This document shows, piece by piece, positions 1 through 64,000 of a DNA stretch of 64,000 nt. Numbering within the stretch: the first letter of the stretch is position 1; each line of letters opens with the position of its first letter. The notes under the pieces were generated by a model. The model searched no databases, had not been told where the DNA came from, and was given only the letters and a program-made list of their open reading frames with translations. Origin of the DNA: Opitutia bacterium (lineage in GTDB: Bacteria > Verrucomicrobiota > Verrucomicrobiia > Opitutales > Seribacteraceae); the NCBI GenBank assembly GCA_038110535.1, contig JAYNJW010000008.1, positions 1,446 through 65,445 on the forward strand, given 5' to 3'. Both the position numbers and the translations under genes were made by a program.

Positions 1-2404
1 GCTCGCTCAAGGAAAAAAGGTGGCGATTTGCGATCAGTTGGAACCCCCCAAGCCAGGCAAATTGGTCAAAAGGGGCATTACCCGTATTCTTACTCCAGGT
101 ACTGTGTTGGAAGACCGGCAGTTGGAGGCTTCACACAATCATTTTCTGCTCGCCCTCGATCTTGACAAGAAGGGTGCGCGTGCTGCTTGGTTGGATCTTT
201 CCACTGGTAAATTTGCCCTGTCCAGCCAAGTCAATCCCGGGGATTTGTTTTCAGTCCTTCACTCCCTTTCTCCACGGGAGGTACTGATGGCTGAGAGCCT
301 GGGGCATAGGCTGGAAATGATGGAAAATGGAAAGGTCCTGGCTGATGATATCGACCGGGCATTGGGAGATATCACCCGTACGGAGCGACCAGACTTTGAC
401 TTTGATCAACGCTCGGGTGCCCGTGAAGTGATGGAAAGCCTGGGGGTGATGAACTTGGAGGGATTTGGGATTGATTTGGAGCATCCCGGGTTAGGGCCCG
501 CCGGGGCAGTTCTGGTCTATGCCCAGGATGTACTCAAGGGGAAACCGGGCAACCTGAACCGCATCGAGGAATACCGGGCGGGAGCCGCTCTTCTCCTGGA
601 CCCTGCCACACAGAGGAACCTGGAAGTCTTTCGAACCTCTGCCCAGTCCCGTAAGGGATCCCTGCTTGACTGTATGGACCAGACGGTGAGCCCGGCTGGT
701 GCCCGCTTGGTGGAGAGCTTCCTCGCCCGTCCCGAGCGGGACCTTGTGGAGATTGAACGCCGGCAGGCATGTGTGCTGGAATTTTCCAGTTCGCCGAGAG
801 TAGTAGAGGAGGTGCGTGAAATCTTGAGGCGTGGGGCCGATCTCGAAAGAATCCTTGGACGATTGCGCAACCGGGTGGTGAGACCCCGTGAGCTTGGAGG
901 GTTGCGGGCAACAGTGCGCGGATTGCCCGCCATTCGCCAGTCGCTCACCGGTTTGGGAGAGAGCTATCCTGCCATTCAGAAGTTGGCCGAACGGATCGAA
1001 TTGTTTGAAGACCTGACCGATCTGCTCAACCGGGCACTGGAGGAGGAATTGCCCGCGGAGATCAAGCTGGATGTCAAGGGAGAGGGCGGACGGGTGATCC
1101 GGGCTGGATATAATGAGGAATTTGATCAACTGCGCGAACTCGCCGGTGGGGGGAAGCGCTGGATTCTGGAGCTCGAGTCTGCGGAGCGTGAAAAGACGGG
1201 AATCTCCAACCTCAAGGTAAAGTATAACGGGGCATTTGGATATTTCATTGAAGTGACCAAGGCGAACCTGCACCTCGTGCCTGAGCACTATGTCCGCAAG
1301 CAAACCATGACCAATGCCGAACGGTTCTACACCGATGAACTCCGCACCAAGGAGAAGGAAATCCTTAACGCCGAGGAGCAGACCGTGGCCAAGGAGCAGG
1401 AACTGTTTGAGAAGGTGGTAATGCAGGCACTCGAACATGCCGATCAGCTGGCCAAGGTCGCCCGGGTGCTCGCGGAGGTGGATGTTTTTTCCTCCTGGGG
1501 GGCGATCCTTCGTGACCGGGACTATTGCATCCCCCAAGTGTTGGATGGTTCACAGGAGTTATATATTGAGCAGGGACGTCATCCGGTGGTGGAAATGGTG
1601 CTCAAGCAGGAGAGTCTAGGACTCGCAGGGACTCATGCCTTCGTTCCCAATGATACCAGCTTGTCTTCCTCCGAGGAACAACTCTGCCTGATCACAGGGC
1701 CGAACATGGCTGGTAAATCGACCTATATCAGGCAGGTCGCTCTGATCACCCTGATGGCTCAGGTAGGGTCGGGTGTGCCCGCCAAGTCCTGCAGGCTGGG
1801 GTTGGTGGACCGTATCTTTTCCCGGGTGGGGGCGGGGGATGAATTGGCCCGGGGAAATTCCACCTTCATGGTGGAAATGAATGAGACCGCAAACATTCTC
1901 AACAACTGCACCACGAACAGCCTGATTGTGCTAGATGAGATTGGCCGGGGGACCAGCACCTATGATGGGTTGAGTATTGCCTGGGCGGTGGTGGAACATT
2001 TGCACGGAAAAGGAGGGGAGGGGCCCAAAACCTTGTTTGCCACCCATTACCACGAACTTACCCGGCTGGCAGAGAATCTTCCCCGCCTCAAGAACTATTC
2101 GGTCGCGGTAAAGGAATGGAATGATGAAATCATCTTTGTCCGCCAGGTTACCCCAGGGGCATCGGAACGTTCCTTTGGTATACAGGTTGCCAGACTGGCA
2201 GGACTGCCCGATGGGGTGGTGGAGCGGGCCAAGCAAATCCTTGGCAGCTTGGAGGAAACGGATGCCGTCCATTCTCCAACCTCAGAAAATGAGGAATTTA
2301 GTGAATCAGCAGAAGTACCCCAGTCTCCTGTTTTGGAGGAACCAGCAAGAAAGCCTAAGCGGATTGCCCCCCGGGTGGACCCATCCCAACTGGAATTGTT
2401 TTGA
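1..2404 (+). CDS. mutS: DNA mismatch repair protein MutS (5' end cut by window edge)
   Basis: The frame is open from base 2 (LAQGKKVAICDQLE...). Walker A GPNMAGKST, MutS signature STFMVEMNETA and LDEIGRGTSTYDG, and a C-terminal clamp-binding-type QLELF. Confidence 0.97.
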   Translation, partial: LAQGKKVAICDQLEPPKPGKLVKRGITRILTPGTVLEDRQLEASHNHFLLALDLDKKGARAAWLDLSTGKFALSSQVNPGDLFSVLHSLSPREVLMAESLGHRLEMMENGKVLADDIDRALGDITRTERPDFDFDQRSGAREVMESLGVMNLEGFGIDLEHPGLGPAGAVLVYAQDVLKGKPGNLNRIEEYRAGAALLLDPATQRNLEVFRTSAQSRKGSLLDCMDQTVSPAGARLVESFLARPERDLVEIERRQACVLEFSSSPRVVEEVREILRRGADLERILGRLRNRVVRPRELGGLRATVRGLPAIRQSLTGLGESYPAIQKLAERIELFEDLTDLLNRALEEELPAEIKLDVKGEGGRVIRAGYNEEFDQLRELAGGGKRWILELESAEREKTGISNLKVKYNGAFGYFIEVTKANLHLVPEHYVRKQTMTNAERFYTDELRTKEKEILNAEEQTVAKEQELFEKVVMQALEHADQLAKVARVLAEVDVFSSWGAILRDRDYCIPQVLDGSQELYIEQGRHPVVEMVLKQESLGLAGTHAFVPNDTSLSSSEEQLCLITGPNMAGKSTYIRQVALITLMAQVGSGVPAKSCRLGLVDRIFSRVGAGDELARGNSTFMVEMNETANILNNCTTNSLIVLDEIGRGTSTYDGLSIAWAVVEHLHGKGGEGPKTLFATHYHELTRLAENLPRLKNYSVAVKEWNDEIIFVRQVTPGASERSFGIQVARLAGLPDGVVERAKQILGSLEETDAVHSPTSENEEFSESAEVPQSPVLEEPARKPKRIAPRVDPSQLELF

Positions 2405-3186
2405 ACGAATCCCTCTATTTTGAGGAGTACGGCCAGTCTGGTTATCCCGTCCTTATTTTCTTACACGGTCTGCTTGGATCTTCCCGAAATTGGAGATCGG
2501 TGGCCAAAGCACTTTCGAAGGAATATAAGATTTATGCCTTGGATTTACCGGAGCATGGAAATTCTCCTCATTCAAGCTCCACCAACCTCAGAGAAATGAG
2601 CCAAAGGGTTGGCGAGTGGATTTGTAGTAATGTAGAGGGAGACTACATATTGTGCGGGCATAGCCTCGGCGGTAAAGTTGCGATGGGTAATGCCTGCCAA
2701 GAACCGCAGAGAATGAAAGGACTGGTGGTCGTCGATATTGCCCCAAGGGATTATCCTCCTGAACACCATTTGCCCATCCTGAATGCCTTGCTAAACCTTG
2801 ATTTTACTTCCTTAAAATCGAGAAAAGAAGCAGACGAAAAACTAAGTGGGAGTATACCAAACTGGGCATTCAGGCAATTTCTACTAACGAACCTTGTTGA
2901 GGTGGGTGGTACTTGGAAATGGCGGGCCAATCTGCCGGTCTTGCATGCATCCATGCCTCAGCTTTCGCGTAATCCTCTAGCTTCTGAAGATTCATACGAA
3001 GGACCAACCTTATTTATTCGTGGAGGGAAGTCCGGATATTTGAGGAGCGAACATTTTCCATTGGTAAAGGAGGCTTTTTCTAATGCAGAAATTGTGACGC
3101 TAGCGGAAGCAGGGCACGATGTACATGTGGAGGACAAGGATGGTTTTCTTAAATATCTGAAGGAATTTCTTCAGAATATATTTTGA
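2401..3186 (+). CDS. alpha/beta-fold hydrolase (esterase YbfF-like)
   Basis: 261 aa. FLHGLLGS oxyanion region, nucleophile elbow GHSLGG, late GHDVH catalytic His. The TTG start overlaps the mutS stop (TTGA). Confidence 0.85.
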   Translation: MNESLYFEEYGQSGYPVLIFLHGLLGSSRNWRSVAKALSKEYKIYALDLPEHGNSPHSSSTNLREMSQRVGEWICSNVEGDYILCGHSLGGKVAMGNACQEPQRMKGLVVVDIAPRDYPPEHHLPILNALLNLDFTSLKSRKEADEKLSGSIPNWAFRQFLLTNLVEVGGTWKWRANLPVLHASMPQLSRNPLASEDSYEGPTLFIRGGKSGYLRSEHFPLVKEAFSNAEIVTLAEAGHDVHVEDKDGFLKYLKEFLQNIF

Positions 3187-3230
3187 TCTTTAGCAACTCC
3201 AACCGTCTAACCTCAGGTTATTTAAATCCA

Positions 3231-3266
3231 AAAAAAAGACTCATGGTTGCCCATGAGCCTTTTTAA
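3231..3266. terminator. bidirectional intrinsic terminator between the hydrolase (+) and hup (-)
   Basis: An A8 run, then stem gaCTCATGG / CCATGAGcc (loop ttgc), then a T5 run. This gives a U-tract on both strands between convergent genes. Confidence 0.75.
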
Positions 3267-3288
3267 AAGGGGTATATTGATCAGATAA

Positions 3289-3561
3289 TCAGATCGCAGC
3301 TTTGAGCTTTGCTCCAGCCTTGAACTTCACACTCTTGGACGCCTTGATCTTGATTTTTTCGCCAGTTTGGGGATTGATTCCCTTACGGGCTGCACGCTTG
3401 ACCACGGAAAAGGTGCCGAAACCGATGATTTGAACGGATTCTTTCTTTACAGCCTTGGTGATTGCATTGAGTACTGCATTAAGAGCAGCGTCTGCAGCGG
3501 CTTTGGAAGTATCCTTGCCCAAGTTTTTTTGTACGGCTTCTACGAGTTGACCTTTATTCAT
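3289..3561 (-). CDS. hup: HU family DNA-binding protein
   Basis: 90 aa. [10 protein letters not shown]..., [26 protein letters not shown] arm motif typical of HU/IHF. Confidence 0.96.
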
Positions 3562-3685
3562 ATTGATTTCCTTTTGTTTATAAGGGTTATTTACTAGGTT
3601 TGTAAGCTTCTAGCTCGGCATTTTCCTGCGTTCGGTCAAACATTTTTTCGCAAAAACCCCATTTTTCTGCGGATTTCGGCCGATT

Positions 3686-3913
3686 TTAGGAAAAATTCGG
3701 CTTATCTTTGGGCTTCAGCTCTCCTTTGGCACCACAGGAAACAGTCTGTAAAAGTTTTCCAAGTTCTTCCAAAAAGGAAGATTTATTCTGCTTTTCCAAT
3801 TGGATTGCCCGCTTGACTAATTGCTGAGCCATTATCCGGGCTTGTGCCTTCGAAGAGCCGAGGTTTTCCATAGCCTGACCAACTTGTTCGATCGCTTGTT
3901 GGTGTTCCTTCAT
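3686..3913 (-). CDS. small helical hypothetical protein
   Basis: 75-aa ORF. Its ATG overlaps the stop of the upstream ygfZ-like gene (ATGA), suggesting translational coupling. No recognisable motif. Confidence 0.5.
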   Translation of the reverse strand: MKEHQQAIEQVGQAMENLGSSKAQARIMAQQLVKRAIQLEKQNKSSFLEELGKLLQTVSCGAKGELKPKDKPNFS

Positions 3914-4818
3914 CAGATGAGTGGATGGATGGATTGTCCGGTTGCCTCAATCAGCACCCCTTGGTTTTGCAATGTATGTACCGCATTTTCATGAAGGACT
4001 GCAGCTCCGATCCATTGTTTCTGGTCAGGCAAAACGAACTGACTTTTCAGGCTGCCCACCTTTTTACCATTAGCGAACAAGGCAGTTGGAAGATTCCCCG
4101 TTACGGAACCCCGACCCGTGATCGCGAAAGCCTGCTTTCTGACATTGCCCATAGCATGAATACGGGCCATGACCTCCTGCCCCAGATAACACCCTTTATT
4201 GAAATCAACGAAGGACTTGTGCAAACCTCCCTCCTGGGGAAATTCATCCTCTCCGATTTCCCGTCCGGGCAGAAATAATTCTTGTTGCAGTCGCAATCGT
4301 TGGAGTTCGCTCGGGTGAGGGGATGGAAAAGCAGAAGCCCATGGGGTCGTGCAGTTCTGGGGTAACACAATGGAAAGAGCGGAGGGGGGCACCAGTGGGC
4401 CAAGGTATGCCCATCCATCCTCAAAGGCATGAGCATGGCCTGGAGGGACTGAGGCGATACCTATTGCTTGGCACGCTTTCTCCACCGAGTCCGGGTGGTA
4501 GATGACCATTTCTTTCCAGTCTTCGGTGACGGTTGCAAACTCCACTTCATCCGCGACCACATTTTGTTCGAGCAAATTAATCACAGTTTGCGAAGGTGCA
4601 TCTTTGCAAAACAATAAAAATTCATCTTCGTTGAGGCAGATAATTTGAGCACCAAACAAGACCTTGCCTTTCAGGCTTAAACGAAGACCCATGCGGGTCC
4701 TGCCCGCAGGAAGTTTATGCAAGTCTATGGTTAACTGGCTTTGTAAATAGGGCAGGGCATCTTCCCCTGATACTCGTACCAGACCAGAGATAGGAGATTC
4801 AAAGAGTTGAATGGACAT
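3913..4818 (-). CDS. ygfZ: folate-binding YgfZ/GcvT-like protein
   Basis: 301 aa with the signature KGCYLGQEVMARI near the C-terminus, the K-G-C-Y-x-G-Q-E motif of the YgfZ family. Confidence 0.8.
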   Translation of the reverse strand: MSIQLFESPISGLVRVSGEDALPYLQSQLTIDLHKLPAGRTRMGLRLSLKGKVLFGAQIICLNEDEFLLFCKDAPSQTVINLLEQNVVADEVEFATVTEDWKEMVIYHPDSVEKACQAIGIASVPPGHAHAFEDGWAYLGPLVPPSALSIVLPQNCTTPWASAFPSPHPSELQRLRLQQELFLPGREIGEDEFPQEGGLHKSFVDFNKGCYLGQEVMARIHAMGNVRKQAFAITGRGSVTGNLPTALFANGKKVGSLKSQFVLPDQKQWIGAAVLHENAVHTLQNQGVLIEATGQSIHPLI

Positions 4819-4835
4819 GCTACCTTGCTAAAAGT

Positions 4836-5936
4836 TTGTCTTGTTCATGCAAGCTTAGGTTCTATGGTATATGGGCTGTGCAACAAGTAACCAATCTCAG
4901 AATAACGGACTCCGTCCCTTTGCCTTCGCCCGTGGAAATGGTCGATGCGATTCCCCGATCCAGTAAGCAACTGGATGTGGTGTCTCAATCCCGGCAAGCA
5001 CTCCACCAAATTATTCATGGTCAGGACCGCCGTTTAATTGGTGTGGTCGGTCCGTGTTCCATTCACGATTTAAAGGCTTGCCGAGAATATGCGGAAAAAT
5101 TTGCCAGACTTTCCCAAGAGCTTGAAGAACGTCTCTTATTGTTGATGCGGGTGTATTTTGAAAAACCACGCACCACCGTTGGCTGGAAGGGCCTGATTAT
5201 GGATCCGCAATTGAATGGCACCTGCGATATTCCATCGGGTTTGCGCATGGCCCGGACCTTTCTTGGAGAAGTGCTGGACCTTGGTATTCCCACTGCGACG
5301 GAACTGCTCGATCCGATTACCCCTCAATACCTGGCTGACTCGCTTTGTTGGGCCGCCATAGGTGCCCGTACATCTGAATCGCAAACCCATAGGCAAATGG
5401 CATCGGGTTTGTCCATGCCAGTAGGTTTTAAGAATGCGACCAGTGGCGATTTGAAAGCCGCGGTGAACGGTATTATTGCGGCCACCCAAAGTCAGACCTT
5501 TCTTGGCATCACCGAAGATGGTCGAGCCTCTGCAGTAACTACCGGTGGAAATCCCGATTGTCAGATCATTCTTCGCGGTGGAACTGCTGGGCCAAATTTT
5601 ACCTCAGAATATGTTCAGCAGGCAGAGAAGTATCTCAGCCCACTGGAAGCTCCCTGTTCGCTGATGATCGATTGTAGCCATGCAAATAGCGGGAAAGATC
5701 CATCGCAGCAGCCTGAGGTTCTGGATGCTGTGCTTGCCCAGGTAGCGGGAGGGGCGGAGGTAGTGCATGCATTTATGCTGGAAAGTCATTTGCATGCGGG
5801 CAGCCAGTCTTTTCCCCGTCCTTTAAATGACTTGGCCTATGGGGTTTCCATCACCGATGGATGCATCGATTGGCAAACGACCGAAGCTTGCCTCCGCCGT
5901 GCTGCTGAGGTAGTAGACAAGGCTCGTTTTTCTTAG
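4836..5936 (+). CDS. aroG: 3-deoxy-7-phosphoheptulonate (DAHP) synthase, class I
   Basis: [36 protein letters not shown] motifs. The true start may be GTG at 4878 rather than TTG at 4836. Confidence 0.93.
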
Positions 5937-5974
5937 CTACGAACCAATTTTATAAATCTAACATTAATCTAATA

Positions 5975-6967
5975 ATGAACGACAAAACCCCCATTCGTGT
6001 GGCCGTGACCGGTGCTGCTGGTCAAATTGGCTACTCTCTTCTTTTCCGTATCGCCTCCGGCGGCTTATTCGGCCCCGATCAACCGGTTGCTCTCAACCTG
6101 ATTGAGATTGAGCCAGGCATGAAGGCTCTCGAGGGTGTCTGTATGGAGTTGGACGACTGTGCGTTTCCCTTGCTCAAGGATATTCGCCCGACCTGTGATC
6201 TTGATGCTGGTTTTGATAGTGCTAACTGGGCCTTGCTTGTTGGAAGTGTACCCCGAAAAGCGGGGATGGAACGGGGTGATCTTCTTGGAATTAACGGAAA
6301 GATTTTTACCGGACAGGGTCAAGCCATTGCCAAGAATGCCGCTTCCGATGTGCGGGTGCTGGTGGTGGGTAATCCATGCAACACCAATTGTTTAATCGCG
6401 ATGAACAATGCACCAGATGTTCCCCGTGACCGTTGGTTTGCCATGACCCGACTGGACGAGAACCGGGCAGCAGCCCAGCTCGCGGCCAAGGCAGGCAAAC
6501 AGGTTTCTGAAGTCTCCAATGTTACCATTTGGGGTAATCACTCCGCCACCCAGTATCCTGATTATTACAATGCAAAAATTGGTGGTGTTTCAGCCCCTGA
6601 AGTCATCTCTGATGACACCTGGGCACATGCAGACTTTATTCCAACCGTGCAGCAACGCGGTGCTGCAATCATTCAGGCACGGGGTGCATCTTCGGCTGCT
6701 TCTGCTGCCAATGCGGCGATCGATACCGTCAAATCTCTTACCACTCCAACTCCGGAGGGAGATTGGAACAGCGTGTGTGTGGCGTCTGACGGCAGCTATG
6801 GAACCAAGGAAGGTTTGATTACTTCTTTCCCCATCCGTTCAGACGGTCAGAACTGGGAAATAGTACAGGATTTACCTATCAATGAATTTGCCAGGGAAAA
6901 GATTGATGCCTCGGTTAATGAACTTGCCGAAGAGCGTGAATTGGTAAGCGATCTCTTGCCTAGCTGA
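5975..6967 (+). CDS. mdh: malate dehydrogenase (LDH-like type 2)
   Basis: [24 protein letters not shown] Rossmann N-terminus, VGNPCNTN and WGNHS motifs. 330 aa. Confidence 0.95.
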
Positions 6968-7045
6968 TTTCAATTTAACGAACATACTAAATTGGCTAGA
7001 CCTTGAGGCTTAAATTAGTATATATAAATAAATATACAAAATAAT

Positions 7046-7074
7046 TTGAAGTTATCATTTATATAAGGTATAAT
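7046..7074 (+). promoter_or_regulatory. possible sigma70-type promoter (TTGAAG-17 nt-TATAAT) just upstream of the ATG at 7080
   Basis: TTGAAG at 7046-7051 and TATAAT at 7069-7074 with a 17-nt spacer, in a very AT-rich intergenic region. The -10 ends 5 nt before the ATG, so the mRNA would be leaderless or nearly so. An AAGG at 7065-7068 could instead be a Shine-Dalgarno. Confidence 0.3.
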
Positions 7075-7079
7075 TATGG

Positions 7080-7556
7080 ATGAAAAAATATAATAATACC
7101 TTTGATCTGACAGATTCCTTTCTCCGCGTTTTCGGAATTATTGGCTTTTTTGCGGCTGTATTTTTCGGATTTGTGGTTGCCGGGGGAAATGTCATCACCC
7201 TTGTCCATCCAGCCGAAATGATCATCGTAGTAGGCACTATATTTTTTGGACTTTTGTGCACCCATCGCTCAAAATTTCTAGCCTACCTGCCGAAGGCATT
7301 ACTTGCCCTTATCCGAAAACCGGTTCCCAATCGCGAGTATTGCCAAATATCCGATAATGCCAGGGGCTATGCCGCAGCAGGAGGTGGCATGGCCGTCATT
7401 CTCAGTCTTATATGTACGATGAGCAACCTAGATAACCCCGAGTCAGTGGGCTTGCGGGTAGCTGCAGCTATGGGTGGAGTCTTCCTGGCGATGCTTCTTT
7501 CTCAAGGACTTTTTGTCTATTTACGATACAGCTTTTCCGAAAATGCTAACAACTAG
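7080..7556 (+). CDS. minimal MotA/PomA-like 4-TM ion-channel family protein
   Basis: 158 aa. GGNVITLVHPAEMIIVVG...LPKALLALIRK resembles the MotA N-terminus (GGSLGALYQPAELVIIAG...LKALPLLFRR, from memory). MSNLDNPESVGLRVAAAMGGVFLAMLLSQGLF resembles PomA LSNMDDPKAIGPAMAVALLTTLYG. The TM2-TM3 loop is only about 38 aa and there is no C-terminal tail. Confidence 0.65.
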   Translation: MKKYNNTFDLTDSFLRVFGIIGFFAAVFFGFVVAGGNVITLVHPAEMIIVVGTIFFGLLCTHRSKFLAYLPKALLALIRKPVPNREYCQISDNARGYAAAGGGMAVILSLICTMSNLDNPESVGLRVAAAMGGVFLAMLLSQGLFVYLRYSFSENANN

Positions 7557-7568
7557 GGATTCAGTCTA

Positions 7569-7829
7569 ATGCACTTAATAAGTCTTGTCTGGTTTCTTCT
7601 ATTCTGCCCATTCCTTTTTATCTTTCTTCTCAGGTTGGGGAATTGCGTTGGTTATGACGCTTGTCCGTTTTGCGATGCAAAAAGGAAGCGGGAAGATATG
7701 AAATGTAAAAAATGTGGATTTGAATTTATGGAAAAGTCAACAGGACCATTTCCCTGGATTTTGGCAGGAGGGGCTCTTCTTTGTATTCTCTCCCTCGTCA
7801 TTTGGATTGAGAGTCAGCAGTATCTTTGA
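7569..7829 (+). CDS. small membrane protein, TM / CxxC-x10-CxxC zinc ribbon / TM
   Basis: 86 aa. A hydrophobic N-terminal helix, CPFCDAKRKREDMKCKKCGFEF, then a second helix (WILAGGALLCILSLVIWI). It starts 12 nt after the MotA-like gene. Confidence 0.6.
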   Translation: MHLISLVWFLLFCPFLFIFLLRLGNCVGYDACPFCDAKRKREDMKCKKCGFEFMEKSTGPFPWILAGGALLCILSLVIWIESQQYL

Positions 7830-7842
7830 TCTGAGAGTGGGC

Positions 7843-8349
7843 TTACTTCTCTAAGCGATGTTCGTACATACGGACATCGTGATACTTGCCAAATTTGTAA
7901 CCACCCTCGTGGAGAAGCCCGGCTACCTGAAATCCCATTTTTTCATGAAGGTTTTCGGAACCTGGGTTGGGTAAAACCACGAGACCGTATATCCGATGAA
8001 CTTCCTCGGTGTTCCTTAGGTTGTCTATTAATTCTGCATACAGTTTCTCTCCAATTCCTTTTCCGGTATGCTCGGGGTTTAGATAGATGCTGCTCATTAC
8101 GGAGGGAGCATAAGCAGGCCTTTGGTGAAAGCGTAGGCTGGCGGCATATCCGATGACTTTTTCTGCCTCTTCTGCCACAAACAACTGATAACGTCCCTTC
8201 TCGGAAAACTGGGTAAACCAAGTCTTTCGGTTTTCCAAAGATAATTCCACCATTTCGAAAGTCACCACAGTGTTAAGAATGTAGTGATTGAGAATATCCC
8301 TCAGGGCGGGCAAATCGGACTCTCGTCCTCTACGGATCAATGCATCCAT
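7843..8349 (-). CDS. GNAT family N-acetyltransferase (phosphinothricin/MSO acetyltransferase-like)
   Basis: 168 aa. The acetyl-CoA binding motif HTGKGIGEKLY and overall layout are typical of the PAT/YwnH group. Confidence 0.85.
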   Translation of the reverse strand: MDALIRRGRESDLPALRDILNHYILNTVVTFEMVELSLENRKTWFTQFSEKGRYQLFVAEEAEKVIGYAASLRFHQRPAYAPSVMSSIYLNPEHTGKGIGEKLYAELIDNLRNTEEVHRIYGLVVLPNPGSENLHEKMGFQVAGLLHEGGYKFGKYHDVRMYEHRLEK

Positions 8350-8375
8350 ATAAAGTGTTAAGCAGTTTTCAAAGG

Positions 8376-8462
8376 TGGTACCCGGAGAGGGGGTCGAACC
8401 CTCACTCCCTCGCGGGAACTGGATTTTGAATCCAGCGCGTCTACCAATTCCGCCATCCGGGC
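8376..8462 (-). tRNA. tRNA-Leu (anticodon CAA), CCA encoded
   Basis: The reverse complement reads GCCCGGATGGCGGAATTGGTAGACGCGCTGGATTCAAAATCCAGTTCCCGCGAGGGAGTGAGGGTTCGACCCCCTCTCCGGGTACCA. It has a 7-bp acceptor stem, anticodon stem CTGGA/TCCAG with loop TTCAAAA, a long variable arm and a GGTTCGA T-loop. Confidence 0.95.
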
Positions 8463-8772
8463 ATCCAGAGAATAGTGACTTATTGGCGATTTCTCGAAGT
8501 TTTGCAACCTTGTAGTTTTAGGCTCTTTAGGGCTAAATTTTTCTAATAATTGCCAAAAGAGGTATCTTTTGAGTCCGTTTTGCTAATAAAAAATAACAAA
8601 ACTTTTCCCAATACAATTTCTTGCTATAAGTAATCTCACCCAAAAGGGTTACCCCAACGCTTTTCTTGACTCTCCCCAAAGCCCTGTACAGGTTGAACTA
8701 TTATAATACCAAAATATATGCAACTAGCCAGACTCTAAGTTCCACTTTGCAGATCAATTTGACACATCTACC

Positions 8773-11700
8773 ATGAAAGCAAAAACAAGATTCCTTCTTC
8801 TCTTCTTTAGTGCGGCCTTTCCGCTCCTTGTTCTCGGTCAGCATCGCATGCCTCAGGACAGTTGGTATGTGGACCGAGAAATTCCCTTTCCGGCTATGCC
8901 CGGGCTTTATAATCCGCGCTCGTTGGTTATATCTGAATCCGGAGATATCTACATTGCCGAATGGTCAAGTCATCGAGTTTCCATATGGGGTGAGAATGGA
9001 AATTTTAAGGGGAGCTTCGGGCAATATGGAAATGCGGATGGGCAGTTTAACCATCCATCCTCCATTGCTCTTTCAGAAAATGAGATTTATGTTTGCAATT
9101 GGCACGGCCATAATGTGAAGGTTTTTAATTTGGAAGGAGAATTTTTACGAGCTTGGGGAAATTATGGCCAAGGGGAGGGCCAATTTTATCATCCGAGCGG
9201 CATTTGGGCCGATCAAAATGGAACGAATGGTGGAGAAATTTATGTTTCCGACCACAACAATCACCGGGTTCAAGTATTTGACGAAAATGGAACTTTCATC
9301 CGAACCTTTGGAAGCTACGGCGGTGGAGATGGGCAGTTAAATTACGCAAACGGTGTCGGTGTTGGACCTGATGGTATGGTTTATGTTTCTTCCAAGCACT
9401 CCAACAAAATTCAGGTTTTTTCAAAGGACGGAAATTTTTCCAGATCCTTCCAGACAAACGGATATCCCTGGCAAATGGATTTTTACCAAAACATGATAGC
9501 GGTTGCTATGGCAGACCATCATCGGGTGGAAGTCTTTGATTTGAATGGCACTTCACTCGGATATTTTGGACAATCGGGGTCAGCTGTTGGTCAGATTAAT
9601 TATCCTACCAGTCTGGCATTCGATGCATCTGGCAGGTTGCAGGTTTGTGAGCAAAACACTCACCGGCTACAAACCTTTGAAACCAATGGAACAAGCTTGG
9701 GGACATTAGGTTTTTATGGGAGATCAGACTTCAGGCCATATGGATTGGAGGTAACGGAGGAAGAAACCTTTTTGGTGACGGATATCTCTGGGCACAGGGT
9801 GGCTGAAATTGATCAAAACGGTACCTTGGTCCGGATGATTGCGACCGAAGGAGATGGCGAGGGCCTGGTTTATTACCCCAGGGATGTTCACTTGGGCAGT
9901 AACGGAAGGATTTATGTCTGCGATACCAATCGCCACCGCATACAGGTCTTTGATCGAAACGGCACCTTTCACCATATGATCGGATCTCAAGGTTCAGCCA
10001 ATGGACAGTTCAATCAGCCATGGGCCATTGTTTCTTCGGAGTCGGAACTCTTTGTTCTCGATCGATACAATCATAGGGTTCAAGCCTTCGACCTCAATGG
10101 GACTTATCTTCGATCCATTGGTGCATATGGCAATCTGGAGGGACAGTTTAGCAATCCAATGGACTTGGATTGGGACGATGAGGGAAATCTTGTCGTAGTT
10201 GATCATTCAAACAGAAGAATTGTTCATATGTCGACTGAGGGTGAGTTTGTCCGGCAGTATAACACCCCAAACTATGAGCATTTTGTCAGCAACCTCAATA
10301 GTGGCGTGTTGGTATTAACCAGGCACAATACTTTGGGAATTTACGATGTCGGAGGGTCTAGGTTGAAGGAGTGGTATGACGACCAATTGGATGAGGCGAA
10401 GGTTGCGTCACTTGAGGACGGTGGGTTTGTTCGCATTTCCAACTACAGTAAAACCTTGAAGCTTTATCGCTCAACCTTCCGAAATGTCCGCCTTGACCCC
10501 GATGATGGAATACCTTTCCCCGAAGTACTTTCTGTCAGCCAGAGGGAGGGGACGAATCTTCTTGATATAACCTATCAAATCAACGATGCCAACGACTCCA
10601 CGGTTCACGCGGCCATGCTTGCCTTTGTTGATGGGGGGAACGATCTATCCAAAGTAATTGTTCCACGTAGCTTTAATGGTGGAATCTCTGGCAAACTCGA
10701 TAACAATGTATCGACCAATCAGGAACACACCGTGGCTTGGAATGTTGGCGATGACTGGAATGTCGGATTTGGTGAGCTTCAGGTCGAGATTCTGGCCAAG
10801 GATAATCGCAACCTGCTCGACCTTCACTTCCTATCGCTTCCCGTGGGCGGGGATGGAAACGCGAGTGATCTGGTGATCAACCGGTCGCCCCTTACCGACG
10901 CCGATTTTCTTTCCGTTTGGTATTGGCTATTAGCCAGCGGAGATCCTGGAATCGAGTTATTGGGCTCATCCATTGTTCCAGCACTTGAAGGGCAGGCGCC
11001 CAGTTTCCAGCCTTCCGATCCCGGCAATCTTGTTGCCTGGTTGGATGCCAATGACCTGCAAGGCAATGGAGGGACCACAGCAAATGATACGGTAGTTACC
11101 GAATGGGGAAATAAAGCAGACGGGGCAAATCCTTTCACCCAAACCAATACCAGTAAGCAACCCGTGCTCCATTCCAATATTCTTAAGAGTAAGCCAGGGG
11201 TATTTTTTGATGACATTGATGACGGGATGTCATCAACCGTAGAAATTAATGCCTATCCCTACACGGTGGCGGTGCTTTTTAATTGCCTGAATACCTCTGG
11301 TGCTGGCAGGAGAGCAGTGCAAGGCTCCCAAAACTGGCTGATTGGTCCCTACGGAAACAATGTAGCTTTTCATCAGCCTTCGGGGGGGTGGGTGTCACAC
11401 GGACGCGTACCTCTGGTGGCGGAAAAGTTTTATTTGGCGGTTGGAGTAACGACTGATCAGGAATCACGGTTTTATGTCAATGGAAAGGACGAGACCACGA
11501 ACCAAGGGGCGAGGTACTGGCCAGGATCTTTGCACCTGGGGGCCAGCGGCGGTTCGGGCGAACGATTAAATGGTTACATCTGTGAAATGCTGGCTTATGA
11601 CAAGGCACTTAGCTCTGCAGAGCTCGCTGATTTGAATGAGTACTTCTCTTACAAGTGGGGAATCCGCCAATCCTACGCGGACGGCAGTTCAACCACTGCT

Positions 11701-11919
11701 ACCGGCCGATCCTATCTGCTTGGCAAAATGAACCTGAGGGAAGCCACCGCCGATGAGGTCCAGCGGGCCCGGGAAGGTGCCGTGTCGGGCAGCGTCAACC
11801 AATTTACTCCCAGTTTCCAAGTCGGGCCAAATGAACGGCCCCAACGGGTCAATGAATACGGCTTTGATACCAACACGAACAGCGGGATCTGGGTGGTACC
11901 AGCGGCGACCAATCCCTAG
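8773..11919 (+). CDS. secreted NHL-repeat (about 12 blades) protein with Ig-like middle domain and C-terminal LamG/concanavalin-A-like domain
   Basis: Signal peptide MKAKTRFLLLFFSAAFPLLVLGQ. Repeated G-x-G-D/E-G-Q-F-x-x-P...Y-V-x-D-x-x-N-H-R-V/I-Q-V-F units. C-terminal LNGYICEMLAYDKALSSAELADLNEYFSYKWGI is typical of LamG_3-type domains. Confidence 0.85.
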   Translation: MKAKTRFLLLFFSAAFPLLVLGQHRMPQDSWYVDREIPFPAMPGLYNPRSLVISESGDIYIAEWSSHRVSIWGENGNFKGSFGQYGNADGQFNHPSSIALSENEIYVCNWHGHNVKVFNLEGEFLRAWGNYGQGEGQFYHPSGIWADQNGTNGGEIYVSDHNNHRVQVFDENGTFIRTFGSYGGGDGQLNYANGVGVGPDGMVYVSSKHSNKIQVFSKDGNFSRSFQTNGYPWQMDFYQNMIAVAMADHHRVEVFDLNGTSLGYFGQSGSAVGQINYPTSLAFDASGRLQVCEQNTHRLQTFETNGTSLGTLGFYGRSDFRPYGLEVTEEETFLVTDISGHRVAEIDQNGTLVRMIATEGDGEGLVYYPRDVHLGSNGRIYVCDTNRHRIQVFDRNGTFHHMIGSQGSANGQFNQPWAIVSSESELFVLDRYNHRVQAFDLNGTYLRSIGAYGNLEGQFSNPMDLDWDDEGNLVVVDHSNRRIVHMSTEGEFVRQYNTPNYEHFVSNLNSGVLVLTRHNTLGIYDVGGSRLKEWYDDQLDEAKVASLEDGGFVRISNYSKTLKLYRSTFRNVRLDPDDGIPFPEVLSVSQREGTNLLDITYQINDANDSTVHAAMLAFVDGGNDLSKVIVPRSFNGGISGKLDNNVSTNQEHTVAWNVGDDWNVGFGELQVEILAKDNRNLLDLHFLSLPVGGDGNASDLVINRSPLTDADFLSVWYWLLASGDPGIELLGSSIVPALEGQAPSFQPSDPGNLVAWLDANDLQGNGGTTANDTVVTEWGNKADGANPFTQTNTSKQPVLHSNILKSKPGVFFDDIDDGMSSTVEINAYPYTVAVLFNCLNTSGAGRRAVQGSQNWLIGPYGNNVAFHQPSGGWVSHGRVPLVAEKFYLAVGVTTDQESRFYVNGKDETTNQGARYWPGSLHLGASGGSGERLNGYICEMLAYDKALSSAELADLNEYFSYKWGIRQSYADGSSTTATGRSYLLGKMNLREATADEVQRAREGAVSGSVNQFTPSFQVGPNERPQRVNEYGFDTNTNSGIWVVPAATNP

Positions 11920-11977
11920 GTAATTGCAAGAGGATCAAACCTCCGCAGAGTCCACAGATGCTGAAACCGTTGTACCA

Positions 11978-14900
11978 ATGACTTTTCCAATCTCTATCAA
12001 TCGAGAACTTTTCTCCAGGATGGGATTGCTCTGTGCATTTCTGGTCGTCGTTCCATGTGCATGGGCCCAGTTTACCTTCGAACAAAAGTCCCAACCAGCT
12101 GGCATCTTTACGACGGTGTCCCAAACTTTTGAGGCTGATACTTTGGTATATTCTCAGTCGATCAACCTTGTTTCCGGTACCTATGTGTTTACCCATTGGG
12201 AATTAAATGATGTGCGGATGGACGACTCCGTGGGATCGGCCGTGACCAATTTAAAATTCAATATCGGTGAAAATACCGTGGCGGTCGCTCATTACCTTGA
12301 TAAATCGTTAGATTCGGATGGGGACACAATTCCGGATTGGTACGAATTGCGATATTTGGGCAACCTCGATGGGAACCAATCGCATGACAATGATGGGGAC
12401 GGCATATCTTTGCTCCAGGAGTATAGTTTCGATCTAAGTCCCAGTATTTCTGATCAATCCAAACCCGGGGGCATATCCCGTCGCCGTTCCCAAACTACCT
12501 TCGTAAATCTTGGTGGGGCCAGAAAACTTTCCATAAGTAGCGATCCCCGGGGCCTGTTGGCCTCTGAAATCACCTATCCGGAGGTTAACTCAACATTCGT
12601 TTCCACTAATTTATCCGGTGCGAATGGCAGTTATTATTTTTCCCACTGGGAAGTCAATGGTGTGCGTGTTGCCGATGAGGTGGGCATAGGACTGAGTAAG
12701 GTTGTTGAGGTCATGGATACCGATAAGCAGGTTGTGGCCAAGTATTTTGATCAGGATCAAGACGATGATTCCGATGGAATTCCTGACTGGTACGAATGGC
12801 ACACCTTTGGAACCCTGAGCAACGACAAATCTTCCGATTCTGACAATGATTCGATCCTATTATCGGAAGAACGAAAATTTGGTCTCAATGCGGCTATTAG
12901 CGACTCGTTAAAACCCGGGGGGATATCACGTCGGCGTTCAGCAACGGTTGCGGTCAACCTAGGCGGGGCAACCCGGGTCAGGCTTTACAGTCAGCCCACC
13001 GGCTTGATCCCTTCCCAAACCCTCTTCCTCGAAAACAATTCCACTTTTTCCACCGAGACCCTCTCTGGCTTGTCGCACGGTTATTATTTTTCTCATTGGG
13101 AGGTAAACGGTCAGCGAATGGCTGATTCCACAGGAATTGGCTTGGGTGCCGCTCAGACCGTCCTGGATGCAAGTAAGGAAATCGTGGCAAAGTTTTACGA
13201 TCAGGACGAAGATCTTGATGCCGACGATATTCCGGACTGGTTTGAATGGCAGCAATTCGGAACCCTTTCTTTTGGCGAAACATCCGATCCTGATGGGGAT
13301 GGTATACCTATCCAAGTAGAGAGGGTTTTTGGAATGAGCAGCGTGATCGCCGACCAGCTTTCTCCGGGTGGTCTGTCGCGCCGAAGGTCCACTAGCACAT
13401 CCTTTGTCTTTGACCCTGCGGGAGTAGTAGACAGTGATGGCGACGGGCTTTCGGACGACCTTGAAAATTCCTTGGGAACCAATCCAGAGCTCGCCGACAC
13501 TGACGGTGATGGATATGACGATGCAGAAGAGTATGCACTAGGAACGGATCCCACCTCCGCCACATCTTTGCCCAACCAACCGCCATCCAACCTTGTACCG
13601 ATCGATCAAGGTCTCACCATTCTTGAAAATCGTCCGGTTGGTACTGTCGTGACCCAGTTTCAAGCATCTGATGCGGATGGGGATCTGATTACTTTTTCCC
13701 TAAGTGCTGGCAACGGAGATGGAGACAACGCGCTTTTCTCTATTGATAACAACGGGACCCTGCAATCCTTAGCCGTTTTTGACTACGAGTTAAATGCTTC
13801 CACCTTTTCTATCCGAGTTTCAGCAAGTGATGGCAACCAGGGAGTTGTGGAAGGCAACTTTACCATTTATCTGCTCGATGTCGATGACACTCCTCCAGTA
13901 CTTCTACTAAATGGAGATGCGAACATAACCCATTTGGCTGGATATCCCTACTTCGATGCCAATGCAACTTGGATGGATGAAGTGGATGGAAACGGAACGA
14001 TTTCGGGAAGTGGAGAAGTTAATGCCACAGTGCCGGGTAACTACCTTCTTTCTTATACCTACACGGATGAGGCAGGCAATACCGCCCAGACCGCTATCCG
14101 GGAAATTGAGGTAATCAATCTTCCGCCGGAAGATTTGTATGTTTTGAACGATGCTCCTTTGAGTATCTTGGAAAATGAGCCCAATGGTACGAAGGTGGCT
14201 GTCTTTTACGGAAGTGACCAAAATCCAGACAGTATATTGTCCTACCGCTTGATGGACTTTTCAGATTTGAATCATTCATTTGATCCAAATATGACGGAGA
14301 ATAATATCTCCGAGTTGCAAGCTTTGAACATTTTTCGTTTGGACGAAAATGGAGCACTTTTCACCTTACGACCGCTAGATTATGAGATTGATCCGAAAGA
14401 AATTCCAATTCTTGTCCGGGTTACAGATCAGCATGGTGCACACTTTGAAAAACTTTTTATCGTGTCGGTCGCCAATGTGGTGGAAGATTTTGATGGAGAT
14501 GGGGTGGAAGATTATTATGACCCTGACGATGATGGCGATGGTTATGAAGACAATCTCGAAGACGAATACGGGTTCAATTCTTTGGACAGGTGGCATTACC
14601 CAGAGGCACCCATCATCAGAACTCTGAAAGTCGAAGAGCACAACCAGACATTGGTATTCAGGGCCCATATCCTATCATCCGGGGGAGTGGGAAATATGGA
14701 AGCAGGCATATCGGTCTTTGATGAATTCGGTGCTTTTATCCATGAGTCCAGCACTTCTTGGAAGGATACCGACGAAGAAATTTTGTCTTTCTCACTGGCA
14801 GGCTTTGTTGGAGGACAGAAAATACGCTACCAGGCATTTGCCCACAATTTAGCTGGCGGAACAACCGGGCAATTCCTTGAATACCGGGTTGGGGGAAATG

Positions 14901-15208
14901 CGGACTTTGGAAAGTGGTGGTCTGCCGATAAAGAATTGGAGGGTGGGTGGAGAGAATCTACTTGGCTGGGAACTTACTTGCCAAATCAGGAAAATGAGTG
15001 GGTCTATCATCTTCAACTTGGTTGGCTTTTTGTTCAGCTTGATGGCCAAGGTGGTTTATGGATGTGGATGCCTGAAGAAAAGTGGTTGTGGACAAAGCAG
15101 GGGGTCTGGCCTTTCTTGTGGTCGGATGCGACTGCCGGTTGGTTATATCCGATTTATGTTTCGGGAAATCGATACTTTTACGATTACAGCAACGAAGGAA
15201 TTCGGTAA
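11978..15208 (+). CDS. giant secreted repeat protein: 3 x 150-aa modules, TSP3-like Ca-binding repeats, two cadherin-like domains, an Ig-like domain and a Trp-rich C-terminus
   Basis: The ORF is open from 11924. The ATGs at 11978 or 12020 precede signal-like GLLCAFLVVVPCAWAQ. DxDxDGxxDxxE motifs (DSDGDGLSDDLE, DTDGDGYDDAEE), and cadherin-like ILENRPVGTVV...ASDADGD...FDYE and ILENEPNGTKV...LDYE. Confidence 0.8.
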   Translation: MTFPISINRELFSRMGLLCAFLVVVPCAWAQFTFEQKSQPAGIFTTVSQTFEADTLVYSQSINLVSGTYVFTHWELNDVRMDDSVGSAVTNLKFNIGENTVAVAHYLDKSLDSDGDTIPDWYELRYLGNLDGNQSHDNDGDGISLLQEYSFDLSPSISDQSKPGGISRRRSQTTFVNLGGARKLSISSDPRGLLASEITYPEVNSTFVSTNLSGANGSYYFSHWEVNGVRVADEVGIGLSKVVEVMDTDKQVVAKYFDQDQDDDSDGIPDWYEWHTFGTLSNDKSSDSDNDSILLSEERKFGLNAAISDSLKPGGISRRRSATVAVNLGGATRVRLYSQPTGLIPSQTLFLENNSTFSTETLSGLSHGYYFSHWEVNGQRMADSTGIGLGAAQTVLDASKEIVAKFYDQDEDLDADDIPDWFEWQQFGTLSFGETSDPDGDGIPIQVERVFGMSSVIADQLSPGGLSRRRSTSTSFVFDPAGVVDSDGDGLSDDLENSLGTNPELADTDGDGYDDAEEYALGTDPTSATSLPNQPPSNLVPIDQGLTILENRPVGTVVTQFQASDADGDLITFSLSAGNGDGDNALFSIDNNGTLQSLAVFDYELNASTFSIRVSASDGNQGVVEGNFTIYLLDVDDTPPVLLLNGDANITHLAGYPYFDANATWMDEVDGNGTISGSGEVNATVPGNYLLSYTYTDEAGNTAQTAIREIEVINLPPEDLYVLNDAPLSILENEPNGTKVAVFYGSDQNPDSILSYRLMDFSDLNHSFDPNMTENNISELQALNIFRLDENGALFTLRPLDYEIDPKEIPILVRVTDQHGAHFEKLFIVSVANVVEDFDGDGVEDYYDPDDDGDGYEDNLEDEYGFNSLDRWHYPEAPIIRTLKVEEHNQTLVFRAHILSSGGVGNMEAGISVFDEFGAFIHESSTSWKDTDEEILSFSLAGFVGGQKIRYQAFAHNLAGGTTGQFLEYRVGGNADFGKWWSADKELEGGWRESTWLGTYLPNQENEWVYHLQLGWLFVQLDGQGGLWMWMPEEKWLWTKQGVWPFLWSDATAGWLYPIYVSGNRYFYDYSNEGIR
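12041..13390 (+). repeat. three tandem 150-aa (450-bp) coding repeats, diverged at DNA level
   Basis: PGG(I/L)SRRRS recurs at aa 181, 331 and 481, an exact 150-aa period. So do YYFSHWEVNG, VAK(Y/F)(F/Y)DQD and IPDW(Y/F)EW. Confidence 0.9.
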
Positions 15209-15263
15209 GGCAGGTAACTGGAGCTTATCTTCGATTTTCTATAAGTAAAGTTATCCACTTACA

Positions 15264-15647
15264 TTATTCCACGCCTATGTCAGAAAGGCTGATCTCTTGG
15301 GCATCTTTCCAGAGGTGTTCGAGAGCATAATTTTCCCGTTGTTCTTGGGAAAATAGATGAACCACAAAATCAATCGCATCCAAAATTAACCAACCTCCAG
15401 GCTTGAACCTCTCCCGGGATAAGGTTTCCACCGCATTCTCTTTGAGGGTTTTTTCAAGGTTGTCCCGAAGTGCCTTGAGGTGGGGGTCGGAAGTGCCGGT
15501 AGCAATAATAAAGCAGTCTGTCAGGGGAGAATGTTCACCGAAATACAGAAGCCTTACATCCTCGGCCTTCTTATCAAGTAAAGAATTACAGGCAAGTTTG
15601 AGGTTTTGTTGAAGTTGTGACTTGGACGGGGGAATAACATTACTCAT
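15264..15647 (-). CDS. rsfS: ribosome silencing factor RsfS (iojap-like)
   Basis: 127 aa. DCFIIATGTSDPHLKAL and DFVVHLFSQEQRENYALEHLW are typical of RsfS. It lies downstream of nadD, the conserved pairing. Confidence 0.93.
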   Translation of the reverse strand: MSNVIPPSKSQLQQNLKLACNSLLDKKAEDVRLLYFGEHSPLTDCFIIATGTSDPHLKALRDNLEKTLKENAVETLSRERFKPGGWLILDAIDFVVHLFSQEQRENYALEHLWKDAQEISLSDIGVE

Positions 15648-15662
15648 GCAGCGAATTTTATT

Positions 15663-16268
15663 TTATGAGGAAACAAGATTATGATTGCGTATGTAGGAAG
15701 CTACTTCGCGAGGAATGGAGGCACCAGGCAGACGATTGCATCTGAGCTGCGCACGGATTTCAGAGGAAGAAAGATGGATCAGTGAATTATCCATAAAAGA
15801 AAAACGAAGGTTCTGAATGCCAGGTTTGCGCAGGTGGCTGCTCTGTCTGGCGAAGACCAGAAAGTGTACCAAAGTGGCGAGCAGATCCACCTTTTTCCAT
15901 TCCGCCAATCGGGAGAACTGATCATCTCCAAGAATAAAAAAAAGTTCATGGTCGGGGAACTGGGATCTGACCTCCTCAATGGTCTCATAGGAGTATCGCG
16001 TCTTGGCGTGTTTAATTTCAGCATCGTAGGCCTCCATATGAGAATGGTCCTGGCAAATTTTCTTAACCATAGAAAGCCGGTCCAAGGCAGAAAAAAAAGC
16101 TGGTTCAGTACGTAAGGGGGCCTGATGTGCCGGACAGAAAAGAAGCTTATCCAGCTGGGCTTTTTCAATGGCAATCTTGGCAATTTGCAGATGTCCATTG
16201 TGGGGAGGATCAAAAGTACCCCCAAAAAAGCCGAGTCGTGGTGTTCGAGGATTCAGCAATTTTCCCAT
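15663..16268 (-). CDS. nadD: nicotinate-nucleotide adenylyltransferase
   Basis: GFFGGTFDPPHNGH motif. ATG at 16268 (MGKLLNPRTPRLGFFGG). The track ORF extends to 16361 but that stretch overlaps the upstream gene. Confidence 0.93.
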   Translation of the reverse strand: MGKLLNPRTPRLGFFGGTFDPPHNGHLQIAKIAIEKAQLDKLLFCPAHQAPLRTEPAFFSALDRLSMVKKICQDHSHMEAYDAEIKHAKTRYSYETIEEVRSQFPDHELFFILGDDQFSRLAEWKKVDLLATLVHFLVFARQSSHLRKPGIQNLRFSFMDNSLIHLSSSEIRAQLRCNRLPGASIPREVASYIRNHNLVSS

Positions 16269-16275
16269 GTAAGCC

Positions 16276-17631
16276 TCAAAAGGCACGACCGGCGGACTTT
16301 TCAAACAAGGTAAACATCCTGCCTTTTCTGAAATAAGTGACCTGGCCGGAAGAGGATACAACCAACGCTATTGAATTGGTTGCATGGGAGATGGCCGCAG
16401 CGGCTACATGTCTCGTTCCCAGTCCTCCTGGCAGGACAATGTTGTCCGCTTTTGCCTGAATTAAACTCCCTGCGGTTTCCACCACACCATTTCCCCGGAC
16501 GATGAAAGCACCATCAATCAAAGCCAGCTCTTTGATGGTTTCATCCATGAATGGATTGAGAATATTTCGATCTTCTTCCTCATAGCCATGAAAGGGGTTA
16601 AGAATGAGTTGCTTGGATCGTTTGTATACCTCCTCATGGTCACCCAGAATAAACATGGCACCGATGGACTTCCCTTCGCGGCCGGTCAGGGCGAGATCGG
16701 TGGCAATTGCAGTAAGCCGTTCCAATGCCTCCGCAGAGACTCCGCTCGGGAGCATGTCTTCTTCGTGTCCGATAACAGACTCAAATTCCTCATCCACATC
16801 GACGACCAGAACGGTGTCGAGCTGTCCACTCTGGGGGATACCGCCGATACAACATACGCGGTCTTTGAAGCCAAATATTTGGCGGGTCAGGCCAAGAAGT
16901 ATAGCAGCCCTGAGCTGGGATAGTCTCGAATTAGAAACTGCACGAACGGCCAGTGCTGCGTGGGCCCGGTGATGATCGAGTTCATGCTCGGACACGCCCT
17001 CTCCGGCTAGCACTACCCGGAAGCCCGGAAAGGTCATGCGGGGAGCCAGGGATGCGGGGAATGCATCCGTGAACACTAAAATGGTCGAGCAATCTGCAGC
17101 TTTGGCAATTTTTGCGGCTTCATCAGTGAGCAATTTATTAAATTTAGTACGCCTTCGGGCAGGCCTTTCATCGGTTCCCGCAAAGGCGTGCCGCACCACA
17201 GTCTTAAAGTCGGACAAATCACGGGCCATCCAAAGATGGTCCATTACGGATTTGTCCTGAAAGGTACGGGCAAGGGTGGCGAGGAAAGACAGGTAATTCT
17301 TGGCGTTCTCGTTGGCGAGAAGGAGGAAAACATACCTGATCTCATCGTAACTTCCCTGACCGCTAAAGGATAGACCAGTGGGACAGCGACCAATGGCCAA
17401 CGCAAATGGTCTTTTCATTTTTACGCGGGCATGGGGCAGGGCGACACCTTCACCCAAATAGCTGGTGATGGCATGTTCCCGGGTGATTAATTCATCCAGG
17501 ACTTTCTTGCGGGTACGGGGAGAAGGGAGCAGGGCTTTGAAGGTTCCAAGTAATTCGGAGTAAGCGGCATTCAGATCCTGATGAGACAGGTCAATCACTC
17601 TGCTAGACGAAATGTAGCGATCTATTCGCAT
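16276..17631 (-). CDS. three-domain protein: PTS EIIA type-2 (PtsN-like) + PK_C-like + DisA_N/diadenylate cyclase (CdaZ-like)
   Basis: aa 1-150 contain GEGVALPHARV (EIIA-2 phospho-His context) and VFLLLANEN. aa 165-285 follow the pyruvate-kinase C-terminal-like pattern (CSTILVFTDAFPASLAPRMTFPGFRVVLA...GFKDRVCCIGGIPQSGQLDTVLVV). aa 310-440 form the DAC domain (GAMFILGD, LIDGAFIV, GGLGTRHVAAAAIS). Confidence 0.8.
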   Translation of the reverse strand: MRIDRYISSSRVIDLSHQDLNAAYSELLGTFKALLPSPRTRKKVLDELITREHAITSYLGEGVALPHARVKMKRPFALAIGRCPTGLSFSGQGSYDEIRYVFLLLANENAKNYLSFLATLARTFQDKSVMDHLWMARDLSDFKTVVRHAFAGTDERPARRRTKFNKLLTDEAAKIAKAADCSTILVFTDAFPASLAPRMTFPGFRVVLAGEGVSEHELDHHRAHAALAVRAVSNSRLSQLRAAILLGLTRQIFGFKDRVCCIGGIPQSGQLDTVLVVDVDEEFESVIGHEEDMLPSGVSAEALERLTAIATDLALTGREGKSIGAMFILGDHEEVYKRSKQLILNPFHGYEEEDRNILNPFMDETIKELALIDGAFIVRGNGVVETAGSLIQAKADNIVLPGGLGTRHVAAAAISHATNSIALVVSSSGQVTYFRKGRMFTLFEKSAGRAF

Positions 17632-17696
17632 GACTCAGCGGGAGGGAATGAATTTTCGCAGGGAATGAATTCCCAACTTGAAGGATTGCGAAAATC

Positions 17697-18071
17697 TTAC
17701 TTTTCCCACTCCAACGCTCCGCTCTTTAATTCGTAGATCAGCCCGACTACGAGCACAAAGGTGAAAAAAAGCATGGGCCCGAGCAAGGAAACTCCGGCAA
17801 AGGAAAGCTCCCGATGGGTAAGAACCCAAGGGATCAGAAAGACCACATCGATATCAAAAAGAATAAATAACATCGCGGTTACATAGAATTTCACGGAATA
17901 TCGTGAACTTCCCCCAACCTCAGAGGATAACCCGCATTCATAAGGGGAATCCTTGATCTTGCCTCGGGTGGCTCTTTGCCCGAAAAGATGGCTGGCCACC
18001 AAGATACCAACTCCGATCCCAACCGCGAGCACGATTTGGATAAGCACGGGCAGAAAATCGGGTAAAGTCAT
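17697..18071 (-). CDS. nuoA: NADH-quinone oxidoreductase subunit A
   Basis: 124 aa. PYECGL...YSVKFYVTAMLFILFDIDVVFLIPW is the NuoA/ND3 signature. Confidence 0.9.
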   Translation of the reverse strand: MTLPDFLPVLIQIVLAVGIGVGILVASHLFGQRATRGKIKDSPYECGLSSEVGGSSRYSVKFYVTAMLFILFDIDVVFLIPWVLTHRELSFAGVSLLGPMLFFTFVLVVGLIYELKSGALEWEK

Positions 18072-18187
18072 ATGAAACTCATTATGGGTAAGCTCTTATT
18101 AAGCAAGAATAAAGGATATTTCATGACCAAAGAATTCCAAGTTCTCGGTGCTTGCCAATCCTAGTGCCACCCATGTAGGATTTTGGA

Positions 18188-18622
18188 ATGATTACATTGA
18201 CCGATCTTCGTAGAAATAAGTATTCCAAACAATCACGGGTCCGAGGTTTTACTCTGGTGGAAATCTTAATTGTTCTTGCACTAATCGGAATCGTTGCAGG
18301 TTTGGCGATGTCAAACCTTGGAGAAATCTTCGGAGGGGGAAAGGTCAAGGCCGCACAGACTTGGGTGAATAGCACGGGAGAAGCCTATGTGAACAGCTAC
18401 CTTGCCATGGTTGGAGATTATCCCAAAAGCCTTGCCGATCTGAAAAATCCGCCCAATGGTGTGCCTCCATTTGTTAAGCGGGCTTCCGATTTAAAGGATC
18501 CATGGGGTAAAGATTATGTTTATCAGTATCCAGGGGCAAGAAACACGGGAAGCTTTGATTTGTCGACCACGGCACCAGACGGTACGGTTTTAGGAAACTG
18601 GGACGACGCCACTGGCAATTGA
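18188..18622 (+). CDS. gspG: type II secretion major pseudopilin GspG
   Basis: Prepilin motif RG|FTLVEILIVLALIGIVAGLA (Glu at +5). C-terminal DPWGKDYVYQYPGARNTGSFDLSTTAPDG is typical of GspG. AGGA Shine-Dalgarno 7 nt upstream. Confidence 0.92.
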   Translation: MITLTDLRRNKYSKQSRVRGFTLVEILIVLALIGIVAGLAMSNLGEIFGGGKVKAAQTWVNSTGEAYVNSYLAMVGDYPKSLADLKNPPNGVPPFVKRASDLKDPWGKDYVYQYPGARNTGSFDLSTTAPDGTVLGNWDDATGN

Positions 18623-18623
18623 T

Positions 18624-19151
18624 TTGATTAAAAGGGGAAGGATCCAGCGATTCGATGGGTTTACCCTCATCGAAGTGTTATTGGTTCTTGCACTGGTGGG
18701 GGTTTTGGTAGGTTTGGTAGCTGGTAATGTAGGTGCATTTATTCGGGGTGCCCAGTTCGAACCCCCTAGTCGAGTTTTGAAAAAAGCCATTCTTGATGCA
18801 ATTTACGAAGCATCGGAAAGTAAGGAACTGATCCATCTCACTTATATCCAAGAAACGGCAACTTTTAGTGTATCTAGTAAGCATGGTACTGAAATAAATT
18901 CACACCAAATATTTAAAGGCACGAGGGAGGACAATTACGAGTTGCCTGAAATTATTTTTAAGGCGATTGGACCACAATCCGGGCCCGATGGAGATTCAAC
19001 TATTTATGATGAGGATGAATTAGTCCAAGCCAGAATATCATTTCACTATGGAAGTAGTGTGCCCTTTTCTGCTGAAATCCGATTCATGGACGAAACGGAG
19101 GAGTTGCAATTCGATCCATTTTCCGGATTTGTTATAAAGCGACAAGAGTGA
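18624..19151 (+). CDS. gspH: minor pseudopilin (GspH-like)
   Basis: Prepilin motif DG|FTLIEVLLVLALVGVLVG. 175 aa. Position directly after gspG. Confidence 0.75.
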   Translation: MIKRGRIQRFDGFTLIEVLLVLALVGVLVGLVAGNVGAFIRGAQFEPPSRVLKKAILDAIYEASESKELIHLTYIQETATFSVSSKHGTEINSHQIFKGTREDNYELPEIIFKAIGPQSGPDGDSTIYDEDELVQARISFHYGSSVPFSAEIRFMDETEELQFDPFSGFVIKRQE

Positions 19152-19657
19152 ATAAAAACTGGCACTGTTCTGAAAATAGCTTCATTCGAGGCTTTATGCT
19201 GATCGAGGTACTTATTGCCTTGGCCCTCTTTGCTTTGTCTGCGGTTATACTAGTAGATGGTGCTTTTGTAACCTCAAGAGTTGCTATGCAAATGAAAGAT
19301 ACCCGGGAATTAGAGCAAGATTTGATATGGGTTAGGAGTGAGGTATTGAAAATTGCAGATTATGAAAAATTTTCGGATGGTGGAGATTTAGAAACTTTGT
19401 CTATGGGAATGGTCTCGTGGACAGCTGTTGTCGAGATGACGGAAGTTTTGGACCTTTTTAAAGTTGTTCTTCGTTTAGAATATGATGGAAACGACGATTA
19501 TGGAATTGAGCCGGGCGAGCGTGAGTCGGCCATGTATTTGTGCCGACCAACTTGGGGAAGTCACCCCGATTTTTCCTCAGAGCGTTTGGGATTAATCGAA
19601 GAAAAGCGAAGAAAAATTCAAGAGCATCAAGATCAGAGAAAGCAAGCTAAATTATGA
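19148..19657 (+). CDS. gspI: minor pseudopilin (GspI-like)
   Basis: Prepilin motif RG|FMLIEVLIALALFALS. 4-nt overlap with the upstream gene. Assigned by gene order. Confidence 0.7.
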   Translation: MNKNWHCSENSFIRGFMLIEVLIALALFALSAVILVDGAFVTSRVAMQMKDTRELEQDLIWVRSEVLKIADYEKFSDGGDLETLSMGMVSWTAVVEMTEVLDLFKVVLRLEYDGNDDYGIEPGERESAMYLCRPTWGSHPDFSSERLGLIEEKRRKIQEHQDQRKQAKL

Positions 19658-20367
19658 AGCTTTTGAGGGGGTTCTCTTTAATTGAAGTTTTACTTGCACT
19701 TGCATTGGGGGGGATCCTTCTGATTGCAGCAAGTTCACTTCTGGTAACCATTTCTCAGGCATGGGCAAATCGTCCTGCAACTCGAGATGCGTTCGATGCT
19801 CATGTTAATGGTATTGCTCATTTTTTGACTGCAGTATTTGAAGAAGCGACTTACCCGAATGAAAACTCCCAAAATGTTGGGGGGGTTGAACTGCAAAGGC
19901 CCGTTGGTTTTTCAGATAGGGAAGATCCAATGATAAAGTTTTTTTTACCAGAGGCCCCACCTTTTTTTTATTGGCCTTACGGACCCGCAAATCGGGTTCA
20001 CTCGTATCTATTTTTTGAGGAAGCTGAGGGTTTATTTTTTTTATGGTATTCTGAGCTTCAAGAGCTGGAAAAGAGCGAAAATGGCGAGATGCAACTAGTC
20101 GATGAAGGACAACTATTTAGAACTCAAATTAGTACCTATTTGGATGAGGTGTATTACTGTTATTTCGGAGATGAGGATGACAGTCTCGATGATCAAAAAA
20201 GTTGGAACATACTTACTGATCTTGAAGAAAATGTGGAAACAGGCCAATTCAGAGTCCCAGATTTTATAAAAATGGTTTTTCGATGGGAGGAGCAAGATCT
20301 GGAACGGACAATTACATTGGCAATAAAAAAACCTGCTCCAAGCGGAATCGAGGAAGAACCAAGATGA
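19654..20367 (+). CDS. gspJ: minor pseudopilin (GspJ-like)
   Basis: Prepilin motif RG|FSLIEVLLALALGGILLIAASS. 237 aa. 4-nt overlaps on both sides. Confidence 0.7.
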   Translation: MKLLRGFSLIEVLLALALGGILLIAASSLLVTISQAWANRPATRDAFDAHVNGIAHFLTAVFEEATYPNENSQNVGGVELQRPVGFSDREDPMIKFFLPEAPPFFYWPYGPANRVHSYLFFEEAEGLFFLWYSELQELEKSENGEMQLVDEGQLFRTQISTYLDEVYYCYFGDEDDSLDDQKSWNILTDLEENVETGQFRVPDFIKMVFRWEEQDLERTITLAIKKPAPSGIEEEPR

Positions 20368-21404
20368 AAACGATGAGTAAGGTTAAAAAAAGGGGTGCAA
20401 TACTCGTATTTGTCTTAGGACTGGTCGTACTTTTGGGAACTTTGTGCCTGCGCCTAATGAAGGAAACGGTTCAGGAGCTTCGTCATTTTAGTCAATTTCA
20501 CAAGAGGGATGATTTGCGCTTACATGCCTATTCCTTGCTAGATATTACTGTTGGTGTGCTGAATGAATTTCGCACCTTAGACGGTAATGTATTAAAAACG
20601 GGGAGTGGGTGGGAGAATCCTATTGCATGGAGTGGTTTGCCAACACTTGACCCAAAAGTGGAGTGGTCGGTATCCCTTAAAGGCGAGTCGGGAAAGCTAC
20701 CTTTGTTCTCAACAGAGCCGAAAATATTGAAAGAGATCTTTGCGATCATGCATGCTGGTGGCAGGGGATTAGTAAATGAGGATGAAGGCCAGTCCTTTTA
20801 TGATGCATGGATGGACTGGCAAGATGAGGATCAAAATGAGAGAGAGGAAGGAGCAGAAGATGCCTATTATGAGAGCATGAATCCTCCTTACTATACTGCT
20901 GGAAAAAAGGTAAAAAGTTTTAAAGAGTTTCGCATGATCAAAGGATTTGGTTACGATCCAAACAATCCATATGAAAGTGGCTTGTTTTTTGATGAATTCG
21001 GTAACGAAACTGAAAACATGAGAAATTTTCGATCATCCTTTTCTTTTTATCATGAAGGAAAAGTCAATATTTGTGAATCATCACCTTTTCTTCTTGGTTA
21101 TATTTGCGATGATGATGAGTCTCTAATGCAAGAGGTAAGTGAATGGACTCCAGGTGATGGGCAAAACTTTCCGGCGATCGATAGTACCATTCCATTTACC
21201 AAAGGAATAAGTGAGACTTTTTTGATTGAGATACTTGTAAGAAAGGGGCGAGCAAAATTTAAACTGCATGCTGCTGTAACTTTTGCAAAAGAGCCGAATC
21301 AATCCAAAGCGAACAACTTAAAAACTCGGAAGAAGCGTAATGAGCAGTTAAAATATCCAGTGAGTGTTCTTAGGTTGCGTGAAAATGAGAATTTGATCGA
21401 CTAG
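20364..21404 (+). CDS. gspK: minor pseudopilin GspK
   Basis: Start MKTMSKVKKRG|AILVFVLGLVVLL with no Glu at +5, as in GspK. YDAWMDWQDEDQNEREEGAEDAYYES...FKEFRMIKGF matches the GspK DW-x-D...GAE...Y...EL-x-x-V-x-G pattern. ATGA overlap with gspJ. Confidence 0.85.
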   Translation: MKTMSKVKKRGAILVFVLGLVVLLGTLCLRLMKETVQELRHFSQFHKRDDLRLHAYSLLDITVGVLNEFRTLDGNVLKTGSGWENPIAWSGLPTLDPKVEWSVSLKGESGKLPLFSTEPKILKEIFAIMHAGGRGLVNEDEGQSFYDAWMDWQDEDQNEREEGAEDAYYESMNPPYYTAGKKVKSFKEFRMIKGFGYDPNNPYESGLFFDEFGNETENMRNFRSSFSFYHEGKVNICESSPFLLGYICDDDESLMQEVSEWTPGDGQNFPAIDSTIPFTKGISETFLIEILVRKGRAKFKLHAAVTFAKEPNQSKANNLKTRKKRNEQLKYPVSVLRLRENENLID

Positions 21405-21431
21405 GATGAGACCAAAAATTACTTTTATCTA

Positions 21432-22715
21432 TTGATGTCGGATGAGCAAGAGAGCGTCTCCGGTCTTCCAATGGGAGAACTGCGTGAAATTACCCTCCGA
21501 ATTCCAGGAGAGTGTTTCTTTTGCGAAACGATAACTCTGCCAAACAACCCGATTGAAGAAAAGAAAACAGGGGAGAAAGTTTCCCCATGGGACGAATATC
21601 TTTCCGGGGTCTTGAACCAGACGGGCTTCTCCCCCTATCCGGTTGAACAATTGGCATGGGGTTATCATTTGTGCAATCATACCAACCGGGCGTTTTTATT
21701 TGCCACCCCGTTGGGAAAGTTGCGCCAAATGGGTTGGCAGAACCTTGAATTGTTCCGGCGGGTGTTCCCCTCCTTTATCAGCCTACTCGGCAAGAGTTAT
21801 GAAACCCCAACAGCGATTTTTTTGCTGGTTGAGGAATCTTTAACCCTTGCCTGCTTTGGCTCTGATTCATCTGTTCCTGATTTTCTCTACACCCGCTCAG
21901 TCGAATTGGAGGAGGCCGATGGATTTGAAAAAGCAAAGTCCATGCTTCTTGGTTTGATCGATTTGTCTAAATACGAGCTTTGTCCGGATGTGCTGATCGC
22001 CCGTGAGGTTTACCGGCGGGAGGACAATTCATTTGAGTTTGAACACCAGTGGATGATGGGGAAAGACCCCTCTCTTGAGCTTGAGCAAGATATCATTATG
22101 GATGCGGATATCCTTTGGCAGCATGATTTGAGAGCATTGGATTTCAAAATTTTGGAGAAAAAAAGGCGCAGGCAGGAGCGATCCCGTTGGAAAGCGATCA
22201 AGGCCAGTCTTGTTTTTGCAATCCTGATGATGCTTGGTGTGATTGGGCTGAAAGTGGGTGACCATCAGTTGGATAGCTTGAATCTTGATGAACAAAAAAT
22301 GAGCGAGCAGGTCCCATTAGTTTTGGAATCGCAAAGGTTGTTGGAGAAATTGAAGCAAAATCAACTTGGTGGGATTGATCCATTTGGCACTATTGGCCGT
22401 GTTACCATTTACCGAGGGGGTGGCTTTGATAATCCTCATGTATGGTTTTCTAAAGCCCATTTTGAGACCCGTAACCATGTAAAGATCGAGGGGGAGGGCA
22501 GAAATGTTGAATCGATCAATAATTTTATCGAGCGGTTGGAAACGAACCAAGTCGCATTAATTCGTAAGGACCGAACTGGTAACGATCTTCGATCAATTAA
22601 GAGCGGAGGAGGTTCCACATCGTTTGAGGTTGTGCTTGAAATGTTAGAAGAATTAACGGTTGATTCCGAGGCAGGGCATTTAGGCCAAGATGGCAATGGG
22701 AGCCTAGAAAAATGA
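21432..22715 (+). CDS. gspL: GspL-like bitopic assembly-platform protein
   Basis: 427 aa with a cytoplasmic N-domain of about 250 aa, a single TM (SLVFAILMMLGVIGLKV) and a periplasmic C-domain. The call rests mainly on architecture and its position between gspK and the gspM-like gene. Confidence 0.6.
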   Translation: MMSDEQESVSGLPMGELREITLRIPGECFFCETITLPNNPIEEKKTGEKVSPWDEYLSGVLNQTGFSPYPVEQLAWGYHLCNHTNRAFLFATPLGKLRQMGWQNLELFRRVFPSFISLLGKSYETPTAIFLLVEESLTLACFGSDSSVPDFLYTRSVELEEADGFEKAKSMLLGLIDLSKYELCPDVLIAREVYRREDNSFEFEHQWMMGKDPSLELEQDIIMDADILWQHDLRALDFKILEKKRRRQERSRWKAIKASLVFAILMMLGVIGLKVGDHQLDSLNLDEQKMSEQVPLVLESQRLLEKLKQNQLGGIDPFGTIGRVTIYRGGGFDNPHVWFSKAHFETRNHVKIEGEGRNVESINNFIERLETNQVALIRKDRTGNDLRSIKSGGGSTSFEVVLEMLEELTVDSEAGHLGQDGNGSLEK

Positions 22716-23260
22716 AATATTTAGAAAAGGTATTTTTTCGTATGCAGGACCGGGAGCAAAAGTTGCTTGTTGTTGCAATTATAGTGGTACTTGCAGTTGC
22801 TTGTTTGAAACTTTTTCAAAGTGGGATACAGAAGTTCAATTCTTGGCAGGAAATCGACCAACTAATGGAGAGTCATGAGATGATCCTTCGATTAAAGCCG
22901 GCGATTGATCAAGCCCTCGAGGAGCAGAAAATTGCCCAGCAAAATAAGAGCTATGATAAAAAGAATTTGAGTAACCGGGTTTCTAGCCTGGCTGATCAGG
23001 TTTTTCCTGCGAGGGATTACCGCGAGCTCGATACTGAGGAGCGGGAAAGATATTCCCAGCATCGCGTACGTATTACTTTTAAACGCTCCAGTTACGAAGA
23101 GGTAAATGATTTTGCCGGCTTGATTCGGGGCGAGAGTCCATACATGTTTTTAAGTGAGGTGAAAATTGAACCTAACTATCCGCCCAAATCCAGACCTTAC
23201 GAACCCACCACCTTTGACGCAGTCTTTGAGGTCAGTTCTGTCGAATTTATTAACCAATGA
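22712..23260 (+). CDS. gspM: GspM/PilO-like bitopic protein
   Basis: 182 aa with an N-terminal TM (LLVVAIIVVLAVACL), a coiled segment and a small C-domain. 4-nt overlaps with its neighbours. Confidence 0.55.
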   Translation: MKYLEKVFFRMQDREQKLLVVAIIVVLAVACLKLFQSGIQKFNSWQEIDQLMESHEMILRLKPAIDQALEEQKIAQQNKSYDKKNLSNRVSSLADQVFPARDYRELDTEERERYSQHRVRITFKRSSYEEVNDFAGLIRGESPYMFLSEVKIEPNYPPKSRPYEPTTFDAVFEVSSVEFINQ

Positions 23261-25878
23261 AATTCTCATTCTTTTTTACCTTTTTTCTTTTCTCTTTTCT
23301 GATTGGTAACGGACAAGTCCCTGTCCCTCCGCAGGGTGGACAAGTCCCTGTCCCTCCGCAGGGTGGACAAGTCCCTGTCCCTCCGCAGAGTTTATTTGGG
23401 AATATTCCGAATCCGAATGATCTATTGGAGCGCGTCAGATTAAGAGATCATGATGCTAATATGATCTTGGATATGATTCAAAGAATTACCGAACGGTATA
23501 TTTTGCGTCCTCAGAATTTGCCCCAAGTGAAAATCACTTTTGACAGCATTGATGTGTTGAGCAAGGGGGACACTTTACTCGCACTGCAAAGTTTGCTTGC
23601 TATGAACGGAATCGGTATAACCGAGATTGATTCTCAGTTTTACAAAGCTGTTCCTGCTAGCGGAATGAATGTACATGTTCCCATTTGGCTGGATGTACCT
23701 GCATCTTCTCTTCCGCCCAGCCAAGACATATATTTCAAAGTATTTTATCTGGAGTATATTCCTGCTGACAAGATGCGTGAAATTCTAAATCCCTTCGCCA
23801 CGCCCAATGTTTCGTCCTTGTTAACATTGCCTAGTCAAAAATCCATCATGATAACTGATTCATTGATCAACCTTCAGAGAATGGAGAAACTCATTCAACG
23901 AGTTGACCAACCTCAACCTGAAAAAGATATAATTACTTTTTGGTATGAGACTAAGCGATTTAACGCAAGAACGATTGCAGCATATTTCGATAGTCAGTGG
24001 GAGGAACTGTGGAAGGATAAGTTCTCTATCAGACCACAGTTTTTTAATCTTTTGGACAAAGAAAGTAAGCAAAAGGAAAAGATCATAGAAAAAATACCCA
24101 AAAAGGGAAATGATAATGACGAGAACAAAGTGGTTGATTACAAAGAATTGGAGGTTGATATTTTTCCCTACAAGATGTTGGGAATTACCTGTCATATTAA
24201 TGACAAAATCATGCTTACTGGAATTTTGGAAGAATTTGATGTATCAGTCGCCGAGGATTCTAATTTTGTCATTGGTTGGTTTAAGCCTAAAAGGTTTATT
24301 TCTTCTGCGGTTGCACAATTTTTTGATTCGGCTTGGGAAAAACTTTTGAAAGATGAGTTTCATCATAAACCTATATTTATGTTTGAGGGCACATCAATAC
24401 AGTTGGGATATTATTGCCACAAAGAAGATGAGGAAAAGTTATTACAATACCTTGAGTCTCTAGATGTTGAATTACCTTACGAAATTAACAGTAAGCTAAT
24501 ACCTTTGTATCACGCTTCTTCCAGTGCAGTTGCCCAGACGCTACAAATGATGGCTCTCAGAGTAGTAGAGGGAGGAAGAAGCAATTCAGAAGCAGGCAAA
24601 CCAGGTGGCCAATCTAATGTTAATTCAGCAAGGCAGAGTCTTCAATCGTGGCAGGATCCTTTTTTCTCCGAAATATTTTATTTTTTCCAAGATACTCGAA
24701 GTAACGGCATTTTTGTTATGGGTACTCTTGAGGATGTCATTAGGGCGGAGGAATATATTAAAACTCTTGATACTCCATTGCCCATGGCGAAGATTGATAC
24801 GATCTTTGTAATGGTCGATTTAAGCCAGTCTAATCAGCGTGGTATCGATGCTTTATTTCAGGATGTCTCATGGCAAAAAGGTGGAATCGTACAGGAAACG
24901 GTTACTGATGCGGGAGCTGATAATATCCCCGGAACCGCAGATGATACCCAAACGGTTGTTACTAGTGGGGTAGAGGATCAGGTAGCAGGTACCTTAAAAG
25001 TGCCTTTACTGAATTCCGCTCTATCCTTCGAAATGGATAGCTGGAAAGTAAACCAAATACAATGGAATCAAATCTTCAGTCTGGCTTCACAGCGAGAAGA
25101 TATCAGGATTTTTTCAACTCCCTCCATTACAATAAGTCATGGAAAGGATGAGGGTCCTGTTGTTACTTCCGAGGGTTCTGCGGAAACCAGTGGTGGAGGA
25201 ACGGAAGGTGCCCAAGGTAAAGGTCAGTTTAGTGAGATTGAAATTATCGATGAGCGTAGCATTGGTCTACCAGGCGTAACCATGGCGAATGGGCAAACAA
25301 GCCAACCCAACATACAAAAGCTAGTTGCTAAAACATCACTCACAGTATTACACCCAAGAATAAGGAAGACAGTCAGGGATTCAACTGGCAGGGTTATTGA
25401 GCGTGGTACTGTATTTATGTCGGTTATTGTAACGGCTCAGAAATTTGATACGACAGTTTCCAATACCTATGAAGGACAGACGCTGCCCGCGATTAAAGGT
25501 CGATCCGCGGTGACTGATTTGGCGATTCGGGATGGACAAATCATGGCCCTAGGCGGGTTCCAGGAGGTTCAAATGGACGAGGAAGTTTCTAAATACAACT
25601 TTTTAAGTAATATTCCTTATCTAGGAGAAAAGTTTTTTACTCCTACACAAAGGAGATACACGCCCACGGAAATGATGATTTTTATTAGGCCAACCATAAT
25701 CGACCCACTCAATCCAATGGATGATCTAAGTTCCTTCAACTCGGACAGAATTGATTCGATGATGAATCGGGAATATACTCCTGCCTTTCGCTCACCATCA
25801 GGAAAGATCTTTGGAGCTCCAGATAAGAAAAAGTCTTATTCGGAGCAGGACGAACCTTCTGAAAAACCATCTCTGTAA
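23257..25878 (+). CDS. gspD: secretin GspD with extra N-domains
   Basis: Signal peptide. N0/N1-type segments (FYKAVPA, KVFYLEYIPADKMREIL...MITDSLINLQRMEKLIQRVD). Secretin C-domain ending in NIPYLGEKFF...EMMIFIRPTII. 873 aa. Confidence 0.9.
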   Translation: MKFSFFFTFFLFSFLIGNGQVPVPPQGGQVPVPPQGGQVPVPPQSLFGNIPNPNDLLERVRLRDHDANMILDMIQRITERYILRPQNLPQVKITFDSIDVLSKGDTLLALQSLLAMNGIGITEIDSQFYKAVPASGMNVHVPIWLDVPASSLPPSQDIYFKVFYLEYIPADKMREILNPFATPNVSSLLTLPSQKSIMITDSLINLQRMEKLIQRVDQPQPEKDIITFWYETKRFNARTIAAYFDSQWEELWKDKFSIRPQFFNLLDKESKQKEKIIEKIPKKGNDNDENKVVDYKELEVDIFPYKMLGITCHINDKIMLTGILEEFDVSVAEDSNFVIGWFKPKRFISSAVAQFFDSAWEKLLKDEFHHKPIFMFEGTSIQLGYYCHKEDEEKLLQYLESLDVELPYEINSKLIPLYHASSSAVAQTLQMMALRVVEGGRSNSEAGKPGGQSNVNSARQSLQSWQDPFFSEIFYFFQDTRSNGIFVMGTLEDVIRAEEYIKTLDTPLPMAKIDTIFVMVDLSQSNQRGIDALFQDVSWQKGGIVQETVTDAGADNIPGTADDTQTVVTSGVEDQVAGTLKVPLLNSALSFEMDSWKVNQIQWNQIFSLASQREDIRIFSTPSITISHGKDEGPVVTSEGSAETSGGGTEGAQGKGQFSEIEIIDERSIGLPGVTMANGQTSQPNIQKLVAKTSLTVLHPRIRKTVRDSTGRVIERGTVFMSVIVTAQKFDTTVSNTYEGQTLPAIKGRSAVTDLAIRDGQIMALGGFQEVQMDEEVSKYNFLSNIPYLGEKFFTPTQRRYTPTEMMIFIRPTIIDPLNPMDDLSSFNSDRIDSMMNREYTPAFRSPSGKIFGAPDKKKSYSEQDEPSEKPSL
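23311..23388 (+). repeat. perfect 27-bp tandem repeat, 2.9 copies (GGACAAGTCCCTGTCCCTCCGCAGGGT)
   Basis: Units at 23311-23337, 23338-23364 and 23365-23388 are identical at the DNA level. They encode (GQVPVPPQG)x3 just after the secretin signal peptide. Confidence 0.97.
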
Positions 25879-25881
25879 ATA

Positions 25882-26355
25882 GTGAGGCAAATTATAAATA
25901 TTGGTTTTCTTTCGCTCCTGGCACCGATTTTCTGTTCTGCAAGCAATCCTTTTCTGCGACCAGGCTCAAACAGTGCTAAGCCACCAGTTATCCAAAGGCC
26001 AGCCCCGCCACCTCCCAAACCAATACCTCGAAATCCAAATATTGAATTTAGAGGATACTATGAATTTAAGGGAGAATGGATGCTTGCCTTATTTGATAAA
26101 TCAAAAAACGAAGGATTTTGGCTGACCCAAGGTGAAAAGATTGAGGGCATAGATGCAGAAGTAGAGAGTTTTAATCCCGAAACCGAAATCATTAAACTTA
26201 AAGGGGGAATGACTTTAAACTTAAAAGATTCAGACAAGACAGTCCTGCCCGTGCCTAGTGGACAGGTCAAAAGCACTTCGCCTCCCATTCCTCGGAACTC
26301 CACGCCCGCCGTTCAAGTTCCCAAACCTGGCATTCCTCCACCGAGAAGGAGATAA
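25882..26355 (+). CDS. small Pro-rich envelope protein, GspC-HR/PilP-like
   Basis: 157 aa with a GTG start. N-terminal hydrophobic anchor, Pro-rich linker, then a beta-rich core (FRGYYEFKGEWMLALFDKSKNEGFWLTQGEKIEGIDAEVESF...IKLK) resembling secretin-binding HR/PilP domains. No PDZ domain. Confidence 0.5.
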   Translation: MRQIINIGFLSLLAPIFCSASNPFLRPGSNSAKPPVIQRPAPPPPKPIPRNPNIEFRGYYEFKGEWMLALFDKSKNEGFWLTQGEKIEGIDAEVESFNPETEIIKLKGGMTLNLKDSDKTVLPVPSGQVKSTSPPIPRNSTPAVQVPKPGIPPPRRR

Positions 26356-26364
26356 GATTTAGCG

Positions 26365-28557
26365 ATGATTGACGATCCTTCGTTTGAAAATCTGAGAGAA
26401 TCCTCAAAGGATGGAGCGGAGCCGACTTTTGCTTCGATGGACTGGTGGCCCAATCTTTCTGATTTGGACAGATTAAATGTGCTCAATCATCCCACGGAGG
26501 ATCGGGCAAGGATACTTGCGTCGAAAGTCTCCTTGAGCGTTGAGGAAACGATGCAGGCAATGTCTGATCTCACCGGAATTCCTCTGGTGGATGATTATGA
26601 GCTTTCGGAAATTCCTACTAAGCTAATCCCCCTTCGCCTGATTCATTCCTTCTGTTGCCTGCCTATCAAACAATCAAAGCATGCTCAGGATTCCCCTGAT
26701 ACATTCAAGGTGTTATGGATCGAGTCTGATGAAGTAAAGTTATCCAATATCTCGGGGAGTATTAGTGACCGATTTGATGTGGTTTGTGCTTCCAGTGCGG
26801 AAGAAGCTGTAAGTAGATTCAAGCAGATAGCCAATATTGCAATTGTGGTTTCCCCTTTTCGAATTCAAGGAATTAGTGGAATAGATCTGCTCAGCCAATT
26901 GAGGGAGGAGCGACCGGAAGTCATTACTGTGTTGCTTGCCTCTCAGCACGATCTTGCCAGCAAGCAATCTTTGGATGCGGAAAACCGAGTTTTTAAGGTT
27001 ATGTATGCTCGGAGTGGGCAGGGTCGGGATGAGTTTAGTCCCAAAGACATTGCCAATGTGTTAGCAGATTGTGCTTCGGAATGCCAAAGGGAAAAAATTA
27101 ACTCCATCTACGACCCTGAGTCGGATGAGCGCTTGCACCTGCTAACCGCCTGGCCCCCCACGGATCGAATGAGCCGATGGGTCTATGCGGTTTCAGGAAA
27201 GAAACCAGTCTGGTTTCTTGGTATGCCAGACAGAATTCTCGGTGCGATTACTGAAAATTTTGGCATAGGGGCAGATAGCTTGGATGAGTCCGACTTCGAT
27301 TTGGACGAGGAGCAAGATCAACAAGACGATATCGAAGACCAAAATGCAGCCATTATTAGGTTTGTGAATGAAGTCATCCAAAAGGCCATCGTGGATCGGG
27401 CGACTGATATTCATTTCGAACCCCACAAAGAGACCCTGCAAATCCGTTACCGGATTGATGGACAATTGGTGCCGGTTCGTGTTCCAGACAATTTGAGGAA
27501 TTTTCAGGACGCGATCATTTCCCGCATCAAGATAATGAGTGCCATAAACATATCGGAAAAGCGTCGCCCTCAGGGGGGGCGGATCACTTTTACGATGGGG
27601 CAAAGTGATCTGGATATCCGTGTTTCCACTCTGCCCACCTTATACGGGGAAAGTATTAGTTTACGCTTGCTCAACGAAAAGTCCCAACCTCTTTCCATGC
27701 GTGAACTGGGCCTGCATACCCAAGATGAAAACAAGATCGTTGCTGTTTTGGAAAAACCCCACGGGATCGTCCTTGTTACCGGGCCCACAGGATCAGGGAA
27801 ATCCACATCCCTCACTGCGTTCATCCGTAAAATTCACAAGCCGGAAAGACGGATCATGACGGTCGAAGATCCAGTTGAGTATGAGGTCTCCGGGGTAAAC
27901 CAGACGCAGGTTAATTCCGAGATTGGCTTTTCCTTTGCCAGTGCCTTACGGGAAATTCTCCGTCAGGATCCTGATGTGATCATGGTCGGAGAAATTCGCG
28001 ACCGGGAGACGGCTGATATTGCTATCCGTGCCTCTCTTACCGGTCATTTGGTTTTAAGTACCTTGCATACCAACGACGCACCTGGTGCCATCACTCGGTT
28101 GATTGATATGGACATCGAACCGTTCCTGATTGCATCATCGGTTGAAATGGTGATTGCTCAGCGTTTGGTTCGCAGGTTGTGCACTGCTTGCGCTTCACCG
28201 CAAAATATTTCTGAGTCGGACTTGAAAGCTTCCCTGTCCTTGCTCGAAATCGATCCTACTGAGGTCATTCATTTGGATAAAGTACTCCAAGCCAATGGAT
28301 GTAATAAATGTCAGAATCTCGGGTTTCATGGAAGAGTGGGGATTTTCGAATTGATGAGAATGAGCGATGATATTCATGGTTTGATCATTAAGAGTGCCTC
28401 AGCTCCTGAGATAAGAGATGTTGCCCTCAGGCAAGGAATGACCACCTTGCAACAAAGTGGTTGGGCTCAAATTAAGCGTGGTTTGACCAGCCTAAGCGAG
28501 GTGGTCAGATATGCTGATATCTTTGCTGAAGAAACTGTTGAGGATGTATCACCTTGA
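26365..28557 (+). CDS. gspE: type II secretion ATPase GspE with inserted CheY-like (pseudo-receiver) domain
   Basis: Walker [10 protein letters not shown], Asp box/Walker [13 protein letters not shown], His box [10 protein letters not shown], tetracysteine CTAC...CNKC. 730 aa, against about 500 aa that I recall for canonical GspE. See the finding for the insertion. Confidence 0.93.
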
Positions 28558-28593
28558 TCCCCACTGGCTTTGCCTTAACCAGAGGATTATGTA

Positions 28594-29844
28594 ATGGCAG
28601 AATTTGAATATTTAGCCGTAGACAAAAAAGGGAAAACCCGGACTGGTACTCTTTCGGCATCGGATGTCAAAAGTGCCCGCAGAAAAGCTATGCAATCGGG
28701 GTTGACTGTACTCAAGGTCAAAATGTCTTCCGGTCCTAATCCGGGTCCGTCCAGTCCCGGCAATCAAAAACAAAAAAGAAAAGAATCCTTGCGGTCCAAA
28801 TACAGCAACAAGGGCGAGGCAATTGGCCTGGAATTTTTAAAACGACTACTTGAACTGCATGGATCCGGGATGCCCGTTGCAGATGCGGTAAAGTTGTTAA
28901 ACCATCGTCTTTCCGACCCTCAACAGAGGAATTTGTCTGCGGTGTTGTGGAAAGAATTGGCCGAGGGTAGAACGCTCTCCCGGGCCATGCGCCAATTGCC
29001 GGGATATTTCAGTGAGTCGTCCACCTATGTAATCGAGGCGGGGGAGGCAACTGGCAATCTTGCCCCTATCTTAAGCAAGATTATTTCTCATCTCGAAGAG
29101 AAGCGCGAAATCCGCTCGCGGGTGGTAAGCGGGATGACTTATCCCTTGTTTGTGGGTCTCATGGCGATTGGTGTTGTTCTGTTCTTTCTTTTCTTTCTAC
29201 TTCCTCAAATTCAGGAAATGCTTGCGTCTTTGGGTGGGGAACTGAATTTAATGGCCCGGATTATGATTGATGGTTCAAATATGGTTTTGTTTTTCGGACC
29301 GTTTATAATTTTGGCAATTCTAATAGGGGTGGGGATTACCATGCAATGGAGCAAGACGGAAAAAGGAGGCGTTTCCTTGGATCGTTCCATGCTCAGGATT
29401 CCTCTTTTTGGCAATATTCTTCTTTTGTCCGAACTGTTTCATCTTAGTAGTTTGTTGGGCACTCTTATTTGGAGTGGCATTGGATTGACAGAAAATTTAA
29501 AGCTCTGTGAAAGAACGATCAAGAATCGCTTCCTGAGGTCTTCTTTTCGTTCCGCCCGAATTTTGGTAAATGAGGGAAAATCTCTGCCCGATGCATTTCG
29601 TAAATTCAAGCTTATGCCCGCGATGCAACTGGATGTGATTGAAGTTGGAGAAAAAACAGGAAACTTAGGAAACGGTATGGATGATATTTCCAAGGCGTTC
29701 CGGAGCCAACTGACCAAGCGAATCAAGGTTATGACAAATCTTATTTCTGGATTAGCACTGGGCTTTGCCTTCTCCTTAGTTGCTTTGGTTGCTATATCAA
29801 TTGTAACCAGTATTTTTCAGGTCAGCAAAAGCATTAGTTATTAA
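28594..29844 (+). CDS. gspF: type II secretion inner-membrane platform protein GspF
   Basis: 416 aa with a duplicated T2SSF-type domain (VIEAGEATGNL and VIEVGEKTGNL) and three TM segments. Confidence 0.92.
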   Translation: MAEFEYLAVDKKGKTRTGTLSASDVKSARRKAMQSGLTVLKVKMSSGPNPGPSSPGNQKQKRKESLRSKYSNKGEAIGLEFLKRLLELHGSGMPVADAVKLLNHRLSDPQQRNLSAVLWKELAEGRTLSRAMRQLPGYFSESSTYVIEAGEATGNLAPILSKIISHLEEKREIRSRVVSGMTYPLFVGLMAIGVVLFFLFFLLPQIQEMLASLGGELNLMARIMIDGSNMVLFFGPFIILAILIGVGITMQWSKTEKGGVSLDRSMLRIPLFGNILLLSELFHLSSLLGTLIWSGIGLTENLKLCERTIKNRFLRSSFRSARILVNEGKSLPDAFRKFKLMPAMQLDVIEVGEKTGNLGNGMDDISKAFRSQLTKRIKVMTNLISGLALGFAFSLVALVAISIVTSIFQVSKSISY

Positions 29845-29848
29845 TCTC

Positions 29849-30829
29849 ATGTCCCTTTGTAAGAAACGGATACTTTACCTAATTTTAATTTCTTTGCTCT
29901 TTGGTATTAGTTGCACCCCCGAGGAGGAGTACGAAGCTGAAGCACCTAAGGACCAAGTATCCGAAAAACTTTCAAAACTGGCAAAGTCTGGGAGGTATGT
30001 TTTTGAAGATGGTTCGCTCTATGAGGGAGAACTGGTTATGGGTTTACCGGATGGTTTTGGTACGATTGAATTCGTTTCAGGTGATCTTTACGAGGGGCAA
30101 TTTGAAAAAGGTATCTCTAACGGTTATGGGACAATGCGTTACAAAAGTGACCAAGAATTGGAAAAGTACTCGGGCAACTGGGAAAATGGGAAAAGGTCGG
30201 GCTTCGGTACTTTAACCATGTCCGACCAGTCTGTGATGGAGGGCCATTGGAAAAATGGGGCGTTGCTTTATGGCGAGTATAAAATTGTGGGCGGTGCAAT
30301 TACATATGGGAAATGGGATGGTGGAGTAGTTGAAGAAGGCAAAGTCATCCATCCAGGTGGCGATCAATTCTGCGGAAAATTCAAAGAAGACGGGACTTAT
30401 GACTTCGGCACGCTTACCTTGCCCAGTGGTGTAATTTATTTTGGTGAATTCCAAAATGGCATGTACCACGGAACCGGGGTTCTAATTGATGAATCGGGAA
30501 ATATTTACACGGGTAAATTGGTGGAGGGAGAAAAGGAAGGAGTCGGTATACTCGAAGATCTGGACGGGTCCAAATATACGGGGGAGTTCCTAGAGGGCCT
30601 ACCTCATGGAGTGGGCAGGCAGAGCGATCTTTCCGGGGTGACCTACATTGGTTCTTGGAAAGAGGGGTACAAAGATGGTTCCGGAGTCTTAGATTTTGGC
30701 GATGGCAGTACCTATGTAGGGAAGTTTGAGAATGGACTGGCAATTGATGGCATTTACGACTGGGGAGATGGGACCACCACTCGTTCCTACCAGGACGAAA
30801 ATGGTGCCTGGCAAGACTTTGATGAATGA
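29849..30829 (+). CDS. MORN-repeat lipoprotein
   Basis: Lipobox LLFGISC. About 10 Y-x-G-x-(W/F/L)-x-x-G-x-x-x-G-x-G repeats (YEGELVMGLPDGFG, YEGQFEKGISNGYG, YSGNWENGKRSGFG...). Starts 4 nt after the gspF stop. Confidence 0.85.
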   Translation: MSLCKKRILYLILISLLFGISCTPEEEYEAEAPKDQVSEKLSKLAKSGRYVFEDGSLYEGELVMGLPDGFGTIEFVSGDLYEGQFEKGISNGYGTMRYKSDQELEKYSGNWENGKRSGFGTLTMSDQSVMEGHWKNGALLYGEYKIVGGAITYGKWDGGVVEEGKVIHPGGDQFCGKFKEDGTYDFGTLTLPSGVIYFGEFQNGMYHGTGVLIDESGNIYTGKLVEGEKEGVGILEDLDGSKYTGEFLEGLPHGVGRQSDLSGVTYIGSWKEGYKDGSGVLDFGDGSTYVGKFENGLAIDGIYDWGDGTTTRSYQDENGAWQDFDE

Positions 30830-30896
30830 AGAAAAGCAAGTTAGATTGGAAGTTGCCAATGTATTCATCATTTAGGAGTATTTATGTGATTTACTA

Positions 30897-31742
30897 ATGT
30901 CTGACTCTTCAAAATTTTCATTTATGCTTTGGGGCACGAGAGGTAGCATTCCTTGTCCCGGCCCCGGTACTGTGAAATATGGAGGAAACACAACCTGTTT
31001 TGAACTAAATTGCGGGAGTCGCAGAATCATAGTGGATGCAGGAACAGGTATTCGTTTGTTGGGAAAAAAAATTATGCTGGAAGAAGGCAACCTGCTGGAT
31101 GCAGATCTTTTCTTTACCCATACCCATATGGACCACATTCAAGGTCTTCCCTTTTTTGCCCCTTTGTATAATCCGCAAAGCGATGTACGCTTACACGCAG
31201 GTCATTTGGATGGAATAACTTACGACCTTCAAGGAATTATCGGAACAATGTTAATGAAAGATCCGGTCTTTCCCGTTCCCAGTTCATTGATTGAAAAAGC
31301 CTGCAGTTTCAACGATTTTGAATGCGGAAAAGTTTTTGAGCTTGATGGTGGGGTCGCAATCCATACCGCTCCCCTCAATCATCCAAATGGTGCCTGTGGT
31401 TATCGGATTGAATACCAGAACAAAGTCATCGCGATCTGTACCGATACGGAACATTTTGAAGGCAGGCTTGATGAGAATGTTCTTTTCTTGGCAAAAGATG
31501 CGGACCTTCTGATTTATGATTCTGCCTACACGGACGAAGAATATCCCAAGTTTAAGGGGTGGGGACACTCTACTTGGCAGGAAGCAATCAAGATTGCCCG
31601 AGCCGCTTCGGTTAAGCAAACCCTGCTCTTTCATCACGACCCGTCACACGATGACCAAAAAATGGATGAAATAGCAAAACTAGCCCAAGAGGAATTATCT
31701 AGTGTGCGGCCAGCGATTGAGGGCGAGCTGATTCATCTCTGA
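30897..31742 (+). CDS. MBL-fold metallo-hydrolase
   Basis: FTHTHMDHIQG (HxHxDH) and later His/Asp ligands. 281 aa. Confidence 0.85.
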   Translation: MSDSSKFSFMLWGTRGSIPCPGPGTVKYGGNTTCFELNCGSRRIIVDAGTGIRLLGKKIMLEEGNLLDADLFFTHTHMDHIQGLPFFAPLYNPQSDVRLHAGHLDGITYDLQGIIGTMLMKDPVFPVPSSLIEKACSFNDFECGKVFELDGGVAIHTAPLNHPNGACGYRIEYQNKVIAICTDTEHFEGRLDENVLFLAKDADLLIYDSAYTDEEYPKFKGWGHSTWQEAIKIARAASVKQTLLFHHDPSHDDQKMDEIAKLAQEELSSVRPAIEGELIHL

Positions 31743-31747
31743 TTGCA

Positions 31748-32524
31748 CTAATACTGTTCAATTACTTTTCCGCCTTTCCCCAGATTTTTAAGAACCCTGC
31801 CCCTTGGTTTTTCAAGAAGGTGCAAATGACCAGTGCCAAATATTTGGGCGTCCAGCCACTCGCTGGGTGCAATCATGATGGGACCATTTCCATAATGGCG
31901 AATGACTGCTTTATCCAAAAACAATTCTTCACCGAGCAGGGAACCATCTCCATAAATTTTGGCTTCCAGTTCAATCACTTCGCGACCTTTAAGAACGATG
32001 TCCCCCTTGCTCTCCTGCCTGATAGCAATCTTTTCAAACTTCGAATTTGTCAGATGAAGGGAGCCGGTGGAATTATGATACAGTTTGAAATCATGACCGG
32101 ATAGGTTGTTCAGTCTTGCGCTTGAATTTTCGAGCAGCCTCAACTCCTTTAATTCATCAATGGAAACAATAACCTCAATTGGGAAGGTTCTTTGGGCACT
32201 TAATCGTAAAAGCGGGATTCTGCGTGATAGCAGAAATGAATTATTGGCATCCAAAAACAAAGTCCTGTTTTCCACCTTTGCTGTGACCGATTCAATAATG
32301 GAGGAGTCGGCAAAATATTCAACTTGGCGGTTTCTTTTCCCCGGCTCGACAAAAAGAGTCAGGGCACCCCGGGCCTCTATCTTATCGAAATGAAAGGCGA
32401 GCAAACGCTTCGATTCAACCGCTCCGTTGAGGTTTGGGGAAACCATGCCCCCATCCATTTTCCCCCATAAGAAAAGTACCAAGGCTAGAAACCTATATTT
32501 TTTTTTGACGTTTTTTATTCCCAT
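31748..32524 (-). CDS. secreted DUF2807-like (adhesin head GIN-type) beta-helix protein
   Basis: ATG at 32524 gives the signal-like MGIKNVKKKYRFLALVLFLWG. Repeated G-x-G-x-L/I beta-strand units (GDGSLLGEELFLDKAVIRHYGNGPIMI...IFGTGHLHL). Confidence 0.6.
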   Translation of the reverse strand: MGIKNVKKKYRFLALVLFLWGKMDGGMVSPNLNGAVESKRLLAFHFDKIEARGALTLFVEPGKRNRQVEYFADSSIIESVTAKVENRTLFLDANNSFLLSRRIPLLRLSAQRTFPIEVIVSIDELKELRLLENSSARLNNLSGHDFKLYHNSTGSLHLTNSKFEKIAIRQESKGDIVLKGREVIELEAKIYGDGSLLGEELFLDKAVIRHYGNGPIMIAPSEWLDAQIFGTGHLHLLEKPRGRVLKNLGKGGKVIEQY

Positions 32525-34517
32525 ATTTTTTTCTTCTGCCGGTGGCAGCCTTGGGAGGCATGGATCCATCCTTCAAAAAACTTATTTGATCACGGAGTAA
32601 AGCTGCTTTTTCAAATTCAAGTTTTCTGACCGCTTCAAACATTTCTTTTTCTAATTGTTTGACCAATCTTTTCACTTCCTGAGGAGAGTTCTTTTCTGAA
32701 ACTGCAAGTTCTTCTAGCTCGTCTTTGGGAGAAGATCGTAAACTTTCCTGTACCGGACGAGAGACGCTTTTGGGAGTGATCCCATGCAGTTGATTATAGG
32801 CCAGCTGTTTTTCCCGGCGGTATTGGCATACATCCCATGCCGCTTGCAGGGATTTGGTCATTACATCTGCATAGAAAATAACCCGGCCCATTTCATGCCT
32901 GGCCGCACGACCCGCAGTTTGGATAAGGCTAGTTTCACTGCGAAGGAATCCTTCCTTGTCTGCATCAAGTACGGACACAAGTTCAACTTCAGGAAGGTCG
33001 AGACCCTCCCGTAATAAATTAACTCCCACGATTACATCATAGGCTCCCGCACGGAGATTGCGCAAAATTTCAACCCGCTCAATTGCATCCACATCTGAAT
33101 GCAGGTATTCCACTTTAATATCCCTTTCGCGCAAATACTCGGTAAGATCTTCAGACATTCTCTTCGTCAGGGTGGTTACCAATGCTCGGTTCCCTCGGGT
33201 GACCACCTTTTTAATTTCTCCAATACAATCCTCCACTTGGCCCGTAATCGCACGAATCTCCATCTCCGGGTCAAGCAAACCAGTCGGGCGGATCACCTGC
33301 TCTGCCACAACTTCACTTTTTTCAAGTTCGACTTTTCCGGGTGTGGCAGAAACATAAATGGTTTGACCTGTAATCTGCTCAAATTCATCTGGTTTTAAGG
33401 GTCGGTTATCCAAGGCAGAAGGTAAGCGAAATCCATATTCAACGAGCTTTTTTTTACGGGAAAAATCACCGTGATACATTCCTCCAATTTGAGGAATGGT
33501 CACATGGCTCTCATCAATAAAAAGAAGAAAATCCTTGGGAAAAAAATCGATCAAGCAGGAGGGGCGTTGTCCTGCTTTGCGCTGGGAGAGGTGGCGGGAA
33601 TAATTTTCGATCCCGTTACAAAACCCAATTTCACGCAACATTTCCAGATCATATTCGGTTCGCATTCTGATTCTTTGGGCTTCCAATAGGAGGTTTTCTT
33701 GCTCAAATGTGCCCACCCGTTCCTCAAGCTCATTCTCGATTGATTTGCAGGCCTGTTCAATTTTATCACGGGTAGTGACATACTGGTTTGCCGGATAAAT
33801 TTTAAACTGTTCAAAAGAACGAATCGTTTCACCAGTCAAAGCATCGAATTCTCGCATGTTTTCAATTTCATCTCCCCAAAACTCGATACGTATGGGTTGT
33901 TCGGCATAGGCGGGAAAGATATCGACCACATCTCCCCGTACCCGAAACCTGCCCGCCCGCAAGTCCAGGTCATTGCGGTGGTAAAGTGCGGCCACTAATT
34001 GCATGAGCAGTGCATCCCGTCCGATAGTTGCACCCCGAACCAGTTCAACAGATAGTTCCCGAAAGTCATCGGGCGATCCCAGCCCGTAAATACAGGAGAC
34101 ACTGGCAACAACAATTACATCATTGCGGCTAATGAGGGAGCCAGTCGTCGCAAGCCTAAGTCGCTCGATCTCCTCATTAATCGAAGAGTCTTTCTCGATA
34201 AAAGTATCAGTGGATGGAACATAGGCTTCTGGTTGGTAATAGTCATAGTAACTCACAAAGTATTCGACCGCATTGTGGGGGAAGAAACTTTTAAATTCAG
34301 AGTATAATTGGGCGGCTAGGGTTTTATTATGTGAAATAATCAAGGCGGGTCTCTGCAGTTCCTGAATCACATTGGCCATGGTGAAAGTTTTACCTGACCC
34401 TGTCACTCCAAGGAGTGTCTGGTAATCATTACCCGACTGTAGTGAAGCAATAAGTTTTTGGATCGCTTCCGGTTGGTCTCCCTGAGGCGAGTAATCGGCA
34501 TGAAGTTGAAAATTCAC
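32493..34517 (-). CDS. uvrB: excinuclease ABC subunit B
   Basis: GDQPEAIQKL, Walker A GVTGSGKT, DESH box, UVR motif region near the C-terminus. GTG at 34517 (VNFQLHADYSPQGDQP) overlaps the upstream stop as GTGA. The track ORF extension to 34589 overlaps the transporter. Confidence 0.95.
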   Translation of the reverse strand: MNFQLHADYSPQGDQPEAIQKLIASLQSGNDYQTLLGVTGSGKTFTMANVIQELQRPALIISHNKTLAAQLYSEFKSFFPHNAVEYFVSYYDYYQPEAYVPSTDTFIEKDSSINEEIERLRLATTGSLISRNDVIVVASVSCIYGLGSPDDFRELSVELVRGATIGRDALLMQLVAALYHRNDLDLRAGRFRVRGDVVDIFPAYAEQPIRIEFWGDEIENMREFDALTGETIRSFEQFKIYPANQYVTTRDKIEQACKSIENELEERVGTFEQENLLLEAQRIRMRTEYDLEMLREIGFCNGIENYSRHLSQRKAGQRPSCLIDFFPKDFLLFIDESHVTIPQIGGMYHGDFSRKKKLVEYGFRLPSALDNRPLKPDEFEQITGQTIYVSATPGKVELEKSEVVAEQVIRPTGLLDPEMEIRAITGQVEDCIGEIKKVVTRGNRALVTTLTKRMSEDLTEYLRERDIKVEYLHSDVDAIERVEILRNLRAGAYDVIVGVNLLREGLDLPEVELVSVLDADKEGFLRSETSLIQTAGRAARHEMGRVIFYADVMTKSLQAAWDVCQYRREKQLAYNQLHGITPKSVSRPVQESLRSSPKDELEELAVSEKNSPQEVKRLVKQLEKEMFEAVRKLEFEKAALLRDQISFLKDGSMPPKAATGRRKKYGNKKRQKKI

Positions 34518-35839
34518 TTCTCTGAATAACTGGGGTTCGGGTAATATCCGGATTCGCCCTCGCTTTTTCCTATAATAGCAGCCGCACAACTATCTCCCAG
34601 GACATTAATCATGGTGCGGGACATGTCCAAAATCCGGTCCACCACATAGATCATGCCTACTCCTGTGGCAATTGCCTGGTCGTCAAATCCAACCGCCTGC
34701 AAGATGACCAATATTGCCACCAGACTGGCGGAGGGAATACCAGCAACCCCAACCGAGGTCAGCAAAGCCAAAAGCACCACAAAGAATTGAGTGGTCCATC
34801 CCATCTCAATGCCAAAGAATTGAGCGAGGAAAATGACCACCACACATTCAAAAAGAGCTGTTCCATCCATATTTAATGTTGCACCCAGAGGGAGGGTGAA
34901 ACCGGTGATTTTCTTGGATATGCCCACGCGATCATTGGCGCATTTCATGGTTACAGGAAGAGTGGCGGATGACGATGCCGTCGAAAATGCAGTGAGCAGG
35001 GCAGGGGACATTGCCCGGAAATGATCCACCGATCGAATGCCGCCGAAAATTCGAAGCAAGACGGGCAGAGTAATGAGTGCATGAATGCCCAGTGCCAGGA
35101 ATACGGTTAGAGCAAAGCCTCCCATCAGCCAAAAAGTATCCAGACCGCTCTTAGCCAAGGTAGGAGTGACCAGACCAAAAATACCAACAGGGGCAAAGCC
35201 AAGAATAAAGTGAGTGAGCTTAAGAATAATCTCCTGTAATCCTTGCCAGAACTTAACCTGAGGAGTGCGAAGATCGGGGTTGGTCCGTCCAAGGAAAAAT
35301 CCGAAGAGCAAACCAAAGCAAATAAGACCGAGTAGTTGGCCTTCTGCAGCGGCAGAAAATAGGTTGGGCGGAAGCATGCGGTGGAAAATCTCGATGAGGT
35401 TAGCCCATCCATTATCAGCAGTCTCCAAAGCCTGTTCGAGCGACCCGGTAGTAAAGGATTGCTGACTGGCCATGATTGCTTCCTTGGTTGCAGGTTCCAC
35501 CAGTCCAGGTTGTATCAAGTTAACACAGAATAAACCGGTGGCTACCGCGAGTATGCCTGTAAGCGAGTAAAGCAGAAGGGTCTTTAGCCCCAGACGGCCA
35601 AAGTCTCTTTCCCCAGCAATTTGGGACACACCACAAATGACTGAGGTTAGTACCAGTGGAATCACCACCATTTTCAAAGCATTTAAAAAGAGTTTGCCAA
35701 CAAACTCGCAGGTTTGAATTAACCAATAAATCCAGGCAGGAGATAGATCAGCCTGCTGCTGACTATTTGCCAGCAAACCGACCGTAAATGCCAGGACTAA
35801 AGAAATGAGCACTTTTTTATGAAGAGTGAGCTTGTTCAT
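34514..35839 (-). CDS. dicarboxylate/amino acid:cation symporter (DAACS family)
   Basis: 441 aa, polytopic. SSSATLPVTM and LPLGATLNMDGTAL hairpin motifs are typical of GltP/SstT-type transporters. Confidence 0.88.
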   Translation of the reverse strand: MNKLTLHKKVLISLVLAFTVGLLANSQQQADLSPAWIYWLIQTCEFVGKLFLNALKMVVIPLVLTSVICGVSQIAGERDFGRLGLKTLLLYSLTGILAVATGLFCVNLIQPGLVEPATKEAIMASQQSFTTGSLEQALETADNGWANLIEIFHRMLPPNLFSAAAEGQLLGLICFGLLFGFFLGRTNPDLRTPQVKFWQGLQEIILKLTHFILGFAPVGIFGLVTPTLAKSGLDTFWLMGGFALTVFLALGIHALITLPVLLRIFGGIRSVDHFRAMSPALLTAFSTASSSATLPVTMKCANDRVGISKKITGFTLPLGATLNMDGTALFECVVVIFLAQFFGIEMGWTTQFFVVLLALLTSVGVAGIPSASLVAILVILQAVGFDDQAIATGVGMIYVVDRILDMSRTMINVLGDSCAAAIIGKSEGESGYYPNPSYSEK

Positions 35840-35843
35840 TCAA

Positions 35844-36506
35844 TTAGTCGAAAAGATGGTTGATCTGGGCAGGGTCCAAGTGTGCCAATGAAGCAACCAA
35901 AAGATCGGGGTTTAGGTGGATGAAAGTATTTGAGGGATGAGAGGTCGTTAAAGCAACAGTTTTCATTCCTGCCCGTTTGGCTGCTTCTATGCCATGTGGA
36001 CTATCCTCAAAAACCACGCATTTTTCTGGATCCACAGAAAGAATCTGGGAAGCTTTTAAAAATACTTCAGGATCAGGTTTGCCAGTCTTTACATCCTCTG
36101 AACTTGCTATGCCCACAAAAAAATCAGATAGATCGTGCTGCCCAATTGCCAGTTCAACATTTTTTCTTTCTGTAGATGTGCCAATCGCACACCGTGGAGG
36201 AAATAACTTTATTCTCTCCAAAAATTCCCTCGCACCAGGGGCAAGTTTTATACCCTGAGAATTTGCCAGTTCTCGATAAAATTCTTCTTTTCTTTTTCCC
36301 CAAGCCTCAATTTCTGGTACATCTTTTGACCATTTTAGAATATCTGGAATAATGGTTTCATTTCGCTTGCCAAATCCTTGCTCAAAATGATGGGCAGGGA
36401 GTACTCGGCCAAGTTCATCAGCAAGCTTTTCCCAACTTTTTTTATGCAGAGCGGATGAGTCGATGATAACACCATCCCAGTCAAAGATTGCTCCTTTCCA
36501 ACTCAA
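35844..36506 (-). CDS. HAD-superfamily hydrolase (beta-phosphoglucomutase-like)
   Basis: GAIFDWDGVIIDS (DxDG motif I), GTST, KTGKPDPEVF, FEDSPHGIEAAKRAGM. Confidence 0.88.
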   Translation of the reverse strand: MSWKGAIFDWDGVIIDSSALHKKSWEKLADELGRVLPAHHFEQGFGKRNETIIPDILKWSKDVPEIEAWGKRKEEFYRELANSQGIKLAPGAREFLERIKLFPPRCAIGTSTERKNVELAIGQHDLSDFFVGIASSEDVKTGKPDPEVFLKASQILSVDPEKCVVFEDSPHGIEAAKRAGMKTVALTTSHPSNTFIHLNPDLLVASLAHLDPAQINHLFD

Positions 36507-36560
36507 ATTTTGTAATGATTTAAAATGGGTTCTTGGTGGGCAGAGAAAAAAACTAAATAT

Positions 36561-37322
36561 TTATTTTTTAGGCACGGTCCACAGCTGGAGTTTTTTTTCC
36601 TCGGTAACATCTCCGACCAAAGCATCGTATTTTTTCTTTAATTTAAGAGCTTGTACTTGAGCCGCACTAAAAAGCCTAGAATTGGAAGGAAGCTTGGCAG
36701 GAAATCCATTAATCAGTCTGCTGGTGCCAAGAAGCAATGGAAGATCGACCTTAATTGGTTTTGAGCCCTTCGGATTGGTCGAATCAAGCAGAACGAGATC
36801 CCCGCTAGAAAGCATTTGTGTTTCTGCGGAGTTGCCAATCCATACTTTCCCCTCAAGCAGAATAACTTTTATCCCTGAGGTCAGGCATTCCATCATCCAA
36901 GTGCCCGCACCGGTTACTTGGATTGGATGGTCCGATCGTCCCAAATTCCAAACCATCTTTTCCCGATGGGATACCAGGAGAGACCCTTTGTGCAATAGGT
37001 AATGATCAGGCTCCTGGAATTCCAGGCCAGTTTCACTGCCTATTCTTATCCTTGCGATGTTTGCCCCATTCCTGAGCTCAATTTCGAGGAATGAACCACG
37101 GGATGTGCCCAGTGCAAGAGGAAATTCCTCATTAATTTGTTTGCTTTGACAGAGCGGACGGGGAGGGAGTCCGGTTTTGCTCAATGGCTGGAGAAAAGAA
37201 TTTCCCGACGAATAATTGACTGATAAAATTTGACCGCTTTCGTTTTCCGATCCGCAGAGGCTACATGCAAAGCATATGGAAATGAAGCCAAGGGTCTGAA
37301 TGAAGTGTCGGGGAATTCGCAA
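36561..37322 (-). CDS. secreted FecR-domain protein
   Basis: Signal or lipoprotein-like N-terminus (ICFACSLCGS). FecR-type beta-sandwich pattern (IARIRIGSETGLEF...LLHKGSLLVSH...IQVTGAGTWMMEC...VILLEGKVWI). Confidence 0.65.
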   Translation of the reverse strand: MRIPRHFIQTLGFISICFACSLCGSENESGQILSVNYSSGNSFLQPLSKTGLPPRPLCQSKQINEEFPLALGTSRGSFLEIELRNGANIARIRIGSETGLEFQEPDHYLLHKGSLLVSHREKMVWNLGRSDHPIQVTGAGTWMMECLTSGIKVILLEGKVWIGNSAETQMLSSGDLVLLDSTNPKGSKPIKVDLPLLLGTSRLINGFPAKLPSNSRLFSAAQVQALKLKKKYDALVGDVTEEKKLQLWTVPKK

Positions 37323-37342
37323 GTTGTCTGCTGCAAAAAGAG

Positions 37343-38317
37343 TTAAAATTGAGCATTAAGGGAAAGGGCACCACCCCAGTCAAACCTTGAAAAATCTGCC
37401 GTAACACCATCTGCACCACTGGCGTTCCGGTTGCTGTAGGAGAGGAGAAATTTAAGAGCCAGCCAATCATAAAAATGATACGCAATATCTACCCCTGCGT
37501 TAGTGGTGAATTCGTCCCGGTCCTGATTCCCATAATTTGCTAGGCAAAACCGGAGATAAGGAGAAATCTCGAAATTCTGTATAGGAATATCAACGCCGAA
37601 GAGTAGGGCAGATTCAAATCGGTCCATCTTGTCTGCCTCGCTTGGGGTATCGGTAAGATGATAAGATAGGGAGAAATCAACAAAGGCAGAAGCAGAGGCG
37701 ATATTGAATCCTTTGCTCAGACCAATACTTGGAGAGGTTTGCCGGTATGTTTGTTTCATATCGGTATTGAAATCAAAGGAGGAACTCAATCCTCCCCGCA
37801 CCGACCATCCTTGAGAAAATTGAAAAATTCCTACGAAGGAAATATTCAAATTATTCGAATCTAATGCATCAAGGCCATCGTTGCCAAAGTAAGTCGAATT
37901 GCTCAGACCAAGACCCATGATAGGAGAAAAGCTAGCACCACCAAAATCATAGGCTCCCAGCAAAAAATTATTACTCAGCGAATTTTCCCAGATTCCCGCG
38001 GAATCGATCACAGCACTTGGAGAAGAGCCAGGGTTGTCGGAATGAAGCAATTTGCTTTCGAAACCGAAGTGGTACCCCAGTCCCTTCTTTTTTGTTTCCA
38101 CGGGGCGCTGAAGGCCCAAATCACTTTTAGTAACCGGGTTATTAGTGGATGTAGAAGATCCGGATTGCCCTTTGAGAAGAGCCTCACGATTTCTGTATTC
38201 CTGAACCGAGCCAAATCGCACCTCTGGATTTCGTTTTAGTTGCTCGGCAATAGAGAAGGAAGATAAACAAAAGTTTAGAAACAGAAAAGAAAAGCAAAAG
38301 TGCTTCAGAGATTTCAT
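37343..38317 (-). CDS. outer-membrane beta-barrel protein
   Basis: Signal peptide, alternating hydrophobic beta-strand pattern, aromatic girdle residues and the terminal sequence LSLNAQF (C-terminal Phe OMP signature). Confidence 0.7.
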   Translation of the reverse strand: MKSLKHFCFSFLFLNFCLSSFSIAEQLKRNPEVRFGSVQEYRNREALLKGQSGSSTSTNNPVTKSDLGLQRPVETKKKGLGYHFGFESKLLHSDNPGSSPSAVIDSAGIWENSLSNNFLLGAYDFGGASFSPIMGLGLSNSTYFGNDGLDALDSNNLNISFVGIFQFSQGWSVRGGLSSSFDFNTDMKQTYRQTSPSIGLSKGFNIASASAFVDFSLSYHLTDTPSEADKMDRFESALLFGVDIPIQNFEISPYLRFCLANYGNQDRDEFTTNAGVDIAYHFYDWLALKFLLSYSNRNASGADGVTADFSRFDWGGALSLNAQF

Positions 38318-38323
38318 GGTTGA

Positions 38324-40819
38324 TTAGTTTACGCCACTGCCAGAGTTGGCACCTGAAAAAGCCCGCACCCGAACAGCAGGAGTACCATTAGCTTGGGTGG
38401 CAGTAGAATTCCATTTGCCACTGGAGCCAGAGAAATCAGTCTGTTGCAAAGCACGGTCAGTGGAAATGCCCAAATGTTTGACATTAGTTAAGTTGACCCC
38501 GCCGATTGTGGGACTATCAAAGGTTCCAAAATCAATCGTACCCGCTTGGCTTCTTAACATAACCTCAGATTGTTCGGGGAAATTTACATCCTTTAAATTA
38601 ATCGTAATCGCTTCCATGTATATTTCACGGGCACGGTCGTTAAACCATAAGCCTTGTGCAGTGATCAGATCATTCGCGTATAGATATACATTGTCACGAT
38701 CGCTATACCTTCCCACAGAAAAAAGTTTGGAGCCAGGTTCAGTAAACTCGATATCCAAATCACCCAGAGAACCAATGGCCAGATTTCCTCCCACATCGAT
38801 ATCTACATCGACTAATTTTAGATCACCAGCTGTTCCCAGTCCCAGGTTTGAACCTTCGTAGTAAATTTTTGAACCCGCCTGAACATTTAGATTACCCGCA
38901 GCACCGAGCGCAAGTGCATGGTCCTCGGCGTGATTATTATTTTCAAAAGTCACATCTCCCCAAATTGACAGGTCTTTGGCTGCGGCAATAGTAAAAATCT
39001 TGGTGCCATCGCTTGCTCCTTTCTTAGGCAAATACTGGGAAAAATCAATTGCACCTGATTCGATGAAAATGTCTCCTCCCACAAGAGCGTTTACATGGTC
39101 GAGACGAACCTGCAATTGATCAGCAGTATCTGCATCAATGGAGGCGTTACGTGCACCGATTAATCCACCGTTTAATTCTTCAGAGTTGTAAGTCCCTCCC
39201 GGATAAATAGTTTGGTCGAGGAGTGAGGACAAGTAATTTGAGTCCGACAACTTATCCGATCCTAAAATGGCCAAAAGATTATCTGTAGCGGCTTGGTTAG
39301 ACGGGTTGGAGATAGCCCCATGCTTAGCCAAAAGTTTGGCAAATTCGAAGGCGTAGGGATTGTTTGAGAATTGATCAGCTAATCCTTGTGCATTCCAAAC
39401 ATTATCCGAAGGGATCACCGAGGCAATAGTGACTTCTTTCAAAAAAGAACCTGCCAAATTAATCGCATGTTGAACCGCAACATTAAAATCGTCATATTTA
39501 TAAGGATTGAGACCAATTTCATCGATGAAAACATCCAGCCCAATCGCATTGATTAATTTAGTTTCATCATCGGTGTTCCAGTTTTGAAACTGGGATAGGA
39601 TCAACGCAAAATCATCTTCATCGGACAGATCGTCCAGGTTTAGGAAGGAAACTTCAACAGGAACGGGTATTCCATCCTGGTATAATCCGATCGAAAGAAG
39701 GTTTTCAGCGACATCGAAATCGTAGCGCACAGAATTTCCAATGCTGGGCGATTCACTGGGCGGACCCGGAGGCTGAACATTGGGAGGAGGAGGCATTGAA
39801 CTGTCCCCGTATGCAGAGGAAGCTAATTTTTCGAGGGTCTCTTTTTGTATTCTTTGAATTTCTGCAGCGGATATACTTCTTTGGGTAACCGAGCTCGAGC
39901 GCCCTAAGAAGGATTCTGCGGCTTCACTCGATGAAGATTGTGCCTGTTTTTCCTGCTCCCCATCTTCTTCCGAATCACTCGAATCTTGGTTCTCCTCATC
40001 GGTCTCCCCGTTGTTATCTTGTTCCTGGGTAGATTTTTCTGCTTGGGCACTTGCTTCTTGGCTGGTGGCAACCGGAACAGCATCACAGACACTAGCTGCA
40101 GAAGCATTTTTTACGCTGATGTTTTGTGCTGCGGATGGGCTGATCGGGCGCTGGTTAATGGTTCCACTAGCCGAAGCGTCCAGACCCCTGCCCGGACCAA
40201 CTAGGACTGGTTGATTTTGCCCCGCGGGGGTGAAGGCAACTTGTGACTCAGCTACATCAAGCTTCATTCCGGTGTTTGGACTCATGGCCATTTGAAACTG
40301 TGTTCCACGAATTCCAGCTGTTCCAGTAGGAGTGGAGATCGAAAAACTGGAAGATTTGTTTAACTTCTTAGTCTGCACAACCAGGGAACCCACATCCATG
40401 TTTATGCTTACTTGGCTGGTGCTCGGTTCGGCGGTTAACTGACCAAAGGAGTTTCCCTGTGCCTCAAATGGCAATTGCTTAAACTGAGTGAGCTTGATTT
40501 GGGATTTTTCTAAAACAGTCGCGGTGGTGCCGTTCGAAAAAAGAAGGATAGATTCTGAAAACAATCCAGTATTAATGGCGTAACCCACCGGCAAAACGGA
40601 CCCCCTGACCACGGGCTCTTTCAACTTAACTCCCTGAGGGGAAATGGCTTCGACCACCCCTTTTGTTTGCAGAACGATGACCGAGCCGTTTTGTGCCACT
40701 AAAACATGTGAGCTAAATAAAACGCAAAGCAAGAGCCAGAAATGCCCAAGGAACTGAAATTTTCTTTTCAACTGATCAGGAAGAGTAAAGGGAGGACGCC
40801 TTATCCCAATCAACAACAT
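38324..40819 (-). CDS. large secreted protein: N-terminal FecR domain, acidic low-complexity linker, C-terminal beta-helix-like region
   Basis: FecR pattern ([11 protein letters not shown]...VAESQVAF). Acidic linker [29 protein letters not shown]-x-L/I repeat strands near the C-terminus. The ATG at 40819 overlaps sod by 44 nt, and an alternative TTG at 40771 lies 5 nt after the sod stop. Confidence 0.65.
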
Positions 40820-41396
40820 TCCAATATGCGGAAATATAGTCTGGGCGACGGTTTTGGTAATTTAAATAATAGGCATGTTCCCAAACATCCAGACCAATGA
40901 TCGGGGATCCTGTAAGTTCGGCAATTCCGGACATCCATGGACTATCTTGGTTGGGGGTGGAAGTGACCGCGAGGGAACCGTCGCTCTTTTTAATCAACCA
41001 GGCCCAACCCGAGCCGAAACGGGTGATTGCTGCGTTGACGAATGACTCTTTGAAAGAATCAAAACTGCCAAAGGACTGATCGATGGCTCCGGCTAACGAT
41101 CCGGTGGGGGAACCACCACCCTCAGGACTGAGCGAACTCCAAAAAAAGGAGTGGTTCGCATGTCCACCTCCATTGTTGCGAACTGCACCTCGTATGTTCT
41201 CAGGAACCTGGGATAGGTCAGCGATCAGGTCGAAGACTGATAGATTGGAAAGTTCCGGATGATTTTCCAGTGCAGCATTTAACTTATCCACATAAGTCTG
41301 ATGGTGCTTGCCATGGTGTATTTCCATGGTGCGAGCGTCAAAGTGTGGTTCGAGCGCAGTCGGTGAATAGGGTAAGGAGGGAAGTTCGTGAGGCAT
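40776..41396 (-). CDS. sodB: Fe/Mn superoxide dismutase
   Basis: [25 protein letters not shown] and DVWEHAYYL motifs. 206 aa. Metal specificity not determinable. Confidence 0.95.
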
Positions 41397-41460
41397 AGAT
41401 AAAAGCTGTTCTATAATTCAACTTGTGAAGAGTATAATCAAGGAGGAAAACCGGATGAGG

Positions 41461-41904
41461 TCAAGCGGAGACTTGTGAGCGTTGATTTTGGAAAAAGGAC
41501 TGAATGATTGCCTCGCATGGTTCTTTGAGGATATCTTGGAATACCTCAGGCTTGTGGTTTGATTTCTCTAGTTTGTTTAGGCTGGTTGCTCCACCCAAAC
41601 AACCCATCTTGGGATCTCTTAAACCGAAAAACACTTTACCAACCCTTGCGGCTATCGTGGCACCGGAACACATCGGGCAGGGCTCTTTGGTGACATAAAG
41701 CTCACAATCGTTTAATCTCCAATCCCCCAGTTTTTTTGCCGCCATGGTGATGGCAATCATTTCAGCGTGGGCGGTGGGGTCGGTTTGGGACCTGGTTTGG
41801 TTGTGAGCGGAAGAAATGATTTCTTGCTGATGAACGATGACTGCACCGACTGGAACTTCGTCGGCATTCCATGCATCCACCGCGAGGTTGAATGCGTGTG
41901 ACAT
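41461..41904 (-). CDS. tadA: tRNA-specific adenosine deaminase
   Basis: HAEMIAI and PCPMCSGA zinc ligand motifs. ATG at 41904 (MSHAFNLAVDAW...) matches the canonical N-terminus. The ORF is open to 41967. Confidence 0.92.
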   Translation of the reverse strand: MSHAFNLAVDAWNADEVPVGAVIVHQQEIISSAHNQTRSQTDPTAHAEMIAITMAAKKLGDWRLNDCELYVTKEPCPMCSGATIAARVGKVFFGLRDPKMGCLGGATSLNKLEKSNHKPEVFQDILKEPCEAIIQSFFQNQRSQVSA

Positions 41905-42065
41905 AAAGAAACAAGGGTCTTTTTCCAAAGCGGAGGGATGAATCTTTTCAAAAGGGCACGCTAGCATCTTTGGGTATTTGGGTTGGGCATTGATTTGGAA
42001 GGAACATTAGCTGGTTGAGTTCTATGCTTGTATGATAGCAGGCAAGTTGCTTTACTTAAAGCTTT

Positions 42066-42347
42066 ATGCCTAATCAAGATGTAGTTGAAGTCGAAGGGAA
42101 AATTACTGCTGTGCTTCCCAGTACAATGTTTCGTGCAGAGCTGAAAAATGGCCACCAGGTGCTTGCTCACATTTCAGGTAAGCTTCGAAAGCACTTTATC
42201 AAAATTACTGTGGGTGACATTGTGAAAATGGAAATGAGCCCAAATGATCTCCAGAAGGCTCGCATTGTTTACCGCTTAAAAAATGCAGAAGTAAACCGCA
42301 ATGCCCCCATCCGTAGTTTTGGTCCTCGTAACAAGGGGAAAAAATAA
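42066..42347 (+). CDS. infA: translation initiation factor IF-1 with a basic C-terminal extension of about 21 aa
   Basis: [39 protein letters not shown]...ARIVYR is a clear S1-like IF-1 fold. 93 aa against the usual 72 or so. Confidence 0.93.
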
Positions 42348-42371
42348 CCTCTTATTCCTTACCATCTCGCC

Positions 42372-43343
42372 ATGAATATTATCCAATCCATCGGTCGTAC
42401 TCCACTTGTTGAACTTCAGAAATTCAATCGGGACTTGCCCGCCAAGTTATTTTTAAAATCGGAATTCTTTAATCCATTGGCCAGCGTGAAGGACCGTATC
42501 GGTGCCGCCATGATCGAGGCTGCGGAACAGGATGGCTCGCTCAAGCCCGATAGCGTGGTGATTGAACCAACCTCTGGAAACACTGGGATCGCCCTCGCCT
42601 TTGTATGTGCCGCCAAGGGATACAGGTGCATCCTTACTATGCCCGAAACGATGTCAAAGGAGAGAAGGATTCTATTGCGTCTTTTAGGTGCAGAAATTGT
42701 TTTAACTCCTGGTCCCAAGGGTATGGGGGGAGCAATTGCCCGGGCCAATCAATTACTTGAAGAGCATGGGGAGCATGGATTTATGCCTCAACAGTTTAAC
42801 AACCCTGCCAATCCTGCTATCCACCGCAAAACAACTGCGGAAGAAATTTGGTCGGGCTTGGAAGGCAAGGTGGATTGTTTGGTGGCTGGGGTCGGAACCG
42901 GGGGCACCATTACTGGAGTCTCTGAGGTAATTAAACAGAGAAATCCAGAGATGCTGACCGTGGCGGTTGAGCCTGCAGAAAGTCCGGTCATCACTCAAAC
43001 AAGGAATGGAGAGGAAGTTAAGCCAGGACCTCATAAAATTCAAGGAATTGGAGCCGGTTTTGTTCCCAATAATTTAAATTTGGAAATCGTTGATGAGGTC
43101 GAGCTTGTGACGAGCGAGGAAGCCTTTGATATTGCTCGCAAAGTTAGTTTGGAAGAAGGTATTTTGGCCGGAATTTCCACTGGTGCAACCATTGCGGCTG
43201 CTTTGCGAATCGCTAAGCGTCCGGAGATGGCGGGCAAGAACATAGTTGTGATCGGTGCCAGTTGTGGGGAACGATACCTTACCACGCCCCTCGCTGCTAA
43301 AGCAGTGGAAGAGGTGATGGACGCGGTGGCAGAGGAGGTATAA
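42372..43343 (+). CDS. cysK: cysteine synthase A (O-acetylserine sulfhydrylase)
   Basis: [20 protein letters not shown] (PLP Lys), [10 protein letters not shown] and [10 protein letters not shown] motifs. Confidence 0.95.
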
Positions 43344-43414
43344 TTCCCTTGCATCTGGGTATTCTCCCAATGATGGTCTAAGAACAATTTGGAAGTTTCT
43401 CAATTACCCTCACG

Positions 43415-43867
43415 GTGAGAGCCTTAGTCAGAAGGGTTTCCAGGGCAGAGGTTAAAGTTTCATCGAAGCCTGTTGGTATAATTGGACCAGGCTTATTGGT
43501 CTATCTTGGGATACACAAAAAAGATGAGATTTCCGATCTCGATTGGATCATTAAAAAAATTCTGGGCCTTCGTGTTTTTAACGACGAAGAAGGAAGAATG
43601 AACCTAAAGATAGGTGCAGACCAAGGCATTCTTCTGGTCAGTCAGTTCACCCTATGGGGAAATCTTAAAAAAGGGTGCCGACCCTCTTTCAATGAAGCGG
43701 CTGATGGACAGACTGGTGAGTTTTTTTATCATTTAGCCTTGAAGGAATTAAAAAAACATTTCACTGGCGATGTGAAATCAGGAAATTTTGGTGCCGATAT
43801 GCAAATTCATGCCGTAGACGAAGGGCCCGTTACCATTTGGATCGATTCGCACAACCGAGATTATTAA
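43415..43867 (+). CDS. dtd: D-aminoacyl-tRNA deacylase
   Basis: 150 aa with a GTG start. VSQFTLWGNLKKGCRPSF and GPVTIWIDS are typical of Dtd. Confidence 0.92.
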   Translation: MRALVRRVSRAEVKVSSKPVGIIGPGLLVYLGIHKKDEISDLDWIIKKILGLRVFNDEEGRMNLKIGADQGILLVSQFTLWGNLKKGCRPSFNEAADGQTGEFFYHLALKELKKHFTGDVKSGNFGADMQIHAVDEGPVTIWIDSHNRDY

Positions 43868-43868
43868 A

Positions 43869-44396
43869 ATGGGAGCGGTAAAGGTTTTAGCGAAAGAATT
43901 CTTTTTGAAAGATGTAAAAATTGTTGCCCGAGAATTGTTGGGCAAAATCCTCTGTGTTCGAACTGAGCAGGGAAGTATAAAGACAGAAATAATTGCCGAA
44001 ACAGAAGCTTATGATGGGGAGTTTGACTTGGCTTGCCATGCCAGTAGGGGCAAGACACCAAGGACCGCAATCATGTATGGGTGCGGGGGGATTTGTTATG
44101 TTTACCTCTGTTACGGCATGCATTGGATGTTGAATCTGGTAACCGGTCCGGAGGGGTATCCAGCCGCAGTTTTAATCCGTGGGTCCACCGAGATCGAGGG
44201 ACCGGGGCGATTGACGAAGAATTTGGGGATCAATGGCACATTTAATGGTATGGACTTGTCTCAAGACTCTTCCATTTGGATCGAGGACAGCGGTATCGAT
44301 CCCAGTGAGATTTACACTGGTCCTCGGATCGGGGTCGAGTACGCCGGTCCGGAGTGGTCCATCAAGCCCTATCGTTTTTGGTTTTCAAAACATTGA
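43869..44396 (+). CDS. mpg: DNA-3-methyladenine glycosylase (Mpg/AAG family)
   Basis: ARELLGKIL, ETEAYDG, DLACHASRGKTPRTAIMYG, YVYLCYGMHWMLN and GPGRLTKNLGI motifs. Confidence 0.92.
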   Translation: MGAVKVLAKEFFLKDVKIVARELLGKILCVRTEQGSIKTEIIAETEAYDGEFDLACHASRGKTPRTAIMYGCGGICYVYLCYGMHWMLNLVTGPEGYPAAVLIRGSTEIEGPGRLTKNLGINGTFNGMDLSQDSSIWIEDSGIDPSEIYTGPRIGVEYAGPEWSIKPYRFWFSKH

Positions 44397-44418
44397 TGGC
44401 GTGTCTAAATTATAAGTA

Positions 44419-44961
44419 ATGGAAAACAATGTCCTTCCTCTGATCCTTCTGCTTGTTGTTAGTATCTCGGGTTGTGGATTTAAGGGTAAGCCAGCCACCC
44501 ATGCAGTGGAACGACCAATTATCTACGATGCTTGGGATGCTCGCTACTCCTATCAAATGGAAACCAGGCGCATGGTGCCGATGCACCAAGGTAGGCAAGT
44601 GGGAAGAACCTGGGGAAGAGATGAGAGTGGAAAGATCAACCACGCAAATTACCTTTCTAGTAATCAGGAAAATGAAGAAGACTTGTTCGTGCTCCATTCC
44701 AAGGAATTAGACCGCAAGAGAGAAAAAAAATGGGAAAGCTCCAAAGGGCAAAGGATTGATTTTATCAAAAACCAAATGGAGATCTTGGAAGAAGAAGAAA
44801 ATGCTCCCCTTGTTGAAGTGCTGATCGAGGAGGAAGAAGACGAATTTTTCCCTCCGGTATTTATTCCTCAGGGCATCGATCTTACTCCCGAAGAAAATCC
44901 TGCAGGCAATGAGAATGCCCAAGACATTCCTCCTGCGTTTCCTTTTGCACCCTTGCCCTGA
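44419..44961 (+). CDS. lipoprotein of unknown function (AWDARYSY family, copy 1)
   Basis: Lipobox VSISGC, conserved AWDARYSY (44530-44553), and an acidic C-terminal tail ending in EFFPP...PPAFPFAPLP. Paralogous to 48111-48656. Confidence 0.7.
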   Translation: MENNVLPLILLLVVSISGCGFKGKPATHAVERPIIYDAWDARYSYQMETRRMVPMHQGRQVGRTWGRDESGKINHANYLSSNQENEEDLFVLHSKELDRKREKKWESSKGQRIDFIKNQMEILEEEENAPLVEVLIEEEEDEFFPPVFIPQGIDLTPEENPAGNENAQDIPPAFPFAPLP

Positions 44962-44970
44962 GAGGTAAAG

Positions 44971-45816
44971 ATGAGCAAGCTTTCGGTCAGTTTAAATGTG
45001 CTTGCTTTAGTGATCAGCCTTGTTGCGTTCGTTCTTACCCAAATTACTGTATCTGATCACCAAAGCAAAATGCATAAAATTGCAACTCTTGAGCAAGCAA
45101 GGATGGATGCAGGAAAAAAACTGGAGGAGCAAAAAAAAGAGACGGTTTCAAAGCTACTTCGCCAAAAAAGTCGAAATCAGGATTTGGCGGAGGAGATTTT
45201 GGAATATCGAAGCACCTCGGAAGAAGTCGCAGAAAAGCTTGCCTTAACCAAGACTGAAATCAGTGAGATTGAAAATTCAATTGATGGTATAAGTGATCAG
45301 CTAGCAACTTCGGTAGACAGGCTCAAAGAGGCCGGGGAGGAATTAACCCAGCAGCAAGCGGAGATACAAAATCTTCGCAAAGAAATTCCTGGGATTGAAC
45401 AACAAATTGAAACCAAAAACTTTGAAATTCGTGATTTTGAGAATCGTTCGGACGATCTTAGCGTGCGATTGAGAGTTTTTTCCTCTATAACCTCAGTTTT
45501 GCGCCAACATTACTTGGATACAGTCAGCGCAATCCGTTCTTATGCCCGGGAACGACCCTGGCTGGAACCCGGGGAAGCATTGAGCATCCAGTTAGGGCCG
45601 ATTGATTTAGCCTCCGGATATATCGCCTTATCTAAGGGCGGGGAAATCGGGCTGCGAGAGAATATGGTATTTGCTATTCGTGCGGCTGGGGAAGAAATTT
45701 CCCAAATACGTATTAAAAAAGTGTTCAGAACTTATTCGTTGGCTGAAGTAATACCTTTAGTGGGGAATCCGTTGAAGCTCCAATCCGTTAAAGAAGTTGA
45801 TCTCGTTGCTCTTTAG
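44971..45816 (+). CDS. bitopic coiled-coil protein with small C-terminal beta-rich domain (copy 1)
   Basis: N-terminal TM (LNVLALVISLVAFVLTQI), about 170 aa of heptad-rich Glu/Lys/Gln sequence, and a C-terminal GEALSIQLGPIDLASGYIALSKGGEIGLRENMVFAI domain. Confidence 0.7.
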   Translation: MSKLSVSLNVLALVISLVAFVLTQITVSDHQSKMHKIATLEQARMDAGKKLEEQKKETVSKLLRQKSRNQDLAEEILEYRSTSEEVAEKLALTKTEISEIENSIDGISDQLATSVDRLKEAGEELTQQQAEIQNLRKEIPGIEQQIETKNFEIRDFENRSDDLSVRLRVFSSITSVLRQHYLDTVSAIRSYARERPWLEPGEALSIQLGPIDLASGYIALSKGGEIGLRENMVFAIRAAGEEISQIRIKKVFRTYSLAEVIPLVGNPLKLQSVKEVDLVAL

Positions 45817-46720
45817 AATTTTTTCCGCGGCATTGCTGGGAGGAGCGGTTACTTATTATGTAATGAACCAGGACGCGTTCGAGTCACTGGACGATCGTCT
45901 GCTCGCCGAAACAAAAAGATTAAAACAAGTGGAGTTATTAATTGAGGAAGAGTCCAATGCAAGTGAGGCAAATATGACTGATTTACTGAAAATTAACCGA
46001 GAATACCGCAAAGAACTTGAGCTATTGGAAGAGAATAGCGAAGGAGCGAGAGACGAGTTAAGTTTCCTGCTTCCCAAAATTAAAAGTCTAAAAGAGCAGT
46101 TAAGCACTGCGGAACAGGAACTTAGGGCAGAGGAAGAGAAAATAAACCAAGTTAAACTTAAAACAGCTGCGGAGAAGGATAAATTGCCAGCATTAGCAAA
46201 TCAGAAAGAAGATGCCCTGGCAAAGTTGAATGAGGTTTCGCAATTTCATGCTAGTGCTGAAGAGAACTGGAGAAGGCTGGATCAGAACTTTTCTTCCCTA
46301 AGCCGGGTCAGGGAGACTGCTCGGGAAACTTACACGAATGCAAAAAATCCCTTGATGGAAGAAATTATCCGTCCATTTGAGGTTTTTTATGGAGATTCAA
46401 TTGAGGTGCAAATTGATAGCGTTTCGAGGAAAGAAAAAGGATTTTTTATCAAACTCGGTTTAGAGAAAGGAATCCGTTCAGGCTTTGTCTTTCTTATCCA
46501 AAAAGATGAGAATTGGTATGAGATGCCCGAGTTTGTGATCTGTTCATTAGCGGAAAAAAACTATTCATTTTTAAAAATGATTCAGGTAAAGGAAGGAAGA
46601 AATCCCTCATCTTTTCAAGTTGGAGAAAAACTAACCTTGATCCGTTCGGCAGAATTAACTAATGCTATCGATTCTTCCAATTTTAACAACGAGAAGACCC
46701 TATCCCAAACCGATCTTTAA
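45797..46720 (+). CDS. bitopic coiled-coil protein with small C-terminal beta-rich domain (copy 2)
   Basis: The TTG start overlaps the upstream gene by 20 nt. TM (LLFRIFSAALLGGAVTYYV), long coiled coil, and C-terminal GDSIEVQIDSVSRKEKGFFIKLGLEKGIRSGFVFLI domain. Same architecture as 44971-45816. Confidence 0.65.
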   Translation: MISLLFRIFSAALLGGAVTYYVMNQDAFESLDDRLLAETKRLKQVELLIEEESNASEANMTDLLKINREYRKELELLEENSEGARDELSFLLPKIKSLKEQLSTAEQELRAEEEKINQVKLKTAAEKDKLPALANQKEDALAKLNEVSQFHASAEENWRRLDQNFSSLSRVRETARETYTNAKNPLMEEIIRPFEVFYGDSIEVQIDSVSRKEKGFFIKLGLEKGIRSGFVFLIQKDENWYEMPEFVICSLAEKNYSFLKMIQVKEGRNPSSFQVGEKLTLIRSAELTNAIDSSNFNNEKTLSQTDL

Positions 46721-46731
46721 AAACCGATCCT

Positions 46732-47343
46732 ATGAGTTCCCCAGATTCTGAGCAGATTACTGATGAAGCTTTAGCTTCTAGCATATCTGACGATGGAAGA
46801 CTTTCCTCCGATGCTTTTGCGGGAGAAGAAGAAGGAATTGTAGAGGCTGGCATTCCACCTCCAACCCATGACTCATCCGATGATACCGAGTTAGATGAGG
46901 AGGTTTTTTCCGCGGATGATTTTGATTCGGATATGTTGGCTGATCCCAAGGCTGAGCCTGCCTCTGCCCAACCAGCCTTGGAGGAACCTCCCCTTGAAGG
47001 TGTAGGGGAAGTTCCTGCTCCTCTTGATGAAGTTTCCCAGACCGTAAAAAAGCCGGTTACGAATTTACCCGATGGGGAAGTTGCGGAGTTTCGCAAAACA
47101 TTATCTGCACTTTCTCGACAACTTGAAATTGACCGACTTACTTTCTTATACCAACAACTTCAGGCCGACGGGAACGAATTACCACCTCTGGAACGAATTG
47201 CATCCGATATCAAAGGGGATGCAACCCTGCACCCGTTGGGAGACCAAGATCTGTATTCCAAGAGACCTTTGGCTAGGTTGCAGGGATGGATATCCGGACT
47301 TTCTTTTGGAGTCGGGCGTCGGGCCAAGAAATTTTCCCGTTAA
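46732..47343 (+). CDS. acidic, probably disordered protein with helical C-terminal third
   Basis: 203 aa. The N-terminal 110 aa are rich in Asp/Glu/Ser/Pro. The C-terminus (FRKTLSALSRQLEIDRLTFLYQQLQ...) looks structured and ends in a basic tail. Confidence 0.55.
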   Translation: MSSPDSEQITDEALASSISDDGRLSSDAFAGEEEGIVEAGIPPPTHDSSDDTELDEEVFSADDFDSDMLADPKAEPASAQPALEEPPLEGVGEVPAPLDEVSQTVKKPVTNLPDGEVAEFRKTLSALSRQLEIDRLTFLYQQLQADGNELPPLERIASDIKGDATLHPLGDQDLYSKRPLARLQGWISGLSFGVGRRAKKFSR

Positions 47344-47363
47344 TTTCTCCCTCACGAAGGGAA

Positions 47364-48107
47364 ATGAAGAAGGGTTGTGATTATTCAGTCATCATTCCAG
47401 CTCATAATGAAGCAGAATATTTACCTGCAACCTTGGAGGCACTAGAGCAAGCAGGAAACGACTTACTATACCTAAATGGAGAGTGCATTGTGGTTGATAA
47501 CCAATGTACAGATGCCACCCCTGAGGTGGCAAAGAGGTTTGGTTGCAGAGTGGTGCAAGAACCAGTCCGTCAAATTTCCAAGGTTCGAAATACAGGAGCT
47601 GGAGCTGCTCATGGTACTTACCTGATCTTTGTGGATGCGGATACGATCGTGCCATCCTCCACTTTTAGTCAGGCTCTACAAGCATTAGAAAGTGGTGAGT
47701 TCGCGTGTGGGGGAGCAAGGCTGAGCTTTGATCAAAATTACGGAAGGTGGTTTTCTGGTAAATGCCTCCCTGCATTGTGGAACTTTATTTCTGCGAAGTT
47801 ACACTTGTTTGCGGGAAGTTTTATTTTTTGCAGGAGTGAATTGTTTTTTCAATGTGGTGGATTTCCAGAGACACATTATGCGGGGGAAGAAATTATTCTT
47901 TCAAAAAAACTAAAAAGAGCGTGCAAAAAGAGTGGGAAAAAGACCTTGGTTATTTCCTCGCCCTCGGTGATCTCATCAGCCAGAAAATTATTGTGGTATA
48001 GTGACTGGTCGATCCTGAAAATGATTCTTCCACTAGTCGGAATTCCTTTTTTTTTGAGAAGTCACCAAGCCTGCAGGTTTTGGTATAAACGACCAACAAA
48101 GGATTGA
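47364..48107 (+). CDS. family 2 glycosyltransferase
   Basis: YSVIIPAHNEAEYLPATLEAL, VVDNQCTD and FVDADT (DxD). ATG at 47364 preceded by GAAGGGAA. Confidence 0.88.
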   Translation: MKKGCDYSVIIPAHNEAEYLPATLEALEQAGNDLLYLNGECIVVDNQCTDATPEVAKRFGCRVVQEPVRQISKVRNTGAGAAHGTYLIFVDADTIVPSSTFSQALQALESGEFACGGARLSFDQNYGRWFSGKCLPALWNFISAKLHLFAGSFIFCRSELFFQCGGFPETHYAGEEIILSKKLKRACKKSGKKTLVISSPSVISSARKLLWYSDWSILKMILPLVGIPFFLRSHQACRFWYKRPTKD

Positions 48108-48110
48108 TTT

Positions 48111-48656
48111 TTGGTCAATCTTTGCATTGTAATGATATTTGCTATGTTGGCGGAGGTTTCAAAATATGCGTTTTTGCTAGTGGTTGCCCTGGCCTTTTGC
48201 TCGTGTGGTAGGAAAATATCTCATTCAACCCAAGATAAGCTTGAGGGTACTTCTCCAAGCGGCCGACCACCTGCCTATGTGCAAAAGGCATGGGATGCCC
48301 GTTATTCCTACGATGCGGATCGCAGACTTCTTGTTCCCCAATATGCTGGTTCAAGATGGGGTGCGGTCCAGCAATATAAGGAGGAAGGCGAACTAGTTTA
48401 CCAGGATTGGTGGATCAGGGATGTTCGATCCGAGGATCTCGAGGCATCTCCCGATACTACGATCACATCCTTTCTTAATGAGGATGGAAACCTGACCCTG
48501 ATCCCTCAAGAGTCAGAGGATCCGTTTGCGGAGGCAAATAACACGGGAGACGAGGCAGCGAATGCTATCGATCCTGAGACAGATGAGGCAGAATTCCCTC
48601 CATCTCTAGGCGAATCAGAGGACCCTTTTGTTCCCTCTCCTTTTTCTCCCTTTTGA
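48111..48656 (+). CDS. lipoprotein of unknown function (AWDARYSY family, copy 2)
   Basis: Lipobox LAFCSC, AWDARYSY at 48288-48311, and an acidic tail ending in AEFPPS...DPFVPSPFSPF. The start may be ATG at 48132 or 48144 instead of TTG at 48111. Confidence 0.7.
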   Translation: MVNLCIVMIFAMLAEVSKYAFLLVVALAFCSCGRKISHSTQDKLEGTSPSGRPPAYVQKAWDARYSYDADRRLLVPQYAGSRWGAVQQYKEEGELVYQDWWIRDVRSEDLEASPDTTITSFLNEDGNLTLIPQESEDPFAEANNTGDEAANAIDPETDEAEFPPSLGESEDPFVPSPFSPF

Positions 48657-48661
48657 TGTTT

Positions 48662-49045
48662 CTAGTATTTTTTGATCTCCCCAATCGAGGCAAATAAAGG
48701 GGGTGGTTCATAATCGTCCTCATCCGTTCGCTCTGGTGGAGAAGGTGCGGTTTTGAGATTTGGTAAAGTGCGTGGCGCATGCTTGGTTGGGGGAAAAGAA
48801 GGAGAGGGGTGAGTTTTGGGTCTCGAGATAGTGGATTGGGAAGGATTAAGTTTTTTCCTCGATCCCTTTTTTTGGTTTAAGGCACCCACAGATCGAAGCC
48901 ATACCCGCCCGACCAGAATATCATCATCGTCATTGATGAATTCCCGGAGTTGTTCCCATTTAATTTTGGCAAAACATCCAGCCCCCTTGGTTTTGCCGCT
49001 GCCAATTTTCCGAGGCGTTCCATCTTTATTTAAGGTTACTCCCAT
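48662..49045 (-). CDS. hypothetical basic/Pro-rich protein
   Basis: 127-aa ORF with a Lys/Gly-rich N-terminus (KDGTPRKIGSGKTKGAG) and a Pro-rich C-terminal half. Convergent with the lipoprotein gene (5-nt gap). No recognised family. Confidence 0.45.
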   Translation of the reverse strand: MGVTLNKDGTPRKIGSGKTKGAGCFAKIKWEQLREFINDDDDILVGRVWLRSVGALNQKKGSRKKLNPSQSTISRPKTHPSPSFPPTKHAPRTLPNLKTAPSPPERTDEDDYEPPPLFASIGEIKKY

Positions 49046-49109
49046 ATTTAAAACCTGGTTATTGAAATTAGGAGTGAGGAAGAAATCAACCTATCTTTTT
49101 CCCAAAACT

Positions 49110-50690
49110 TTACCTTGGGGAATTTGGGGAACTGAATAAGTCATCAAGCGGGTGGCCGGATCCTTCACGAATGAAAGAAGTTGGGTCATTAGCGGACAGA
49201 CTTTCGAGGATTTTGAACACCCAGTCAGATTGCTCGGGCATGCCCAAATGTTGGGCCAAGTCTGAAGCACTGACGGGACTGTCGGGATGGGCCAACATCC
49301 AAGCCCTTATTTCTTTGCGAACTGTCAGGACTTTGGCAGCCGCTTTTTTTCCTGCTTCCACGCCCGGTTGGTGGTAGGCATTGATCTGAATCATGGTGGC
49401 ATAATAACCAACCGCACGTTCATAAAGGGCGATGAGCATCCCAACGGAAAATGCATTGACTTCCTTCACTGTCAAAGTGATGGAATGGCGCTCTTTTTCC
49501 CGTAGGGCGTCCCGGGTACCAAGGAAAAAACCATGCAAATAATCTCCGCTGTTCATTCCTTCCTCGTCCACCTCAATCGAGGGGCCTTGGCGGTGCTTCA
49601 AAACTTCTATGAAGGTAGCGAAAAAATTGGGTATGCCTTCTCGTAGTTGCTGAACATAAGCATGTTGATCGGTGGAACCTTTGTTTCCATAGACCGCAAT
49701 TCCTTGGTTGACCAGATTCCCATGTAAATCTCTTTCTTTGCCCAGAGACTCCATGATCAATTGTTGCAAGTACTTGGCAAAGAGCTCAAGCCTGTCTTTG
49801 TATGGTAGGATAACCATATCTTTCTCACCCTTACCCTTGCTCAAATAAAACCAACTCAGGGCCAGCATCATCGCTGGATTCCCAAGAGTTTCAGCGGAGC
49901 GGGTAAGTTCGTCCATGCGCGCGGCTCCGTCCAACAACTGATCGATATCGAATCCTTGCAAGGCGGCGGGCAACATGCCCACCGCAGCGGTTTCACTGGT
50001 TCTGCCACCCACCCAGTCCCACATGGGAAAAAAGTCCAACCAATTTTCCTGCTGGGCAGTTTCATAAAGCTTACTTCCATCACCAGTCACAGCAATGGCT
50101 TGTTTGCTAAAGTCTAAGCCGCACTGCTCAAATGCATGCTTTGCCTCAATCATTCCGTTCCGGGTTTCGGGAGTGCCTCCGGATTTTGAAATTACCAAGA
50201 CCAGAGTAGTGGCCAACCGCTCCCCGATTTGGGATAAAGTGAAGTCGATCCCATCTGGGTCGGTGTTGTCAAAAAAATGGGCCCTGAGATCGTCTCCGGA
50301 AGATTTTGCTAAGGCTTTGCCCACAAACTGGGGTCCAAGGGCAGAGCCCCCAATCCCAATGACTAAAAGATCAGTAAAAGGACCGCTGGGACTGCATAAT
50401 TTGCCTTCCTTTACCCGGGCGGCACACTGTTTCACCCGCTCGAGAGTTGTGCGAATATCTTTTGCAATGTCAGGACTGGGCGATAGCTCAGGCTTGCGCA
50501 ACCAATAGTGACCGACCATTCTTCCCTCATCGGGATTGGCCACGGCTCCTGATTCCAGTTCTTGCATCTGGGTTCGGGCAGAATCTATGATTTCTTGGTT
50601 TTGGGTTAGGTAATCATCCGGGAAACCGACCAGCCTGAAATCAGAGGCAAAGCCTAATTCAGGAAAACTTTGGTAATACAATTTATTCAT
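49110..50690 (-). CDS. pgi: glucose-6-phosphate isomerase
   Basis: 526 aa. GIGGSALGPQF, VISKSGGTPET and GGRTSETAAVG motifs of the PGI family. Confidence 0.95.
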   Translation of the reverse strand: MNKLYYQSFPELGFASDFRLVGFPDDYLTQNQEIIDSARTQMQELESGAVANPDEGRMVGHYWLRKPELSPSPDIAKDIRTTLERVKQCAARVKEGKLCSPSGPFTDLLVIGIGGSALGPQFVGKALAKSSGDDLRAHFFDNTDPDGIDFTLSQIGERLATTLVLVISKSGGTPETRNGMIEAKHAFEQCGLDFSKQAIAVTGDGSKLYETAQQENWLDFFPMWDWVGGRTSETAAVGMLPAALQGFDIDQLLDGAARMDELTRSAETLGNPAMMLALSWFYLSKGKGEKDMVILPYKDRLELFAKYLQQLIMESLGKERDLHGNLVNQGIAVYGNKGSTDQHAYVQQLREGIPNFFATFIEVLKHRQGPSIEVDEEGMNSGDYLHGFFLGTRDALREKERHSITLTVKEVNAFSVGMLIALYERAVGYYATMIQINAYHQPGVEAGKKAAAKVLTVRKEIRAWMLAHPDSPVSASDLAQHLGMPEQSDWVFKILESLSANDPTSFIREGSGHPLDDLFSSPNSPR

Positions 50691-50715
50691 AATCTGAGTT
50701 TGTAAATTGGAGGTA

Positions 50716-52398
50716 TTAGTGAGTGACTGCTCCCAAAGAGGCAGAGCTTACCAATTTGGCATACTTGGCAAGTACCCCTCTTTTTACTTTGGGTTCTGGG
50801 CACTTCCATGCTTGCTGACGCCTGGAGATTTCTTCCTCTGGCAAGTCAAGGGTGAGGAGGTTGTTCTCGGCATCAATGGTGATGGGGTCACCGTCTATCA
50901 GTAATCCAATCAATCCACCCACGGCAGCTTCTGGGGTCACATGACCGACCACAAACCCATGGCTGCCTCCCGAAAATCGCCCGTCGGTAATGAGAGCCAC
51001 TTCTTTGCCCAAGCCTTTGCCCATAATCGCAGAAGTGGGAGAGAGCATTTCCCGCATCCCTGGTCCTCCCACTGGTCCTTCATTACGAATAACCACCACA
51101 TTGCCCGCTTTTACTTCTCCATCAAGAATCCCCCGCAGTGCAGTTTCCTCAGATTCGAAGACGAGGGCAGAACCGGAAAATTTCAGCCCCTCCTTGCCCG
51201 TAATTTTTGCCACGGCACCAGCGGATGCCAGGTTGCCGTAAAGAATGCGCAAATGGCTGTCCTTTTTGATAGGGTCCTCAAACGGACGGACCAAGTCCTG
51301 CCCGGATGGATAGGGAGCATAAGGTTGTGCGTCAGCAACATTTTCCGCGAGGGTCTTGCCCGTAACCGTCATGCAATCACCATGCAGTAATCCTTGTTCT
51401 AAGAGAGTCTTGAGCAAGGGGCGAAGTCCGCCAATGCGGACAAAGTGGGACATATTATATTTCCCGCTTGGTTTGAGATCACATAAGACAGGGACTCTTT
51501 TGCCAATCTCGGTAAAATCATCCAGCGATAGCGGGATTTCGGCTTCATGAGCCATGGCCAGAAGGTGCAAAACTGCATTGGTTGAACCACCCAGGGTAAT
51601 GACCACTGTGATTGCATTTTCAAAAGCTTCGCGGGTCATAATATCTCGTGGCCGGATATTTTTTTCAATTAAGTTCACTACCGCCTTCCCCGCGGCTTTT
51701 GCATCAGCTCTTTTTTCTTCCGAAACGGCAAGCTGGGCTGAACTATCAGGCAGGCTCATGCCAAGGGCTTCAATCGCAGAGGACATTGTGTTGGCCGTGT
51801 ACATTCCCCCGCAGGAACCAGGACCGGGAATGGCTTTCTTTTCAATCTCGGTCAATTCCTCGTGAGGAATTTTTCCGGAAGCATGAGCCCCGACAGCTTC
51901 AAAGACGGAGACAATATCGAGATTTTTTTCTTTGTGGATTCCAGGCAGAATGGTTCCACCATAAACAAAAATTCCCGGACGATTGAGCCGGGCCAGGGCC
52001 ATAATACAGGCTGGCATGTTTTTATCACAGCCTCCAATGGTCACAAGCCCGTCCATTCCTTCCGCCCCCACCACCGTTTCAATTGAGTCGGCAATAACCT
52101 CGCGGGAAACCAGGGAGTACCTCATCCCTGGGGTTCCCATACTAATTCCATCGGATACGGTGATCGTGCCAAAAGGCACGGCTTTCCCTCCGTTTTGATC
52201 GACACCCAAAACGGACATCTTTCCAAGCTCGTCCAAATGGGCATTGCAGGGTGTCACCATACTCCAAGCCGAGCACACCGCCACTTGCGGTTTTTGAAAA
52301 TCTTCGTCCTCAAAACCAACCGCCCGTAGCATCGATCGGTTGGGGGCACGATCATCACCATCTACAACGATGGAAGAAAAATTTCGATTACAGCTCAT
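50716..52398 (-). CDS. ilvD: dihydroxy-acid dehydratase
   Basis: 560 aa. [19 protein letters not shown] and [24 protein letters not shown] motifs. Confidence 0.96.
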
Positions 52399-52502
52399 AC
52401 TTTAGATATATAGATATTTTTCGTTGTGGAAACCTTCGATATGCGGTTGCATCTTAAGCATGGGTATAGCATAAGTTTCCGATTGTTTTTTAGTGATAGG
52501 TT

Positions 52503-53582
52503 TTGAATAAAAGTAAACTAGAATCCCTAAGGGAAGAGATCGATCAAATCGACTCAGAAATCGTAAGTTTATTAAACTTGCGAGTGGGCAAGGCATGTGA
52601 AATTGGAAAAATAAAAAAACTTTCCGGAATCGATCCCTATGATCCTGCACGGGAGGAACAGGTCTTTGCAAAACTTTCTGGCTACAGTGACGGACCTTTG
52701 GGCGATATCTCACTCCGGGCAGTGTTTCGCGAGATCATTTCCGCGTCCATTGCCCTCGAAAAAGATCTGGTAATTGGATACCTTGGCCCAGAAGCGACCT
52801 ACACCCATCAGGCCGCAGTCAAGAATTTTGGTTCCGGATTGGAGTACCGGCCCTTGCCCGACATTCCCGATGTGTTTGCCTCGGTGAAAAGTGGGCATTG
52901 CGATTATGGGGTGGTGCCAATCGAGAATTCAACCGAGGGAGCAGTCAACCGCTCGCTTGATCTATTGGTCGATACAGAACTTACCATCATTGCCCAAGTG
53001 TTTTTACGGGTGCGTCATTGTTTATTCAGCCAATCCTCCATTCCAGAAATTATGGAGGTTCGATCCAAGGACCAAGCCCTTGCTCAGTGTTCAGACTGGT
53101 TGCGCACCTACCTGCCTCATGCCCGTCTCGTTCCGGTTAGTAGCACGGCGGAAGCTGTGAAAGAGTGCTCCCTGGGAAAGGGAGTGGCCGCTATTGCCGG
53201 TGAGTTGGCTGGAAGTTTGTATGAAGTGCCCATGCTTGAGGCAGGCATTCAGGACCGGTCTGACAATGTCACCCGTTTTCTGGTAGTCGCCCGTCAACCT
53301 TTGCCCATGCGTGATGGCGTGACTTACCGCACCAGCCTGGTCATGTCGCTCAAGGATGAGGTCGGGGCTTTGCAAAATGCTCTAAAACCCTTTTCCGACC
53401 GTGGGATCAATCTTTGCAAAATCGAGTCCAGACCGAGCAAGCGTAAATCATGGGATTATTTTTTCTTTGTCGATTTCATCGGGCATCCGGAAGATGCCGA
53501 GGTTTCCGGGGCAATAAATGACTTACAAAGAGCCTGTGCTTTTTCTCGTCTGCTGGGAAGTTATCCGGAATCAGATTCTTAG
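52503..53582 (+). CDS. pheA: bifunctional chorismate mutase / prephenate dehydratase (P-protein)
   Basis: N-terminal CM (LREEIDQIDSEIVSLLNLR), PDT core (YLGPEATYTHQAA, IENSTEGAV, TRFLVV) and C-terminal ACT (ESRPSK). TTG start. Confidence 0.93.
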   Translation: MNKSKLESLREEIDQIDSEIVSLLNLRVGKACEIGKIKKLSGIDPYDPAREEQVFAKLSGYSDGPLGDISLRAVFREIISASIALEKDLVIGYLGPEATYTHQAAVKNFGSGLEYRPLPDIPDVFASVKSGHCDYGVVPIENSTEGAVNRSLDLLVDTELTIIAQVFLRVRHCLFSQSSIPEIMEVRSKDQALAQCSDWLRTYLPHARLVPVSSTAEAVKECSLGKGVAAIAGELAGSLYEVPMLEAGIQDRSDNVTRFLVVARQPLPMRDGVTYRTSLVMSLKDEVGALQNALKPFSDRGINLCKIESRPSKRKSWDYFFFVDFIGHPEDAEVSGAINDLQRACAFSRLLGSYPESDS

Positions 53583-54001
53583 AAGAAAAGAACCGAAAGA
53601 TCCTGATTTTTGCGGGCATTTCTTACCACTAGAGCTTCAATGAACTGTCGGAGTTCGAGGTATCGCTGTTCGCTCTTTGCAGTCCATCTTTTTTTGCCCC
53701 CTTTGAGCGATTCCCGCAAGCCAGACACCAAAAGAAGCCCGGTCATTGATTCCTGAATTGATCGGACAAAATCGAGCACAGATGCATGCACCCAAAGGGG
53801 GTCGATCAAATGATGCCGGGCATTCCAATGGACATGGCGAAGATTTCGCTTATTGGGAAAGTGAAAGCGTACGACTTGCTCGATACAATGCTCAAAAGAC
53901 TGCACCGACATCCTGTCTTTGCCATCATTTTCCCGCATGAATGACAAAGTTCTTTGCAACTGCATGGTCTCCTCGGGTGAGGAAACACTGCCCATTACCA
54001 T
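53579..54001 (-). CDS. hypothetical protein
   Basis: 141 aa from the ATG at 54001. The track ORF runs to 54157 but that part overlaps nrdR. Its stop codon overlaps the pheA stop (TTAG). No recognised motif. Confidence 0.45.
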   Translation of the reverse strand: MVMGSVSSPEETMQLQRTLSFMRENDGKDRMSVQSFEHCIEQVVRFHFPNKRNLRHVHWNARHHLIDPLWVHASVLDFVRSIQESMTGLLLVSGLRESLKGGKKRWTAKSEQRYLELRQFIEALVVRNARKNQDLSVLFF

Positions 54002-54044
54002 AAATAATGAGTTTAAGTTTTGCAGTCTGGTGTAGTCGTCCTTT

Positions 54045-54518
54045 TTACCCGCCGCTGTTTTCACCTTTCCTTTCCCCACCCAGGTACAAGATTTCCTCGG
54101 CAAACCGAGAGAATTGCGTGAAATCCTCGTAGAAACTAGCGTAGCGAAGCCAGGCAATCGAATCTATGGTGCGCAAACCATGCATTACTGCATCTGCTAT
54201 TGCCCTGCTGGGGAGTTCGTTATCGAACTCGTTTTCGATTCTTCGAAGAGTATCAGACAGCAGAGCATTTATTTGCTCCGCATCGATCGGACGCTTGGCA
54301 ATAGCCCGCCTTAGGCTCATCGCCAATTTTGTTCGATCGAAACATTCCCGGCGATCGTCCCTTTTCACCACCGTGAGGTCCTCGTGCAGGACTTCTTCGA
54401 TCGTGCTGAAACGATGACCGCAGGATTGGCACTCCCTTCTTCTACGCGTTGAAGCAACTTTGCCTGCCCGCGTTTCGAGTACCTTTAAATCAAGGGATGA
54501 ACACTTGGGACACAACAT
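54045..54518 (-). CDS. nrdR: transcriptional repressor NrdR
   Basis: MLCPKCSSLDLKVLETR...CQSCGHRFSTIE zinc ribbon followed by an ATP-cone. Confidence 0.95.
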   Translation of the reverse strand: MLCPKCSSLDLKVLETRAGKVASTRRRRECQSCGHRFSTIEEVLHEDLTVVKRDDRRECFDRTKLAMSLRRAIAKRPIDAEQINALLSDTLRRIENEFDNELPSRAIADAVMHGLRTIDSIAWLRYASFYEDFTQFSRFAEEILYLGGERKGENSGG

Positions 54519-54562
54519 TATTTGCTAACGAGAATTCCACTTACCACACACACAAAAATGTT

Positions 54563-55132
54563 CTAACAATATTTGAGGAAATTGTTCAAGACCATAATTC
54601 CACTATCTGTTGCCAATGACTCCGGATGAAATTGGACGCCCCAAACCGGTAATTCTCGGTGTCTAACCGCCATAATTTCCAGCTCATCCGTCCATGCCGT
54701 TTTCTCCAAAATGTCAGGCAAACTTTCCGGTTCGATAACCAGTGAGTGGTAGCGGGTTGCAGCAAATGGATTGGGTAAATCCGCAAAAATGTCCCTTCCA
54801 GTATGGCGAACGGGAGAGGTTTTTCCATGCATTAATTTTGCGGCCCGCACAATCTTTCCACCATAAGCCTGTCCGATGCACTGGTGGCCCAGGCATACCC
54901 CGAGCAGGGGTTTTTGTCCCGCCCATAACTTGACTGCACCTAAGCTAATGCCCGCCTGATCCGGGGTGCATGGACCGGGGGATAAAACCAATCCGGCAAA
55001 AGGGCTAATATCGATATCTTCAAGCTTGGCTTGGTCGTTTCGCAAGACAGAACAACTTGCCCCTAACTCGCCAAAATACTGAACCAGGTTGTAAGTGAAG
55101 GAATCGTAATTATCAATGACGAGCAGGTTCAC
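54563..55132 (-). CDS. trpG: anthranilate/aminodeoxychorismate synthase glutamine amidotransferase component II
   Basis: [22 protein letters not shown] (catalytic Cys) and GVQFHPES. Confidence 0.93.
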
Positions 55133-55150
55133 AAAAAGATTTTGTTATAC

Positions 55151-56377
55151 TTAGGATCCTTGGTAGCCCTGTTTGCGTGCTCTTTCCATAAGTCGTAAAC
55201 CGTTTAATCGTATAAATCCTCCCGCGTCTTCTGGTCGGTAATCTGACTGGTCCCCCTCCATCGAAGCTACCGCGGTGTCGTAGAGGGAGAATTCCGATTT
55301 TCTACCAACGGTGGTAATATTGCCCTTGTATAATTTCAACCGTACCGTACCACTCACTTTTTTCTGACTTTGATCAATGAATGCCTGAAGTGCCTCACGC
55401 TCTGGAGCAAACCAAAATCCATAATAAATCAATTCGGCATAGCGGGGAATTAAGGAATCTCGCAAATGCATCAGATCCCGGTCCATGGTCAGGGTTTCTA
55501 GCTGGCGGTGTCCATGTAACAATATGGTTCCTCCGGGAGTTTCATAAACGCCACGGCTTTTCATTCCGACAAATCGATTTTCCACCAAATCAACCCGGCC
55601 GATGCCATGTTTTCCGGCAATGGTGTTCAATGCCCGGATGATTTCAGCCGGATTTCCCGGTTTCCCATCGATTGCCACACAGTTGCCTTCTTCAAATGTA
55701 AGCTCAAGGTATTGCGGGTCATCCGGAGCCAATATGGGATCGGTGGTTAATTTAAACATCGATCGGTTCTCCGGCGTGGTCGGGTCAAACCATGGGTCTT
55801 CCAGAATGCCTGCCTCGTAGGAAATGTGCCATAAATTTCTGTCCATTGAGTAGGGTTTGGATGAGCTTGCCTCGACCTCAATCCCATGTTCGCGGCAATA
55901 TTCGATCATTTCAGTGCGGCCCGGGAATCGTTCGCGAAAAGAAGGATCACGCCAGGGGGCAAGAATCTTCAGGTCTGGAGCAAGGGCAGAAAAAGTAAGT
56001 TCAAAGCGGCATTGATCGTTTCCTTTGCCGGTTGCTCCGTGGGCCACCGTATCGGCATTAAATTGCCGGGCTATCTCAATTTGTGCCTTGGCGATAAGGG
56101 GACGGGCAATAGAGGTTCCCAACAAGTATTGGCTCTCATAGACGGCATTACCCCGTGCCATGGGGTAGATGAAGTCGCGGGCGAATTCATCCACCAAATC
56201 AAGGGTGCGGTGGGCTTGTGCGCCTGTAGCCATGGCTTTTTCTTCCAACCCATCCAACTCTTCCTCCTGGCCAACATCTGCACAATAGGTGATAACTTCT
56301 GCCCCATGATGGTGGGCAAACCAGTGAACAAGGACGGAGGTGTCAAGACCTCCAGAATAGGCGAGGATTAATTTCAT
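55151..56377 (-). CDS. argG: argininosuccinate synthase
   Basis: [11 protein letters not shown]-loop, [14 protein letters not shown] and [12 protein letters not shown]. Confidence 0.96.
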
Positions 56378-56381
56378 TTGA

Positions 56382-57326
56382 TCAGGAATTGAGATGGGAT
56401 AAAGCCGCTAGAATGGCCTTTTGCATATGCAGACGATTTTCGGCTTGGTCAAAAAGAATCGCCCGATCGGAATCTAAAACAGACTGGGAAACCTCTTCCC
56501 CTGGATGAGCAGGCATACAATGCATAAAGAGACATTGCTCTTTTGCCTGAACGAATAAGGCATCATTTACCTGGTAGGGTTTCATCGATTCTAACCGGTC
56601 TTTACTGTCTTCCTCGCAACCCATGCTGACCCATACATCCGTGTAGATTACATCTGCATCTTTAGCCCCTTGTTCGGGATCGGAACTGAAAGACCAAGTA
56701 GGTCTAAGATGGTTTTTTTTGAGCAGTTGCTGGATTTCCTTGCCGGGGGGGTAGGAGTCTGGTCCGCAAAGTGAAATTTCCAGATCAAACATGGCTCCTG
56801 CCAGAATCCATGAGTTTGCCATGTTGCAGGATGTGTCGCCGAAGAAAGCCAATTTTTTACCTCGTAATGCCTCAAATGGGTTGGGCCCAGTACCCATTTT
56901 TTCAAGCAGGGTCATACAATCAGCGTAGATTTGACAAGGGTGCAAAAGATCGGTCAGGGCATTGACCACAGGCACGGACGCATGCCGGGCAAATTCTTCG
57001 ATTATGTCATGGCCATGTGCACGGATAATTAATCCATCCAAAAACCGGGAAAGAACTTTGGCCGTATCCGCAACACTCTCTCCTCTGCCGATTTGTGTGC
57101 TCGATTGATCGAGGATTAAGGGGTTTCCACCAAGCTCCCGAATGCCTACTTCAAAGGATACCCGGGTGCGGGTGCTTTGTTTGTAAAACATCATTCCCCA
57201 GTTTTGCCCGCCAAGGTCCTGAGTGGGGCGTTGGGCACGAGCAGACTTCAATTCATATGCGGAGGCAAATATTCTGATCACCTCCTCTTTTGAAAAATTA
57301 TTTTCCTGCAAAAAGTGTCTCATCAT
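56382..57326 (-). CDS. argF: ornithine carbamoyltransferase
   Basis: [20 protein letters not shown] and [11 protein letters not shown] motifs. Confidence 0.92.
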
Positions 57327-57334
57327 TTATAGGT

Positions 57335-58525
57335 TTAACGGTCAATTTTGGAAAGTCCTGAATGTAAAATTTCTAAGCTTTGGGCAATCTCCTCCTCTTT
57401 TACGGTCAAAGGGGGAAGCAGGCGCAAGGTTTGGCCCGCAGCTCCAACGGTTAGCAAACCGTTGACACGCAGTAAGGCAATAAGTTCTGCTGGCTCATAA
57501 GCGAGCTGGATTCCGAGCATCAATCCCCGGCCCCGAATCTCAACAATAGATTCCGGAAACTCACTGGCAAGGAGTTGCAATCCCTGCTCCAGAAGACTGC
57601 CCATTTGCTGGGCCCGCAGGATCAGGTTTTCATTTTCAATAGCATCAAGTACGGCATGAGCAGCGGAACAGGCGAGGGGGGATCCTCCAAAAGTTGTACC
57701 ATGACTACCTGGGGTAAAGAGAGAGGAATATTTCTCGCAAACCCAGATTGCACCGATCGGGAAGCCCCCTCCGAGCCCTTTGGCCATGGCAATGGCGTGT
57801 GGCTGAGTTGCCGATTTTTGATACCCCAAAAATTCTCCTGTTCTTGCCACACCCGCCTGGACTTCGTCCATCAAAAAAAGTAAGTTATGCTGGTTGCATA
57901 TATCTTGGACGCCCTTAAGAAATTCATTACTGGCCACATGCAGACCTCCTTCGCCCTGGATAGATTCAAGCAGAATGGCAGCGGTCTGCTCATCAATGGC
58001 TTTTTCGAAATCGGCCAAATCATTTAATGTGCAAAAAACAAACCCGGGAAGAAGCGGTTCAAAACCCTGGCGGTATTTGTTGGATTGTGTAGCAGATAGT
58101 GCACCGAGGGTCCGCCCATGAAATCCGTTATTGGCAACGAGAATTTTTGTCCGCTTGGGTGAGTTCTGATTTCCATGCAGTCTGGACAGTTTGATCAATG
58201 CTTCGTTGGCTTCTGCTCCGCTGTTACAAAACAAAATCTTCCCCGCTCCAATTTTCTCGACCAATCTTTCCGCCAACCTGACTTGCTCAGGAATGGAAAA
58301 CAAGTTTGAGCAGTGAGCGAGTTTGCCTGTTTGTTCTTGCACCTGTTTTACCCATTCTGGATGGCTGTGCCCGAGGTTGGTTACTGCAATGCCAGAAGTG
58401 AAGTCCAAATACTCTTTCCCCTGGGTATCCCACAGTTTGGTCCCCTGGCCCCGTACAATCTCAATCGCAGGGGGTGCATAATTTGAGAGTAAGAAAGACT
58501 GATGCCGTTTGAGATCCATAATCAA
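57335..58525 (-). CDS. argD: acetylornithine aminotransferase
   Basis: Class III aminotransferase with NSGAEANE, LMDEVQAGVARTG and AKGLGGGFPIG (PLP Lys). Confidence 0.93.
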   Translation of the reverse strand: MIMDLKRHQSFLLSNYAPPAIEIVRGQGTKLWDTQGKEYLDFTSGIAVTNLGHSHPEWVKQVQEQTGKLAHCSNLFSIPEQVRLAERLVEKIGAGKILFCNSGAEANEALIKLSRLHGNQNSPKRTKILVANNGFHGRTLGALSATQSNKYRQGFEPLLPGFVFCTLNDLADFEKAIDEQTAAILLESIQGEGGLHVASNEFLKGVQDICNQHNLLFLMDEVQAGVARTGEFLGYQKSATQPHAIAMAKGLGGGFPIGAIWVCEKYSSLFTPGSHGTTFGGSPLACSAAHAVLDAIENENLILRAQQMGSLLEQGLQLLASEFPESIVEIRGRGLMLGIQLAYEPAELIALLRVNGLLTVGAAGQTLRLLPPLTVKEEEIAQSLEILHSGLSKIDR

Positions 58526-59391
58526 GCGTGCACAATTTCGGTGCCGATGCCCTGATCGGTGAAAATTTCTAATAAGATACTGTGAGGCATCCGTCCATCA
58601 ATGAAGTGCACCCGGTTGACTCCGGCTTTCAAGGCCTCCACCGCACTGTTGACCTTTGGTAACATACCGGCGGCAATCACTCCATTTTCTTTAAGCGGTT
58701 CCACTTCGTTAACTGCAAGACTGGAGAGTAAGGAGGACGGATCGGCGGGTTCCCTGAGTAATCCTGGGACATCAGATAAATAAACCAGCCTGCGGGCACC
58801 CAGTGCAATCGCAACCTTGGAAGCCACATTGTCTGCATTCACATTAAAGCAGATGCCTGCATCATCGGAGGCCGTGGATGAGAGAATGGGCATTTGACCA
58901 TTCTCGAGAGCCTGTAGAATTGGGTCAACCTGCACTTGGGTAACTTGACCCACATAACCCAAGTCATGGATTCCCTGTAGTTTTTCGCAGAGTAAAACCT
59001 CTTTGCCTGGGAATCTCTGTACCTCGCAGTCATGGGAAGACACAAATTGAGCCACTTCACGATTTACCTGATCGTTGAGAACAGTATCCACTGCGTCCAT
59101 AGTCTGTTCATCGGTAACCCGCAGACCATCCAAAAATTGTGCCTGGATGCCGCGTTTCTCGAGTTCTTTGGTAATGGCCTTTCCGCCTCCGTGCACCACG
59201 ACCACTTTGATGCCCACAAAATGAAGAAAGACCAAGTCTTTGGCCACCCCGGCCCGAACTTCTGGATCGGGAGAATCCATAAAGCTACCCCCGTATTTAA
59301 CCACGAAAATGGAGCCCCGAAACCGCCTCACATAGGGAAGGGCCTCCATGAGGATGCGTGCTTTGGCCTGACTTTCCTCGAATTCAATCAT
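58522..59391 (-). CDS. argB: acetylglutamate kinase
   Basis: VVKYGGS, VVVHGGG, NVNADNVA and the amino acid kinase fold. 4-nt overlap with argD. Confidence 0.94.
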   Translation of the reverse strand: MIEFEESQAKARILMEALPYVRRFRGSIFVVKYGGSFMDSPDPEVRAGVAKDLVFLHFVGIKVVVVHGGGKAITKELEKRGIQAQFLDGLRVTDEQTMDAVDTVLNDQVNREVAQFVSSHDCEVQRFPGKEVLLCEKLQGIHDLGYVGQVTQVQVDPILQALENGQMPILSSTASDDAGICFNVNADNVASKVAIALGARRLVYLSDVPGLLREPADPSSLLSSLAVNEVEPLKENGVIAAGMLPKVNSAVEALKAGVNRVHFIDGRMPHSILLEIFTDQGIGTEIVHA

Positions 59392-59397
59392 CTGTGC

Positions 59398-60618
59398 TTA
59401 CTCGCTCTTGTTGTAGTTAACATATTCTTCACTTAGGTCATTGGACCAAAGGATTGCCGATCCATTGCCCTGGTTAAGGTTAATGGAAATCACAAATGCT
59501 TTTTGGGAAACGATCTCCTTCCATTTAGCTTTGTTCATGGGCAATGGTTTACCCCTTTCGACTGCAGGAACATCGTTGTAGGACAGGTCAAGAAGATCGA
59601 AATCGATGCCTGCTTTAGCATAACCAGCCGCGTCCACTATTCTTCCCCAATTTGGATCGGATCCATACCAGGAAGATTTTACCAGCAAAGAATTTGCAAT
59701 GCACCGGGCAACTTTTTCTGCAGCTTCATCGTTGGCTGCACCTTCAATTTGCAACTCAACAAATTTGGTAACTTTTTCTCCATCGGTCACACATTTGCGG
59801 GCGAGGGTAGTGCAAACCTGAATAACCGCTTCTTCAAAAGCGGACCTGATTTCATGGGATTCTTGTTCCACATTCACCCGCGAAAATCCATTGGCCAAAA
59901 AGAGCACCGAGTCATTCGTGCTCATGTCCCCATCTATGGTCATCCGGTTAAATGATTGGTTTACTGCTTTGGTCAGGCATTTCTTAAGAAAGGCTGACGA
60001 TACTGCAGCATCCGTAGTAAGAAATGCGAGCATGGTTGCCATATCCGGTTGAATCATCCCAGCTCCTTTTACGGTTCCACCAATGGTGATCTTTCCCGCA
60101 GAAGTGTCGATCTGGGCAGAGCAGGATTTGGTGCAGGTATCGGAAGTAAGAATGGCCTCCTGAAAGGCCTTGCCTCCATCGAGTTCATCCAAGGTGTCCT
60201 GACAGGCATGAGCAATGCCAACAGTGATACGGCTCATGGGTAATTGGACTCCAATTCTTCCAGTCGAGCAAACGAGAATTTCACGGGAATGAACTTGCAA
60301 ATGTCTGGCAGTCTCAGCTGCCATTTTGGCACAGTCCAAATCGCCTTGTTTTCCAGTGCATGCATTTGCATTTCCACTGTTGGCAACCACTCCATGAAAA
60401 ATTTGCTTGGGATCACTGAGCAACTCCATGCAGTATCGTACCGGAGATGCTTTTACATCGTTGCTGGTAAAAGTCCCTGCAGCAGTGCAGGGCCGTTGGG
60501 AATAGATTACTCCCAGGTCCAGTTTTCCATTATTTTTGCCCATAATGTTGCTAGCTACACCGGAGGCAAAAAAGCCCTTGGGTTCAGTTACTCCATCGCA
60601 ATCTAGAAAAAACTTCAT
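59398..60618 (-). CDS. argJ: bifunctional ornithine acetyltransferase / N-acetylglutamate synthase
   Basis: Autoprocessing site ATMLAFLTTDA, GMIQPDM and the C-terminal NADYRS-like end (VNYNKSE). Confidence 0.94.
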   Translation of the reverse strand: MKFFLDCDGVTEPKGFFASGVASNIMGKNNGKLDLGVIYSQRPCTAAGTFTSNDVKASPVRYCMELLSDPKQIFHGVVANSGNANACTGKQGDLDCAKMAAETARHLQVHSREILVCSTGRIGVQLPMSRITVGIAHACQDTLDELDGGKAFQEAILTSDTCTKSCSAQIDTSAGKITIGGTVKGAGMIQPDMATMLAFLTTDAAVSSAFLKKCLTKAVNQSFNRMTIDGDMSTNDSVLFLANGFSRVNVEQESHEIRSAFEEAVIQVCTTLARKCVTDGEKVTKFVELQIEGAANDEAAEKVARCIANSLLVKSSWYGSDPNWGRIVDAAGYAKAGIDFDLLDLSYNDVPAVERGKPLPMNKAKWKEIVSQKAFVISINLNQGNGSAILWSNDLSEEYVNYNKSE

Positions 60619-61640
60619 AGCAATCCACAGTCCTCACTATATCCATTGCAAAGATTCATCGACTGTATGGCTTGTCCGCCTGCACCCTTGATCAAGTTAT
60701 CTTCTGCGGAGCAAATGATGTAGCGGTAGGTCCGCTTGTCTTCTTGAACCGCTAGATCAATCCTGTTTGTTCCGACTACCCGTCCGGTCTCCGGCAGGTC
60801 TCCGTCGTTGAGGACTTGCACGAAAGGCCTTTGCGAGTACGAATTTTCCCAACATTCCCTGATCGCATTGGCATGGAACGAATTTTTGGGCTTTACCGAG
60901 ATGGTCGAACAAAGACCGCGGTTCATTGGGCCAAGATGCGGGACAAAAGACAAGACAACCGGCTCTCCCGCAAAATGGGTCAACTGTTCTTCCATTTCCG
61001 ACAGATGCCGGTGCTTGGGCAGTCCATAGGGTCCTGCACTCTCATTTCTTTCACAAAAGAGCAATCGCTCGGAAGCATTTTTGCCCGCTCCGCTTATTCC
61101 GCTAATGGAATTTATGACAATTTCTGATTTTTCGATAAGATCATGCTTAAGCAGGGGGGCAAGGGGAACGATCACACTGGTTGGGTAACACCCTGGTGAT
61201 GCAATAAGAGAGGACTTTTCCCAGCTAAGATCGTGCAGTTCGGGAAGCCCATACTGGGCTAAGGGTAACCAATGTGGGGCAGGGTGCTTGCCTCCGTAAA
61301 ATTCCTCATAGATTGCAGGGTTATCCAGCCTGAAATCTGCAGATAAATCGATAATTTTTTTCCCCGCATCCAACAGAGGAATGGCATATTCTGCAGCTGT
61401 TCCATGAGGGAGAGCTAAGAAAAATAACTCGATTTCTGATTGTACTAACTCCTCGATACTAGGGCTGATAAACGATTTGTTTTGTCCACGCCTGCCCACT
61501 TTCGGAATGATTGCGGAAAGAGGTTGGCCCGCATTTGCCCTCGAGGTTACAGTACATAATTCTATTTCGGGATGCCCGATCAGTAAGGAAACAAGCTCTT
61601 GTCCAGTATATCCGGACGCACCAACTATGCCTACTTTCAT
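60615..61640 (-). CDS. argC: N-acetyl-gamma-glutamyl-phosphate reductase
   Basis: MKVGIVGASGYTGQEL, catalytic Cys context SPGCYPTS. 4-nt overlap with argJ. Confidence 0.95.
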   Translation of the reverse strand: MKVGIVGASGYTGQELVSLLIGHPEIELCTVTSRANAGQPLSAIIPKVGRRGQNKSFISPSIEELVQSEIELFFLALPHGTAAEYAIPLLDAGKKIIDLSADFRLDNPAIYEEFYGGKHPAPHWLPLAQYGLPELHDLSWEKSSLIASPGCYPTSVIVPLAPLLKHDLIEKSEIVINSISGISGAGKNASERLLFCERNESAGPYGLPKHRHLSEMEEQLTHFAGEPVVLSFVPHLGPMNRGLCSTISVKPKNSFHANAIRECWENSYSQRPFVQVLNDGDLPETGRVVGTNRIDLAVQEDKRTYRYIICSAEDNLIKGAGGQAIQSMNLCNGYSEDCGLL

Positions 61641-61669
61641 GATGAAAAAATTTTGTTGTGGAACATTAT

Positions 61670-61705
61670 AAAAAACAAACCCCCCGGTTGGAGTTCCGAG
61701 GGGTT
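61670..61705 (-). terminator. intrinsic terminator downstream of rpsI
   Basis: The minus strand reads AACCCCTCGG-AACTCCAA-CCGGGGGGTT (10-bp stem with one G-U pair) followed by TGTTTTTT. The T-tract runs straight into TATAAT (61670-61665), 25 nt upstream of the argC ATG. Confidence 0.85.
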
Positions 61706-61733
61706 GAATAAAAGGTGACTAAAATTTGAGTGA

Positions 61734-62138
61734 TTATCGTTTAGAAAATTGAAACCTTTTACGAGCCCCGGGACGACCAGCTTTTTTACGCTCGATTTTA
61801 CGGGGGTCTCGTCGGAGATGACCCGCTTTTTTGAGAGGAGAGCGTAGGTCGGCATCCATTTTTTCGAGTGCACGGGATAATCCGTGACGGATCGCACCCG
61901 ATTGTCCGGTGCCGCCACCACCGCGAACATTGACAGAAACATCTAGCTTACCATTTTTCTCAACGCAGACCAAGGGCCCAATGACCGCTTTTTTCTGTTG
62001 TTCAGTGGAACAGTAATCATCGATGTCGCGATTGTTAATCGTGATGGATCCTGAACCTGGGCGTATACGAACCCGGGCAGTGCTTGTTTTCCTGCGACCT
62101 GTGGCAATAAAATCTTGGTTTTTAGCTTTGGCACTCAT
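61734..62138 (-). CDS. rpsI: 30S ribosomal protein S9
   Basis: 134 aa. GRRKTSTARV near the N-terminus and a C-terminal KKAGRPGARKRFQFSKR. Confidence 0.97.
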   Translation of the reverse strand: MSAKAKNQDFIATGRRKTSTARVRIRPGSGSITINNRDIDDYCSTEQQKKAVIGPLVCVEKNGKLDVSVNVRGGGGTGQSGAIRHGLSRALEKMDADLRSPLKKAGHLRRDPRKIERKKAGRPGARKRFQFSKR

Positions 62139-62152
62139 GTTGTGTAAAGGAA

Positions 62153-62581
62153 TTAAGAAAGAAGAGGGGAGGGTTGTTGGGCGGAGTGAGGGTGTTCTTC
62201 GCCCGCAAAAACACGTAGCCTGGTCAGCATACCACTGGAAAGCTTATTTTTGGGCAACATGCCTTTGACTGCATTTGTAATGATAAATTCAGGACGGTTT
62301 TCACGAAAATCTGCAACCGTACGGTACTTTTCATTTCCCATGTACCCAGAGTAAAACATATACTGTTTTTGTTCCTCCTTAGAACCGGTCAATTTAACTT
62401 TGTCGGCATTGATAACCACGACATAATCCCCCGTGTCCACATGGGGAGTATAAGTGGGCTTATTGCGACCTCTAAGTGCATTGGCAATCTGAACGGCTAA
62501 GCGTCCAAGAATTTGGCCGGAAGCATCTACGATCTTCCAGTCGTGGGTAACGGATTCCTTTTTGGCCAGGGTAGTCTTCAT
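62153..62581 (-). CDS. rplM: 50S ribosomal protein L13
   Basis: 142 aa. W-x-x-VDA-type start (DWKIVDASGQILGRLA), RGRNKPTYTPHVDTGDYVVVINA. Confidence 0.97.
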   Translation of the reverse strand: MKTTLAKKESVTHDWKIVDASGQILGRLAVQIANALRGRNKPTYTPHVDTGDYVVVINADKVKLTGSKEEQKQYMFYSGYMGNEKYRTVADFRENRPEFIITNAVKGMLPKNKLSSGMLTRLRVFAGEEHPHSAQQPSPLLS

Positions 62582-62668
62582 CGAAAATTAAGTAAAAAGG
62601 AATAAAATGAATTATTTCGAGTTGTTCGTCAACCGAACAATCAATCAAATGTATGGATTGAGAGGGTT

Positions 62669-63079
62669 TTAAAATTGACCGGTCCCGAGGTCGGCAAGGG
62701 TTTGATCGTAAAACTTACTCCCGTAGCCCATGACCCGATCGGTGTTGTCAAAGACCACTGGCATATATTTCTTCTCGACATCCTTATCAGAAAGGACCCC
62801 CTCATTTCCGCCTTTGCGGATTTTGTAGAACCAAACGCTACCCCAGTCGTAACCTTCCAAGTAATTGGCAACGCCTGCCAAGTTGGAAACTTGGTTCTTG
62901 GTCATTCCTATGGAAAGTGCCATTAGATTTTCAACATTTTTGCCAACTGCAGCATCGGCATCTTCGAAGGGACTTCCGCCGCCACGAGAGATTCCAGCAG
63001 AACCTTTAAAGCAACCAGCTAAAATAATAAGGCAGGAAAGGCATCCTATGGTCAACAATTTCTGAGTTATCCTCATCAT
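62669..63079 (-). CDS. small lipoprotein, SmpA/OmlA (BamE)-like
   Basis: Lipobox ILAGC. The GMTKNQVSNLAG segment resembles the BamE-type G-M-T-x-x-Q-V motif. 136 aa. Confidence 0.45.
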   Translation of the reverse strand: MMRITQKLLTIGCLSCLIILAGCFKGSAGISRGGGSPFEDADAAVGKNVENLMALSIGMTKNQVSNLAGVANYLEGYDWGSVWFYKIRKGGNEGVLSDKDVEKKYMPVVFDNTDRVMGYGSKFYDQTLADLGTGQF

Positions 63080-63157
63080 GAGTATATCTTTTACCCCAAC
63101 ACGATCAAGTGGGGCAATCCCAATTTGAACTGGGAGTAATAGATTTTAAAAAAAGTT

Positions 63158-64000
63158 CTATTGTGATGTAATTCTTTCCAATGCCTGATAACTACGGGCA
63201 ATCATCTCTCTTGGGTCGTCCAACAGATTGGCAGAAGCCAGCGCATTGTCCAGTAATTGGTTGGCGACCAATAGAGCAGTAGGTTCGTCTTTTTCAATAA
63301 GTTTGTGCAAACCATGAATGATGGAGTGCCTCGGATTAATTTGAAATTTTACCTTACTTGCTGGCATTTCATCGTCTGGTCCCTGCATCATCTTCATAAT
63401 TCTTCTGGCAGATGCACCACCCATCCCGTCTTCTCCCACAACGCAGACTGGACTGTTGATCAGACGCTCACCCGTTTCCACTTCAGATACGCGATCCTTG
63501 AGAGATTCTTTGATCCAATTAGATAATTTTTTGACAGCTTTCTTGTCCAAGCTCTCTCCGCTAGGCTCTTCATCCAATTTTTCCAGCTTCAATTCTTCGG
63601 AATCTGCCGAAATAATTTTTTTATCTTTAAATTCACGCAGCGACTGCATCACATATTCGTCAACCGGCTCGGTCAGCAGCAGGACTTCATATCCTCTGGC
63701 TTGTAGAGCTTCCAAATAAGGACCTGATTCGATCGATTTGCGGTTTTTCCCATAAAGAAACAGAATCTCCTTTTGATCGCTCGTCATGCGGTCAAGGTAA
63801 TCCTCCAAGCCAGTAAGCTTACCTTCCTCCGAGGCGGTCGATTGAAAGCGCAGCAATTTGGCCAAGTCATCTTTGTAGGTGAAGTCTGTGGCCACACCTT
63901 CTTTAATCAGTGCTCCAAACTCTTGCCAGAATTCCAGGTAGGTTGCCTCTTCTTTCTTTGCTTGTTCGTTAAGAAATTTGATGAACCTTTTGGTTAGAAC
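63158..64000 (-). CDS. htpG: molecular chaperone HtpG (Hsp90), C-terminal part, 5' end beyond window
   Basis: The frame is open to base 64000 (..FIKFLNEQAKKEEEATYLEFWQEFGALIKEGVATDF..). The middle/C-terminal HtpG pattern includes FQINPRHSII and LLDDPREM. Confidence 0.92.
   Translation of the reverse strand, partial: VLTKRFIKFLNEQAKKEEATYLEFWQEFGALIKEGVATDFTYKDDLAKLLRFQSTASEEGKLTGLEDYLDRMTSDQKEILFLYGKNRKSIESGPYLEALQARGYEVLLLTEPVDEYVMQSLREFKDKKIISADSEELKLEKLDEEPSGESLDKKAVKKLSNWIKESLKDRVSEVETGERLINSPVCVVGEDGMGGASARRIMKMMQGPDDEMPASKVKFQINPRHSIIHGLHKLIEKDEPTALLVANQLLDNALASANLLDDPREMIARSYQALERITSQ

Follow-up and report, generated by a model that had tools for sequence, protein, structure and literature searches.

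Cyclic di-AMP (c-di-AMP) and the regulatory phosphotransferase system (PTS) both play a major part in controlling the homeostasis of potassium and osmolytes, and the two are usually studied in different phyla. In the Verrucomicrobiota, which are abundant in marine, freshwater, soil, and gut settings, a family of diadenylate cyclases with a fused EIIA domain joins them in one polypeptide. Judging from its architecture and from the taxa of the listed representatives (Lacunisphaera, Puniceicoccaceae, Coraliomargarita, Opitutae, and Verrucomicrobia), this family is very probably the catalogued ‘DacD’ class, a name that Braun et al. 2019 (PMC6741144) list, following Corrigan & Gruendling 2013. Archaeal DacZ/DacY (CdaZ) enzymes have in common with it a core made up of DacZ_P, a pyruvate kinase C-terminal (PK_C)-like domain, and the catalytic DAC domain; they include H. 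volcanii DacZ, M. jannaschii CdaZ, P. yayanosii PyaDAC, and M. maripaludis DacZ, and active DacZ-type enzymes are described from each of these species (PMC6741144, PMC12699388). Two further systems are relevant—CdaA (DacA) of Firmicutes, which has a homologous DAC domain, is anchored by three N-terminal TM helices of its own, and is regulated by CdaR and GlmM, and proteobacterial PtsN (EIIA-Ntr), which acts on partner proteins and whose theme of K+ homeostasis overlaps that of c-di-AMP.

The gene considered here lies in a window of 64,000 nucleotides (the whole stretch of DNA that was analyzed) on contig JAYNJW010000008.1 of a marine Opitutia bacterium (Opitutales, Verrucomicrobiota). It encodes three domains, all of which exceed their Pfam gathering thresholds:

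16276..17631, minus strand: dac gene, encoding a 451-aa soluble EIIA_2–DacZ_P–DAC protein, ATG to TGA
17197..17511, minus strand: PTS_EIIA_2 domain (PF00359), aa 41–145 (Pfam E 6e-18, 65.6 bits against a threshold of 27)
16780..17133, minus strand: DacZ_P domain (PF21755), aa 167–284 (Pfam E 5.7e-12, 45.8 bits against a cut-off of 27.4)
16318..16692, minus strand: DAC (DisA_N, PF02457) catalytic domain, aa 314–438 (Pfam E 4e-19, 68.8 bits against 27)

An initial annotation of this DNA, made from the sequence alone, had proposed just such a fusion. Profile matches and confident structure models uphold that architecture, and the motif positions it quoted were all confirmed at both the amino acid and the nucleotide level; the fusion and its motifs are real, far beyond chance. 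The AF2 model of the full-length protein reached a pLDDT of 91.7, and no segment is hydrophobic at the level of a TM helix, hence a soluble protein. The EIIA fold spans more than the Pfam match (about aa 1 to 150) and matches crystal structures of PtsN/EIIA-Ntr with a target-normalized TM of about 0.8 in Foldseek, as well as the PtsN entries 4gqx and 3urr at E 1e-7 in phmmer. The DAC match covers profile positions 3–118 of 119, and its fold matches CdaA, CdaM, and DisA (target-normalized TM 0.6–0.68, Foldseek). When DacZ_P was modeled alone (pLDDT 84), its best 50 PDB matches were all pyruvate kinases, with E from 5e-6 and query-normalized TM of 0.48–0.63, and the modeled fold is thus that of a pyruvate kinase C-terminal (effector) domain. 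Pfam PK_C itself gave no match in the query at E < 0.1, so that of the profiles suggested for checking (PTS_EIIA_2, PK_C, and DisA_N), the first and last matched directly and the PK_C fold was recognized by way of DacZ_P.

The relationship to DacZ/CdaZ, also proposed in that annotation, is supported as well. DacZ_P lies directly N-terminal to DAC, as in DacZ-type cyclases, and the best NCBIfam match of the protein is NF041371 (haloarchaeal DacZ; E 9e-28, aa 240–439), where a score of 97.3 bits against an equivalog cut-off of 430 indicates a relative and no ortholog. Signatures reading S-x-S-T/S-G, EGREG, and NPF are common to the query and to unfused DacZ_P–DAC relatives, whereas its bacterial origin and the additional EIIA_2 domain at its N-terminus (about 150 aa) distinguish it from archaeal DacZ. 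Where the screened two-domain representatives carried a taxon in their cluster names, it was Planctomycetota. Relatives are present in the genomes of at least 567 species; every one of the 80 best is full-length, nearly all of these bear the label Opitutia or that of another verrucomicrobial taxon, and one family member is spirochaetal. In precomputed annotations, 113 of 120 homologs listed have the same three Pfam domains and the seven exceptions are shorter and mostly fragmentary; the source names are ‘diadenylate cyclase’ or ‘DisA.../mannitol/fructose-specific...’. The novelty implied earlier for the architecture was therefore not borne out: it is class-wide, present in databases, and very probably named as DacD in 2013. 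With an architecture and taxon that match the representatives listed for DacD, whose taxa are the ones in which full-length relatives of the query occur, and with Val in place of the usual Ala after R-H as its only peculiarity, the protein is an ordinary ortholog of a known family, and its cyclase is typical of the whole class. A literature search found no experimental study of any EIIA-fused cyclase, and the value of the locus is that of a test case rather than of a new kind of system.

Two features of the EIIA domain bear on its possible phosphorylation:

17431..17433, minus strand: CAT codon of His67, the predicted phospho-acceptor, in GEGVALPHARV (aa 60–70)
aa 101–109, minus strand: VFLLLANEN motif of the EIIA domain

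His67 stands in the G-x-A-x-P-H context (GVALPH67) with R51-E52 upstream, and the spacing from Arg51 to His67 equals that from Arg57 to His73 of E. coli PtsN, which we take to be the corresponding active-site residues. All 111 close homologs that cover the position retain His67, as do 77 of 84 diverse fused representatives (92%); Arg51 is found in 75/84 (89%) and Glu52 in 82/84 (98%) of the latter, and both in every close homolog covering them. This conservation agrees with the phosphorylatable histidine predicted in the initial annotation. In the remaining 7 of 84 fused representatives, Q, S, N, or R replaces His67 while DGA and RH are kept—on this alignment, phosphorylation of His67 appears dispensable in some lineages. 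The position equivalent to His120 of PtsN is Tyr in all 117 close homologs covering it, the query included.

We found the upstream components of a phosphorelay in the same genome (a 2.3-Mb draft of 189 contigs, 94.9% complete, in which absences are provisional). Enzyme I (EI; TIGR01417, 556 bits), HPr (TIGR01003, 87 bits; motifs GVHARPA and KSIMG, His15 and Ser46 both present), and HprK/P (327 bits) all score above their curated cut-offs; EI is encoded at 13054–14826 and HPr at 14857–15150 of contig C7, and in a Pfam search of the draft the dac fusion is the one PTS_EIIA_2 match. No PTS_EIIC permease was found in this draft, and rough tblastn searches with approximate E. coli Crr and ManX queries returned no EIIA-Glc or EIIA-Man. 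Since the draft holds neither an EIIC nor another EIIA_2, the PTS here would be purely a regulatory relay, and the predicted role of the query falls, with PtsN, in the permease-less regulatory branch. Sampling of the same order showed the fused domain as the only EIIA_2 in 4 of 11 genomes. The supposed identity of the relay as a nitrogen PTS (PtsP/PtsO/PtsN), for which a search for ptsP and ptsO had been recommended, has to be given up: EI, which aligns only to PtsP positions 169–738, is devoid of a GAF domain, HPr with its Ser46 falls below the NPr cut-off, HprK/P is present, and the EIIA domain scores 38.7 bits against a cut-off of 138.7 for the PtsN equivalog TIGR01419. The broader suggestion, that the cyclase takes its input from a PTS relay, is instead supported by the presence of EI, HPr, and HprK/P alongside a sole EIIA_2 with no EIIC found.

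We consider it reasonably probable that the protein is an active DacZ-type cyclase, the only one in its genome, gated by HPr-dependent phosphorylation of His67 and by a DacZ_P sensor, and serving as the terminal acceptor of a regulatory PTS. Phosphate would pass from PEP through the PtsI-type EI and HPr to His67 of the type 2 EIIA domain, with HprK/P gating HPr through Ser46, and the cyclase would be the terminal PTS acceptor within the EIIA_2 family. DacZ_P probably binds a metabolite; together, these two fused N-terminal sensor domains would control the synthesis of c-di-AMP from two ATP upon the head-to-head meeting of two DAC domains. Levels of c-di-AMP would in this way be set by the PEP/pyruvate and glycolytic state, and K+ and osmolyte handling would be expected to respond. 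With one cyclase, one EIIA_2, EI, HPr, HprK/P, and no permease found, this genome offers an unusually clear setting, and PTS control of c-di-AMP, if true, would be the first c-di-AMP regulatory logic in Verrucomicrobiota.

The lineages that have replaced His67, the invariable Tyr at the His120-equivalent site, and the unfused DacZ_P–DAC relatives, which evidently function without EIIA, would also fit a cyclase that is active but whose EIIA domain is a dimerization, docking, or ligand module rather than a phospho-acceptor; control would then run mainly through DacZ_P or partners, and EI, HPr, and HprK/P would serve others. We regard this as unlikely, given that His67, Arg51, and Glu52 are so widely kept in diverse members and in all close homologs covering them, and that the persistence of a complete EI/HPr pair in a 2.3-Mb genome without a permease or another EIIA_2 is difficult to account for unless some protein receives the phosphate.

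A more elaborate form of the phosphorelay reading draws on the genes around dac, which is the second member of an apparent four-gene unit:

17697..18071, minus strand: nuoA, complex I subunit A, 124 aa with 3 hydrophobic segments (Pfam Oxidored_q4, 98 bits), upstream of dac
15663..16268, minus strand: nadD, nicotinate-nucleotide adenylyltransferase-like (Pfam CTP_transf_like), downstream of dac
15264..15647, minus strand: rsfS, ribosomal silencing factor (Pfam RsfS, 92.9 bits), last of the unit

The intergenic gaps measure 65 nt (nuoA–dac), 7 nt (dac stop–nadD), and 15 nt (nadD–rsfS). The initial annotation had described nadD–rsfS as following tightly, which is correct for this genome, but the linkage is local and confined to the closest relatives: of the 69 related loci whose flanks are long enough, one has nadD next to dac, and a functional tie of nadD–rsfS to the cyclase is rejected on that ground. 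The ‘lone nuoA’, listed only as a neighbor, proved to be the one conserved partner, adjoining dac in the same orientation in 63 of 71 related loci, and no other conserved partner gene was found beside dac in related loci. It is not a stray paralog, being the genome's only copy by tblastn; on contig C10, nuoB is the first gene of the nuo operon. The genomic partner thus differs from that of archaeal DacZ, which is mscS (PMC6741144). CdaA and the query are alike in that each is the principal or only housekeeping cyclase in its organism, but where CdaA carries its own membrane anchor, the query is a soluble protein with cytoplasmic sensor domains, encoded beside a three-TM NuoA. By analogy with the three helices of CdaA, the cyclase may dock on NuoA. 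In streamlined Opitutales, the PTS (EI, HPr, and HprK/P) could have been reduced to a dedicated cyclase input in which phosphorylated His67 switches synthesis, with docking on NuoA reflecting the nuoA pairing; we hold this combination to be distinctly unlikely, though if true, one enzyme would integrate PEP/glycolytic state, the presumed DacZ_P ligand, and respiratory-chain status.

The EIIA domain could alternatively make the protein primarily a PtsN-like regulator, acting on K+ transporters or sensor kinases while the cyclase supplies or reports local c-di-AMP, so that information would travel via protein contacts as much as via bulk c-di-AMP. In both structure and sequence, the N-terminal domain indeed matches EIIA-Ntr/PtsN proteins best, with the same fold and the same Arg...His active-site spacing; any PtsN-like role in this genome would fall to its only EIIA_2 protein, and the genome encodes TrkA and further RCK proteins, its seven RCK_C domains being spread over four proteins that are candidate targets of c-di-AMP. 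The query nevertheless departs from PtsN in being fused in cis to an enzyme, in its relay (PtsI-type EI without GAF, HPr with Ser46, and HprK/P in place of PtsP/NPr), and in its Tyr at the His120-equivalent. Its score far below the PtsN equivalog cut-off and the conservation of nuoA alone beside the gene make a primarily PtsN-like function quite improbable, and we retain phosphorelay control of the cyclase as the preferred reading.

That reading presupposes a functional catalytic domain, for which the following motifs are relevant:

aa 324–331, minus strand: GAMFILGD motif of the DAC domain
16507..16515, minus strand: DGA motif, aa 373–375 (GAT GGT GCT)
16405..16413, minus strand: R407-H408-V409 at the canonical RHR site (AGA CAT GTA), within GTRHVAAAAIS (aa 405–415)

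The initial annotation had taken the R-H-V reading, which departs from the full canonical RHR, as reason to doubt activity. We compared 130 diverse sequences (84 fused and 46 unfused DacZ-type representatives) and found that the residue after R-H is not Arg in 77/84 of the former and 43/46 of the latter, and as variable in the unfused set as in the fused one, where A (43), T (15), Q (8), R (7), E (3), and V (2) occur; close homologs have Ala in 115 of 120 and Val in the query only. Because most DacZ-type members have something other than Arg here, the third residue of RHR is not defining for the clade; published mutagenesis of the motif swapped all three residues together (PMC3328451). By comparison, D373, G374, R407, and H408 occur without exception in all 84 fused representatives, the most divergent of which have about 26% identity, they are nearly invariant among the 46 unfused ones, and the Ala of DGA is found in 81/84 of the fused set. 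Ser426 and the clade motifs EGREG, NPF, and KE are likewise invariant across very divergent members. Such invariance of catalytic residues among divergent members points to purifying selection on catalysis. The doubt raised by R-H-V does not survive this comparison, and ‘degenerate cyclase’ is rejected as a description of the gene. Nor is the missing CdaA Glu224-type residue a gene-specific lesion, since the entire DacZ clade reads S-x-S-T/S-G where CdaA, which has DGA and R-H in common with the query but a full RHR, has S-E-E-T-G.

It is accordingly very improbable that the DAC domain is catalytically dead and the protein a degenerate sensor or a c-di-AMP/ATP-binding protein, the fallback offered in the initial annotation: the two deviations that would favor this, R-H-V and the absent Glu after the catalytic Ser, are features of the DacZ clade as a whole, a clade to which biochemically active enzymes belong (PMC6741144, PMC12699388), the catalytic and clade-specific residues are kept throughout, dac is the sole DAC gene detected by profile search, and the genome retains a PgpH-type 7TM-HD protein. 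The annotation had further suggested looking for phosphodiesterases and ydaO-type riboswitches. A genome search gave no ydaO/c-di-AMP riboswitch at E <= 1, and the PgpH-type protein, together with an NrnA-like DHH protein, provides candidate enzymes for c-di-AMP degradation.

The gene dac encodes a predicted c-di-AMP synthase in which an EIIA, a DacZ_P and a DAC domain follow one another. The initial annotation, which had read it as an EIIA(Ntr)-like domain fused to a CdaZ-type cyclase, gave motifs and coordinates that all proved exact when the sequence was re-read, and the EIIA-2 and DisA_N/DAC matches on which that reading depends were both recovered. The protein also carries the motifs VFLLLANEN and GAMFILGD.

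Features of dac and its product
16276-17631, minus strand: dac open reading frame, 451 codons, ATG to TGA
17431-17433, minus strand: His67 codon CAT, inside GEGVALPHARV
16507-16515, minus strand: DGA (GAT GGT GCT), DAC motif
16405-16413, minus strand: R-H-V (AGA CAT GTA), inside GTRHVAAAAIS
aa 41-145: PTS_EIIA_2, Pfam 65.6 bits, above gathering threshold
aa 167-284: DacZ_P, Pfam 45.8 bits, above gathering threshold
aa 314-438: DAC, Pfam 68.8 bits, above gathering threshold

The Val in the third position of the RHR motif had cast doubt on activity. Searched exhaustively with phmmer, a set of 1.84 billion cluster representatives yielded 2075 relatives (265 with E < 1e-30), the best 150 of which included 84 fused three-domain proteins, down to ~26% identity, and 46 unfused DacZ_P-DAC proteins. 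D373, G374, R407 and H408 were invariant in all 84 fused representatives and near-invariant in the unfused ones, whereas the residue after R-H varied widely in the fused set (Ala 43, Thr 15, Gln 8, Arg 7, Glu 3, Val 2) and equally so in the unfused set; among 120 close homologs it was Ala in 115, and the Val of dac was found in no other. The published case for an essential RHR motif rests on replacing all three residues with Ala at once (PMC3328451) and is therefore not specific to the second Arg. The CdaA segment S-E-E-T-G is S-x-S-T/S-G throughout the DacZ-type clade, which has invariant motifs of its own (E316-G-R-E-G320, N345-P-F347, K367-E368), and DacZ-type enzymes are active in H. volcanii, P. 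yayanosii, M. jannaschii and M. maripaludis (PMC6741144, PMC12699388). The four conserved residues and the freely varying position after R-H speak strongly against a degenerate cyclase and remove the doubt raised by RHV; on sequence grounds, the dac protein is very likely an active cyclase.

The EIIA domain is similarly well preserved. Of the 84 diverse fused members, 75 have Arg51, 82 have Glu52 and 77 have His67, and each close homolog covering those positions keeps all three. His67 is replaced by N, R, Q or S, with DGA and RH retained, in seven of the 84 (P0131, P0136, P0140, P0146, P0180, P0199 and P0205), lineages in which the EIIA domain is predicted to be no longer phosphorylatable at that site. 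The equivalent of E. coli PtsN His120 (aa 113, window 17293-17295) is Tyr in dac and in every covering close homolog (117 sequences including the query), and His in 53 of the 84 diverse family members. Judged by these residues, the predicted EIIA and DAC active sites are shown to be intact in a soluble three-domain protein.

An AlphaFold2 model of the full-length protein, built from 54 family members, reached a mean pLDDT of 91.7 and a pTM of 0.69. In Foldseek comparisons of this predicted structure with the PDB, the N-terminal domain matched EIIA-Ntr/PtsN crystal structures (target-normalised TM ~0.8) and the C-terminal domain matched the cyclase domains of CdaA, CdaM and DisA (TM 0.6-0.68). 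The middle domain, modelled by itself from an alignment of translations from 45 fetched loci (pLDDT 84, pTM 0.79), had pyruvate kinases as all 50 of its best PDB matches, over ~115-135 aligned columns. Its earlier description as PK_C-like therefore holds at the level of fold, but at the level of sequence the match is to DacZ_P and not to Pfam PK_C.

Family searches of the source genome, a 2.29-Mb draft of 189 contigs that is 94.9% complete, found no DAC and no PTS_EIIA_2 domain other than those of dac. The same draft encodes one HPr (97 aa, with GVHARPA containing His15 and KSIMG containing Ser46), one PtsI-type Enzyme I (590 aa, TIGR01417 556 bits), convergent with the HPr gene on contig C7, and one HprK/P (322 aa, 327 bits). 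These proteins occur without any PTS_EIIC detected in the draft, indicating a permease-less regulatory relay; EIIA-Glc and EIIA-Man gave no match in a rough tblastn, and dac is the sole detectable EIIA_2-type acceptor of the genome's PTS. The relay had been taken for a nitrogen PTS, a label at odds with the Ser46 of HPr, the presence of HprK/P and an Enzyme I that lacks a GAF domain, since its alignment to PtsP spans positions 169-738 only. The hprK gene lies directly 3' of a putative lptB-like ABC-ATPase gene (C27 10898-12637, plus strand); in Proteobacteria, the position after lptB carries rpoN-hpf-ptsN-rapZ-npr. Candidate c-di-AMP hydrolases, which the initial annotation had proposed looking for, are one PgpH-type protein (830 aa, 7TM-7TMR_HD and HDIG) and an NrnA-like DHH/DHHA1 protein (333 aa). 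Candidate targets are four proteins with seven RCK_C (TrkA_C) domains between them, whose lengths and sequences suggest TrkA, a Kef-type antiporter, a K+-channel-like protein and a DASS-type transporter; the ydaO riboswitches also suggested were not found in the genome.

Phosphate would pass from PEP through Enzyme I and His15 of HPr to His67 of the cyclase, and phosphorylation of Ser46 by HprK/P would block the HPr step. Whether EIIA carries phosphate, and whether a ligand occupies the PK_C-like domain, would affect the head-to-head pairing of two DAC domains and thereby raise or lower c-di-AMP synthesis. We consider this full model, an active cyclase under both a PTS relay and a PK_C-like domain ligand, somewhat more probable than its negation.

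A word-index search returned more than 1200 homologs, whose source names give either a taxon (Verrucomicrobiota, Opitutae, Opitutales, Puniceicoccaceae) or function only ("diadenylate cyclase", "DisA.../mannitol/fructose-specific..."); precomputed Pfam annotation places the same three domains in 113 of the 120 homologs listed. At least 567 of 185,579 species genomes encode relatives, and the best 80 of these are all full-length and nearly all labelled Opitutia or another verrucomicrobial taxon (among them Puniceicoccaceae, Coraliomargaritaceae, Opitutaceae, Lacunisphaera, Nibricoccus and Cephaloticoccus). The off-taxon labels among the 80 belong to two MAG contigs, L016 (Polaribacter sp.) and L086 (uncultured Enterobacteriaceae), both of which have a nuoA-dac pair of the Opitutia type, match over the full length (51% and 40% identity) and are probably mis-binned. 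One distant three-domain representative is from Spirochaetia. Within the source genome's own order, the EIIA_2 domain was present in all 11 sampled genomes, in a 450-462-aa frame in at least eight and as the sole EIIA_2 in four. Five longer relatives, P0146 (714 aa), P0228 (531 aa), P0233 (569 aa), P0199 (680 aa) and P0225 (702 aa), add 80-370 residues N- or C-terminally and represent further architectures around an EIIA-DacZ_P-DAC or DacZ_P-DAC core. The "DacD" class of Braun et al. 2019, after Corrigan & Gruendling 2013, is represented by Lacunisphaera limnophila, Puniceicoccaceae, Coraliomargarita, Opitutae and Verrucomicrobia (PMC6741144); matched through the taxa of its representatives, it is very probably this EIIA-fused architecture. 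The protein is a typical member of a widespread family that has already been catalogued, a suitable test case yet no new kind of system; our literature search found no experimental study of any EIIA-fused cyclase.

The gene neighbours were as first described, a NuoA-like gene 65 nt upstream of dac, nadD 7 nt after its stop and rsfS a further 15 nt on, with no terminator-like sites found on the dac strand in these junctions. When four window proteins were searched against 80 loci by tblastn, nadD and rsfS adjoined dac in only one of 69 loci with enough flank, among the closest relatives, so the nadD-rsfS linkage does not hold; what stands of the first interpretation, its RHV concern and nitrogen PTS also set aside, is the fusion and a plausible PTS coupling. 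In 63 of 71 loci dac is immediately preceded by a co-oriented nuoA-like gene (46-77% identity), and other flanking genes vary from lineage to lineage. The window copy (17697-18071, minus strand) is the genome's only nuoA, and the nuo operon (contig C10 42285-54208) starts at nuoB and continues as far as the contig end, through nuoM at least, which identifies the dac-adjacent gene as a genuine, displaced complex I subunit A. Three hydrophobic segments are present in NuoA and none in the cyclase; the pairing may be functional, for example in membrane docking or co-assembly, or may be a frozen operon remnant. Directly upstream of nuoB, C10 38810-42019 (plus strand) encodes a multi-pass membrane protein of 1069 aa whose N-terminus resembles cation/proton exchangers. 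In the window, consecutive prepilin-type (pseudopilin) genes (18188-21404, plus strand) diverge from nuoA and open a type II secretion operon.

What the first reader, a model, noticed from the sequence alone, without database searches (positions are those of the whole stretch)
26704..27084. CheY-like pseudo-receiver domain inserted inside the N-terminal domain of the secretion ATPase GspE
GspE here is 730 aa, whereas the canonical enzymes I recall are about 500 aa. The N-terminal T2SSE_N-type domain appears split. Its first half is aa 47-103 or so (...[32 protein letters not shown]). Its second half is aa 255-300 or so ([45 protein letters not shown]). About 130 residues (aa 114-240) separate the halves. 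They show a regular (beta-alpha)5 pattern that aligns by eye to receiver domains: [10 protein letters not shown] / [16 protein letters not shown] / [36 protein letters not shown] / VFKVMYAR. CheY has its phospho-acceptor Asp in ..VISDW.. This protein has VVSPF (Pro164, CCT at 26854-26856). The N-terminal acidic DD pair is ES. So the domain probably cannot be phosphorylated and would act as a pseudo-receiver, serving as a protein or ligand interaction switch. The N-terminal domain of GspE docks onto cytoplasmic GspL, so an insertion at this point is well placed to gate engagement of the ATPase with the secretion platform. I do not know of a described T2SS ATPase with this architecture, but I cannot search.
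Basis: partly seen in the sequence, partly recalled or inferred. Interest (0 to 1): 0.72.

Follow-up and report, generated by a model that had tools for sequence, protein, structure and literature searches.

The report
Dead receiver domain inside secretion ATPase
The motor ATPase of a type II secretion system in a marine Opitutales (Verrucomicrobiota) bacterium carries a CheY-type receiver domain spliced into a hairpin of its platform-docking N-terminal domain; here the domain has lost every phosphorylation residue, but relatives keep an intact one, which suggests an undescribed direct two-component input into a secretion motor.

Summary
ORF 26365-28557 (+) encodes a 730-aa GspE/PilB-type ATPase in a complete T2SS-like gene cluster.

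- **Fold:** aa 114-248 fold as a (beta-alpha)5 receiver. The AF2 model has mean pLDDT 87. The listed Foldseek hits are nearly all receiver-domain structures; the best reach target TM 0.83-0.88 at about 2 A rmsd.
- **Nesting:** the receiver sits inside the MshEN/T2SSE_N domain, in the hairpin between ...CLPIK and [10 protein letters not shown]. Removing aa 107-250 in silico restores a Pfam MshEN hit across the junction.
- **Lost residues:** all five phospho-chemistry residues are replaced. DD is E120/S121, the acceptor Asp is P164, Thr is A192, and Lys is A215 or D222.
- **Not an artefact:** a second assembly is 99.95% identical across both junctions.

New here is the family context. Of 46 orthologues, all from Opitutales-type Verrucomicrobiota genomes (mostly marine MAGs/SAGs), 14 carry the same insertion with an intact quintet, 5 carry degenerate versions, and 27 have a plain 10-residue hairpin. 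The window's nearest relatives are insert-less.

I read this as one gain of a real receiver, followed by degeneration and loss. The window's copy is a phosphorylation-independent pseudo-receiver or a decaying relic. Gating of GspL docking is plausible but untested. I found no published description, so I rate it a new variant of a known kind.

The parts
26365..28557 (+). GspE/PilB-type secretion ATPase gene, 730 aa, carrying the nested receiver domain
   Evidence: ORF. Pfam T2SSE E 1e-130 over aa 325-715. NCBIfam GspE 521 bits and PilB 511 bits, both below their equivalog cut-offs. Walker A GPTGSGKS at aa 473-480, [12 protein letters not shown] at aa 535, CTAC at 606 and CNKC at 646.
26437..26670 (+). 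First part of the N-terminal MshEN/T2SSE_N domain (aa 25-102): helical ND0-like part plus the first hairpin strand ...[13 protein letters not shown]
   Evidence: Alignment with insert-less orthologues. AF2 helices at aa 33-40, 44-54 and 59-70, and a strand at aa 98-101. MshEN hit on the spliced sequence. No c-di-GMP MshEN motif.
26671..27129 (+). Insertion relative to insert-less orthologues (aa 103-255): linkers plus the receiver domain
   Evidence: Insert-less orthologues have a 10-residue hairpin turn here; the window has 158 residues.
26704..27108 (+). Receiver (CheY-like) fold, aa 114-248. Elements: b1 114-119, a1 123-133, b2 137-142, a2 145-154, b3 158-164, a3 172-182, b4 187-192, a4 194-206, b5 211-214, a5 226-248
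   Evidence: AF2 pLDDT mostly above 90. Foldseek receiver-domain hits with target TM 0.83-0.88 for the best. HupR E 1.9e-6. Family REC HMM E 2.8e-15.
26722..26727 (+). E120-S121 in place of the acidic DD pair (CheY D12/D13)
   Evidence: Alignments with canonical family receivers: VDDDE against IESDE.
26854..26856 (+). P164 (CCT) in place of the phospho-acceptor Asp (CheY D57)
   Evidence: HupR alignment, Asp55 against Pro164. Family alignment, VVLSDMRMPG against [10 protein letters not shown].
26938..26940 (+). A192 in place of the conserved Thr/Ser (CheY T87)
   Evidence: VLITGH against VLLASQ.
27007..27030 (+). b5-a5 loop with a 7-residue lineage-specific insertion ([10 protein letters not shown]). 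The conserved Lys-Pro (CheY K109-P110) is absent, replaced by A215 or D222 depending on alignment
   Evidence: TKP against YAR or RDE.
27130..27270 (+). Second part of the MshEN/T2SSE_N domain (aa 256-302; ND1/N1E-like): strand LHLLTA, helix, strand, helix
   Evidence: Invariant LxTxWPPxxRxxxW...VSG motif in all orthologues. AF2 strands at 256-261 and 280-285, helices at 267-277 and 288-299. MshEN hit.
27271..27339 (+). Acidic flexible linker (aa 303-325, [24 protein letters not shown]) between the N-domain and the N2/ATPase core
   Evidence: pLDDT below 50 for aa 303-320. Sequence printed. An acidic ND1-ND2 linker is described for PilB (PMC8389850).
18188..23260 (+). Upstream T2SS genes: GspG (18188-18622), three pseudopilin-like ORFs (18624-19151, 19148-19657, 19654-20367), GspK (20283-21404), a GspL-slot ORF of unknown family (21432-22715), and a weak GspM-like ORF (22712-23260)
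   Evidence: Pfam T2SSG, N_methyl and T2SSK_1st. GspM E 3.5e-4, below cut-off. Synteny with L001.
23257..25878 (+). Secretin (GspD-like), 873 aa
   Evidence: Pfam Secretin E 1.7e-18 and Secretin_N E 8.7e-15.
28594..29844 (+). GspF platform protein, 416 aa
   Evidence: Pfam T2SSF, two repeats, E 1.9e-42.

Best explanation
**What it is.** The gene encodes the assembly ATPase of a T2SS-like machine of a marine Opitutales bacterium. A complete receiver domain is nested in the first beta-hairpin turn of the ND1/N1E (MshEN_C) sub-domain. In studied systems that sub-domain docks the ATPase onto GspL/PilM.

**How it arose.** An ancestor of one Opitutales sub-clade acquired a genuine phospho-accepting receiver at this site. 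It is most similar to the HupR, NtrC and RpfG types. Two sub-clades still keep the full Asp-Asp/Asp/Thr/Lys quintet, so there the secretion motor is probably a direct target of an unlinked histidine kinase. In the window's lineage the quintet has been wiped out (E120, S121, P164, A192, no Lys-Pro). The a4-b5-a5 face has also been rewritten, with a 7-residue loop insertion, while the hydrophobic core strands are kept.

**How it most likely works.** The domain still folds but cannot be phosphorylated. It most likely acts as a phosphorylation-independent pseudo-receiver. In that role it would be a fixed or partner/ligand-controlled bulky module on ND1 that modulates how the N-domain meets the inner-membrane platform or neighbouring protomers.

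**Shown and inferred.**
- Shown: the fold, the nesting site, the loss of catalytic residues, the family distribution, and the absence of an assembly artefact.
- Inferred: the single gain, phosphorylation in canonical members, and any effect on GspL docking or secretion.
For: - **Fold and nesting:**
- **Loss of all five residues:**
- **Homology of the window's receiver to the family receiver, at the identical site:** family HMM E 2.8e-15 against only 23 bits for generic Pfam.
- **Distribution:** 46 loci, of which 14 are canonical, 5 degenerate and 27 without insert. All come from Opitutales, Opitutia or Verrucomicrobiota genomes, mostly marine MAGs/SAGs.
- **Trees on the core and on the flanks alone:**
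  - Insert-less outgroups: the L045+L048 and L027-L044 clades each have bootstrap 1.0.
  - The window is nested with the insert-less L020-L023 and the degenerate L016 (bootstrap 0.86-0.88).
  - Canonical clades A and B have bootstrap 1.0.
- **A degenerate receiver can be maintained under constraint:** L016, L017 and L046 are 68-78% identical in the receiver against 84-89% in the core.
- **Core strands retained in the window:** b1, b2 and b5 are 50-67% identical to the canonical consensus, whereas a4, a5 and loop 5 are 8-9%.
- **T2SS context, fully syntenic with the canonical-REC locus L001:**
- **Independent assembly:**
- **Precedents for regulating PilB/GspE through the N-terminal domain:** c-di-GMP on MshEN (PMC5013675), PilZ-FimX on ND0/ND1 (PMC8389850), and PATAN-REC regulators binding the PilB1 N-terminal region (bioRxiv 10.1101/2021.06.11.447907).
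Against: - No functional data exist for any member.
- The window's receiver is only 11-23% identical to any other family receiver, while the core is 79-89% identical. No second sequence of its type exists apart from a near-identical contig. Purifying selection on this particular pseudo-receiver therefore cannot be shown.
- Its sister lineages have deleted the domain altogether. That fits a relic on its way out as well as it fits a repurposed module.
- No histidine kinase or second receiver lies in the 64-kb window (the kinase test is weak). None lies within 10 kb of the canonical locus L001 either.
- The GspL slot is unrecognisable.
- pTM is 0.60, so the orientation of the receiver relative to ND1 is not defined.
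Confidence: 0.6

Rival explanations
1. **Decaying relic.** After phospho-signalling was lost, the receiver in the window's lineage became a functionally neutral passenger. It is tolerated because its N- and C-termini lie close together in a surface hairpin. It is evolving nearly freely and is destined for deletion, as has already happened in the closest relatives.
For: - Receiver identity to all relatives is 11-23% while the core is 79-89%.
- All five catalytic residues and the a4-b5-a5 face are replaced.
- The nearest orthologues, L020-L023, lack the domain.
- No second sequence of this receiver type exists in 5.8 billion proteins or in the JGI metagenomes.
Against: - 151 residues are retained in frame without stops.
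- The hydrophobic strand pattern is kept, and AF2 is confident with pLDDT above 90 over most of the domain.
- The family HMM still scores 48.6 bits.
- Another degenerate lineage (L016/L017/L046) clearly conserves its pseudo-receiver.
- A large misfolding-prone insert in an essential docking domain would be costly.
Confidence: 0.3
2. **Still a signalling receiver.** The domain would work by a non-canonical route, for example by binding a small ligand such as a cyclic dinucleotide (as described for the Caulobacter Cle and ShkA pseudo-receivers), or by phosphorylation on another residue. Secretion would remain signal-controlled.
For: - Pseudo-receivers that bind c-di-GMP are documented (PMC10333796).
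- The N-domain itself lacks the MshEN c-di-GMP motif, with a best match of 7 of 11 defined positions. A replacement ligand site is therefore conceivable.
- A diadenylate-cyclase-like gene lies upstream and is syntenic in L001.
Against: - I found no cyclic-dinucleotide-binding motif in the domain. I checked for the Cle-type [Y/F]xGPx[R/K]R motif (quoted) by eye only.
- There are no conserved relatives from which to define a pocket.
- Adjacency of the cyclase is on the opposite strand, separated by nuoA, and may be coincidental synteny.
Confidence: 0.07
3. **Artefact.** The insertion would be a chimeric assembly or a mis-called ORF, not a real protein feature.
For: Nothing beyond the unusual length. 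The intact protein does not reach the Pfam thresholds for either Response_reg or MshEN.
Against: - An independent assembly has both junctions, 99.95% identity and two SNPs.
- The same insertion at the same site occurs in 19 other genome loci and in many metagenome proteins.
- The reading frame is continuous and the composition is native-like.
Confidence: 0.01

Closest known systems
Canonical GspE/EpsE/XpsE T2SS ATPases (PDB 2BH1, 4PHT, 2D27) and PilB assembly ATPases
   Same: - The N2 and C-terminal ATPase domains, Walker A, the Asp box and the tetracysteine motif.
- An N-terminal MshEN/T2SSE_N domain joined to the core by an acidic linker.
- The gene sits between the secretin and GspF in a gsp-like cluster.
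   Different: - A ~150-residue receiver domain is nested in the first hairpin turn of ND1/N1E.
- NCBIfam GspE and PilB equivalog cut-offs are not reached.
- The GspL partner is not recognisable.
REC-bearing GspE orthologues of marine Opitutales (e.g. loci L003-L014, L019, L035; proteins P0001-P0003, P0036), found here and unpublished as far as I could search
   Same: - The same insertion site, the same flanking motifs (CLPI... / ...LLTVWPP) and the same syntenic T2SS cluster.
- The window's receiver is detectably homologous to theirs.
   Different: - They keep VDD(D/E)E, LSDMRMPG, (T/S)G(H/Y) and TKP, which is the full phospho-acceptor quintet.
- They score 65-68 bits on Pfam Response_reg.
- The window has none of these residues and scores 23 bits.
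MshE/MshEN c-di-GMP-regulated ATPases (Wang et al. 2016, PMC5013675)
   Same: Regulation of a GspE/PilB-type motor through its N-terminal MshEN domain. The paper also lists REC among the domains found together with MshEN.
   Different: - There the signal is c-di-GMP bound by the MshEN_N helices. The REC-MshEN example named there, Bd2402, has REC in tandem with MshEN_N.
- Here REC is nested inside MshEN of a bona fide ATPase, and the c-di-GMP motif is absent.
Trans-acting regulators of PilB N-domains: PilZ-FimX (FimX has a degenerate REC) and the cyanobacterial PATAN-REC regulators PixE, PixG and LsiR
   Same: A two-component-type or degenerate receiver protein controls an extension ATPase through its N-terminal region (PMC8389850, PMC11656802, bioRxiv 10.1101/2021.06.11.447907).
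   Different: - Those act in trans on T4P motors. In PixE the PATAN domain, not REC, makes the contact.
- Here the receiver is covalently built into a T2SS motor.
Atypical or pseudo-receiver domains in secretion and pilus machinery: the TadZ/CpaE N-terminal atypical receiver domain (from my own knowledge, not checked here) and PorX of the T9SS (PDB 8p6f, 8ted)
   Same: A receiver fold lacking, or independent of, canonical phosphorylation and used as a protein-interaction or localisation module of an envelope nanomachine. PorX appears among both the sequence and Foldseek hits.
   Different: They are separate proteins, or N-terminal fusions to other enzymes. None is nested in a GspE N-domain.

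Membership tests
GspE/PilB-type secretion ATPase (Pfam T2SSE PF00437) | T2SSE domain hit above the gathering score | tested here: met
   436 bits against a cut-off of 24.9, aa 325-715.
GspE/PilB-type secretion ATPase (Pfam T2SSE PF00437) | Walker A, Asp box and the tetracysteine (CxxC...CxxC) motif of assembly ATPases | tested here: met
   GPTGSGKS at 473, [12 protein letters not shown] at 535, CTAC at 606 and CNKC at 646.
T2SS GspE equivalog (NCBIfam TIGR02533) | Score at or above the curated equivalog cut-off | tested here: not met
   521 bits against a cut-off of 630. PilB TIGR02538 scores 511 against 676. The assignment to T2SS rather than T4P rests on context.
T2SS gene cluster | Neighbouring GspD secretin, GspF, GspG, minor pseudopilins and GspK | tested here: met
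   Pfam Secretin, Secretin_N, T2SSF, T2SSG, N_methyl and T2SSK_1st.
T2SS gene cluster | Recognisable GspL and GspM, the docking partners of the GspE N-domain | tested here: inconclusive
   The 427-aa ORF in the GspL position matches no family or PDB sequence. The 182-aa ORF gives GspM at E 3.5e-4, 20 bits against a cut-off of 60.
MshEN / T2SSE_N domain (PF05157) | Pfam hit above the gathering score | tested here: inconclusive
   No hit on the intact protein. After removing aa 107-250 in silico the score is 23.4 bits against 23.1, spanning the junction. Insert-less orthologues P0067 and P0011 score 28.3 and 23.1.
MshEN / T2SSE_N domain (PF05157) | [quoted passage not shown] | tested here: not met
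   No regex match. The best window matches 7 of 11 defined positions.
Response-regulator receiver domain (REC, PF00072) | Flavodoxin-like (beta-alpha)5 fold | tested here: met
   AF2 secondary structure with pLDDT 87. The listed Foldseek hits are nearly all receiver-domain structures; the best have target TM 0.83-0.88.
Response-regulator receiver domain (REC, PF00072) | Pfam gathering score | tested here: not met
   23.0 bits against 30.2. Supporting homology: HupR at E 1.9e-6 and the family REC HMM at E 2.8e-15.
Response-regulator receiver domain (REC, PF00072) | Phospho-acceptor Asp at the end of b3 | tested here: not met
   Pro164.
Response-regulator receiver domain (REC, PF00072) | Acidic pair after b1, Thr/Ser after b4, Lys after b5 | tested here: not met
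   E120/S121, A192, and A215 or D222.
Response-regulator receiver domain (REC, PF00072) | Phosphotransfer from a histidine kinase or from acetyl-phosphate | not testable with these tools
   Requires biochemistry. No kinase was found in the window (weak test) or near L001.
Pseudo-receiver (functional category, not a sequence family) | Receiver fold retained, phospho-chemistry lost, and the domain maintained by selection | tested here: inconclusive
   The first two features are met. Selection cannot be measured for the window's type because no second sequence exists. It is evident for the degenerate L016/L017/L046 group.

The most novel reading that the evidence does not exclude
One clade of marine Opitutales has wired two-component signalling directly into the T2SS motor. 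A phospho-accepting receiver nested in the GspL-docking ND1 sub-domain of GspE would switch secretion on or off post-translationally. The clade also preserves a natural series from intact receiver, through several independently degenerated pseudo-receivers (the window among them), to precise loss. The window's pseudo-receiver would then be a repurposed, phosphorylation-independent gate or localisation module rather than junk.
Probability: 0.35. Interest if true: 0.75.

Novelty: new variant of a known kind. Interest (0 to 1): 0.58.

Why it matters
T2SS activity is usually thought to be controlled at the level of transcription or, in some species, by c-di-GMP binding to the ATPase N-domain. A receiver domain built into the sub-domain that docks GspE onto the platform would be a direct post-translational two-component input into a secretion motor, which I could not find described.

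The family offers a ready-made comparative series for testing how the N-domain controls engagement of the motor: an intact receiver in 14 species genomes, at least four kinds of degenerate receiver, and clean deletions, all in otherwise 80-96% identical ATPases. The hosts are marine Opitutales genomes known only as MAGs and SAGs. From my own knowledge, members of this order are often discussed as polysaccharide degraders, which would give regulated exo-enzyme secretion ecological relevance; I did not test that here.

For the window itself the message is more modest. Its copy is the most diverged, phospho-dead member, and it may be a relic.

Tried and rejected
- **Receiver alone against the protein database:** searching aa 105-255 against 5.8 billion proteins gave no hit at E<=0.01. 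Nothing can be said about selection on this receiver type.
- **JGI metagenome scan with six 8-residue peptides of the receiver:** 177 pattern matches, none confirmed.
- **Profile search of 1.84 billion representatives with the REC-in-MshEN profile:** the output was swamped by generic multi-REC proteins. Among the 150 best hits listed, only fragments of the same Opitutales family covered the flanks as well. It supports a narrow distribution, but it does not exclude independent REC-GspE fusions elsewhere.
- **First AF2 run, full length with 35 sequences:** the receiver reached only pLDDT 58-73. A second run on aa 20-312 with a deeper alignment gave pLDDT 87.
- **GspL interface:** I tried to read Lu et al. 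2014 (PMC4150747), but the paper is not held. Whether the insertion site touches the GspL-binding surface is therefore unresolved.
- **Identifying GspL and the 157-aa ORF:** Pfam, NCBIfam and PDB sequence searches gave nothing.
- **Histidine kinase in the window:** phmmer with one HATPase_c-containing protein (P0116) gave nothing. This is a weak test.
- **Recombination as the source of the patchy distribution:** a flank-only tree still places the window with the insert-less L020-L023. A simple N-terminal swap is therefore not supported. The exact 10-residue hairpin in every insert-less gene but one remains odd if the domain was lost independently.
- **Literature:** seven searches found no description of the architecture.
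Full report
**1. The observation**

The ORF at 26365-28557 (+) is 730 aa. Pfam places a T2SSE ATPase domain at aa 325-715 with E 1e-130. The protein has a Walker A motif (GPTGSGKS, aa 473), an Asp box (aa 535) and the CxxC...CxxC pair typical of assembly ATPases.

The gene lies in a T2SS-type cluster:
- GspG, three pseudopilin-like ORFs and GspK
- a 427-aa ORF of unknown family in the GspL position
- a weak GspM-like ORF
- a secretin
- a 157-aa ORF of unknown family
- this ATPase, then GspF

**2. Is aa 114-240 a receiver?**

On the intact protein, Pfam Response_reg reaches only 23 bits against a gathering score of 30.2. Sequence alone is therefore sub-threshold. Four other results settle it:
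- phmmer against the PDB finds the HupR receiver (2jk1) at E 1.9e-6. Pro164 lies opposite the acceptor Asp.
- An HMM built from the canonical receivers of orthologues hits aa 113-251 at E 2.8e-15.
- AlphaFold2 on aa 20-312, with a 54-row alignment, gives mean pLDDT 87 and a clean b1-a1-b2-a2-b3-a3-b4-a4-b5-a5 series over aa 114-248. An earlier full-length run was less confident but had the same topology.
- Foldseek against the PDB returns almost only receiver-domain structures. The top hits are 3jte, 3kcn and HupR, with target TM 0.83-0.88, rmsd 1.7-3.0 A and probability 1.00.

**3. Is it inside the N-terminal domain?**

Yes. Close orthologues of 552-578 aa read ...LRLIHxxxCLP-(8-residue turn)-xLVTVWPPTxRMSRW... 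The window has 158 residues between CL and HLLTAWPP.

Deleting aa 107-250 in silico makes a Pfam MshEN (PF05157, formerly T2SSE_N) hit appear. It scores 23.4 bits against a cut-off of 23.1, covers profile positions 2-85 of 90 and runs straight across the splice. Insert-less orthologues score 23-28 bits on the same model.

The only PDB sequence hits of the spliced domain are the XpsE N-domain (2d27/2d28). They are weak (E 0.2), but they align CPVGE--RDGRLDL with [15 protein letters not shown].

In the nomenclature of Wang et al. 2016 (PMC5013675) and Llontop et al. 2021 (PMC8389850), the insert sits in the first hairpin turn of MshEN_C, also called ND1 or N1E. In GspE/EpsE that sub-domain binds the cytoplasmic domain of GspL/EpsL. 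It is followed here by the usual acidic flexible linker, aa 303-325.

**4. Phospho-chemistry**

Against canonical family members the window reads as follows:

| Conserved site | Canonical members | Window | Residue in window |
|---|---|---|---|
| Acidic pair after b1 | VDDDE | IESDE | E120, S121 |
| Acceptor Asp after b3 | VVLSDMRMPG | [10 protein letters not shown] | P164 |
| Thr/Ser after b4 | LITGH | LLASQ | A192 |
| Lys-Pro after b5 | ILTKP | [12 protein letters not shown] | A215 or D222, with a 7-residue insertion |

No alternative acidic residue lies near the end of b3. The core strands remain 50-67% identical to the canonical consensus. Helices a4 and a5 and the b5-a5 loop are 8-9% identical. 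The classical output face has therefore been rewritten.

**5. Artefact?**

No.
- A Logan assembly of a different run (SRR26337570) carries a contig 99.95% identical over window 24302-28591. It encodes the identical 730-aa protein. The two SNPs are at 26124, outside the gene, and at 27033, which is synonymous (E223).
- Composition is continuous across the gene.

**6. Relatives**

The architecture is not unique.
- Protein searches found metagenome proteins with the same insertion, for example P0001-P0003, P0036, P0038, P0040, P0041 and P0062-P0065.
- A scan of GTDB species-representative genomes gave 46 orthologous loci. All are from Opitutales, Opitutia or Verrucomicrobiota genomes, mostly marine MAGs and SAGs.
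- Fourteen loci carry the insertion with the complete quintet. Two metagenome members of this canonical type, P0001 and P0003, score 65-68 bits on Pfam Response_reg.
- Five loci carry degenerate versions of at least three further kinds: L015 with Glu at the acceptor; L016, L017 and L046 with Ser at the acceptor and DN; and L018 with the Asp kept but the rest altered.
- Twenty-seven loci have a plain hairpin, which is exactly 10 residues long in all but one.
- Locus L001, which has a canonical receiver, is syntenic with the window gene for gene. The shared stretch runs from a diadenylate-cyclase-like gene and nuoA upstream to a metallo-beta-lactamase-fold gene downstream.
- The profile search of 1.84 billion representatives listed no full-length match outside this family among its 150 best hits.

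**7. History**

Neighbour-joining trees on 538 core columns, with 200 bootstraps, and on the N-domain flanks alone agree on the main points:
- Two insert-less clades, L045+L048 and L027-L044, each have bootstrap 1.0. They lie outside everything else.
- Canonical receivers form two solid clades with bootstrap 1.0.
- The degenerate forms cluster together.
- The window is nested with the insert-less L020-L023 and the degenerate L016. Bootstrap is 0.86 for window+L021+L022 and 0.88 for the six-member clade.

The window's ATPase core is 92-96% identical to these neighbours. Its receiver is only 11-23% identical to any other receiver in the family.

The simplest reading has three steps:
- one acquisition of a genuine receiver
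- loss of phospho-chemistry in one sub-clade, with rapid divergence
- at least two complete losses, in L020-L023 and in L025/L026/L028

The losses restore the ancestral hairpin length to the residue. That is remarkable and unexplained. A simple recombinational swap of the N-terminus is not supported by the flank tree.

**8. Mechanism**

*Shown:* a folded receiver without phospho-acceptor chemistry is covalently nested in the sub-domain that, in studied homologues, docks the motor to the platform.

*Inferred:* in canonical members an unlinked histidine kinase phosphorylates the receiver, and the resulting change in the a4-b5-a5 face alters N-domain interactions. Those interactions could be GspL docking, contacts between protomers, or recruitment of a partner. 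No kinase lies within 10 kb in L001 or in the 64-kb window (weak test).

For the window's copy I favour a phosphorylation-independent pseudo-receiver at about 0.6. This would be a fixed or partner-controlled module on ND1. The main rival is a relic on its way to deletion, at about 0.3.
- In favour of retained function: 151 in-frame residues, a conserved core, a confident fold, and the precedent of L016/L017/L046. Their degenerate receiver is 68-78% conserved against 84-89% for the core.
- In favour of the relic: extreme divergence, no second sequence of its type, and sister lineages that have deleted the domain.

The N-domain lacks the MshEN c-di-GMP motif, so the MshE mode of control is unlikely here.

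**9. Comparison with known systems**

Control of PilB/GspE motors through the N-terminal domain is established in three forms:
- c-di-GMP on MshEN (PMC5013675)
- PilZ-FimX on ND0/ND1, where FimX has a degenerate REC (PMC8389850, PMC11656802)
- PATAN-REC regulators binding the PilB1 N-terminal region (bioRxiv 10.1101/2021.06.11.447907)

Wang et al. mention REC among the domains that co-occur with MshEN; the example they name, Bd2402, has REC in tandem with MshEN_N. I found no description of a receiver nested inside ND1 of a secretion ATPase, nor of any T2SS ATPase with a cis receiver. The library is limited to open-access papers and preprints.

The protein is a member of the T2SSE ATPase family. 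It has an MshEN-type N-domain, though only marginally by score. It has the REC fold but fails every catalytic criterion of a functional receiver.

**10. Verdict**

Two things must be added:
- The window's domain is the degenerate end of a small Opitutales family of REC-bearing GspE proteins that I could not find described.
- Its own function is uncertain.

I rate it a new variant of a known kind, with interest 0.58. The family is more interesting than this particular copy.

Noticed in passing
window 23257-25878: The secretin is unusually long at 873 aa. Right after the signal peptide it carries a triple GQVPVPPQG repeat, and long unassigned stretches separate the Secretin_N and Secretin hits.
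   Followed up: no
window 25882-26355: A 157-aa proline-rich ORF between the secretin and GspE has no Pfam or NCBIfam match. It is conserved in position in the syntenic locus L001 (159 aa), so it may be a lineage-specific T2SS component.
   Followed up: partly
window 21432-22715 and 22712-23260: The ORF in the GspL position (427 aa) has no detectable family or PDB relative. The next ORF is only weakly GspM-like (E 3.5e-4, below cut-off). The platform partners of this GspE are therefore highly diverged.
   Followed up: partly
window 29849-30829: A MORN-repeat protein with six repeats and a lipoprotein-like N-terminus lies immediately downstream of GspF. A 328-aa ORF occupies the same position in L001.
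   Followed up: no
window 16276-17631 (- strand): A PTS_EIIA_2 - DacZ_P - DAC protein, which looks like a sensor-linked diadenylate cyclase, lies upstream of the T2SS cluster next to nuoA. The same arrangement occurs in L001.
   Followed up: no
loci L020-L048 (insert-less) against L003-L019 (insert-bearing), hairpin between CL and xLxTxWPP: Every insert-less orthologue but one has exactly 10 residues in the hairpin, including lineages nested among REC-bearing ones. The residue after the insert also tracks the state: LLT with the insert and LVT without, with a few exceptions. Precise repeated loss, recombination or co-adaptation would each fit, and this is unexplained.
   Followed up: partly
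L007+L008 (JAYYRA01, DS_MAG62) and L012+L017 (JAYQBI01): Two MAGs each hold two different REC-GspE loci. One pair is canonical plus canonical and the other is canonical plus degenerate. They may be true paralogous T2SS clusters or mixed bins.
   Followed up: no
P0040 (290-aa fragment, contig of 709 kb): A second, independent receiver has Pro at the acceptor position (VVLSPVVLP) but still keeps the Lys-Pro (QKP). It looks like an intermediate stage of degeneration.
   Followed up: partly
window 8376-8462 (- strand): A single tRNA-Leu (CAA) is the only Rfam or ARAGORN hit in the 64-kb window.
   Followed up: no

Follow-up and report, generated by a model that had tools for sequence, protein, structure and literature searches.

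Lpp and TolA-Pal serve as spacers or tethers of the envelope, and the locus described here can be set beside them by functional analogy only, with no homology: it too appears to pair a long periplasmic α-helical element, of lineage-conserved length, with a lipoprotein. Relative to Lpp the polarity is reversed, the predicted stalk being rooted in the inner membrane while a separate small protein carries the lipid anchor, and no peptidoglycan-binding domain was detected in the locus proteins. A described protein of comparable architecture is MreC, which shares with the stalk proteins of this locus (C1 and C2) a bitopic topology and a coiled coil following the transmembrane (TM) helix, and whose small β-barrel may be of similar fold; C1 and C2, however, carry one barrel where MreC has two, and their stalk of ~165 aa is about three times longer. 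There is also a weak fold resemblance to the FlgT/TsaP-type barrels of the flagellar H-ring and type IV pilus (PDB 3w1e, 8z5n, 3jc8), although FlgT, unlike C1 and C2, is not known to have a long stalk; no flagellar or pilus genes are present at the locus.

The window, i.e., the whole stretch of 64,000 nt that was analysed, comes from an Opitutia bacterium genome that is 94.9% complete. The features of the locus, with gene coordinates taken from the ORF list, are as follows:

44419-44961, + strand: A1, predicted lipoprotein
44530-44553, + strand: octapeptide AWDARYSY of A1 (GCT TGG GAT GCT CGC TAC TCC TAT)
44971-45816, + strand: C1, stalk-barrel protein
45797-46720, + strand: C2, stalk-barrel protein, with a TTG start and a 20-nt overlap with C1
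46732-47343, + strand: Ac, acidic protein
47286-48107, + strand: GT2, family 2 glycosyltransferase, with a probable start at 47364 that leaves a 20-nt gap to Ac
48111-48656, + strand: A2, predicted lipoprotein, with a probable ATG at 48144
48288-48311, + strand: octapeptide AWDARYSY of A2 (GCA TGG GAT GCC CGT TAT TCC TAC)
48662-49045, - strand (opposite to A2): X127, small basic protein

The six open reading frames are co-directional and spaced as the preliminary description had them, the distances from A1 through C1, C2, Ac and GT2 to A2 being 9, -20, 11, 20 and 3-36 nt, and the co-directional string in fact starts upstream of A1, with infA-cysK-dtd-mpg preceding it at gaps of ≤71 nt. The description had further taken the six genes for a single system, and here the comparison with other genomes went against it: they are two neighbouring units, not one conserved six-gene operon. 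A1-C1-C2-Ac is a conserved block with GT2 always adjoining; among the 113 genera of the order it recurs only in one family (f1), and also in the genome G824. G824 aside, Ca. Seribacteraceae, a marine family of the Opitutales, is alone in keeping it as a unit (the genus, within this family, includes Ca. Chordibacter). A2, in turn, is a paralogous lipoprotein of a separable unit with a small divergent gene, adjacent to the block, and it adjoins the block only in this small genome: in two sister genera (g14/g15) an opposite-strand oxidoreductase lies between GT2 and A2, and in G824 A2 is on a different contig. The divergent gene is X127 (TLNKDGTPRKxGSGKTKGAGCF...VSRVWLRS), which accompanies A2 in every lineage examined and has no Pfam or NCBIfam match. 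Since the whole sod...ilvD neighbourhood is syntenic within the family, genus-level synteny is uninformative and adjacency by itself says little about function.

C1 is a 281-aa bitopic protein with a TM helix at about residues 5-27. Its heptad register is continuous and predicts an uninterrupted coiled coil up to residue 192, and the AF2 model (pLDDT 85.6) has a single helix over residues 2-192 followed by a six-strand β-barrel at 203-280. Orthologues from three genera (g1, g14, g15) and from G824 keep its length at 281-283 aa even where identity falls to 23%. C2 (307 aa) repeats the plan of TM helix, stalk and barrel with a short acidic tail added, and its stalk alignment contains zero indels across 14 congeners; the Arg before its TM helix and the five acidic residues and one basic residue just after fit an N-in/C-out orientation. 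The common architecture proposed for the two proteins was borne out, and they are paralogues: BLASTP gives E=1e-4 and hhalign of the family profiles 98% probability (E=2.5e-13, 262 columns), with the stalk essentially gap-free. The overlap of their genes is seen again in congeners.

Of the six proteins only GT2 matches a curated family. A1, A2, C1, C2 and Ac are unclaimed by Pfam, NCBIfam, PADLOC and PDB sequences, the PADLOC models yielding for these proteins only coiled-coil noise to the SMC-like LmuB and JetC. The suggestion that these five match no known family thus stands as far as curated families go, but C1 and C2 belong to a phylum-wide family with a partner lipoprotein. Members of this unannotated Verrucomicrobiota family begin with a TM helix, continue as a coiled coil of ~165 aa and end in a small β-barrel. 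The C1 HMM matches 18 proteins at 16 loci over stalk and barrel alike (full-sequence E=1e-4 to 1e-15), and a 19th match, in L088, is one stretch across the barrel region. These relatives, spread across the phylum, are ~250-320 aa long; none of the ten scanned has a Pfam domain, and one gives a hint of FlgT_C (E=0.01). C1 and C2 have the same TM helix and coiled coil and a homologous barrel, and are fast-evolving extra copies within the family.

Downstream of 15 of the 16 canonical loci lies a mini-lipoprotein gene of 48-76 aa with a ...PW(N/S)xPxxWE... motif. The same holds for C3, the canonical family member found elsewhere in the window's own genome (451 aa; C1 HMM E=4.7e-11; followed by a 52-aa lipoprotein), which was found in each of the eight family genomes tested and shows stronger conservation than C1 and C2. 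We infer an undescribed module made up of an inner-membrane-anchored coiled-coil stalk, a terminal small β-barrel and a partner lipoprotein encoded next to it. The window block has the stalk-barrel protein and the adjacent lipoprotein gene in common with this module, but it has no downstream mini-lipoprotein: its lipoprotein, A1, lies 5' of the stalk genes, is larger and belongs to a different family, and the block also carries Ac and GT2. The genome has this block alongside the canonical pair, not in its place. A1 and A2 have no detectable homology to the canonical mini-lipoprotein, whose HMM matches only C6:16584-16742 in this genome and neither A1 nor A2; the analogy between the partners is therefore positional only.

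A1 is a predicted lipoprotein of 180 aa with a signal peptide and the lipobox ISG|C. Its core of ~65 aa is modelled as a short helix and a five-strand antiparallel sheet (AF2 pLDDT 86), a fold for which the PDB gave no match at E<0.5, and beyond the core come a basic helix and an acidic Pro/Phe tail ending in an FPFAPLP motif. Across 13 congeners Cys19 never varies, and the motifs of core and tail are kept. A1 stands directly upstream of C1 in all lineages, including G824, where it is an 84-aa mini-lipoprotein retaining the core alone. A2 has the lipobox FCS|C, a well-conserved core of ~75 aa, an acidic tail and a C-terminal PFVPSPFSPF motif. The lipoboxes originally assigned to both are supported by the invariant Cys in the two families (13 + 13 sequences); neither family has Asp at +2, and lipoproteins lacking it would by the E. 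coli rule be sorted to the outer membrane, the host here being a member of the Verrucomicrobiota. The relatedness of A1 and A2 is upheld by BLASTP (E=2e-10, 28% identity over 99 aa), and the two are paralogues; like that of C1 and C2, it persisted in proper alignments, where it might have vanished. Their shared AWDARYSY is indeed encoded with different codons (five synonymous differences). It had been called invariant, but only the two window paralogues have it letter for letter, the family-wide form being W-x-A-[RK]-[YHF]-x-Y, and the x3-RR-x2-VP that was said to follow it in both is found in A2, whereas A1 reads x4-RR-x-VP. The A family comprises 81 clusters worldwide, and its distant relatives (P0119, P0121, P0127) are A2-like: of the two types, that of A2 is older and has spread more widely.

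The N-terminal half of Ac (203 aa, no signal peptide) is acidic and disordered (net -26) and carries the motifs SDEELA and EEPFSxDDF; a conserved C-terminal domain of ~95 aa follows, and the end of the protein is basic and looks amphipathic (...RLQGWISGLSFGVGRRAKKFSR). Pfam, NCBIfam and the PDB gave no match to Ac. Its relatives form 363 clusters, all of ~200 aa and all named hypothetical, and outside the family none occurs in 300 genomes of the class. GT2, 247 aa long from the start at 47364, falls within glycosyltransferase family 2 (PF00535, E=1.3e-23, 84.2 bits; cut-off 23.3), and its C-terminal part has a hydrophobic segment and closes with the conserved C(R/S)FWYxRP. An assignment to the TIGR04283 arsenosugar or mftF-like glycosyltransferases was rejected, the score of 93.2 bits being below the cut-off of 182.

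Our leading reading, tentative and a little short of an even chance, is that the locus is a Ca. Seribacteraceae elaboration of the general Verrucomicrobiota module of stalk-barrel protein and lipoprotein, acting as a trans-envelope strut or tether. C1 and C2 would be made in equal amounts because their genes overlap, and would pair in register as a parallel coiled coil of ~165 residues, or ~24 nm, about the width of the Gram-negative periplasm. With the N-termini in the inner membrane, both barrels would lie near the outer membrane and there bind lipoprotein A1, and perhaps A2, the contact being made through the lipoprotein's β-sheet core or through the (D/F)PF(A/V)P motif at its C-terminus; the resulting C1/C2-A1 assembly would be the strut or tether. 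On the cytoplasmic side, Ac, with its acidic disordered half and basic amphipathic end, and a membrane-associated GT2 are candidate participants.

The evidence can be read more sparingly: the shared direction of the genes might come from genome streamlining in a conserved housekeeping neighbourhood, with only A1, C1 and C2 cooperating and Ac, GT2 and A2 having unrelated roles, an explanation that we consider unlikely but worth real weight. The string that begins at infA-cysK-dtd-mpg in a wholly syntenic region is in keeping with it, as is the parting of A2 from GT2 in g14/g15 and G824. So is the behaviour of GT2, whose orthologues (41-46% identity) are found with no neighbouring A, C or Ac gene in at least seven further Opitutales families, once next to cysK, and which in one congener carries two frameshifting indels while the neighbouring genes are intact. 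Yet Ac sits between C2 and GT2 in each lineage that has C1 and C2 and is absent from lineages without them, the intergenic gaps of the block are ≤20 nt, and A1 and A2 retain a common core and a like C-terminal motif. The trans-envelope or polysaccharide role first proposed survives in its former half, a periplasmic scaffold with a lipoprotein still being the best reading, and no link to polysaccharide export emerged. A polysaccharide or glycoconjugate machine, in which GT2 would make a lipid-linked sugar, C1 and C2 would resemble co-polymerases and A1 and A2 outer-membrane export lipoproteins, is improbable in our judgement: a glycosyltransferase with a C-terminal hydrophobic segment does lie within the block, and periplasmic coiled coils with lipoproteins recall a PCP/OPX layout, but no flippase, polymerase or ABC exporter is present at the locus (41-52 kb of the window was inspected) and no Wzz, Wza or Poly_export domain in the six proteins (Pfam, NCBIfam). 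The stand-alone GT2 orthologues and an A1 as small as 84 aa also speak against such a machine, and in the mapped loci the canonical pair has no adjacent glycosyltransferase, one weak GT2-like match lying ~2.7 kb downstream of a single locus.

That the locus encodes a scaffold for cell-wall synthesis or division, of the MreC or FtsB type, is very improbable. The order of TM helix, coiled coil and barrel fits it, and the MreC likeness noted earlier does recur among the best Foldseek matches of the C1 barrel (2j5u_A, E=1.4e-3; 7eft_A, 1.1e-2; 2qf4_B, 1.5e-2) and in the barrel profile (2qf4, E=0.11). These fold matches are weak throughout (Foldseek E=1e-3 to 3e-2, sequence profile E≥0.085): the top ones, 8z5n_0 (E=1.4e-3) and 3w1e (6.5e-3), are below significance, as is the profile match to TsaP (E=0.085), and the N-terminal barrels of V1/F1-ATPase rank alongside MreC, as for a generic small barrel. 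Against an MreC identity, which we rejected, PF04085 matches neither C1 nor C2 even with E≤1 allowed, the barrel profile aligned by hhalign to the genome's own MreC gives 0.1% probability, that true MreC is encoded elsewhere (G000:C1:82674-83132, 99.5 bits), and mreB, mreD, pbp2 and rodA are absent from the vicinity within the window; the single barrel and longer stalk differ as well. The likeness to membrane-fusion proteins was not sustained, nor could C1 be kept as an HlyD-type adaptor: TIGR01843 reaches only E=0.13, over the coiled coil alone, and the AF2 model is one continuous helix with no hairpin. A remnant Tol/Ton/Mot-like energised system seems just as far-fetched. The A lipoproteins would be outer-membrane partners of a MotA/ExbB stator and coiled-coil ExbD-like subunits, the stator having been lost in this genus and its role taken over by C1/C2 or others. 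It draws on g15 and three more distant contigs, in which A2 is followed by X127, a MotA_ExbB gene, two TM-coiled-coil proteins and a 425-aa protein. That adjacency is its whole basis, however, the opposite-strand X127 stands between A2 and the stator cluster, and our genome has no homologues of the stator or its partners although A2 is well conserved in it.

Returning to the strut or tether, the wider proposition that the Verrucomicrobiota have a trans-periplasmic connector of their own, together with a heteromeric Seribacteraceae C1/C2-A1 version coupled on the cytoplasmic face to an Ac adaptor and GT2, is one that we hold with considerable doubt. If true, the connector would be a length-constrained stalk that catches an outer-membrane lipoprotein with its terminal barrel, and the heteromeric version a lineage-specific envelope strut that could set the intermembrane distance or pass information across the envelope. 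Stalk length is not uniform over the phylum, with barrels starting at ~190-235, and C3 is longer by far, so that no universal ruler can be claimed. Tandem copies of the stalk gene are seen in further lineages as well (L079, L080, L088).

The preliminary description read A1-C1-C2-Ac-GT2-A2 as a single uncharacterised six-gene operon encoding an envelope machine. The six co-directional ORFs lie exactly where it placed them in the ORF map of the window, but comparison with relatives divides them into two units. We conclude that the locus carries a family-specific version of an envelope module that occurs phylum-wide and is undescribed; a second lipoprotein unit is joined to it by position.

Features of the locus (positions in the window)
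44419-44961: A1, lipoprotein, paralogous to A2
44971-45816: C1, TM / coiled-coil stalk / beta-barrel protein
45797-46720: C2, paralogue of C1; TTG start, 20-nt overlap with C1
46732-47343: Ac, acidic protein
47286-48107: GT2, family-2 glycosyltransferase; a start at 47364 agrees with relatives
48111-48656: A2, lipoprotein; the ATG at 48144 is the likely start
48662-49045, minus strand: X127, basic protein of 127 aa (TLNKDGTPRKxGSGKTKGAGCF...ILVGRVWLRS), no family match

Upstream of A1, infA, cysK, dtd and mpg are co-directional with gaps of at most 71 nt, so the string is longer than had been stated; a scan for sigma-70 promoters and terminators gave no excess over shuffled expectation.

The window comes from a 2.3-Mb MAG of a marine member of Opitutales, in a genus group that takes in Ca. 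Chordibacter forsetii (family Ca. Seribacteraceae); Ca. Chordibacter is abundant in Helgoland spring blooms. The genus was described by Wilkie & Orellana (2025), as cited in PMC12714770. The six-gene block is present in 18 of 18 congeners, and since the entire sod-tadA-infA-cysK-dtd-mpg-(block)-X127-pgi-ilvD region is also syntenic there, synteny of the block within the genus is uninformative as to function. Among 251 genomes of the order the A2 profile matches only 14, which belong to this one family and to 3 of the 113 genera. Sister genera g14 and g15 carry dtd-(mpg)-A1-C1-C2-Ac-GT2; an opposite-strand Gfo/Idh/MocA oxidoreductase gene and the gene of a 157-aa lipoprotein then intervene before A2. 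The genes of three distant A2-like lipoproteins (P0119, P0121, P0127) are flanked on one side by this oxidoreductase / small-lipoprotein pair and on the other by an X127-like gene, with no C, Ac or GT2 gene nearby; in G824, the genome that carries P0127, cysK-dtd-mpg-A1-C1-C2-Ac-GT2 lies on a different contig. Past the X127-like gene, these three loci encode a protein of the MotA_ExbB family, a pair of TM-coiled-coil proteins and one protein of 425 aa.

MotA/ExbB cluster in relatives, past A2 and X127
L046:10672-13836 and L135:10739-15334 (also L134 and L136): MotA/ExbB-family protein of 355-377 aa, TM + coiled-coil proteins of ~330 and 365 aa, 425-aa protein

This conserved cluster may represent a stator-type envelope system not yet described. 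Neither the cluster nor the small lipoprotein has a homologue in the genome of the window, and the direct GT2-A2 junction is therefore the result of gene loss in a streamlined genus. The idea of one six-gene machine is supported only in part: its six ORFs and both of its paralogies hold, but A2 stands apart in g14, g15 and G824 and GT2 occurs alone elsewhere. The locus is also a caution for annotation: an apparent six-gene operon arose by deletions that united separate units in a 2.3-Mb genome.

The relationship of C1 to C2 is detectable between the single sequences (E=1e-4) and much clearer between family profiles (98% probability, E=2.5e-13, 262 columns, nearly gap-free); that of A1 to A2 gives E=2e-10. 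Both pairs are thus genuine and old paralogues. The AlphaFold2 model of C1 (16 homologues as input, pLDDT 85.6) predicts an uninterrupted helix at 2-192 and a six-stranded barrel at 203-280, and each of C1 and C2 keeps an unbroken heptad register across ~120 residues.

The preliminary description recognised no family for the five non-glycosyltransferase proteins, and indeed no curated family covers A1, A2, C1, C2 or Ac; C1 and C2, however, are not orphans, as the C1 profile matches stalk and barrel in proteins of ~250-320 aa throughout the phylum Verrucomicrobiota. The 10 relatives scanned were all devoid of Pfam domains, and a literature search found no paper on the family. Directly 3' of the stalk-barrel gene in 15 of 16 loci (with a small membrane peptide between them in some) is the gene of a lipoprotein of 48-76 aa bearing the motif ...PW(N/S)xPxxWE...PG. 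Opitutus terrae and Coraliomargarita are culturable relatives that carry such a pair. The window genome has its own canonical pair outside the window:

G000:C6:16584-18116, minus strand: C3 (16761-18116, 451 aa), then a 52-aa lipoprotein (MKILLPIILCIVAFSLSGC...KPANWEYSLPGG), then rsmI

C3, which has an insertion of ~170 aa after the TM helix, was found in 8 of 8 family genomes tested and is far better conserved than C1/C2 (identity 96-40% versus 70-23%). C1 and C2 are additional, fast-evolving copies of the family. In other Opitutales families the order is ilvD-pgi-C-lipoprotein-rsmI, close to sod-tadA-infA-cysK, and hence the block in the window sits at the ancestral site of the stalk gene.

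The octapeptide AWDARYSY does occur in both A1 (44530-44553) and A2 (48288-48311) in differing synonymous codons, with 5 synonymous differences over 8 codons. In the predicted structure of their common core (24 sequences, pLDDT 86), a short helix with the W-x-A-R-Y motif precedes a five-strand antiparallel sheet, to which A1 adds a long basic helix; Foldseek gave this core no match below E=0.5, with OspA-like single-layer sheets on top. Against 1.84 billion representative proteins the core profile found just 81 clusters; the giant proteins P0122 and P0126, which matched weakly, are unrelated repeat proteins. When we asked whether A1 and A2 are enlarged mini-lipoproteins, the HMM of the canonical mini-lipoprotein matched neither. 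Both tails are acidic and Pro/Phe-rich (net charge -15 in A1 and -14 in A2), each with a conserved C-terminal motif. The (D/N/F)PF(A/V/G)P motifs that recur at the ends of A1 and A2, and in many copies in long-tailed relatives, look like putative short docking motifs. Distant A2-like lipoproteins (P0119, P0121, P0127, P0056, P0075) have Pro/Gly/Ala-rich tails, 150-300 aa long, in which NPFGAPPP, DPFPAPP or ANPFAP is repeated many times; the single C-terminal PF-x-P of the window proteins looks like a minimal form of this repeat. The A1 orthologue of G824 (L139:12349-12603, minus strand) is only 84 aa, lipobox plus beta-sheet core, lacking the basic helix, acidic tail and C-terminal motif; at least one lineage can thus do without the A1 tail.

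Ac has no signal peptide, an N-terminal half of net charge -26 and a conserved C-terminal domain of ~95 aa whose end is basic and amphipathic-looking. Its 363 clusters at 90% identity are all of ~200 aa and none is named; a search of 300 genomes of the class from beyond the family gave no homologue. GT2 is the sole protein of the six recognised by Pfam/NCBIfam (PF00535, 84 bits), scoring 93 bits against TIGR04283, under the cut-off of 182. Its orthologues occur at 41-46% identity in at least seven other Opitutales families, with no adjoining A, C or Ac gene (cysK adjoins one), and are about as similar to it as those of the sister genera.

PADLOC scanning, like Pfam/NCBIfam beyond GT2, returned coiled-coil noise only, the former ruling out a defence system, and PDB sequence searches (C1, C2, Ac, A-core and barrel profiles; GT2 sequence) gave nothing significant. 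C1 and C2 had been likened to MreC-type or membrane-fusion-type scaffolds. The locus is not MreC: no profile match was found, hhalign against the genome's own MreC gave 0.1% probability, and a true MreC is encoded elsewhere, which also rules out C1/C2 as its replacement; nor is it, by the NCBIfam scan and the single continuous helix of the AlphaFold2 model, a membrane-fusion protein. Foldseek did match the C1 barrel to small barrels (LPHT-ring chain 8z5n_0, MreC, FlgT, rotary-ATPase N-terminal barrels; E 1e-3 to 3e-2), which is likeness of fold, not family membership. Nor did the window gene map, Pfam or NCBIfam bear out a polysaccharide machine of the PCP/OPX exporter type.

The C1 and C2 stalks are equal in length and free of indels, and C1 is near-invariant at 281-283 aa (exactly 281 aa in G824 despite 23% identity). 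Combined with the overlap of the two genes, this leads us to infer that C1 and C2 pair in register as a coiled coil, probably N-in / C-out, with which the charges flanking the C2 TM helix agree. With ~165 extramembrane residues at ~0.148 nm/residue, the stalk would span ~24 nm, a length comparable to the Gram-negative periplasm, and would position the barrels near the outer membrane. By analogy with the canonical stalk and mini-lipoprotein, A1 is the candidate barrel partner, since it has no Asp at +2, lies directly upstream of C1 in all cases and is reduced to its core in G824; Ac and GT2 may or may not participate in the assembly. Envelope architecture is poorly understood in Verrucomicrobiota and other PVC bacteria, and a stalk-barrel family that spans the phylum and has its own lipoprotein partner is a testable candidate for linking or spacing the two membranes. 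For this module the Seribacteraceae block amounts to an experiment of nature: its stalk is duplicated at strictly conserved length, its lipoprotein family, with short C-terminal PF-x-P motifs, is new, and so is its cytoplasmic acidic protein.

In another verrucomicrobial genome, a 222-aa stalk-barrel member (L085:7340-8008, minus strand) is encoded within the S10 ribosomal operon, flanked by rpsS and rplV, and has no mini-lipoprotein gene downstream. At seven non-Opitutales loci (L078-L082, L087, L090) the peptide between stalk-barrel gene and mini-lipoprotein is of 40-44 aa, with a single TM and the ending ...PS(V/I/L)WP, and its gene overlaps the stalk-gene stop by ~14 nt. In the GT2 gene of the congener G018 (L012:3240-3998, minus strand) one nucleotide is missing near nt 110 and an extra one is present near nt 423, so that ~100 codons are read out of frame and three stop codons appear; elsewhere this DNA matches a sister genome at 96% identity, and the adjoining genes are intact. 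This reflects a pseudogene or else an error of assembly. X127 adjoins A2 on the opposite strand in every lineage examined, even on distant contigs without the C1/C2 block, and in some relatives carries an added acidic tail.
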